The translations under genes were made by a program, and so were the position numbers. 64,000 bases of DNA from Euglena gracilis (Eukaryota): NCBI GenBank assembly GCA_039621445.1, contig CP154954.1:14364387-14428386 (forward strand), given 5' to 3'. A model generated the notes under the pieces. It did not search any database and was not told the origin of the DNA. It was given only the letters and a program-made list of their open reading frames with translations. Shown here piece after piece: positions 1-64,000 of this stretch (positions within the stretch are counted from its first letter, which is position 1; each line of letters opens with the position of its first letter).

Positions 1-3000
1 CAGCAGGATGGACAGCGAAGCGGCCTGCTGCTGATAGCCAGTCTCCCCATTCCCTCGGTGCCCATGCCACGCCTCTGCCAATCGCGACCCTTTGCTTTGT
101 TCATGACCCATATTCGTTCAACTGTCCCTGGTTTGAAGCCAAGAAAATTCTTCAATGTCTTTTCAGAGGAGCCTTGGAAGCACAATCCAGTCATTGTTTT
201 TCTGCTTTTCAAGTTGTATTTGCCGTCTTCCAGCATCCCCCCAACCAGCAGTTTCTTATTTTGGCTTGCTGGATCCCCGGATTCTGAAACAGCCAGAGAA
301 TCAGCAATTCATCAATGGCTAGTTCATTTTGACAAACAATCAGAAACATGTTTGTAGAAGCGTTTTTCTTGTGGCCAACCAACCCACGACCCCCACACTC
401 AAGAGAAGTTTGGCCAGCTATTTTTTTTGTTTCTAACGTCTTTTTACAACGAGTTGCATAGTCGTCAGGGCATTTCTTTTTCGTGTGTCGTAAATGTTAT
501 GGCGTAATGTACACCATTTTTTTTTCTCAAAAAGGAGTTTAAAGTCAATTCCTTCAGTATTATTTTTAGGTTTGCTTGGAAACCAATTTGCAAAAATTTT
601 GTCATGTGGATACCAGGGACTGCGCCAACGGACCCCGTGCCATATGCTGACGACCCATCCCAGCACCTTCCTCTCGGCCTGAGAATGGAACGCCAAGTAA
701 AAACCCTGTGTTATCAGTGGGGTTTGTCACCAAAGACATTGGCTGAGCAATGTATAATTTAATAAGGGACAATCAAAAAAGGTTGGGCAATGGATGCTTT
801 CCCACCCCATTTGAAATGGTACATCTGATATACAAAAGGCTTTGGGTCAATATATTATATTTTTTTGCATGCAGCTGTTCTTCGTTTTCACATTGCACAC
901 TGTTCCCATTCACAAACCTTAAACAATTTACACTGAAAACAGGAAAAAAGGTAGCTGTGCATTTCATGAGGCAAACGAAAGAACAAGCAGCATGTTTTCC
1001 ACAATTTCAGCCGAAGGGATGGATTGCGCAAATGCGTTACACTGACCATGTGCACATTTGCACACACCATCCATTTGTGTACAGACCCCGAGGCAGGTAA
1101 AAGCGAAAACGTTCATCAAAAATTCCAGGGGAGAAGCAGGAGAGAAACAATGGGTGTAGGGTGTGTGTAGGGGGGAGGGTTCCGGGACTGTCGTGCATAC
1201 CAGGGATTTTGTGTCGTGCAGAAATAAAACAGCCAAAAAAAAAGAAATTCGGCCAAAGCTGTGGAGTGACAGCCCCAAAAAAAGAGAATTCGCTCAGATC
1301 TCTCGCAGTCATGATCCCCCTCGATCCAATTTCTCAAAGTTCTGGAATTCCTTGCGAAGAAATAAAATTCCGTTAGTGTATGTGTTTGCGCACACCAACC
1401 AAAAGAAGTTTATTTGTGAGTTATGCCGTCCAAGTCAGTGAAAAAAAGTGTACTCCTGGCATTTCACCCAGTTTCAGTTCCAGGTTAAATCAATTTCAAT
1501 TCAAAATCAGTTTCAATCAATTTCAGTCAGTTTGGCACCCACCCACCCACTGTCGGAAAGGGCTGTTATGGCCAATATGGCTTTGGCCTTTATATTCCAG
1601 TGGTTGGCCATTCCCATGTTTTCCCTCCACCGCTTTTCCACATCACGGCCTCGGTAGCCATACGGCCACCGTGCAGGCCATATTTTTTTTTTAGGTCACC
1701 CCTCCTGCTACAAGTTCACATGTGCTGCTTCTCTTTTCCAATCACTCACATTGTCCATCACCCTTTCTTTCTTATCTCCCCCCATTCTCTTTCTGACTTC
1801 TGTTTCTGATTCTTTCTTTTTTATATTTTTTTTGAATTATTTTAATGCCGGAAAATAGAACAACGTCAGTGGGATGTGGGGAAAATTGCGATTCTTTTTG
1901 GAAGAGCATTTGGAACGCCCCTCGCACAATCTCCCATCAACAACTATCCCAGATGATTCTGGGCCTGTTTCATTGGAACTTGGTGCTCCAGATTGGCGGA
2001 TGTGTTGCGAGTGTGTTATTTGGGCAGCCAGACAGACAGGCAGACAAAGACAGAAAGAGTGAGAGGGAGGGGATAGGTGGATAGGGGATAGGTGGGTCTG
2101 CCAGGGCTTTCGGGAATCCCCAAAACAAACCCCAATGGGTAATGGGCGGTGGGTGGGGTGGTCGATCCCTAGGGGGGGGGCTGCACAGGCAGGTGGGATG
2201 GTCGACCAGATAGGTGGTCGACAACCCACCCATCCAAGCCCGCAGAGAAAATTCTGACCTTAAAACCAGTATTATGGGAAGGCCTTGCAGGTATGGGGGG
2301 GGGGCACAAGGCTCTTGGGGTCCCCTGCTGGAATGCGGGGTTTCGGCTATTTTTGGCACGAAAGACCGACTTTTTCTAACCCCCGAAATGTGGGGACCTG
2401 CTGGGAGAAACCCTGGGTCGGTGCGCCTGGCAGGGGGCATGGGTACCTTCCCCTGGTCTCTGAAAAAATACCTGATTTATATGCAAGAAAGGGAGGCAGA
2501 CAGAGACAGATATTGGTTGTTTCATGCATTGCATTTCATTTTTATAATTTCAATGTAGTTATCCTCTGACACAAATTGACCAAATATTCCGGTACCTGGG
2601 GCATGTCATTTTCCAAACCTTTTTTTGCACCGTTGCTTTTTGACATTCGGGCAGTCACCGTGAAGAATCTCGATGTCTGCTGGGTGGGAGAGAAAAAGGA
2701 AGGTCTCCCCGCCCTGTTGCCATCACTCAGCGATTGTCGCAAAGTCCATTTTCAGTCCAGAGGATAGTTGAGAAGAACGGATAGCTCCGGTTGCCACAGT
2801 ATTTTTTTTATATTTAAGTTAAAACAGGCGCAATGAACCTGATGGGTGCAGCAGAGCAGGAGCACACCACGCCGCGGACCAGTTGCCTGGAGCCCTTTCG
2901 CGAACCCGCCCAAATTATTTTAGAACCCCCGCGTGATAGCTGACCTTCAACCTGCCGGCCAGTATCAGCCCACAAGACAAGGAGCCTGGCTTCTGATTCT
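1..3000 (+). CDS. Chain of lower-GC exons of an unknown protein (gene begins upstream of the window): about 1-330, 617-696, 1011-1096, 1859-~2030, possibly ~2640-2765 and 2828-3000
   Basis: The frame is open from base 1. AG..GT bounded exons join in phase: TAPTDPVPYADDPSQHLPLGLRMERQ | PKGWIAQMRYTDHVHICTHHPFVYRPRGR | TTSVGCGENCDSFWKSIWNAPRTISHQQLSQMILGLFHW. The later pieces need a homopolymer frameshift or contain a stop. No family recognised. Confidence 0.5.
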
Positions 3001-5264
3001 GTAACGTATAATTCATATATGACGTCAAACTCCCACATTTAATTTGGAGTGGTTGTTTCCTAGACATGAATGAATTGAAGCACAGACCCATATCTGAGCA
3101 AAGAATTTTTTTGCCTTCTTTGTATTTTTGCAAAAAAAGATTCAGCGGCATGTGTCAGGGATTGGTGCTCATACCGAAAGAGATAATTACGGAAGATTAC
3201 GGATAACTACGGATAAGCCAATTTTTTTGGTTGTTGAAGCCAATTTTTGGAATTGTGGGCCATTTTTCGCTGCTGCTTCTGGGTATTTTGAGCACTTTTT
3301 GACTGCTACTGGCTGCTTTTTGGGCAATTTTGGCCTCCTTTAGCAGGTTTTTTGTCACTTTTGACCACTTCTGACTGCTTTTGGTTGCCTTTGGCCATTT
3401 TTATCTGTTTCTGACTGTTTTGCCGCTTCCCATTTTTAGCCCATATTTGGCCATTTCTGGCTGTTTGGTCATTTGGATTCTTTTTGACTAGGTTTAGCTT
3501 TTTGTGCTTTTGGGGGGGGTGTTTTACTACTTCTGGCTGCTTCTAGTTCCTTTTAACTGATTTAGTCACTTTCAGTGATATTTTCCTTATTGTACGCATT
3601 TGTGAGGCGATGTTAGGAGCCATTTCTGGGTGGATGTCCCCAGTCAGCACAGGCATTGTTGCAATTTTGAATAATTACGGATAATTGCGGAGAGCAACGA
3701 ATGTTTCCCCATGCTCTTATATTCGTCCTAATGCCCATCTCTTAATAGCAATGCGAGGCTTGCAGCCGTCACTCAGTCTCCGCTAAGATTCCGTGCCCTG
3801 GTAGCCATTGTATTGCCGTACCCGCGCCAGGTATGCAAGGTGTAAACAGCCTATCGGCTCATGACCCATCTCTGTTCACTCCCCTCGTTGTTTGACGAGG
3901 TGTCTCTCGCATTCCAAGCAGGGCGTCGCTTAAGCCTAAGGGCACCTCATCCCCGGGTGGGATGGTCCACCAGCCAGCTGCCTTTTTCCAGCCTACCCCC
4001 CTATCGAGGGGTTTGATTTACTTTGCACTTAGACGGCCTAACTTGCACTTCAGGTTTTGATCTTTGCATTGCGCCTAAGCGCAATGTTTGCAATCTTTTA
4101 AAACGGCAGTGAAACCCATCCTTTTGACCCTTTGGCCCCACGGAGACCCTCCATGGTGACAGCTGCATCATTTGCCGATGTTGGGACCCATGGAACAGGG
4201 CCAATTTTGGTGTTTTTCAGCCTGTTCACCGTTTTAAAATAAGGTTCAAGACCCAGTATTTGAACTCCGGGACACGTGAATATTCCCAAAAAAAAGTCCC
4301 AAAACCCCATTGCGAGTTCCTCTTTTTTGAAGCCTTGTTTGTGTTCCCAGACGGTGCTACACAGGCCGGGTGAAATTTGGCCCCTTTTTAGGTGCGATAT
4401 GTCTGTGAAGGGTTGACTGCTAAGGCATCCAGAGAGTGGACTCTGCACATACATTGTGAACAGTTGGCACCATAGAAACACAATTTTTAAAATTCTAATG
4501 CAGCGTGGCTGTAGCGCCGATGCGCAATGTTGACCCAATTTCAAGACAATGTGATTGAGAGTTTCCTTCCACCTGTCCTAAGTTTTGTCCTCTGTCCCCT
4601 CTGGTGTTCATGAATGTGCCCGTTGCGCGGATGCGCAATGAAAACACATGTTGACGCATATGTTTTTGTTATTGTGCAAGTGCGCAATGATCAGCCACAT
4701 GTATAATTACAAAAAAAAATAAACATCACGTAGGGTGTACGGACACATTAATTCGGATTGTACTGAACCTCAGGCCTAGATGTTCCAAAACAGGCCTGTT
4801 TGGGACATCGGCGAAATTTTTCAGTCATTTTCATAATTTTTCAAAGCTAATTTTGTACCCCAGCCCTGGGGGTACAGCTAGAAACTAATTCGGACTGTCC
4901 TCAACCTCAGGATTTGGTGTACCAAAACAGACCTTTTTGGGAAATTGCGCATCAGCGAAATTTCCAGTCATTTTCAAAGCTAACTGCGAGTTAGGCCGCC
5001 TAAGTTGCAGCCCCAGAAGGAAAGCTTGACGGTGAAATATTCTTTTTTTTGAGGGGCACAAACGGACCAAATAACGCGCTAAAACGGCCGGAAAAATTCC
5101 TGGCGAGCGCAATATTTGAGTCAAAAATTGATTTTTTTTATACATATTTGGCCTTTTGGACAAGTGTTTTTTGAAGTTTCGACTTTTTTTTTTCTGCCCA
5201 GTTCGACCCTGGCCGCCCAAATTTTCCAGCCACCTGGGCGCTGGGGGGAGGGTCCTCGAGCGAT

Positions 5265-6533
5265 GTCCTGTTTCCAAATTTCTGTTTTTGTAAGCCTCAG
5301 CTCCTGTGGCGATTCATAAGTCTTCCTGAATGCGATACTCCAACATGGCAACTGTCCGAATGTGTCCAACTCCTAGGCTGAGGGGGAGGGTGGATGGGAC
5401 CACGGAATGCTTCCCTCATCCCAGGGGTCAAATGTATTTTCTATTTGTTAAATCACGGGATATACTGAGTCAATGTTCTGATTATTTTTTTTTTGATCTG
5501 ATCATTCTTGGACAAACTTTTTTTTTAAAGGGTATTTTCAAGCCTTTCTGTTTTCATTCAGAACTCCTGGCGCATTTTTTTCCTCCGCCCAGGTTCTGGG
5601 GGGAAAAAGCTTCTGGTTATTAGCTGGTTTGATATCAAAGTTTAATGGGTACGTGTGATAATAGAAGGAAGTTTTTACAAATTTCGTCATTTGCGACATC
5701 GATGGAAATTTTGAGCCGTAATTCACATCCTTCAAAAGAGAAACTCGCATCCTTCCACAAAAAAAGGTCCATAAGCACGACTTCTGGCATTTTGAAAACA
5801 CGCTGATTCTGGACATGTGGAATTTATTTGGTGAAAAATCCAAAAGCGCAAAAAAACATGCCGAAAAGTTTGGTCTCAAATGAAATCTGGTCCAGGATGG
5901 GGAGTTTTTTTATTTTTTAAGTGGGGGAAAGCTTAAAAAAGCTCAGTAATCGCCAAATTTTGTCAAAAATTGTAAATACTGGAAATTTCGGCAAAACTGC
6001 AACAAATTAACAAAAAAATCACCTCGGTTCCCTTGTGGAACGTTCAAGGAATTGCCGGAATTCATTGTAGAACGGAAAAAAAATTGCGAAAAATTGAACA
6101 AAAATTGCGAAAATTGTGGACAACGGCGACAAAGAACAAAAAAAAATATTGGATATATATTGGATATTGGATATATAAATATTGGATATCAATCCCCCCC
6201 AACTGTCAATCGCATTTATTTTTGGGGAATCTCGTAATTGAAGCGTCATATCGTTTGGGGGGTAATTGAAGGGTCAATACCTTGGGGTCCACAGACCAGT
6301 GAAGGGAAGGGGAGCCCATAACGGGGAAAACTTCGCCATATCCTCTCTTCCTCTGGGACCTGGTCCCGTGCCAGGGGGCAACCTTAGGGGGGCCAAATTT
6401 GTGCTTTTAGAATTTTGGTGCGCTAGTTGCAAAAGAAGCCAAAAACGTTAAACACAAGGAGCCAAACTTTAGGGCGGGGGAAAGATGATGGGTGATGAAG
6501 AGGTTGGGAGGGGTGGCAAACGCCTGGTGGGAA

Positions 6534-6586
<53 letters not shown>

Positions 6587-8702
6587 TTATATAATATATA
6601 TATATATATATTCCAATTTTCTGGCTAATTTCATCACTCTGACCGTTTTTGACCGTTTGAGGGACATTTTTTTTGACCAAATTGCCATTTCTGGCCACTT
6701 TTAGCAACTGATGTCAATTTTTTGCTAGCTTGAACAGCGTCAAGCTTTAAACATTCAGGTCAAGACATTTTGAGTAATGTGTTACCCTTTCTGCTCGTAA
6801 TCATCATTTTCAGCATTTTATTGTGATATTTTGTTGTTTTACTATTTTTATTAGTAAAAAAACATGTTCATGGAGCCAAAGTATCCAACAAGAGCGCATT
6901 GGACTTGAATATCTGGTCGGCTCGTCAATTCACAAATCATGTCAGTGGAAGACCTTCTGAAAACGAATATTTTCTGAAATGGATTCACATCACCGAAGCT
7001 ACATTTTGTCAAACAGGAAAATATGCCTTTTTTTCGGCAAGAATGTGTGTGCAGAGAGTGGTCCAGTGCTCCACTGATGTGCTTCTGGGTCTTGGATGGG
7101 CGTACAGAAAACGGTCAGCAGCAGCACAACAGGAACTAACGTGTTGTTCGCACAAGATACCCTGTGCTGTAATACGGTAGCGGCGAAGTGCATTTGACTG
7201 TTTGAGAGGGCTTCCAAGGCAGCCAACCCAGCGTTGGATACACAAAGCCAGGCGGTGGTCCATCTTATGGTTTGAGGAGCCGGGGAGTGCCCCCCCCCAC
7301 CTAAACTGTGGCGTGATGGATTATCGGTGCGGCACAAAAGAACGAGGAGATTAAAGCAAATCAGGTACCCGCAAAATAGGATGTGGCTAATACAGTACAA
7401 ACAAAAAAGGAGTTGCTTGCCCCCTCCAGCAGAAGTGTAAAAATACAAAAAAACCACAATTCCCGCAATTTTACATCAATTTTTCCGCAATTTTTCCGAA
7501 AGTATATCAATTTTTCACCTCCTGGTGATTAAGCAAAAATTCAAACGAGAACACCCCAAATAAGACCCCTGGTGCGAAGCGTCGGGGAGGGCGAATTTTT
7601 TCCTGAAATTTTTGGGGTTTACCCCAATAATCCCTCATTTCTATCTGGTATTGTTTTTGGGCGTAGCGCCAGAGGATATTTTGTTTGCTTCTTTTGAAAC
7701 CTGCCAAGGAGGGGGTTGCGGTCCAGGAACTCTCCCAACGTCTGGGGGGGGGGGACAAAACCTGCCGAAAAAAGCCACACCAAATACCCATTTTCACCTG
7801 GGCGAGCAGGCAGTTGGGATGGGTTTTTTCAGTTGGAGGAGCCTGGAGGACCAGGACCCCAGACCTCCCAGGAGAAAGGGGTCCAGCCAGTGGCTTTTCT
7901 TGTGGCTAGTTTTCGGACCGCCTGGGGTCCCAAGACAGATCCTGGCTCTGATTATGAAATAGGTGTGTGTGTGTGTGTGTGTGTTTATGTGTTTGTGTGT
8001 TTGTGTGTTTGGTTTTTGATTACAGGTCTTTATTTTTCATTGCAAATTGTCCCATCATGCTGCACTGGTCCTGCACCTTTACACCTGCGATCTGACACAA
8101 GGTTTTCAAAATTCATTTGCGTTCGGCCCTGCTTGCTGGAGAACAGTAAGAGAACGCTTTCTTCCTTCCTACCTCATTTGTTGCACTGCGACCACTTTGG
8201 CCGTGCCATGTCTTTGCCTGTGGAACAGAGGGCTTTGTTTGTGGGCCAATTGAACTGCACTCGAACCATCCACTCCGCTGGTGAGATTGTGATCAAAGCC
8301 TGCTTTTTGCGTTTTTCCCTTGTTTGACTCCCTGTGCGCGTGTTTTCAGGTGTCTACCCCCGCATCAGTAATGAACAGGGGGTCCGGACCTTCCAGTTTG
8401 TCAGCTTTTATAGCAATCAAATGCCATACACTCACGCTCAAAGAATTAGCCCTATTCGGAATATTTTGGTGTCCATTCGGTTTGGGGGGGGAGGTCCATG
8501 AAATATTATTGCACAAAAATATTGACCTTCCTTTTTATGGATTCCAGAACATTTCACATCACCAAGTAGTCAACCAACGATGGTGGGTCAGGTGTGAACC
8601 GTCACTGCTTGATGGGACAAGATGCCACAATATTTGGCACAATGCAGCTTTCGCGGCATGGCACTTTTCCAACCCATCATGGAACCATGGCAACTTGCTA
8701 AC
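5265..8702. pseudogene. Degenerate duplicate (copy A) of the exon block at 8.8-11.2 kb, with internal inversions
   Basis: Same block order as 8800-11230. The exon at 8026-8240 has a 27-nt deletion and frameshifts relative to 10744-10986. The inverted exon at 5290-5372 has an in-frame TGA where copy B has AGC. Confidence 0.7.
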
Positions 8703-8907
8703 ATGTATTTTTTGCAGTTTCGACTTTTTTATCCAGTTCGACCCCAGCAGCCTTTGTCCATTCAGCCCTCAGCCCCCCCCCCCAAAGCTACGCCTAAAGC
8801 TGATCTGAAATTAAAGCTGAGTATATCCTATGATTTAAAAAAAATATATAATACATGAGATGAGGTATGCATTCTGGTGGTCCCATCCACCCTCCCCCTC
8901 CGCCTAG

Positions 8908-10689
8908 GAGTTGGACACATTCCGACGGTTGCCACGTTGGAGTATCGCATTCAGGAAGACCTAAGCATTGCCACAGCAGCTGAAGCTTCCAAGAACAGAA
9001 ATTTGGAAACAGGGTTTATTTTTTTTGATCTGATCGTTTTTGGGCATTTTTAATTTATTTCCTTCTTTTGGGTAATTTCGAGCCTCTCTGTTTTGATTCA
9101 GAACTCCTGGCGTCTTTTTTTTTCCTCCGCCCAGGTTCTCGGGGGAGAAAAAGATTCTGGTCATTAGGTGGTTTGATATCAGAGTTCTTTGGTGATGTGT
9201 CTTACTCTTGTTCCCATCAATGCAATACATCTTGTTGTATTTCTCAGCAGGAAAACACACACACACACATCAGGGTTATCCCCAAATGAATACGAAGAAA
9301 TTATTGTAAATTAACAATGTATTGTCCCAAAAAATTTCTGATAGCAGAATTGGGGAAGGATAATAGAAGGAGCAACTCCTTTTTTTTTTTTTATTGTATT
9401 AGCCATATCCTATTTTGCGGGTACCTGATTTGCTTTTAATCTCCTCGTTCTTTTGTGCCGCACCGATACGCCACAGTTTAGGCGGGGGGGGTCAAACCAT
9501 AAGATGGACCACCGCCTGGCTTTGTGTGTCCAACGCTGGGTTGGCTGCCTTGGAAGCCCTCTCAAACAGTCAAATGCACTTCGCTGCTACCGTACTACAG
9601 CACAGGGTATCTTGTGCGAACAACACGTTAGTTCCTGTTGTGCTGCTGCTGACCGTTTTCTGTACGCCCATCCAAGACCCAGAAGCACATCAGTGGAGCA
9701 CTGGACCACTCTCTGCACACACATTCTTGCCGAAAAAAGGCAGCTTTTCCTGTTTGACGAAATGTAGCTTCGATGACGTGTGTGTTTCTGTGGTCGGCTC
9801 GTCGTTTTGTGAAAATTTTCTGCCCCCCCCCCCCAGCAGCAGTGTATTAATTACCAAAACCGCAATTTCCGCATTTTTTTGCGCAACTTTCCCGCAATTC
9901 CCGCAATTTTTCAGCAATTTACCCGCAATTTTTTCTGAAGTCCTCCGATGTCAATTCCCCCCTCCCTGCGATGAGCAAAAATTAGCCCCCTTGTGCGAAG
10001 AGTCGGGGACGGTAATTTTTTCCTGAAAAAAACTCTGGAAAGAGACCTGAAAGAAACTGCCACAATCCCTCGTTTCTATCTGGGATGTCTTTGGGCGTAG
10101 CACCGGAGGAAAATTTTTCGCATCTTTTGAAACCTGCCGAGGAGGGGGTGTTTTGCGGTCCAGACACCCCCTCCCAACGGCGGGCTGTCACGTCACCCCC
10201 AGGGGGGAGGTCCAGATTCCAATCAAATTCAATACTGGAATGCTTCCCATTCCTGGTGATCAGGCTCCCCCATGAGGGTTCACAGTACAACCCTGGGGGG
10301 GTCGACTGCAGCTAGTCCAAATTTGGCTTGGACCCCCTGGGTGAGTTCTGCTTGCAGGCTAGGTCGTTGATTTTTTTTACAAGTGACCAGCGCGAAGCAC
10401 CAGAAAAATTGACTGGCCAAAACCTGCCAAAAATGGCCGTTTTGCAGGTTTTGCATTTTTTTGGGAACAAAACCAGCCGAAAAGGAAAAAAAAACACCCC
10501 AAAAACTCATCTCCACCTGGGCCAGCAGCCAGTTGGGATGAGTTTTCCATTTGGCGGACCTGGGGGACCCAAACTCCGGACCTCCCAGCAGAGAGAGGTC
10601 CAGCTAGTGGCTTTTCTAGTGGCTAGTTTTAGGACCCCAAGGCAGAGCCTGGCTCTGATGCAATGTGTGTGTGTTTAGGTGTGTGTGTT

Positions 10690-10724
<35 letters not shown>

Positions 10725-11245
10725 ATTTGGTTTTTGATTGCAGGTGTTGATTCTTCATTGCAAATTGTCCCACCATGTTGGTTTTTCACTGGCACTCGAT
10801 TCGGCTGCATTGGTCCTGCACCTTTACACCTGCAATCTAACCAAGTTTTTCAGAATTCATTTTCGTTCCACTTGCTTGCTGGAGTATAGTAAGAGAACAC
10901 TATCTTCCTTCCCACCTCATTTGTTGCACTGCGACCACTTTGACCGTGCCATGTCTTTGCCTGTGGTAACAGAGGGTGCTTTGTTTGTGAGTGGATGTGC
11001 AGTGTTGACTGAACTGCACTCCAACCCTGCAGCGTGAGTGTATGGGTTGGATTGCTATAAAAGCTGACGAACTGGAAGGCCCGGACCCCTTTTCATTGGG
11101 CAAGGGGTCTCGTTACACATGGGTGGGTAGGTGCTTGATGGGACAAGATGCCGCAAGATTTGGCACAATGCAGCTTTCGCGGCATGGCGCCTTTCCAACC
11201 CATCGTGGATCCATGGCAACCTGCTGAAGCGTCCCCCGCTGGCTG
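8908..11245 (+). CDS. Exons of an unknown protein (copy B): about 8908-8995, ~9504-9735, 10744-10986, 11131-~11245
   Basis: AG acceptors precede each exon (cgcctag|, cataag|, gattgcag|, gggtag|) and a GTGAGT donor lies at 10987. Peptides: GVGHIPTVATLEYRIQEDLSIATAAEASK; WTTAWLCVSNAGLAALEALSNSQMHFAATVLQH...; VLILHCKLSHH...EGALF | VLDGTRCRKIWHNAAFAAW. Differences from copy A are enriched in synonymous changes. Confidence 0.55.
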
Positions 11246-11618
11246 TATCATTTGTTGACCACTAGTAGCAGTCTATTTTATTTGAGTTGGATTGGTCCAT
11301 CTGTTGAGTTCGATTGGTTTCGATGGTCAAACTGAATGTGAATCTTACCTGCAGCTAACCCCCAACACGTTCAGGATGCGCAATGAAAACACATGTTGAC
11401 ACGTACGTTGTTAGCATTGCGCAAATGTATTATTTCTGGTGAAAACCGTTATATCCCCAACAAATTTTTTCTGCTTTCTCCTGAATGGTACCATTTTGCG
11501 GGCTTTTCGTTGGGGCGGGTTATTATATTTGGGGGGTTTGCAATATTTTTGTGTACGACCCCCTGAAATTCTGGGACAAGGAGGGGGCTTTCAGAAGTAG
11601 TGAGTGTGACTGGTTCAG

Positions 11619-12060
11619 CCTGCGTCCATCAACCAATCGCCCCCCCGCCGACACCTAATTGTACAGCTTCCCACGCTTTCCCCTGCTTCGGGCCCAGGCT
11701 TCTTCAGCTGTTCTGAAACGCTGAATTGGTGAGTTAATTTTGAAGTCAAACCTGCTGGGTCACGAGAGTTATGTGCGGATTTTGTGCATAACCATGATTT
11801 CGTAGTTTTTGCATTTCGGAAGAGGAATCCAGACCGAATCTCGGTATGCTTCGGAGTAGTAAGAGAGTACGAATTCACCAGAAGCCCCAAAAACTCTGAT
11901 TCTGAAGAAGTCTCTCCGCATTCCTTTGGGAGTCGCTGCCCGGAAGCCGTGCGGCAAGCTTGCTACCATTGAGGTGTGGTGCGGAAGCTGCAGGGAATCC
12001 TGCTCAGTAGTTTCCTCCATGGGCTGTTTACCACAGCTGCCTTTGCTTTTGGCTCTTGCT
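11619..12060 (+). CDS. Further exon-like segments (11619-11728; ~11830-12060), frame uncertain
   Basis: The first segment is bounded by cag| and |gtgagt. The second reads DRISVCFGVVREYEFTRSPK...CPEAVRQACYH*GVVRKLQGILLSSFLHG, with one TGA. Confidence 0.3.
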
Positions 12061-14552
12061 AACTTTTTTATGGGTTTCTTCGGTTGGGATCAACCCGCGT
12101 GCGAGCACCTATAGTTAAAATGGCCGAAATTGGACTAAAATTTTTTTGACCCGCTGTAGGTGGGGGTCCGCAACCTGGAGCCATCAGGTGATGATTTCTG
12201 TGTAAGTGGATGGCAACCGGTGGCCCATTTGCGTGAAGATAAAAAAAAACATTGATATCTGATCGCACACATTGCAACTGAGCAGTTACAGCGAAAAATG
12301 GCCTAATTAGGCCTAAAATGGGCTAAAAATGGCCCAAAATGGAAACAAAATGCGGTGTGAATGTTTTATGACCCGTTGTATATTTTTGTTGTGAGTGGAG
12401 CTTGAAACACTTTGAATGACTTTTTGACCTCCTGCAAATGTGAAATGGATTCCATCATCTTGAATGGTTTATATGGCAAATGATTGTCTCTTCTGATATG
12501 TGGTGGGATCCATGCTCATGGCTTCAGCAAGCTTCTCCTGCAAGGACTTAAAATCGAGGCACCTGGAACACTCCTTTAAATTTTATTGAAAAGGTAAGCA
12601 ATTGAATTGAAAAAATATTCGATTTTCCCACACCTTCAGTTCTATTTTAGCACGTTTACTTTGCACATTTGAGCAATTGTCCCACGATGAATGTGTGTGT
12701 ATATATGTATATATTATATTGTATTATATATATATTATATATAATATATTTAATTCTATAATTAATAATATAATATATATATATATATTATATAATAATA
12801 TTTTCAATTTTTAAAGTTTTTTGAGCTGGAAAAGTAGAAGGTTTGCAATCAGCGCTATTGTATTTCCTCAGAACAGGGTTTTGCATCCATACCAGACAAC
12901 ATTTTGTCCAACATCTTTTTTTCACAGGATTTGTTTATGTCCAATAGTTTTCATCAAATGCACAGGAGTTCACTGAACCATGATGTTTTTTTCTCTTGGT
13001 CCATTGCTTGATTTTGGCCCATCCAACTAGAGGAAGTTGTGAGGTTCGTGTGCTCCGCTACATTCTTATACCTGCGGCATCTAGGTTTTTCGGCCAGTGG
13101 CACACTCCTCTTAAAAGCATGAATGCATACATGCATGCATTTGAAAAATTTTGCGGGAAAACACCTATGAAATGACTGGGCACTACTGGGCGCACTGTTC
13201 ATGAGTGGGGCGACTGGCTTTGCTGACACTCATGGGTGGGGTTCCGTGCATACATTCATTCAGTGACTGGGGGGGAACTTTTTCCCGGGCCTAAAAAAAA
13301 TGACCAACCAATGACCCCCCCCCCAGGATGGTTAACCACCCACCTGCCCACTCAAAATCCGGCCAAAATCGACGGGGCCTCTGGAACCACCCGGGGGGGG
13401 TGCGCCATGGGTCAGAATTTCGCAGCATTTTTTTTGCTTCTTCAGCAACCCACCCACCCACTCTCGGAATCCCCCTGGAGGAGTGGTCGCATAGGTGTTA
13501 AGGTAAGGTTCCATGACTGGGCGTGATTTCGGCCACATCTAGCCACGTTTGGCCCCATTTATCCTTTCTTCTCCCTTTTTGTCCGCTTCTGGCCATCTTT
13601 GGCCGTTTGTATTTATGCCTGTTTTGGAGTATTTTTGTCATTTTTTACCCACCGTTGACCTTGACCATTTTTGGCCTGTTTTGACCTTTTCTGAAACTGG
13701 GATTTCTGTGTGTGGACTGGTTGTGAGTGAGCGTGACTGGGCATGACTGAGTGCGACTGCGTCTGGGATTCTGGATGACCATAGGTGCTTGGTGGGGAAT
13801 AATTCCTTAAAAATTTCTTTTAACTCGCGTTCACACACGTTTCGATGTGTTCTGGTATAAATCCTGAAACTAAAATGTGGAACCATCCCACAGGCCACAA
13901 AATGGGGTATGTCGAAGACAAAACGCAGCACACATCATGTCTGCCAAATAATTGCAAAAAAGTCTGCAGTTGCCGCTCAAAGGCGAGTTGAATATAGTGA
14001 AGGTTGCTCCGTGCTCTCAGATGGTGCTTGTATATTTTTTTCACATTCTAATTATACCTGTATCTCAAAGATTGCGATGTTTGCGAGCACTGGGGGTTCC
14101 CCAACTGGAAAAAAGTGCTGGCTTGAACAAAGTGTTGGCTAAAGAAAGGTGGGGTCCACCGGTTGGCAGTTGGACCCGGTTGGTAAAACAAGCAACCAAA
14201 GTTCAAATACATTGGGCTTGTTGGGACTTTTCGGTGAATCTTTTGAGTATATATTTGAATATATGCGCTGTGGGTGTTGGACGGAATGCTGCCCCGGCGT
14301 GACGACGGGGCTGACGTGCCTTTCCCAGGGCCGGGTTCTGGATGAATTCACTGGCTGGAGATGCGTATGGGCATGTCGGCAAGTGCTCACACCACCCTCT
14401 GCCAGTCATGGCTACGCCCATGTGCTTTCAGAACACACACTATCACGCGCTCAGCAAACTTACCAAACATAGCACATCAACACGGACACCCCCACTTTTC
14501 TGATTTCATGCTGAATGTATGTTTCTCTGAGTGCTCTTCTTTGTTAGTACAG

Positions 14553-35708
<21,156 letters not shown>

Positions 35709-38700
35709 CTCCGTCCCATGCTTCTTCTCCCTGCTGCACTGCTCGGCCAATGGTTTCCCTCCTCTTCGTGGTTTGTACATGCTATCACCATGGTCCATCA
35801 TGGTTCGGACTTGCCCAGAGAACTCAGGCTATTTTCTAAGGTTTTTTTATCGAATGAGGTACCCCCCCCCCCGAAAAGTGCTCAAATTGCCTGAGGGCAA
35901 GGGTTTGTAGCAAGTTATTATTATTTTTTAAGGTACATTGTTCATGTTCAGACGGTTTCTTGGGAGAAGTTTTGTGCCATCAGCGCTAACAAGTATATCA
36001 TTACCATGCTTATTTCAAAATTGCATATGAAATATGGCTGAATAAACATTACCATTATCCACACCTGTATGTCCGATCACCACATTCCATCATCGAAGGT
36101 TCCTTTACAGGACTTCGGGGCTGTGCTCACCTTGTTGTGGCTACATGTAATTTTGCGCAGTGAGTCCAGGCTGCCAATCTCCTTCCGTTAACCTGCTCTT
36201 ATCACCAACCTGACCGTGATCAGGACTTCTTCTGCACTTATGGCCAGTTTGCCCCCCCCCCCCAGGACTCTGTCCTGGGGGTATCCTGGGGGGGTCCTGG
36301 GGGGGGGTCCCGCAACTTTTTGGCAAAAAATTTTGCAGCACAAGATGAGGTTATTTTGAAGCCCGCGGGGGTCCGGGGGGGGGGGGGGGCAGGAGCCCCC
36401 CCCCCCCCCCCCGGTAGGGGGGGCCGAAGGCGCCCCAAACTCCCCGGGTAGTGGGGTATCTTGGTACCGCCCCCCCGTGGGTCTTGGGGGGGGGCTGGGG
36501 GGGGTCTGGGGGGGTCCTGGGGGTGTGCTGGGGGGGTCCTGGGGGGTCCTGGGAGGGTGGAGTCCTGGGGGGTTTTGGGGGGAAAACTGGCCATGACTCT
36601 TCTTCTGATAAGAAGAAAAAAAAAGCTTTGATATGATATTCCCCAAACTTTTTTGTGTCGGCTTTTTTTTTTCTTCAGTGGTTTGTAATTTAAGAAGTTT
36701 TCTCACAAGTTGACCTTTTTGTTGACTTTGCATTTCCCTTGCATGTTTTTTTGCTCAATTTGTTGCTGCCTATTTTTGGACAAAAAAGTATTTTGTTAAA
36801 AGTGTTTCTGTTTTTCATCGGGTCTTCTTGCTAACACTCTTGTGGGCGGAACAAAATAAAACCCTGATGCACCGAGCCATTCCCGTTCAAGGCGTTCACA
36901 GATGGGATACAATTTGGACCAGATAATGAGACCCCACTAGTTGAGGATGCCGAGGATTTGGGGATGCCAGGGTAGGCAAAAAAAACCCCGCTATTTTTGG
37001 TGATACATTGGCCCCTCCTCCAAATCCTGCCTGGGAATCATGTCCCTGAATCGCTGTGAGTCCTGTGCCGTCTTTCTCTCCATGAAACCTCTCACTAGCC
37101 CTTTGTTGCATGAACTTTCCATTCAGACAGGGCGTCCCTTAAGCCGGAGGGCACCCGTCCCCCCATGGGGGGGGTCAGCCAGCCAGCAGCTTGATTCCAG
37201 CCTGGGACTCCCTTCCCTCCCCCTCCCATCCGTGAGTTTTATTTATTTATCTAATTATTTTCTTATCCAGCCTTCATTTTTTCAGCCCTTCAGGTGTGGC
37301 GGCTTTTTCAGGCGTGACAGCTTTTTTTTTTTTGCTTTTCTAGGTTCAAAAATGGGCCAAAAATGGGAAATAATTGTAGGCTTTGGGCCAATTTTTGCAC
37401 ATTTGGTATTTTTGCCTGGTTAGTTCCCCAGCCGGGCACCGGTTTAGCCAGGGTGACCTTATGGCAGAGAGAAAAAGGGAGTCAAGCTGCAGACTTTTTT
37501 CCCAACCAGCCCAAATTTTCCAGCCTCTGAGCTGGACCCCCCTCCCATGGCTGTCGTCAAGCAACGCCCCGATTCAACACCGAACTGCCGTCCAATTGTC
37601 TGCTCTGTATGTCTTTCTTGTGTGACAACATTTTTGGCAACATTCCGACACAGTCGCACCTGGTTTATGACATGGAAATCCGTGCTTGGGATTTTGCCCT
37701 TCGATTTCCCACATGCTGTGCTGGCCATTCACAACCCACTTGGCTTCCCTGCCCTCACAACCATCATCCCATTTCCAATTTCTTCACCCCCTCAGTCAAT
37801 GGAGGAAGTTTTCATTGTCATGAAAAACAACTTGGGTGGTGGTTCAGTATGATGGGTGTGAAACCCATTCATTGAGGACGGTCACAATTGGTCAAGTCTG
37901 GTGCGTTGTCGCCAGTATTTCCGAGGCTCTAAATAGTTCCTCCTGCTTCATTGTGGCTGTGGGGTGGTTTGCCGAACAAATACCGATCTGCCCATTTTCC
38001 TAATTCCATCGCTACGTAGCCCCCAAGCAAATCGAGAGGCTGTTTTCACACCCAATTTTCGCTAAGTCATTTTTCTGGGATGTGTCTCAAAAGAATCTCA
38101 TTGAAAGATTTACACGTCGGAAAAAATGGCGCGGAGCATTGGCATTCGACATTTTACGGGCAGAATGAGCGGTCCTGGAAGTCACCACCCCGCACGGGAT
38201 TAGCAAATTTTGACTGGTCCCGTCAGTCATATCAAAGTCTTTTTGAAGGCCTACCCTGTCGTGGTCAAAACTTTGGCCTCCAGTTGCTGTGACGGATGGG
38301 GGAGGGGGTTCAGCCTATTGTTGGTCAAAGTGGCCTTGAACGAGGATGGTTGGGGCAAAATGGCAAAAAGACTCTTGAATCAAAGTGGCCTGGATCAAGG
38401 ACACGTGCGGTAAAATGGCCTTGATGAAGGTCATGCATCAGAACCGGTTTCTTTTTGAAATGGAAAATTCCGCTCCACCTTTTCACAGGACATCTTCCAA
38501 CGCGATGGCCATCCCTCTCCCAAGTGATTTGAGCTATGCGCTCGTGGTCATTGGGTTGTCGCTGTTCCTAAATGTGGTGCTGCTGAAACCAAAGGACCAA
38601 AGGTTAGGAAAGCCTTTTCTCAAATTTCATTATCCCCCAGGACGCACTCGCCATGCAGTTCCGGACGTCTTCGGTGCCCGCTGCTGGAGGGGTTACCCCC

Positions 38701-39124
38701 AACACTGGTCTTAAAAATAACATCACTACACGCGGAAGTTTTTGAGATTTTGGGGTTTTTGTGTTGAGTTATGCCCCCCGACCCCCCCCAGGACCCTCAT
38801 TTTTTGGGGTTTTTCCCCCCACATCCCCCACACTTCCACCCGCAAAAAAGAGAGATTGTCCCCCCCCCCGAAACCCCTCATCAAAGTCATAAAAAGTATT
38901 TTCCCCCCACTCCCCCAGCCCTCCCACAAATCCCACAGTTTTTTGTTTGTACCCCGACACCCCCACAATATGTGTGTATTTTTTTTCACCCACTCCACCC
39001 TTCAATGGAAAAAAGTTTTCTTTTCGGGTGAGGCCTGTTTCCCTCTCCCCCAAAATCTACCGCCCCAGGACCCTTCCCCCCAGGACTCCACAGGACCCCC
39101 AAAATACCAGCCCCCCCCCCCCAG

Positions 39125-39729
39125 TTTAAAAAAAAAGATGGCACCCCATCCTCCCCAGAACCCATCCCAATTGCCTCCCAGATCTGAGAGCACTGGTGGA
39201 GTGGTGTTTTGACAGGTGATAGTGACTGCCCAGTGCCTGGTGGCGCCACCAACGACCTTTTGGCAACATCATTTTGGAAAAGGACGGCTTTTGAAAAACC
39301 GCATTCACTGCAATCAGGATTGCTCCAGCGTATCAAGAACATTCCGTGTACAATTCCCTGTCCGGACGGGGTGACAGGGGTTGACAGCTTGAAATGGGCT
39401 CCCCAGTCATTTTTTCCCTTCTGGGATGTTCCAGTGGATAGTGTCAACAGTTTCACCAGAACATCACGTGAGAGAGGTCCATTGAAATTCACCAAAGGCG
39501 ATCCATTTCATTGTCCCCGTTCTGTTTGTGCAAGTCTGTGCAACAGCAAATTTTACATCTATATCGCTCGGAGCCAAATTGTATTTCTGCTGTCCTGCAA
39601 CACTGCAGTGGTGCCACCAGGCACTGGGCAGTCACTATCACCTGTCAAAACACCACTCCACTAGTGCTCTCAGCTCTGGGAGGCATTTGGGATGGGTTCC
39701 GTGGAGTCTCTGAAAATTTATTTGCCACA

Positions 39730-39732
<3 letters not shown>
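39125..39732. mobile_element. Left-truncated copy of the Tc1-like non-autonomous element
   Basis: Collinear homology with 40749-41484. Internal long inverted repeat (about 39150-39250 versus 39610-39700). Right end TGAAAATTTATTTGCCACACTG|TA. Confidence 0.85.
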
Positions 39733-39763
<31 letters not shown>

Positions 39764-39880
39764 ATATATATATATATCTATATCTATATATATAGATATA
39801 TATATATAGATATAGATATATATATAGATATACATATATATATATATATATGTATATATGTATATGTATGTATATATGTA

Positions 39881-40166
39881 TGGCAGCTCCCAACTATATG
39901 GCCCCCCCCAGGGGGGGTGCATATAGTTGGGAGGGGGGGTCAAGATGATTTTTTTTGTGTTAATGACGGAATAGGGCTAGGTGCGCAATTTAGGGTTAGG
40001 GTTAGGCCTAACTTATAGACGGGTGTTCGGTGTACAAGTTAGGCCTAACCCTAAGCCTAAGTCGCGCACCTAACCCCACTCCATCATTAACGCAACAAAC
40101 TCCATCCCCCCCCTCTCCCAACTATATGCCCCCCCCCCTGGGGGGCCATATAGTTGGGAGCTGCCA
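39881..40166. mobile_element. Foldback MITE with internal TTAGGG / CCCTAA tracts
   Basis: TA|TGGCAGCTCCCAACTATATGGCCCCCC ... GGGGGGCCATATAGTTGGGAGCTGCCA|TA; palindromic almost to its centre. Confidence 0.9.
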
Positions 40167-40259
40167 TATATATACATATGTATGTATGTGTGTATATATA
40201 TGTGTGTGTGTATATATGTATATGTATATGATGTTTGTTGGTGAGGTGTGTTTTTGTAC

Positions 40260-40505
40260 CTGAGCAAGCATTCGCCTATCAAAAAGATGGGAAAGCACAC
40301 CTCTGTGATACGCACGGGGATGCCCACCACCAGTCCGTGCAGCGACTTGTCCCGAATCCCGAATCTGCTTGAAAATGGACTGCACGGTGCTGCGGCCGAG
40401 GCGCTCGGCAGTGGCGATGGCCCCATAGCTGGAGCCACCACAAAAGGAAGCCCAAATCCGGGCCCGCTGAGCATCATGCACAGGGCTGGATCGCTTGGGT
40501 GGCAT
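40260..40505 (-). CDS. First exon (82 aa) of a Tc1/IS630-like transposase or a derived HTH protein
   Basis: MPPKRSSPVHDAQRARIWASFCGGSSYGAIATAERLGRSTVQSIFKQIRDSGQVAARTGGGHPR matches the paired-like HTH pattern (R..I....G.S...IA....  STV..I......G.......GRPR-like). It ends at a cag|GTA donor. I found no DDE exon. Confidence 0.75.
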
Positions 40506-40716
40506 TGTGCAGAAATGCTCTGCGGACATGCAGGAGCACATTTTACGTTACGATGCCACCAAATGGGACAGGCAACATGGCAACACGCACGTTGTACGGA
40601 CCTCCAGTGGATCCTTCACATTTTTTCTTGGGAGGTACCCCCCCATGCCTACTGCGTACATATGTGTACATATGTGTACATATGTATATGTGTATATATA
40701 TGTATATATATGTATA

Positions 40717-40748
<32 letters not shown>

Positions 40749-41484
40749 CAGTGTGGCAAGTAAATTTTCAGACCCAAGTGCCAAGTAAATTTTCAAACCC
40801 TGAAAAAATAAAAAAAATGATGGCACCCCACACTCCACAGTGCCATCCCCAATCGCCTCCCAGACGCCTCCCAGAGTTGAGAGCACTGGTGGAGTGGTGC
40901 TTTGACAGGCGATTGTGACTGCTGTGCCCGATAGCACCACCGAAGACCGTTTGGACACATCATTTTGGAAAAGGACGGATTTTGCAAACCGCATTCACTG
41001 CAGTCTAGATAGAAGCAGGCTTGCTCCGTGCACAATTGCCTGTCTGGGTGGGGTGAGAGGGGTTGACAGCTGGAAATGGGCTCCCCAGTCATTTTTTCCG
41101 TCTGGGCTCGCAAATTGCGTTTTGTTGGACGTTCACAGTGGATGGGCATACCAGTTTCACCAAAGTTTTGTGCGTGAGAAGTCCATTGAAATTCGCCAAA
41201 GGCGGTCCATTTCATTGTCCCCGTTTTGTTTGTGCAAGTCTGTGCAACAGCAAATTTTACATCCATAACACTCGGTGCCAAATTGTATTTTTGTTGTTCT
41301 GCAATACCACGGTGTCGCCATTGGGCACTTAGCAGTCACAATCGCCTGCCAAAGCACCACTCCACCAGTGCTCTCAATTCTGGATGATACTGTGGAGTGT
41401 GGGGTGCCATCATTTTTTTTGATTTTTTTTCAGGGTCTGAAAATTTATTTGGCATTTGGGTCTGAAAATTTACTTGCCACACTG
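40749..41484. mobile_element. Complete Tc1/mariner-type non-autonomous element (736 bp)
   Basis: TA|CAGTGTGGCAAGTAAATTTTCAGACCCAA ... TTGGGTCTGAAAATTTACTTGCCACACTG|TA, with imperfect inverted repeats of about 170 bp. Confidence 0.92.
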
Positions 41485-41585
41485 TACATAATGTATATGC
41501 ATATATGCATATACATGTATTTCTGTATGTATATATGTACTGTATATATGTATGTATATATGTATATATATGTATACACCACATA

Positions 41586-42937
41586 TGGCACGAAGTGGGG
41601 AGTGGCAAGGGGGGGTAAGGGGGGGTAAGGGGGGGTAAGGGGGGTGGTATGTTAAGGGGGGGGGTAAGGGGGGGGGGTAAGGGGTGGGTAAGGGCGGGGT
41701 AAGGGGGTAGGGGGGGGTAAGGGGGGGGGGGTAAGGGGGGGTAAGGGGGGGTAAGGGGGGGTAAGGGGGGGTAAGGGGGGTAAGGGGGGGCAAGGGGGGG
41801 TAAGGTAAGGGGGGGTAAGGGGGGGTAAGGGGTGGGTAAGGGGGGGTGGGTAAGGGGGGGTAAGGGGGGGTAAGGGGGGGGTGGGTAAGGGGGGGTAAGG
41901 GGGGGTAAGGGGGGGTAAGGGGGGGTGGTTAGGGGGTGGTAATGGAGAGGAATTGAGGTTGTTTTTGATCTGTATGCAGATTTGCAGTCCTCAAAAGAGG
42001 CCCATATACGCGTTTTTTCGCAGTAAACAATTTGCAATGCCAAACACTGGACACACAATCAGTTTGACCCACGGAAAGGATATTGTTATTTGAGTTCCAG
42101 GGGGGGGTTCGGGGGGGGGCGGAGGCCCCCCCCCGCCACTGCAAACGGTTGAGCACAAAAGGAATTTGCTATGCCTACATTATGCGGAAAACCGAATTTT
42201 CAATGCCAAACACTGGACACAGAATTCAGACGCAAAATCAGTTTGACCCACGGAAAGGATATTGTTATTTGGGTTCCAGGGGGGGGTTCGGGGGGGGGGG
42301 AGCCCCCCCCCGCCACTGCAAACGGTTGAGCACAAAAGGAATTTGCTATGCCTACATTATGCGGAAAACCGAATTTTCAATGCCAAACACTGGACACAGA
42401 ATTCAGACGCAAAATCAGTTTGACCCACGGAAAGGATATTGTTATTTGGGTTCCAGGGGGGGGTTCGGGGGGGGGGCGGAGCCCCCCCCGCCACTGCGAA
42501 CGGTTGAGCACAAAAGGAATTGGCTATGCCTACATTAGGCGGAAAACCGAATTTTCAATGCCAAACAATGGACACAGAATTGAGACGCAATGGCAGTTTG
42601 AGCCACGGAAAGGTTACCAGTGAGGGGGGTAAGGGGGGGGGGAAGGGGGGGTAAGGGGGGTAAGGGGGGGTAAGGGGGGGGGGGGTAAGGCCGGTAAGGG
42701 GGGGTAAGGGGAAGGGGGGGGTAAGGGGGGGTAAGGGGGGGTAAAGGGGGGGATAAGGGGGGGGAAGGGGGGTATGGGGGGGTAAGGGGGGGGGTAAGGG
42801 GGGTAAGGGGGGGTAAGGGGGGGTAAGGGGGTAAGGGGGGGTAAGGGGGGGTCAAGGGGGGGTAAGGGGGGGGAAGGGGGGGTAAGGGGGGGGAAAGGGG
42901 CCGGAAAGGGGGGTTAAGGGGTCCCCACTTCGTGCCA
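41586..42937. mobile_element. TIR element carrying two (G6-8 TAA)n arrays and a ~178-bp tandem repeat
   Basis: TIR TGGCACGAAGTGGGGA / TCCCCACTTCGTGCCA (16 bp), TA on the left and TG on the right. Arrays lie at 41608-41941 and 42624-42921. Confidence 0.8.
42035..42615 (+). repeat. Tandem repeat of about 178 bp, about 3.3 copies
   Basis: Units begin CAATGCCAAACA(C/A)TGGACAC at about 42035, 42201, 42378 and 42556. Confidence 0.92.
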
Positions 42938-42960
42938 TGTCTCGTATACACATATATATT

Positions 42961-42998
<38 letters not shown>

Positions 42999-43568
42999 CA
43001 AACATGTACATGCATATACATTTATATAATGCATATGTATGAAAAAAAAGTTCTTAAGGTTGGAAGAGTGGAAGTGACCCCCCCGGGTTGGGAACATAAT
43101 TTTTTGGCTGGGAGCTCCTTGAGGGGCGCAAATTTAGGACTTTGCAGCCCTCTCTCGCCGCACTGTTGCCCCACCAACCGGTATGGGATTGGCCGCCTCT
43201 GGCAGTGTGGGCCGGGAGACACCACCTCTCCCCCATCTGCTCTCCATCGTTCGGTGCACATGACAGTCTTTTAGGCATGATGTGCCAGAGGTCGTGCCTT
43301 GGACCATTCCACGATGGCCACACTCAGACATTTATTTCGAGGCAATTATTTTTAGTGTTTTAAGTCATTTTAATTCATTTTTTAAGCTCTTTAAGGTATT
43401 TTCGGTCCAAGGGCAACACGGGAAGCGAACCAAGGTTTTTGGTTTTGCAAATTTGCTAAAACCAAAAATGTCAAAACTCATTTTTTGGGTTTTTGTTGGA
43501 TGGACAATGTTCAACCGATGCCAGAAATCATTTTTTCTTCCCAGAGTTGGCATGTTTTTGCTGAGATA

Positions 43569-43653
<85 letters not shown>

Positions 43654-44099
43654 ATTGGCAAGAGTTTGCATTTGGGGGCCTTTGGCGGTTTTGAGATTCT
43701 AAAACTCAAAAAAAAAATGGTACCGAGCTGGAGCTTAAATGATGACATTTAGGCAAAATAGGCGCAGAATTATGTTGGGGAACATGTAAACTTTCCGCAT
43801 TTATATCCCGGTTTTATGGTTTTGCCAGGATTTCAAGACCCTCAGGGGGTTTGTATATTTGGGGATTACGTGCAAGCACCTATATAGTAAAAATCGCCGA
43901 AAATGGCCGAAAATGAAATTTTGGGCTCTATAGGTGGGGGTCCCGAAAATGGCCAAAAATGGCCGAAAATGATCGAAAAGAAAAAAAATTATTGCAATTT
44001 TTTCGAGTTTTTTTTGCCTAACAGTTTCTTTTTCCCTAAGGACCAATTTCCAGTGCGACTGATTCTTGTATCGCCTCTCTTCTCCTGTCATCATGCCTG

Positions 44100-45122
44100 G
44101 CCCTGGAACGCATGCCGTTCAAAGAACCACCTCCGAATGGGTTATTTGGGCTAAAGCTGAAAGTTTTGATGCCATTTCAGAAAATTGTGGTGACAAGGTG
44201 CAACCAGGCAAAGTATGTGAAGCGTTTTTTTTTCTCCGTTAACGTTGTGATTCCTTCACTGGGTTTATTGCACACTGTTCGCAAAGTGGATGGCAGCTAA
44301 CAGTGCCACCTTCAAACAACACTGCTAGGGGTATCAAGTTGGAAAAAGTCAGGGGAAGTTGTTGTGAAAGCATCCATGCCAGGGATGAGAAAGTTGAGTG
44401 ACCTCCTTGTTGATGGACATTTTTATGTGGCTATTGTCATGGATGAGACAGATGACTCCCGCCCCACCAATGGTTTCATTGTAACCGTTGAGGTATGCGC
44501 GACACAATAATTGGGTTTTAGGTCCATTTTGAATTCAGGTTCTCTAGATACCCAAATTGATGTCAGAAGGGGATGATCCCACAAAATTTCAATCGTTCAG
44601 CCTACAGTTGGCATTCCGGAAGGTCGTCAATGCCACACCATCAGCGATTTGCTGGACACTGTATTATTTGTATTTTTTTTTCAAATCGATTTTAATTTTA
44701 ATTTCCAGGTTTGAAGAGACTCCGAGGGAACGACACAAGGTCGTTTTCTTATTTTGATGAAGTGGTATATCATCAAAAGTACTTTCAACCGATGCCCCCT
44801 TTCTATTCAGTCTCAATGGATACAACTTTTTTCTTAATTTTACAGGTTCACAGATATGGTGGTAAGCCAAATGCAAACGTCTCAAATTTGACAAAAAATC
44901 TTTCACATCCAAGAGCGGGATCAAAAACTGTTATGAAAGTGGTTGCGATTTGGGAAACAAGATAGTTACCCGTTTGCATGGGTGGATTGCTGACCTCAAA
45001 TGTCACAATGGCCAATCTGCTTTCAACTGAGTGAGCACATATTGGAGCAAAACACTCTTTAATCCCCGAGCACCCATTCCAAACGGATCTCCTTGGATCC
45101 GTTTGCTTGATTTGTTGCTCAC
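44100..45122 (+). pseudogene. Degenerate, intron-containing hAT-like (CGGBP1/ZBED-type) transposase remnant
   Basis: HFYVAIVMDETDD (DETDD at 44442-44456) resembles the first catalytic Asp motif. It is followed by LQLAFRKVVNAT, then HKVVF/FDEVVY, then VAIWETR* (44951-44965; TAG in place of the conserved TRW Trp). Short GT-AG introns separate the blocks; stops and frameshifts are present. Confidence 0.5.
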
Positions 45123-45127
45123 AACTA

Positions 45128-45535
45128 CCCCCCCCCTATGTCCAACAACCCCCCTATGTTCAATGACCACCACCCCGGTCAGAGGACACCTTTTTGGAGG
45201 TTTGACCAAATTTTTGGTCCCGGCGCAAAGCGCCGGGACGAAAAATTTTGCCCAAAAATTGGCCAAAAATTTGGCCAAAATGCCATTTTTGACACTTTTT
45301 GGACAAAAAATTTGTCCAAATTGCCCAAAATTTTCGGCGCAAAGCGCCGGAAGGGAAAATTTGGGCATTTTTGGGTGGGTAGGGACCCGGGTGCTCACCA
45401 ACTTTCTTTTGACCCCATGTCCAACGACCACCCCCCCCCCAGTCGGAGGACACCTTTTTGGTCACTACCCTATGTCCAACGACCACCCCCCGGTCAGAGG
45501 ACAGAGGTTACCGGTCATTGGACATAGGGGGGGGG
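45128..45535. mobile_element. MITE, second copy of 26653-27066
   Basis: End-to-end near identity with the first copy; TA on both sides. Confidence 0.9.
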
Positions 45536-46580
45536 TAAGGTAATTTTGCCCCACCTATGGGAAAAAATGGCCGAAAATGGCCCAAAATGGCCGAAAATGT
45601 CCGAAAATGGCCGACAATGACAAAAAATCTGGGGGTCAACTATGGTTAGGGTTAGGTCCCTTTCGTTTCGTGCCCATCACTGGCAAGGAGTTTCTCAGCA
45701 TGCTGTCAAAAAGAAGAAAGGAAGGAATAAAAAATGCAACCAGCAGAAGCAGAGGCAAAGACCAGCACGAAAAGCATGGAGTGGGGGGATCACATAACAT
45801 GCACCAACACACACAAGCACACACGCCACGAACACGCACACACACACACACACACACACAGACACACACAGAATTTCAAATTCCTTGCCCATCCTCAGCC
45901 CCATCTTTGACAGACGGTTCATCGCCATTCCTTTCCCAACTGCATTCTCGAACTGCCACTCTCCCTCCTGCCTGTCCGTGCCATAAGGGATGTTCCTTGA
46001 CCATGCCGCTTCTCACCAAACACCGATCATTTAGAATCCTCGGCGAAACATGACCGGGTTTCATTGTTACCGAAAAATGTACCAACCCCTCCCCCCACAG
46101 ATACACGAGACGATGCCATGTTGCTTGGTGGTGTTTCCACCTGAACATGACAAATTTTTCGCTCCTAACAGCCTAACAGCTCCGTCAGAGTTCATTGAGA
46201 TGATACCCAGCAGTTTTGACCCGAGTGGTTGGTGTGAACTATTCTCTGTCTGGAGGTCTTTTTCAAAGTTTGAAGTAAACACCTCTTCCTCTCCTGGGAG
46301 TTGTCTGGTTTGCTTCAAAGCAAGAAAATGGCAACATTATTCGCAATATTTCCAATCTTTTTTCATTCCGTTCCATTTTCTATTCAAGTTGCCCACGTTA
46401 ATCAACGTTCCCCTTTTCCACAAAAGGATGAATATGAAAATCATATGTAACACCGACAACCAAAGAATGTCGCCCCTCCCTGGTTGGCTGTCTTTGGTGA
46501 CATAGGAAAAGCATGGGTTTTTTTACACATAGGTTTACAACGTAGGTTTTTTTGGCACCTGGTCGTAGGACCCCCCCCCC

Positions 46581-46964
46581 CAGGGTTTGATATAAGGAGG
46601 GCGTACATGGTTTAGGTGGGGGGTGTCCCCCCCCCCCCCCCCCCCCCACCTGCAAGGGGGGTCCGGACCACCCCCCCCCCCCACCTGCCAGGGGGGTCCG
46701 GACCGACCCTGGGGGGTATCCGGGACCCCCCCAAAAAGGGTCAATTTTTTTTTTGCATTTTTGGCACATTTTTGCCCAAAAAGTGCCCAAAATGGCACTT
46801 TTGGTCCTTTTGGGGGGTCAAAAATTTTCGGCCCGGCGCGAAATTCGGTCACCCAGACCGCCACTGTTTAGGTAGGGGGGGTGTCCCCCCACCCCCCCCC
46901 CCCCCTCCTGGCCCGCAGAGGGGGGTCCGGACCACCCCCCCACCTGTCCTTATATCGAACCCTG
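46581..46964. mobile_element. hAT-type MITE
   Basis: TIR CAGGGTTTGATATAAGGA / TCCTTATATCGAACCCTG (17/18). Flanks CCCCCCCC / CCCCCTCC. Internal GGGGGTCCGGACC repeats. Confidence 0.8.
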
Positions 46965-49837
46965 CCCCCTCCCCCGGTTGGGGGTTGCAGGTCAGGGGAT
47001 GCTTATGACCCCCCCTGGTCGGCGGTTGTAGGAATCCAATGCATGAAATACAAATGAATGATAAGTTTAGAAAAATATAAAATGAAAGGTTGCTTTTGAG
47101 GCGTGCTGCACTTTCAGTTTTTATCAGCAAATTTCCAGTTTTGCCATTTTGCTCAGTTTTTGGGGACCAGCTCTGCATAGCAGCCCTGGACCCCCCTCAT
47201 CCTGAATGGCGGGAGGGCCACACAGCACCCGTTTTTTTTTTTTTTTTTTTGTGGGCCTGCACCTTTTCGCACCCAGTGGGCTGGTCCTTCAGGAACTCCT
47301 ATGGTTGACAATTTTTTGGATTGGACCAACAATTGGACCATTAATTTGCCCTGAATTGGAAAAGGTGGTTCCGTCGGGAACCGTTGAATTAGGCATATGC
47401 CTCCAGGAGAGCACAATGTCTGCCCATCCCCTTGTCTGCCGTTCTTCTGTCTTTTCTGTCCACTCCTTTACGACCGTCTGACCTCTTCCGAGGCTGGGCC
47501 ACCCCCCCCCCCCAGGCGGTGGTTGGGCGGAGCAGAGGCGGATTCACTGTTGTGTGTTCCTCCTAATTGCACCCCCAAAACCCCTCACAAACACGTGAGC
47601 ATGCAAACACACGCAGAACTGGTTTATTCTTTGCCCACATTCATTGACTCGAACCCAGCACAAAACCCTGCACAAATGGAACATTACGTCACACCATCAA
47701 AAATGTGTGTGACCTGGTGTGTGAAAATGGCTGGTCTGGTCAATTTCTTAAGTCAAAGGGGACCGTTCGCCTGGGGATATGGGTCCATCCAGCCAGCACC
47801 TTTTTCTTGCCTTTCCTGCCTTGTTTGCTGCCCCACACAACTTCAGCTGGGATGCGGCCGCGGCGCCAAAGAAATATTTTGCCAGGCAGACTGCACCGAA
47901 GAAATCGACGCAAGGCGAATTTTTTTCTAAAAATCGGTAAAAAATGGCCAAATGGATTTTGAAAGACTCAAAAAGATTTCAGATTCTGCTTGGAATGGTC
48001 CCATCTCTCCCCCATCCACGCGGTGCAGCCTAATTTCAAAATTCGCAATAACCTCCTTCCCACCCTCCTTATTGCCTTTCATCATCGTTCCCATCGCCAT
48101 CCCAGATTCTTTGTGTTGTTGACCGGGTGGTTCTGAAGACACCGAGTGCTAGAATGGGAACGTGGTGGATGGTGACTCAATACTCTTCATCGTCCCTTGT
48201 TTCCAGGACGCCGAAAATTTAGGTTGGAGAATGTTTAGTTTTCTGCTATTTCGGGCACTGTATGTGTCGGACACTCCCGCTGTTGTCAACGACACATTTC
48301 TGGGACATTTTTGTGGTTTTTCCTCCCCTTGAAGTGCTGCGACTTTGACACACTGTACCGCTTGTCTCCGAAGCCTCCCCCAGCAACCAAGCATTTGGGT
48401 ACATAACTTTTGGTTTTATTATTGGTTTCCCCCGCCACATATCAAAGACAAATGGGACGAAAGATTATTTATTTTATTCTAATGGCAAATCAAAATTTGG
48501 TGGGAATTGTTTGGTTGCATTTTTCTTTCCTATCAAGTCCGGATTTCTCACACACAAGGCAGTTTGTAAACCGTGTCGGTTAATCAGGGTTTCTGATAGG
48601 TTTGCGGCTGGCCCCGTATTATAGTGGCCGAAATGTTTTTATTCCACCCATTCCCACCCACTGGTTGGAATCAACCACGTAGGCCACTGGCTGACTGCTC
48701 CACTACTGAGAACACAGTATTGTAATAGATAAATTGCACTGTGTGATCAATTGGCAGTGCGCAGGAAGGATTTCCAGAGCACTGTGACTACCCCGCCTCT
48801 CCCCCCCACCCCAGCGGCAACCTTGCCCTCCAACCGGCTCTGCCCATTTGTCCCCCTTTAATGTTCAGAGCTACCTCGCTGCCCGAACCGTCGAGTTTTG
48901 CTTTTGGGGTCTGGGGGAGGGTGGTTTTCTGTGTAAAACACAATCTGTGAACACGAAAGAAAAAAGTTGCCCAGCTTAGCAGAATGACTGGATGTTCGTG
49001 TGTGAAACTTTAACCCCCAAAGATAACCACGGGGCAATTGAAGGCATTTGGTTTGTTGTGGAGTTCTCTGAAATGCAACACAGCCCAAATGCACCTCGGA
49101 ATGGGGACCAAGGTGGCAAGGAGGGGTGGGCCAGTTTCCATGGCTTGGAGTGGCGCTGCAATGGTGGCGACCCGGGCTTTGCGTGCGGCTGCACTCACGG
49201 ACCAGGGCCACGGGGGTGCAGGAAGGGTGTGGGGACCATGCCCCCCGGGAGAAGGTCAGTTTCCACTTTCAAAAAAACCAGTCAGTCATTTTTTTTAAAA
49301 AAAATCGGTCCCAGTTCGCAGCAGTCGGTCACTTTGGCCATTCAGCCAATAAATGACTCAAAATCAATGGCCAAAAACCTCCCAAAGAAGTCCAGTGCTT
49401 TCGGCGCGGGGTGGCAACTTTCAGCCATTCTGGCCGACCCCCCCCCCCGTGGGGGTCTGGAGCCAAAAACAAGTCAGTCATTCCAAAAAAACCCAGTCAG
49501 TCACCCCCGTGGGTGGGTTCAGACACACCTGAACATGGTGTGGACCCCCCACCGGCACCACTGTGGCGCGTGCGCACTCTGGCCGCTGTGATGCTGGGCA
49601 CCACAGCGGCCGGGAGACCCGGACGGCGGCCGGACAAACTGGGGTGCAGGCGACATAGATACACCAGTGTTCAAAGCATTGTGCCGTTGACACAGAGGGG
49701 GGTGCCAACGACCCGGTGTGGTTCGAGGACAAAACTCGCCTGGTGTTCCGGCAAAATGCCGTTGACACGAGGAGTGTGAAAAACAACACGGTGTGTCTTG
49801 AACAAGGGGGGAGGGAAAGGAATGAATGAGGCCAGTA

Positions 49838-50270
49838 ACCCCCCCCCAATTAGAAGCCCCCCCCCAAATAACAACCCCCCCCCAAATAGAAGCCCCCCCC
49901 CTCAGGTTTCGCACCAAAAATCCAAATAACACCCCCCCCGGCTTCGCCGGGGGGGGGGGGGGCTGTTATTTGGATGTTACTTCGCCGGGGGGAAATTTGA
50001 CGAAAAAAAATCCGAAAAATGGGGAAACCTCGACTCCACGAGGTCGACATTGGGGTGATATCTAGTATCATTGAAGCATGGCCTATCCACCCACAAGAAT
50101 AAATGCGTCTTGCAATTTTTTAATTTTGGAACGCGTTCGAACCGCGGATCGACCGCTGGCCGAAGTTTTTCCTTTAGACAAAGGGTACCCAATTAGAAGC
50201 CCCCCCCCTCGGGTTTTCCGCAGAGTGACCGAATAATAGCCCCGGGGGGCTTCTAATTGGGGGGGGGGGT
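49838..50270. mobile_element. TA-flanked MITE with AAT(T)AGAAGCCCC repeats
   Basis: TA|ACCCCCCCCCAATTAGAAGCCCCCC ... GGGGGGCTTCTAATTGGGGGGGGGGGT|TA. Confidence 0.85.
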
Positions 50271-50544
50271 TAGGTGGGCACCAGGGTGAAGGGGGTGTCT
50301 AGAATCAGGAACATTCTCACGCCATGTACGTCAACTCCCACGGTTTATATTTCAAACATTTCAAGACCCTCGGGGTGTTTGTAGTTGGAGGGAGCTATAT
50401 TTGTGTGAAAAAAAAAAGAACGCTTGGGACAAACAAAATTGTGGTTGTTTTTCAATGCGGGTTGGAGGAATGCACAAATTCATCAGCAACATTCTTGACT
50501 CCGCCCACCCCCCTTCCATTCACTCGTTCACTGGCAGCAAACTG

Positions 50545-53500
50545 ATGGGACCGAAGAAGGTGTCGTTCAAGGAGGACAAGGCGAAGGCGGCCAAGCGGCC
50601 GGCCCCCAAGAAGTACAAGGTCAAGGTCGCCCAGAGCCCCGCCGGGGGGGAGGCGGCGGACCCGTTCATCAAGAAGAAGAAGCAGCGCGTCGACCCGTCG
50701 AAGGCCGCCGCAGCCACCGTCCCGCTGCCGCAAGATGGGCACGGGGCCAACGGTTTTTTTTTTGACAGACTGCAATCGTGTGTTTTTTTTTAAGAACCAC
50801 GGGGCATGTCAACGACGGTGTGTCAACGTCACACTTCTAGCGGGGGGGGCAGACATGCCGCGGAAATGTGTCGTTGACACAGGGGTTTCAACAATACGGT
50901 GCCTCTGACAAAGGCAGAAGCACACGTCCGACACATTTAGCCAGTCTTCACTACCACGCAGAAGTTGGTTGTCAATCCACAAAAATGTTCACATATGCAT
51001 TTTTTTTTTGTGTGTGCCCTGCTATATTTGGAAGCTTTTGGGGTGGAGATGTGCACCAGTTTTTCCGTTCCCATTTGCAATGATCAAAAGTGGCGTGGAA
51101 AACATTGGTGAGGGATAATCCCACCAAACCATTTTGCCGGTTTGCTCGATTCCAATTTTCCGCCGTTCAATTTTTTTCTATCCAATTTTGTTCAGAGCCA
51201 ATCCCCCCCCCCGGTAATCTCCTCCTGGTGAAGATCAACAAATGATGCTCCGGAACATCAAGAGTCAAGGATTCAAAGCCATTCGAGGGGACCTCAAAAT
51301 GGCGGGATCAGATTGTCACCAACCCCCCCCCCCCCCGGTTTTAAACTCACCTTTTGGGCCGACCCACCCAATGAAACCCAACCACGGGGGTTTTCGCGAG
51401 CTGCGAGGCTTTGGACCTCAAGCGGGGGGGGGGGGCAGGCTTTTGCTTAAGGGATTGCAGTACCCCCCCCGGGGGGGGGCTGGACTGCAGCTAGTCCAAA
51501 TTTGGCTAGTGGGTTTTCTAGCAGACCCCCCCCGGGGGGGTCTAGCTAGTCCACTTTTTCCAGTGTCTAGCCGATTGGCTAGCCAGTACCCCCCCCCCCC
51601 GGGTCCTTAAGCAAAAGCCTGGGGGGGGGGGACTCAGTCACGGAAGCCGCCACGGTGGCCCCCCGCCGGGCGGTGCGGCCGTCCAAGAAGCGCAAGGCGG
51701 AGGCGCTGGTGGACGTGGACCGCCTGCCGGAGAGCAAGCGGGCCCGGCTGACCACCGAGTTCCGGGACGTCTGCGTGGTGGGCGACCGCGTCCCGGCTGC
51801 TTTTTTAAGACCCCCGGGGGGAGGGAGGATCACCAACCGACCCAGCCCGGTACAGGGAACCCCCCCCCCCATAATCTGAGGGCATTTCCCAAAAAGTTTT
51901 CGGCGCCGAAACCCATACCCGGGCCTCCAGCCCGGAACCCGGGGGGGGGGCTTCTGGCCCCATACCACTCACCCACCCACCCCCTTCCCCCCAGGGTGGT
52001 CTTCTAGCTTAAGAAGAAGCCGGACCTCATCAAACTGGCCCAGGCCATTGTGAAGCAGGTGTGCTGGTGCCGTGTGGACAGTCGCTTGGTCACTGTCCCC
52101 CCCCCCCAGAGTTCAAAGTGGCTGACTTGTGGTTTGGCCGCAGTCATCCTTGAGGGCGGGTACCAAAGTGTCCCTGCCATACCATTGTTTAACACCTGTC
52201 CCACCCCACCCACAGGGGGGGGGTGACTAACTGGCTTTTTTAGAGTGACTGACTGGTTTTCTGGCCAAGGCCTCCCCAGGGGGGTGGGGTAGGAAAATTG
52301 AAAAGTGACTGGCCTGGTGGTAGTTTTGGACGCTTCATATTCCCAAATGCTTGACCTTGATTCGTATTTCATGCTTTCATAATTTCTGGGTTATTCTGGA
52401 AGATTTTTCTGCCCTCTTTGGAAATAAGAGATTTTGACAAAATCCCTCTCTGCTGGTCTGGCCACCTGCCATTTTTGCCACGTCGGTCAACGGAACAATA
52501 TCAGCCCTGGGCCTATTCTCAAGGCACACCGGCTCCAACCCCCCCCCCCTCTCGACCACAGCTGTACGACGGGGTGGTGGAGGCCAAGCCAACCCACCGC
52601 ATCAACCTCGTGAACGTCACGTTCAAGACCGCTCAACAGCACCAGGCGGCGTGCGCCAAAGAGCCACAGACCATTTTCGGTCAGGCCGGGCCGCTGCTGA
52701 AGGCATTGAATGCCGCGCATTGTACCCCCCACCAGGGGGTGGTTTTTTGGCCCGGACCCCCCCCCCCCGGGGCAGGGTCGGCAAAAAAAAACCCCACTAA
52801 AGTGACCCGGCGCCGAAGGCCGGGTTTTTTTGGGGTGGGCCCTTTTTTTCATGTTTTTGGTCAAATTTCCTTTGGATTCCAGAGTGGCCAGCCCCCCCCC
52901 CCCCCCCCCGGGAGGTGGTAACTGACTGGTTTCCCCCCAAAAAAGTGACTGAGTGGTTTTTCGAAAAGTGGAGTGACCCGGGGGGGGTCAGTAAAAAATT
53001 GTATGGTGGGGGGTTGGGACGCCCCCCCCCCCCTCTCTGGCATACCTTCCCCCCCTTGTTCTTGACACGGCTGGTCCATGACAACCCCCCACCCCCGTGT
53101 CAACCACAACTTTGTGCGTTTCAAGGACAGCTTATTTTTGTCGGGTGGGACACATTTTTCGACGCCGAAATTTTTTGAAAAGGTGCTATTTTTTAGCATT
53201 TTTCGCAATTTTTCGGCCATTTTTTTTGTGGGTTCCCCGGGAACCCCCCCCCCCCCCCCCGGGGGGGGGGGGGGGTGGGGGGGCCCCCCCCCCCCCCCCG
53301 CCTTTTAAAAAACCCTGGTGCCGGGGTCCGCCGCGGACGGTGACATGCAAGTCGCTCGCCGCCCGCACGAGTGAGCACGCGGTGGTCCACCTCGGCAACA
53401 AAATCCTGCTCCACGCCCTGAAGTCCGCGTGGCCCTCCACGGTGTCCGTGGTGGAGCTGACGCCGGAGGCCGTCCGGGTATGTTCCCCATTTGTCCGTCA

Positions 53501-53911
53501 CGGCACGGGTTCGGCGGCACGGTGAACGAATCTTGAGTACCTACCTCAGATTGGTCGAAGGAGTATTTGTTGCTGTTGGCAATAACTAATACAAAATAGA
53601 AATAATTTGCAGTATTAGAATGTTAGGACATTATGTATGCAAACGTTTTGTGTTGAGTATTTGCAACATTGCAAATGTTAATTTGTGCAGATGCCGCTGT
53701 GGTTGATTGTGCAAACCAATTGTGTCAGCTGTTCCGCAGGCTCTCTGACCACGCGGGGAGGGGTTTGCAAATGACGGTACCAACTTTCCATCTCGCGCAG
53801 CTGCGGTTCGACAGCCCAGATGAGGCCCAGGAGGTGATCGACGGCGGCCGCAAGACGATTCTGGACCTCCCGTTCCTCCCCCGTTCCGTGTGGGGCATCA
53901 AGGGCGTGTAG
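50545..53911 (+). CDS. Lys-rich N-terminus plus two RRM-like domains; probable nuclear/nucleolar RNA-binding protein. Seven exons: 50545-~50733, ~51233-51304, ~51638-51789, 52008-52058, 52562-52683, 53336-53477, 53801-53911
   Basis: MGPKKVSFKEDKAKAAKRPAPKKYK...FIKKKKQR; FRDVCVVGDR|LKKKPDLIKLAQAIVKQ|LYDGVVEAKPTHRINLVNVTFKTAQQHQAACAKEPQTIFGQ|TVTCKSL...HAVVHLGNKILLHALKSAWPSTVSVVELTPEAVR|LRFDSPDEAQEVIDGGRKTILDLPF...*. Three in-phase GT-AG introns and strong GC3 bias. Confidence 0.8.
51436..51621. mobile_element. hAT-type MITE (186 bp) in an intron of the RRM gene
   Basis: 17-bp TIR CAGGCTTTTGCTTAAGG / CCTTAAGCAAAAGCCTG between G-runs. The internal GACTGCAGCT(A/G)GTCCAAATTTGGC recurs at about 10304 and about 54367; the right end recurs at 59913-59930. 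Confidence 0.85.
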
Positions 53912-54119
53912 CGCCTGTGAACCTTGCGCCCCCACCCTCCTGTAGCCATATTGTTGGCTTGCTGGCTATGGCGCCAGTTACGGACCGCCTCCTCGTTCTT
54001 TTTTGTTACTGTGTTTGCATTTCTTGACACCTTTTGCACAGATGCAAACCTGTTTGTTGCGTTCACCTGCAATCCCACCTCAAACACACCACACACACAC
54101 ACACACACACACAACACAT

Positions 54120-54170
<51 letters not shown>

Positions 54171-54770
54171 ACACACACAAACAACACCCCACCCACACCC
54201 CCCCCCCCACACCCACACCCACACCCCACACCCACCCCCCACACCACACCCACACCCCCCCCCCCCCCACACCCACACCCACCCACCCACAACCACCCAC
54301 CCACCCCCCACCCCCCCCCCCCACAGCTTTGCCACCCGCAGCTTAAGGGGTGCTGGGAGGGGGCTGGACTGCAGCTGGTCCAAATTTGGCCAGTGGAAAT
54401 CCTAATCCCAGTGGGCCCGCCGTGGGTCCTTTAAGGGGTAGCAAGTTAAAAAAGTGACCGTCACAAAGCACCTAAAATTGTTTGGACCGCCAAAAATGGC
54501 CAAAGTGCCCATTTTTGGCCATTTTTGGCTTTTTTTGGAACAAAATCAGCCGAAAAAGTATTAAAACTCATTTCCACCTTGGCACGCAATGCCGGAGAAA
54601 AGAAATTTAAGTTGGGCGGACCCGTGTACCGCCCAATGGGTCTAGCAAGTCCATTTTTTTCCAGTGTCAAGCAAAATGGGCAGCCAGTGGACCAACCCCC
54701 CCCCCCCCCCCGAGTCCTCAAGCAATGGCCTGATCCACTCCGACAAACATAATCCAACACGCACCGCATA

Positions 54771-55082
54771 CCTACCCCCCGGGAAACTGTCATGCCCGAG
54801 AACCTGTCAGGGTCCATCCCGGGAAACTGTCAGGGTCCCCGGTACCGGCCAACCTATCAGTTTAAGAAGTTGTCAGGGTCCCCGGTACCGGCCAAACCTG
54901 TCAGGGTCATTTTTCATTGACTTTCCCTTGAAATGCCCTACCTGTACCTGGGAAACTGTCAGGTCCCGCCCAGGAAACTGTCAGGGTCCCCGATACCGGC
55001 CAACCTATCAGCATAGGAAGTTGTCAGGGTCCCCGGTACTGGCCAACCTGTCAGGTGACAGTTTCCCGGGGGGGGGGGGAGG
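54771..55082. mobile_element. MITE, gggaaactgtca family, nested in an older repeat
   Basis: TA on both sides and homologous to 27710-27977. The inverted partner of the host repeat (about 56340) lacks the insertion. Confidence 0.85.
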
Positions 55083-56107
55083 TACACACACACACACATA
55101 CACATGCTCACAGGCACACAGGTACACATACATACACACACAGGCACATACACACACATCCACCAACAACAAACACACACACATTCACATACACATTGAC
55201 AAACAACACACACCCACACACAGGTACATGCACGCATACACAAACAACACACACACACACGCACAGGCACAGGTACACACACACATACACCAACAACAAC
55301 ACCCACACACCCACACACACAAGCACCACAAAATAGCGCAACACAGATTATGCCCCCCCCAATATTGATAAAGCTTCACAATTATACAGCTCTGATCAAA
55401 TGGGCTCTCACGCATTAGACATCGAGCTGGCTGCGTGATTGAAGCAACATCAGAGTCAAACCGCCCCCTCCCCCACAGGAGTCTTGGTACTCTGTCCCAT
55501 TTTGTTTCTGTCAGCCAGTTTCATTCGCTTGGCGTGTGTGCGATCTGTGAGTCCCGGGGTGAACATATAATATTATAATAAATAATATATAATATTTTTT
55601 GAGCTTTTTATCTGCACATTTATTTCTCGTTTTGCTCACAAATAATTTGATTTTCAAATAATTCGCATTTTTAGACCAGATTTCACCCAGAGACCGCTTA
55701 TGTCTTTTTTTTTTAGACTTTTGTTCAGTAATTGTAACTTTTTTTCTGCTTTTCTGTGTGTTGCGGCTCTCTTTTGAAATGCATGCAGTGTTCACCCCCT
55801 TTCTGCAGATGAAACGACAATGATTGAGTCTATAAAACAAGCATTTCCACCATAATTTTCGAAAAATCCTCTCTGGCTCGGTGCACATGGGAAAGCATCT
55901 CATAAGCCTTTCTGCGTCCTCTCTGCAACATTGGGCCTCATTTTGAGGCGGTGGTACCACTTCCGAACGGCAAAATCGTTTTGATAATCCCACACGCACT
56001 TTCGTTTCGTTTTCGCTGCTGACCTCGGCGGCGAGGGGGGGTGGGCACCTGGGATGCTGCGGTCAGAGCCGCCCTTCCCTCCCGCAGTCCCCTGCCCTCC
56101 CGCTCCG

Positions 56108-58360
56108 ATGGCAGCCGAGGCCCCCGCCGTGTGGCTGGAGGGTTTCCTGTGGAAGAAGGGGGCCTCCGTCCTCGATGGGTGGCGCCGCCGCTTCTTCCGC
56201 CTGGAGGTGTGGCGGGCATTGCCTTTCTTCCTATCCCTGTGCTGTGTTGCGCTATTTTCTGGTGCTTGTGTGTGTGTGTGTGTGCGTTGAGTTGTGTATG
56301 TGTGCATGTGCTTGTGTATGTGCCTGTGTGTGTGTGTGTGCGGTGTGTGTTGAGTTGTATTTGTCGGAGTGGGCCAGGCCATTGCTTGAGGACTCCGGGT
56401 GTGGGGTTGGTCCACTGGCTACCCATTTTGCTTGACACTGGAAAAAATGGACTTGCTAGACCTCATTTAGCCTACCGAGGCCCCCAGCAATGACTGCATC
56501 TTCTTGGGGCAATCCCTGAGCGGCGACACAGCACACCATGGCACTGTCACGTTGCTTCGTGCCACGCAGCACGACGGCTGTCTGGTGTATTTCGCCGAGA
56601 ACAGCCCGACCCCCCGTGGCAGCATTCCCCTCCAAGGGGCTTTTGTCTACGCCGTCCCACCGATGGGCATTACCATTGAAGGTAGCCGTACCCTGGGCAA
56701 GTTTTCAGAAGCCTTTCAGTGAGCATTTATGTTGTTCTTATCTTCTACTTGCTATCTTGCTATTGTTCTGTCTTCCACCGCTTGGCACACCGATCTCTGA
56801 CGCATTTTTGTTGAATGTGAGTTTTTGTGGCATATTTTTGTGGCATTCAAATGGTTGTATCTCATTACGATACGTAATTCAAATTTCATTTTTTTTAGTG
56901 AACAAATCTTTCGTTCGCCTGTTTGTTGTTTGTTTGTTGTTTGTTGTTTTTTTTTGACACAAAATGTAATTTTCATCCAACTATGCAATTTTTATAATTT
57001 CAAGTCAATTTCCAGGCAATTGGTTGTTTCCACACAAAATGGATCACCACATGTTGCTTTTGAAGAACGTCCGGTGCCCTTCAAGGGACTCTTTTCGCAA
57101 TCTTGGTTTTTTTTTGGCTTCTTCCCAGCATTTCTCTGATCATCAATTGTTGTCCTGTCAGGTCCCAAAGTAAAGCGCCGGTTTGAGTTGCGGGCCGACT
57201 CCCTGGTGTTGCCTCAGTCCCTGCATTTCCACTATTCTGTTATGTGACAGGAATGGCTGTTTGAAAACCACACTGTGGTTCTATCGACAGAAGGATTTTG
57301 GACCACAGCACACAAGTCACGAATTGTCACAACCAGACACACGGGTGCGGAAGCATTTGAGTTGGGGTGAGTTAAAACGTATGTGCACAACATGTTGATT
57401 TTCCATGCTGGCAGCATTTTCTTTATATTTAAACCCTCCTCTCGCTAACGGAATAATCTTTAAACAAACTTTTCCTTCCATTTATTATATATGTATGGCC
57501 CGTGACACTTTTGGGCAGTGCATTGCCTCCATGCCAGGAAGCTGGACATCACAGTGGTCTGGCAGCCAGCAGCTTTTTCCCCCCAGCCAGCAGCTCTCTG
57601 CGGACCCCCTGCGGAGAGTCGATCGAAAACAAGGTTTTGCAGCCTGGCAGGCTGCACCGAAAAAAGTTTGAAAAGGGGGTCAAACATGGCCAATAATGGC
57701 GTTTTTTGGTGGGGTTTTTGAATGTTCACCTCAGAGTTTTTGCTGAGAAGATTTATTCCACCTGGATTTATATTTTTGCTTGTTTTTTTGGGTGCCAAAC
57801 GGTCCAATAACACCTTGTTAAGGGTTCCCAATACCTCCCTCCGGGGGGGGGGGGGGGGCTCTATTATAGGTAGTCCATTTTTGACGTCTGGAAATCCTGT
57901 ACCCACCTGGGGGGATCCACTAATAAACCTAAGCGGGCCCCGGCTGCTAGCTTGCATCTTTTGTTTTTCGGCCGGGCGGTTTCCGAATTCCCCATTCCCA
58001 ATCGCATTCGGTGAGTTGTGTCCCCCCCCCCCCCGTGCCGCTGTGGTGTCTCCTGCGCTGTCCCGTGCGTTGTAGCGGGGCTGATTTGAAGCCAGCAGCT
58101 GTTCTCGATTGGCAGTCAGCACCCCGCCCTGCTGGAAGCACGGCTGCACTTATCGCGGATTGCTTTTTTATTTGGACCCTGCGCTTGCAGTGCCGGGCTT
58201 CTATTAGGGGGGTTTATGCCGCAGCTGACCCCTGTGCTGGGGCCGCAGGAGGAGCAGCGCCGGTGGGTGGCTGTGCTGACCAGCGCCCAACACCTCCCCG
58301 AGGCCTCGACGCTGCCCGCCCCCACCGTTAGCCCCAGTGGCCTCTACCCATCCATCGACG
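56108..58360 (+). CDS. PH-domain protein, exons 1-4: 56108-56206, 56570-56681, 57162-57205, 58249-58360
   Basis: All introns are GT-AG and in phase. MAAEAPAVWLEGFLWKKGASVLDGWRRRFFRLE|HDGCLVYFAENSPTPRGSIPLQGAFVYAVPPMGITIEG|PKVKRRFELRADSL|EEQRRWVAVLTSAQ shows the classic PH motifs (EG.L.K.G, W.RR.F.L, L.YF, G.I.L, C-terminal W helix). Confidence 0.92.
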
Positions 58361-60074
58361 GTGTGATACCGGGGGGTGGGGGGCTTGAACAAAAAATAAT
58401 GTTTTGGGAAGATCTCTGTACGATATTTTGCTAAGGGTTTAAAGGATCCGGCCAGGAAAATTTTAAAACGCTTTTTTTTTTCTTTGGCGCTTCGCGGGAA
58501 TCCTTGGAATGCTCCAAAAGGCCTGTCAGAAGATACATTGATCATCCAAACTGAAAAATGTGTGTTCTTTAGTTTGTTTTCGTCTTTGAAGTTTGGTATT
58601 TCCTCAAGTTTTGAATGCTTGATTTGGGTAATCCTCAGTATTTTTTCACATATGCATTCTGCTGATTTTCCACATTCACACCCAATTTAAGCAGGCTTTC
58701 AGAATTGAATTTTTTCCCAACGGCAATTGTTCCCGGTCAGATCCTCCCCACCATGGTACTTATTTGTCCTACTTGTCCTGGTTTTTAAAAATTAATTTAC
58801 TTCTGTTACCAATGAATACCCTTGAGTACCCTTGCGTATCCTTTCTGCGATAGCCTGTGATTTCTTCTTTTTCTCGGGGTCCGACTTGGTATATGATCCT
58901 GGGGTTGGAAACGTGCCATTCCCCGCTTTTGGTGTATTACTCGTCGCAGAAGGAGAATGAGATTACTTATTTTTGTTCCAGGCAGGAGTGATATTGAGAT
59001 GCTTTCCCCCCTTCCTCCAGGGGTGTTTGACTGACCCTGTCTGATGGTTTCATGCGTGGACCCATGACATGCTGTTCTGTTCTGCAGTCCATGGCAGCAT
59101 AGATCCCCACCCCATCCTATTCTAACAGATCTGGAGGACCCTTCCCCCACATGCAGGCGTCTGCATCGAAACTTATCGCCCTCTGTATGGTTGTGCATGT
59201 TTTTTCATATCCTTTTTGAATAAGAAAATTTCATTTTCTTATCCATTTGGCACGCTTTGTTATTGCGGTGGTCTGGCTGATGGGGTTGAGTGGGCCAGAC
59301 TGTTGCTCAAGGGTTTGCAGTACCCCCATATCAGTGGTACCTACATATGGGGGGGGGGCTGGTTCCAAGAACAGCGAAAAATTTTCTTCCGGCGCTCTCC
59401 GCCGCAAAAAGGCCCCATTTCCCGGGTGGGGGATATGCAACTTGCATAATTTGCAATTTTTTTGCATAATCAATTTTTTTTGAATCTTGCATTTTTTGCA
59501 TTTTTTGCATTTTTTTTGCATAAAATATTTTGCCCAGGAATAATTTTTTTGTAGTTTGTCGCACTATTTTGATACCAAGTTGCGTTCCACGTTGTGCCAT
59601 GAAACGCGACGTGCTGCCGCTTTATTGATGTTCAATGGTGACCTGGAGGATAATTTGCTTGGACTGGACATGCAGGTGCCATTCATGTTCATTTTCAAAG
59701 CTTCAGTGCTTGCTGTTTGGTGAGGTGGTCTTCATTTTTTTGGAACAACATGAGCAAAAATACTCATTAAAATCCTGATTTTCACCTCGGCGCAGCGCCC
59801 CTGGAATTTTTTTTTCCGGTGTGTGGGAACCCTGGACCCCCCCCCCTGCCTGGAGGTGAAAGGAGGGTGGCTCTAGTTATTATAATGGATAGCTAGTGGA
59901 CCCCCTGGTGGTTCCTTAAGCAAAAGCCTGATGACGGGATGGAGTGGTGATGGGATTGAGTGGTTGTGTGTGTGTATGTGTGCGTGCGTGCGTGTGTGCG
60001 TGGGTGTGTGTGTGTGTGTTGCGTGCGTGCGTGCATGCGTGTGTGCGTGCGTGTGTGCGTGTGCGTGTGTGTGC

Positions 60075-60212
<138 letters not shown>

Positions 60213-60239
60213 TGCTCCGCGGCGGATGCCTGTTGCCAG

Positions 60240-63200
60240 AATCAGCTGCAGATGGACCACCACCCTCGCATGGTGTGCGGGCTTTCCTTGTTGTCTTTTT
60301 CTCCCTTTCCATTCTCGCTGTGTGAAATATATTATAATTGTACATCTTATTTTTTTCAATTTGTTTATGGCATAGCCAACACGTCAATAACAAGCCAATA
60401 TTTGCCTTATCGTGACTAGTTTTTTTGAATTGGACATTGGACCCCGGACACAAAAAGAACCTTGCTTGGTAAGCCGCGCCCCATTCTACCCCCGGGGTCC
60501 AGCCAACAAGCACCTTTTTTTAGCCAACAGCTCCCAGCTGAAAATATTTGGGCGCGAACCCAAAAACCAGCCAATCAGTCGCTTCGAAAACCAGTCATCC
60601 CCAAACCCAGGGTGGGGGGGGGGGTTCGAAGCAAATGGTATGGTCAGGGGGACAACTGGGGGAAAAGCACCACAAACCACCATTCTCTCATTATTTTTAA
60701 TTGATGAAGAAGAGATGCAAAATTTGGAGTTTTGGGACATGTGTTTTATGGTTTCTCCAAAAAAAAAACTTGGGGAAACAATTCCTTCCAAAAACAGGTT
60801 TCATTTTTGGCTGGATGCCACAAACCCACCAGGCAAAAAAGGAAGCACATTCAGGAAAATATTAGGGGGAAAGCATATTGTAGGGGGGTGCAGTCAATGG
60901 GAACGGGAATGTGATTCTCTCAGGCCAGTGTCTCAGGTTTGCATCCGCCCTGTGGTGGACGTGTCCTCATCGCCAAATGGAAAACTTGCGGAGCCAGCCA
61001 CAGAACCCCCCCTCCCAGGGGCTTGAAGCGCGGACTGTCTTGCTTCATGGAAATTCAGGGGAGCACTGTCTCACCTCCGGCAGCCAAGTCCGTTTGCTGC
61101 CCTTTGAAATTCAAGTGCACAACACGGTTATATCAATCAGTTTATGTTGCAGTTTTTTTTGTGGAGGTGACTATATTCTAGCTTGTTCAATCTGCCAATT
61201 AACAAACCAAGCCAACTTATAGCTGCTGAGCATTATTGTCTGTAACTCGGAAAACCAATTGCTTCAGAATCCTAATAATCCCCCCCCCCCCTGTGGGTTG
61301 GCAACCATGGGCAACCAAAATCCCTCAAAAGCAACCAATTTTGGCAACAAAATGGGCTGAAATAGCGCTGAAATGTAGTTGAATCCTACCGAAAAAAGTT
61401 CGGCGCTTGAAAAAAATGGCTGTTTTGTTACTTTTTCTGGGTTTTCACCTCAAAATTTTGGCCAAAAAAGTCCAACCAAGCAGGATTTGGGCTGTTCTCA
61501 GGTGGCAGCTGGGTGACCTTGATATTTCCCCCCCCTTTCCTCAGGGGGTTGGACAGGCACCTGAATGAAATGTGAATGTGAATGCGAATGTGAATCCGCT
61601 TCTTATAGCCCCAAAATCTCAGCAACAAGTTAGGTGTGAGCCAATCGGCCCGAAGGGTTGCTTGAATTTGGGGTTGCTTAAATTTGAACAAAATGGTCGA
61701 TTAAAAAAGTGTTGGCCTGCGGGAGGTAACACTCTTCTGGAGGAGAAATGCCTGTTTTGCCGCATCATCGTCTCAAACAGCGAATTGACCAGAATAATGA
61801 ACGACAGTTATGACATTTCCCTCTTCCATGCTTTTTTTTTTCAGCGGATAATTATTTAAAAAAAATTGATAGTTATTTATAATATTTTTTGAATAATTAA
61901 CAGTCAATTTCATTTTTTTGAATTGATAAAAATAAAAAATGTCATCAAAATTCTGAATTTTGGGGGGGGGGCGATTAGTGCCCTGCGTTGTTAGCACCTA
62001 AAGTCAGTTCAAAATGCCACAGCCCATCCCAGGGTCGCCCTCGCCTCGCAGAGGCCACGGCAGCCCCGGCGGACCGCCTCGCCAAGTTCGTGGGGCAGCG
62101 ACTGCCGGCGTGGGCCGTGGCCGCCGCGCAGCGGCTGCCCGCCCGCCCTTTTTGACGGCCGCGGGGCTCCGCCGCCGCCACACCGGCTGGCTGGGGTCGA
62201 GACCGCGGAGTGTGGGCGCCGGGACTTGTGCGGCACGCGCACTCGAGTGGCTGCCGGCAGATTTCATTATAATTCAGAAGACTCCCCCCCCCCAGGGGGG
62301 TTGGGTGTGTGGGTTGGTCTCGGGCCAAGGGGGGGGGGGTCATTTTCCACTCTGAAAAAACCAGTCAGTCACTTTTTCCTAAGAACCAGTCAGTCAGTCA
62401 GGGGAGGCCACTCTTGAATTTGCTTATGTTGGCAAGGCACCATGGTGACACAATGACATTAGAGGTATGTTCTCATGTGTGGCCCAAATTGAGAAAAAGG
62501 AGGCATAATTCTATCAGAAGAATGGTCACACAAATGTCCTCGAGTTTGCCTATTCCTTCATTATGAACATTTGCCAAAAAGTCTCAAAAAATTCCCAAAA
62601 AATTCCGGCGCCTTCGCTCAGCCAGTTTTCATTTTCGGGCCTACCCCACCTCTGGGGCAGGGGTTTTTTAAGCCCCCCCCCCCCCAGCCCCCCCCCAGAG
62701 GGACCCACCCATTTTTCCTCGAAAATGGCCAAAATTGCGAAAAATGCCAAAAATGCCAAAAATAGCACCTTTGTCAAAAATTCGAAAAGTATACTCACTC
62801 CCCTCCAGGGGGCCCTCCAGGGGGGGGGGGGCTCAGCCGGACCCCCCCCCCAGGGGACCTCCCGGGGGGAGGTCCCAGGACGGAGGCCTGGGTGTAGGTT
62901 TTTAACTTTTTTGTGAGAAATGTTTTTAATGGCCCAATTTTTACGGGTCCCCCCGGGTTCCCTTGGGGGACTTTAAAACAGGTTTGGCTGTCGTTCCCTA
63001 ACTGCTGCATTTCTTTTTCTTGGTGTGGGATGTGAGTTTTTGACTTCGTTCAGAGGTGAGTGAGTGGGTTCCAGCCGAACTGCCTGCTGACCTGTCTGTT
63101 TATACCATTAACTTTTTTTTTCTGTATTTGCTTAATTGTTTGGGGGATCATTGGTCACCACAGCTGCAAGGTCTGTTCCTCCCTACCCCTGGCTGGTGAG

Positions 63201-63520
63201 ACACCAGAATTGTTTCAAAAAAGTCAAAATCCAAAAAAAATTTGCCATTTGTCGCTTCAGCAGGAGCGCACCTTTTTCCAGCCTCGGTCCCCCAACGGCG
63301 TGGTTGGGCCCAGACAGGCTCAGGGATGCCTTCTGCTCTCGCAGCATTATGCCCCCCCCCGATGGCACCCTTCCCCAGACCCATTACCCCCCATCGCAGC
63401 ACCGCAATCGTTCCGCTCTAACCCTTGGGCCGCGGCGCAGCGACCGCAGCCGCGGGCCTAGAGGAGCAGCGAGGCCCCTCCTTTCGCCCGCCGCCTGTCG
63501 GAAAGCTTCGCGGGTCCAAT
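60240..63520 (+). CDS. Probable downstream exons of the PH-domain gene (60240-60272, 60924-~61087, ~62033-62210, ~63261-63520)
   Basis: AG-preceded GC-rich islands: ESAADGPPPSH|GQCLRFASALWW... and GRPRLAEATAAPADRLAKFVGQRLPAWAVAAAQRL. Frames and the stop codon are uncertain. Confidence 0.45.
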
Positions 63521-64000
63521 TCCCTGGCCGTTTCAAGGGGTGCAATTACTTGTGCCCCCCCACCCCTGTCTGACCAACCCATGGTGCGTTTACCACAAAT
63601 CATTGGTCATAAGCCAAGAAGAGAGGCGCCTGCTGCGTCTCTGGATTCACCAATATATTTCATTAGAAAGTGTGTGCAGCAAGTATGCTGGTCAAGTGCA
63701 GATGAGACCAACGGTGCAGTCCGTAGTTGGGGCGTCAAAAACAATCCGCTCCAGTGTACCTTTTGCACTCCGTTCGCCCGCAACTTGCTGATTCCCCGCT
63801 TCGTTCTTCATCTGTGGTTGATGCCTCCTTCCCCTCTGTTTTCATTATCTTTTTGGTGGCTACACCCGACACCCACATATTTGGGCAATCTTTGAAAAGA
63901 ACGATCATTGAACGTTTGTAAATCAGTACAATGATGAAGCAAAGCATTTTGAATTTTTTTTGTGGTGCTAATTTTATTTGGGCACATTTTCTTCGGGCCT

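What the first reader, a model, noticed from the sequence alone, without database searches (positions are those of the whole stretch)
5265..11230. Tandem duplicate in which exon-bearing blocks are flipped in place while neighbouring blocks stay direct
Seen: copy A (about 5265-8700) and copy B (about 8800-11230) share block order. Inverted: X (5267-5470 vs 8817-9013), Z (6990-7417 vs 9371-9775) and W (8370-8438 vs 11031-11097). Direct: Y (5485-5640 vs 9018-9184), 7420-7740 vs 9825-10180, 7755-8240 vs 10420-10990, and 8607-8700 vs 11132-11227. A simple inverted duplication would reverse the order. In B all exons lie on +; in A two lie on -. Block X in B runs from ..CTG to CAGG.., that is, between outward-facing element ends. 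Inference: transposase- or inverted-repeat-mediated inversion of exons between adjacent intron/MITE ends, a route to exon scrambling.
Basis: partly seen in the sequence, partly recalled or inferred. Interest (0 to 1): 0.75.

Follow-up and report, generated by a model that had tools for sequence, protein, structure and literature searches.

The report
Flipped exon copies in duplicated gene
A 3-kb piece of a spliced, apparently non-coding gene of a Euglena-type organism was duplicated in tandem, and three short stretches (two of them exons) were later turned around on the spot in the spare copy, which leaves one readable copy of each of those two exons and creates a long inverted repeat.

Summary
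Self-BLAST gives two collinear copies, A 5160-8699 and B 8701-11225. Three blocks are inverted in place: X 5267-5469/9013-8817 (83%), Z 6986-7417/9780-9371 (91%; a 247-nt core is 99% alike) and W 8370-8438/11097-11031 (90%). Five blocks are direct (69-93%).

RNA reads and the Euglena nonconventional-intron code put one gene on the + strand. X is a sense exon in A and antisense in B. Z (exon 9553-9687) is sense in B and antisense in A. W lies inside an intron. The spliced exons have stops in every frame.

The duplication is intragenic. It starts 116 nt upstream of exon X and ends 11 nt before the end of exon R. All three flips fit into one redundant middle segment (5669-9370). This leaves the chain e-X(A)-Z(B)-Q(B)-R(B) intact.

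The block edges have no flanking inverted repeats beyond an A/T run. The edges of Z are not at intron ends. Transposase- or repeat-mediated flipping is therefore not supported, and it is not excluded for X.

My best reading is small in-situ inversions by break-and-rejoin or template switching, tolerated only in the spare copy, followed by gene conversion of the Z pair.

The parts
3767..3915 (+). Exon e, upstream of the duplication. The preceding exon ends at 2977.
   Evidence: RNA depth and loose ends at 3767 and 3917. The loose end before 3767 was found at 2958-2977.
3916..5275 (+). Nonconventional intron between exon e and exon X of copy A: AAG-CAG...CTG-TTTCC|A. It has a 12-bp terminal stem and 8-mers at its borders that resemble a target-site duplication. 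It is filled with high-copy repeats at 4102-5004.
   Evidence: of all acceptor-like sites in 3960-12000, only this one pairs 11/11 with the donor; the next best pairs 9/11. ATTCCAAG/TTTCCAAA match at 6/8. DNA depth 13,000-82,000 in 4102-5004. The RNA joint itself was not among the rows shown.
5160..8699 (+). Copy A of the intragenic tandem duplication.
5267..5469 (+). Block X in copy A, in sense orientation: acceptor motif CCTG-N5, then exon X from 5276. The exon end is not determined.
   Evidence: In one search the RNA loose end after 3917 resembles X read in the orientation it has in A (23 of 30 letters by my own count), and RNA depth is low in 5005-5606.
5487..5656 (+). Block Y in A, direct and intronic.
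5669..6985 (.). A-specific 1.3-kb stretch between Y and the flipped Z. It holds an (AT)n run at 6525-6620.
6986..7417 (-). Block Z in copy A, antisense. The mirror of exon Z lies at 7080-7214. The core 7029-7275 is 99% complementary to 9492-9738.
   Evidence: 3 mismatches in 247.
7420..7745 (+). Block P in A, direct and intronic, rich in CCGCAATTTT motifs.
7751..8243 (+). Block Q in A, direct. Exon Q is 8073-8198, with an intact acceptor CTG-GTCCT|G.
   Evidence: X15 contig on 8072-8198 with 0 mismatches, depth 39.8.
8370..8438 (-). Block W in A, a flipped 69-nt island inside the intron 8199-8645. RNA depth is 0.
   Evidence: X5 contig 8317-8598 spans both edges.
8606..8699 (+). Block R in A. 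Exon R starts at 8646 and is truncated by the duplication junction, so it has no donor.
8701..11225 (+). Copy B of the duplication.
8817..9013 (-). Block X in copy B, antisense to the gene. RNA depth is 0 in 8918-9218.
9019..9200 (+). Block Y in B, direct.
9371..9780 (+). Block Z in copy B, sense. Exon Z is 9553-9687, with acceptor CTG-CCTTG|G and donor |CAT-CAG.
   Evidence: X15 contig on 9553-9647 with 0 mismatches, and a joint leaving 9687; splicing code and stems.
9827..10184 (+). Block P in B, direct.
10185..10462 (.). B-specific insertion that contains a high-copy dispersed repeat with CAGGGGGGAGGTCC / GGACCCCCTG ends.
   Evidence: DNA depth 14,938 in 10122-10422..
10463..10989 (+). Block Q in B. 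Exon Q is 10818-10941; its start is inferred by homology, and its acceptor motif reads TTG instead of CTG.
   Evidence: RNA joint 10941->11172 (23 reads).
11031..11097 (+). Block W in B, inside the intron 10942-11171.
11132..11236 (+). Block R in B. Exon R is 11172-11236. Further exons follow at 11642-11691, at 11920-12028 and from 13048.
   Evidence: RNA joints 10941->11172, 11236->11642 and 11691->11920. The loose end after 12028 was found at 13048.

Best explanation
The region is an old tandem duplication inside a gene. The two copies are now 7-30% diverged. The duplicated piece is about 2.5-3.5 kb of a + strand, multi-exon, apparently non-coding transcription unit whose introns are of the Euglena nonconventional type. 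The piece runs from 116 nt upstream of exon X to 11 nt before the end of exon R.

Three short segments of the redundant material were turned around where they lay:
- exon Z with 90-180 nt of flanking intron, in copy A;
- exon X with its acceptor motif, in copy B;
- a 69-nt intronic island W, probably in copy A.

I take these to be small in-situ inversions made by two nearby breaks rejoined the wrong way, or by short template switches during replication. Each flipped block has copy-specific filler DNA on at least one side and no flanking repeats.

The flips survive only in the contiguous spare segment 5669-9370, which lies in what is now one long intron between X(A) and Z(B). The original exon chain e-X(A)-Z(B)-Q(B)-R(B)-... 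therefore stays intact.

The two Z copies now form an inverted repeat. A 247-nt core of that repeat was recently homogenised, most simply by gene conversion.

Shown: the arrangement, the exons Z, Q and R, the gene strand, the stems and code of the introns, and the lack of an open reading frame. Inferred: use of the X(A) acceptor, which copy carries the flipped W, the break-and-rejoin mechanism, and gene conversion.
For: Arrangement.

Gene strand and exons:
- One search shows RNA joints 10941->11172 (23 reads), 11236->11642 (3) and 11691->11920 (15).
- One search also shows an X15 contig on 9553-9647 with 0 mismatches that stops at 9553.
- Introns fit 5'-N3CDG...CH'GN5-6|R (code from the abstract of PMC12501133) on the + strand at 3916/5275, 9688 and 8072.
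- The donor at 3916 pairs 11/11 only with the acceptor of X in A; 1 of 44 rows listed with 8 or more pairs reaches 11, counting the two spacings of one site once.

X is an exon in the orientation it has in A: the RNA loose end after 3917 is X-like in that orientation (my own count gives 23/30 identical to A and 25/30 to the reverse complement of B).

Duplication junction: it lies inside exon R with no transposon at the joint.

Filler next to each flip:
- A-specific 5669-6985 beside Z'.
- 8273-8369 and 8439-8605 around W'.
- B-specific 8753-8816 beside X(B).

Flanking repeats: none beyond an A/T run.

Z core: 3 mismatches in 247 nt, against 7.7% divergence in the four best conserved other blocks, P=4e-6. 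The core is bounded by indels.

Coding potential: the spliced chain has at least 4 stops in each frame. No Pfam hit in 26 ORFs. No protein relatives.
Against: - Three in-place inversions in 3.5 kb is far more than ordinary small-inversion rates would predict. This comparison is recalled, not computed here, and it may mean a local mechanism is being missed.
- One edge of X falls within 1-4 nt of the terminal CTG of a transposon-like intron, which break-and-rejoin does not predict.
- A 13-mer (TGGTCGGCTCGTC) lies left of Z' in A (6914) but right of Z in B (9791) (p about 0.05). If that is real homology, Z did not flip strictly in place.
- Exons Q(A) and R(A) stay in sense orientation and are used at a low level (X15 depth 39.8 against 415.3 for a third copy), so the spare copy is not fully silent.
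- The joint 3915->5276 and a joint from X(A) to 9553 were not among the 15 joints shown (49 were not shown).
- Only 4 of 12 edges are seen bridged by independent contigs.
Confidence: 0.5

Rival explanations
1. Transposase-mediated flipping. Nonconventional introns are MITE-like elements. Cuts at the facing ends of two neighbouring intron-transposons release the exon between them, and it is rejoined upside down. This resembles reversed-ends transposition of Ac/Ds or inversional V(D)J joining.
For: - The intron 3916-5275 looks like a transposon: 12-bp terminal inverted repeat, border 8-mers matching at 6/8, and CAG/CTG at the expected offsets.
- The homology of block X starts at CCTG (5267-5270) and, by BLAST, ends at CTGAG/CTCAG (5465-5469; 8817-8821).
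- W begins 6 nt before a CAGGGGGTCC motif that resembles the end of the high-copy repeat at 10200.
- An 8-mer, TGATCTGA, flanks X in B.
- A review states that euglenid nonconventional introns have terminal repeats and TSD-like repeats and are suspected to derive from MITEs (PMC11282704, passages read).
- Reversed-ends transposition makes duplications with 8-bp target duplications (PMC3744419, abstract).
Against: - The edges of Z are 182 and 93 nt away from the intron termini and carry no CAG/CTG end motif.
- Block X keeps 4 nt of the intron's terminal repeat, so the break was inside the repeat and not at its end.
- The 8-mer flanking X in B is not significant (p about 0.14), and its right-hand copy is part of block Y in both copies.
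- There is no transposon at the duplication junction.
- The donor-side motif of X is not confirmed by RNA.
Confidence: 0.15
2. One complex replication-based event (serial template switching of the MMBIR/FoSTeS type) made the duplicate and its three inverted pieces at once. In this view an already scrambled copy was inserted into the X-Z intron.
For: - All three flipped blocks can be placed in one contiguous segment, 5669-9370, between an untouched X(A)-Y(A) and an untouched Z(B)...R(B).
- X and W are as diverged as the direct blocks (83-90% against 69-93%), so the flips may be as old as the duplication.
- The junctions carry filler DNA and no long homology.
Against: - Template switching has no reason to put each inverted piece back at its own position; it would need about 7 ordered switches.
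- The polarity of W is only guessed.
- Three of the four possible assignments of the X and Z flips to copies would also fit a single segment, so the fit is weak evidence.
Confidence: 0.2
3. Assembly artefact (haplotypes or paralogues stitched together), or chance juxtaposition of independent dispersed repeats.
For: - The genome holds at least one further similar copy. RNA and DNA contigs differ from A at 8083, 8111, 8120 and 8142.
- Most laid contigs are only 95-99% alike (1105 of 1445 in X1).
- No record spans the whole stretch.
Against: - The flipped blocks are 9-17% diverged from their partners, which misjoined haplotypes would not be.
- Contigs of a 2018 run from another study span both edges of W in A with 2 mismatches, and other contigs span one edge of X in A and one in B.
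- Summed depth over X, Z and W is about 1-5 times the depth of the single-copy-like contigs listed (130-250), against about 15,000-82,000 over the true dispersed repeats beside them.
- There are no other copies in the window.
- X and Z are exons that fit the intron code of one gene.
Confidence: 0.07

Closest known systems
Euglenid nonconventional introns (splicing code 5'-N3CDG...CH'GN5-6|R, PMC12501133 abstract; terminal repeats and TSD-like borders with suspected MITE origin, PMC11282704 passages)
   Same: The introns around X, Z and Q have non-GT-AG borders, CAG/CTG at the stated offsets, a purine as first exon base, and extended end-to-end stems. The intron 3916-5275 also has TSD-like 8-mers.
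   Different: Those papers describe the introns. My search found no report of exon inversion or duplicate scrambling in Euglena (1 paper, unrelated). Two introns here (Q->R and 11692-11919) have stems but not the exact offsets.
Small in-situ inversions (microinversions) and short template-switch mutations between paralogues or related genomes (recalled; no paper read here)
   Same: Short segments are reversed in place, without long flanking repeats and with small indels at the joints.
   Different: Three occur within 3.5 kb. Two of them hit exons. They are complementary between the two copies of an intragenic duplication.
[quoted passage not shown]
   Same: It makes tandem duplications and inversions next to pairs of transposon ends and leaves 8-bp target duplications.
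   Different: Here there is no transposon at the duplication junction, no significant 8-bp duplication at the flip joints, and the edges of Z are not at element ends.
Hairpin-RNA or miRNA loci born from inverted duplication of a gene fragment (recalled)
   Same: A sense and an antisense copy of the same exon lie 2.2 kb apart inside one transcription unit, with 247 nt at 99% complementarity.
   Different: No small-RNA data were available. The repeat arose inside the gene itself. Whether both arms are on one RNA is inferred from the gene model.

Membership tests
Euglenid nonconventional intron | 5' border N3 followed by C-D-G | tested here: met
   3916 AAG-CAG, 9688 CAT-CAG and 11692 GCC-CAG. 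Not met at 10942 (GACC-GTG; the stem is shifted by 1) or at 11237.
Euglenid nonconventional intron | 3' border C-H'-G, then N5-6, then a purine as first exon base | tested here: met
   CTG-TTTCC|A at 5276, CTG-CCTTG|G at 9553 and CTG-GTCCT|G at 8073. Copy B has TTG at 10810-10812.
Euglenid nonconventional intron | Base pairing that brings the two intron ends together | tested here: met
   12 pairs at 3916/5275, 9 of 10 for 9688/8072, and 6-11 pairs for the Q->R introns and for 11692/11919.
Euglenid nonconventional intron | The junction is used in RNA | tested here: inconclusive
   Seen for 10941->11172, 11236->11642 and 11691->11920, and for the donor 9687 joined to a Q exon of a third copy. 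Not shown for 3915->5276 or for the acceptor 10818.
Tandem (direct) segmental duplication | Two adjacent collinear copies with a single junction | tested here: met
   8699|A|8701. The left end is at 5160 and the right end at 11225.
Inversion by recombination between flanking inverted repeats | Inverted repeats at both edges of the inverted segment | tested here: not met
   6 edge pairs gave p = 0.013 (an A-run/T-run pair in B that is direct in A), 0.95, 0.16, 0.87, 1.0 and 0.80.
Reversed-ends / alternative transposition | Transposon termini exactly at both breakpoints, with new 8-bp target duplications | tested here: not met
   X has one edge 4 nt inside an intron terminal repeat. The edges of Z are 93 and 182 nt from intron ends. 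The 8-mer TGATCTGA around X(B) has p about 0.14.
Dispersed repeat / mobile element (for X, Z and W themselves) | Many copies, with terminal repeats and target duplications | tested here: not met
   No other copy in the 64 kb. Depth is about 1-5 times that of single-copy-like contigs. No terminal repeats or duplications at the edges. The whole genome could not be searched.
Hairpin-RNA locus | Both arms on one transcript, and small RNAs from the arms | not testable with these tools
   The arms are 99% complementary over 247 nt. No small-RNA run was laid.
Structured RNA gene (snoRNA or similar) for the conserved intronic island W | Match to an RNA family, or a fold better than shuffles | tested here: not met
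   Rfam gave 0 matches at gathering scores and 0 at E<=1. Fold z-scores were +1.26, -0.29, -1.27 and -0.89.

The most novel reading that the evidence does not exclude
In a splicing system where an intron is defined by pairing of its two ends, turning an exon around has a special effect. The flip removes a decoy exon. It also creates, by mirror symmetry, a perfect partner for the remaining sense copy.

On the + strand, 7217 AGG-CAG-CCAACCCAG pairs 12/12 with ...CTGGGTTGG-CTG-CCTTG|9553. The inverted Z could therefore define a giant nonconventional intron, 7217-9552, that loops out the whole spare copy. Alternatively, it could fold the pre-RNA into a double-stranded hairpin of 247 bp or more that feeds RNA silencing of the gene family.

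If the flips are also made at intron-transposon ends, Euglena would have a DNA-level route by which its transposon-like introns flip exons and tidy up, or regulate, intragenic duplications.
Probability: 0.1. Interest if true: 0.8.

Novelty: new variant of a known kind. Interest (0 to 1): 0.45.

Why it matters
Duplications inside genes are common, but how a gene survives one is rarely seen. In this locus the two exons that would compete for splicing have each lost one copy by being turned around, so the original exon chain is still readable.

The organism's introns are recognised by pairing of their ends. In such a system inverted copies of splice regions are not neutral. They can mask or mimic splice partners and they create long double-stranded RNA.

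The locus is a concrete, testable case for three questions:
- whether the transposon-like introns of Euglena promote local rearrangements;
- whether inverted exon copies regulate paralogues;
- how fast small inversions arise in this very repeat-rich genome.

If it is only neutral decay of a spare copy, it is an ordinary, though neat, structural oddity.

Tried and rejected
- Whole genome: none is held for this window. The copy number of the blocks and the third copy could not be looked up.
- Protein identity: Pfam on 26 long ORFs found no family. The search for homologous proteins found nothing with the 207-aa ORF across Z or with a 65-aa piece over exon Z. All three frames of the spliced exons have stops. 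I therefore treat the transcript as non-coding or UTR, and the gene could not be named.
- RNA families and tRNAs: none found. A snoRNA reading of W is rejected because it has no boxes that I could recognise and no fold signal.
- Flanking inverted or direct repeats at the block edges: nothing beyond A/T runs.
- A donor after X(A) that pairs with the known acceptors: none found with 5 or more pairs. The 3' end of exon X stays open.
- Sequences complementary to the acceptor of Z(B): only its own mirror in A, at 7220.
- Earlier notes of this scan: no look-alike stretch for Z or for copy B, no note near this window, and none on inversions.
- Two metagenome scans with exact 23-nt and 26-nt words from exons Z and Q: 0 matches.
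- The look-up of sequencing runs listed no holder on record as RNA. The runs guessed to be RNA and the raw RNA run were laid instead.
- The library X21 is not clearly stranded (first mates about 1:2 on +/-), so I did not use it to assign strands. The strand comes from the intron code.
- A DNA contig joint 6704->7421 with 15 other letters (table 5c) could be an allele lacking Z'. I rejected it as evidence because its flanking matches are short and lie in repeat-like sequence.

Full report
1. The observation.

A self-comparison of 4001-8760 against 8701-12500 and an independent repeat search both show two adjacent, collinear copies: A at 5160-8699 and B at 8701-11225.

Three blocks match only in reverse complement:
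- X: 5267-5469 vs 9013-8817 (83.5%).
- Z: 6986-7417 vs 9780-9371 (91%).
- W: 8370-8438 vs 11097-11031 (90%).

The blocks between them match directly:
- 5160-5217 / 8701-8752.
- Y: 5487-5656 / 9019-9200.
- P: 7420-7745 / 9827-10184.
- Q: 7751-8243 / 10463-10989.
- R: 8606-8699 / 11132-11225.

E-values run from 2e-19 to 8e-177. None of the blocks recurs elsewhere in the 64 kb.

2. Is it real DNA?

No whole genome is held. I therefore laid contigs and reads of four public runs on 3500-12500.
- The rows shown include contigs that span the left edge of X in A (X1, 5162-5349, 0 mismatches).
- They span both edges of W in A (X5, a 2018 run of another study, 8317-8598, 2 mismatches).
- They span the right edge of X in B (X15, 8867-9080).
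- That is 4 of 12 edges. 2437 rows were not shown, so the rest is untested.

The flipped blocks differ from their partners by 9-17%, which is not what misjoined haplotypes look like. Summed DNA depth over X, Z and W is roughly 1-5 times the depth of the single-copy-like contigs listed (130-250). The true dispersed repeats next door (4102-5004 and 10122-10422) reach about 15,000-82,000. I take the arrangement as real. No long read has checked it.

3. What the region is.

Earlier notes of this scan call the genome Euglena gracilis and tie its nonconventional introns to small transposons. I did not verify the species.

The published Euglena code for such introns is 5'-N3CDG...CH'GN5-6|R(exon) (PMC12501133, abstract). 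It fits here on the + strand.

RNA evidence:
- Joints 10941->11172 (23 reads), 11236->11642 (3 reads) and 11691->11920 (15 reads).
- A contig that matches 9553-9647 exactly and stops at 9553.
- A joint that leaves 9687.

Around these points the sequence reads CTG-CCTTG|G at 9553 and |CAT-CAG after 9687. The acceptor of exon Q in A reads CTG-GTCCT|G at 8073. The intron ends pair at 9 of 10 positions.

Upstream, exon e (3767-3915) is followed by AAG-CAG. Its 12-nt stem partner sits at 5259-5270, ending in CTG-TTTCC|A at 5276, which is the edge of block X in copy A. I scanned all acceptor-like sites between 3960 and 12000. Only this site pairs 11 of 11 with that donor, and the next best pairs 9 of 11.

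The RNA letters that follow exon e in a related copy are X-like in the orientation X has in A. By my own count they match A at 23/30 and the reverse complement of B at 25/30. The exons before and after the laid stretch lie in the window at 2958-2977 and from 13048.

The result is a single + strand transcription unit: ...2977 | 3767-3915 | X(A) from 5276 | Z(B) 9553-9687 | Q(B) 10818-10941 | R(B) 11172-11236 | 11642-11691 | 11920-12028 | 13048...

The spliced chain has at least 4 stops in each frame. Single exons have stops in most frames. There are no Pfam families in 26 ORFs and no protein relatives. These exons are non-coding, either a long untranslated region or a non-coding RNA.

- X is sense in A and antisense in B.
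- Z is sense in B and antisense in A (mirror of the exon at 7080-7214).
- Q and R are sense in both copies.
- W is not an exon. It lies in the intron 10942-11171 in B and in 8199-8645 in A, where RNA depth is 0.

The statement 'in B all exons lie on +, in A two lie on -' is therefore wrong for X, and W does not bear an exon.

The duplication is intragenic. Its left end (5160) is 116 nt upstream of exon X. Its right end (8699/11225) is 11 nt before the end of exon R. R(A) therefore has no donor, and the junction 8699|A|8701 carries no transposon.

5. Anatomy of the flips.

Fine alignments show that each flipped block abuts homologous direct sequence cleanly on at least one side in one copy, and has copy-specific DNA on another side:
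- 1317 nt (5669-6985) left of Z' in A.
- 97 nt and 167 nt around W' in A.
- 43-64 nt left of X in B.

A 12-mer follows Y in A (5657) and precedes Z in B (9359). This fixes one breakpoint.

All three flipped blocks, Z'(A), W'(A) and X(B), lie in one contiguous stretch, 5669-9370, if W is taken as flipped in A. I infer that only from its A-specific surroundings. What remains outside that stretch is X(A)-Y(A) and Z(B)-P-Q-W-R(B), which is the pre-duplication order. In effect the gene carries a scrambled spare copy inside its X-Z intron.

RNA supports use of the window's own Z(B) (exact contig, depth 93.3). It also supports weak use of Q(A) (exact contig, depth 39.8). A third copy elsewhere is the main expressed one, at depth 415.3. 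It differs from A at 8083, 8111, 8120 and 8142, and it appears in DNA contigs too.

The joint '9687 goes back to 8073' comes from that third copy. It shows that Z in sense orientation is spliced to Q there, which supports the proposed polarity. A back-splice within this locus is excluded for those reads by the four mismatches.

6. Mechanism.

Recombination between flanking inverted repeats is not supported. In six edge-pair tests only X in B scored p<0.05, and that was with an A-run/T-run pair that is direct in A and so is a result of the flip.

The transposase idea has some support at X:
- The intron 3916-5275 looks like a transposon, with a 12-bp terminal repeat and border 8-mers ATTCCAAG/TTTCCAAA that match at 6/8.
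- This agrees with what a review says of euglenid nonconventional introns (PMC11282704, passages).
- The homology of X begins at CCTG of that terminal repeat.

There is also evidence against it:
- The break lies 4 nt inside the repeat.
- The edges of Z are 93 and 182 nt from its intron ends and carry no end motif.
- The 8-mer around X in B is not significant.
- No element sits at the duplication junction, unlike duplications made by reversed-ends transposition (PMC3744419, abstract).

A single replication accident with many template switches would explain why all flips lie in one segment. It would not explain why every inverted piece sits at its own position.

I therefore favour small in-situ inversions, by two close breaks rejoined or by short template switches. 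They would be retained only where they do no harm, and perhaps favoured because they remove decoy splice sites. My confidence is about 0.5. Three such events in 3.5 kb remains unexplained and keeps the transposon idea alive.

7. The Z pair.

The core 7029-7275 / 9492-9738 has 3 mismatches in 247 nt, against 7.7% divergence in the four best conserved other blocks (P=4e-6). It ends at indels on both sides. Recent gene conversion between the inverted arms is the simplest reading. Selection for pairing is the alternative.

If the gene model is right, both arms lie on one pre-RNA, 2.2 kb apart. Because the arms are mirror images, the + strand at 7217 reads AGG-CAG-CCAACCCAG, which pairs 12/12 with the acceptor stem of Z(B). 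This is a ready-made partner in a system that defines introns by end pairing. Whether it is used, or whether the hairpin is diced, could not be tested here.

8. Comparison and novelty.

The introns are members of the euglenid nonconventional class: code, stems and RNA use were met at several junctions. The duplication is an ordinary tandem one.

In-place small inversions are a known kind of change (recalled). My search found no paper that links Euglena, nonconventional introns and inversion (one unrelated hit). It found ten papers on Euglena, nonconventional introns and transposons, of which eight were listed; none of those titles or abstracts concerns exon flipping.

What is unusual here is the density of flips, their complementary hit on two exons of an intragenic duplicate, and the consequences in an end-pairing splicing system. 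I rate it a new variant of a known kind, interest 0.45. The bold reading has about 0.1 probability.

Noticed in passing
window 39127-41601: A dense nest of direct and inverted repeats at 75-94% identity. It includes a 414-nt palindrome at 39816-40229 and 550-nt direct copies at 39127-39679 / 40809-41383. It looks like a large element with long inverted arms, or a second scrambled duplication. Strong G-over-C skew (0.24 to 0.31) follows at 40-44 kb.
   Followed up: no
window 4102-5004 and 10122-10422: Very high DNA depth in two independent runs (X1 13,000-82,000; X5 240-4,900), so these are high-copy dispersed repeats. The one at about 10200-10342 has CAGGGGGGAGGTCC...GGACCCCCTG ends, and pieces of it match 51474-51507 and 54359-54390.
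   Followed up: partly
window 26656-27065 and 45128-45535: A 410-nt direct repeat at 95.6% identity, 18 kb apart, the youngest dispersed pair in the window. Weaker relatives lie at 28645-28860.
   Followed up: no
window 31394-32549 and 42029-42616: Tandem repeats: two units of about 575 nt at 79% identity, and units of about 166 nt at 88-93%.
   Followed up: no
window 8083-8179 and 3803: RNA and DNA contigs reveal at least one further copy of the gene. It differs from copy A at 8083, 8111, 8120 and 8142 and is expressed about 10 times more strongly than copy A in run X15. At 8179 every DNA contig of X1 (5 of 5) and X5 (5 of 5) reads C where the window has T. At 3803 about half of the RNA reads carry C.
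   Followed up: partly
window 6079-6119 and 7454-7495: A 42-nt inverted repeat (86%) of the CCGCAATTTTT-type motif brackets the A-specific insertion plus Z' in copy A. It does not explain the flip, because the start of block P inside it is still direct.
   Followed up: partly
window 6914-6926 and 9791-9803: The 13-mer TGGTCGGCTCGTC lies in direct orientation to the left of Z' in A but to the right of Z in B (p about 0.05). If it is homologous, Z moved past it when it flipped. This is unexplained.
   Followed up: partly
window 54001-56000: Strong C-over-G skew (-0.31), with repeats shared with 15790-15889, 21059-21156 and 27715-27983. This is a family of short GC-rich repeats.
   Followed up: no
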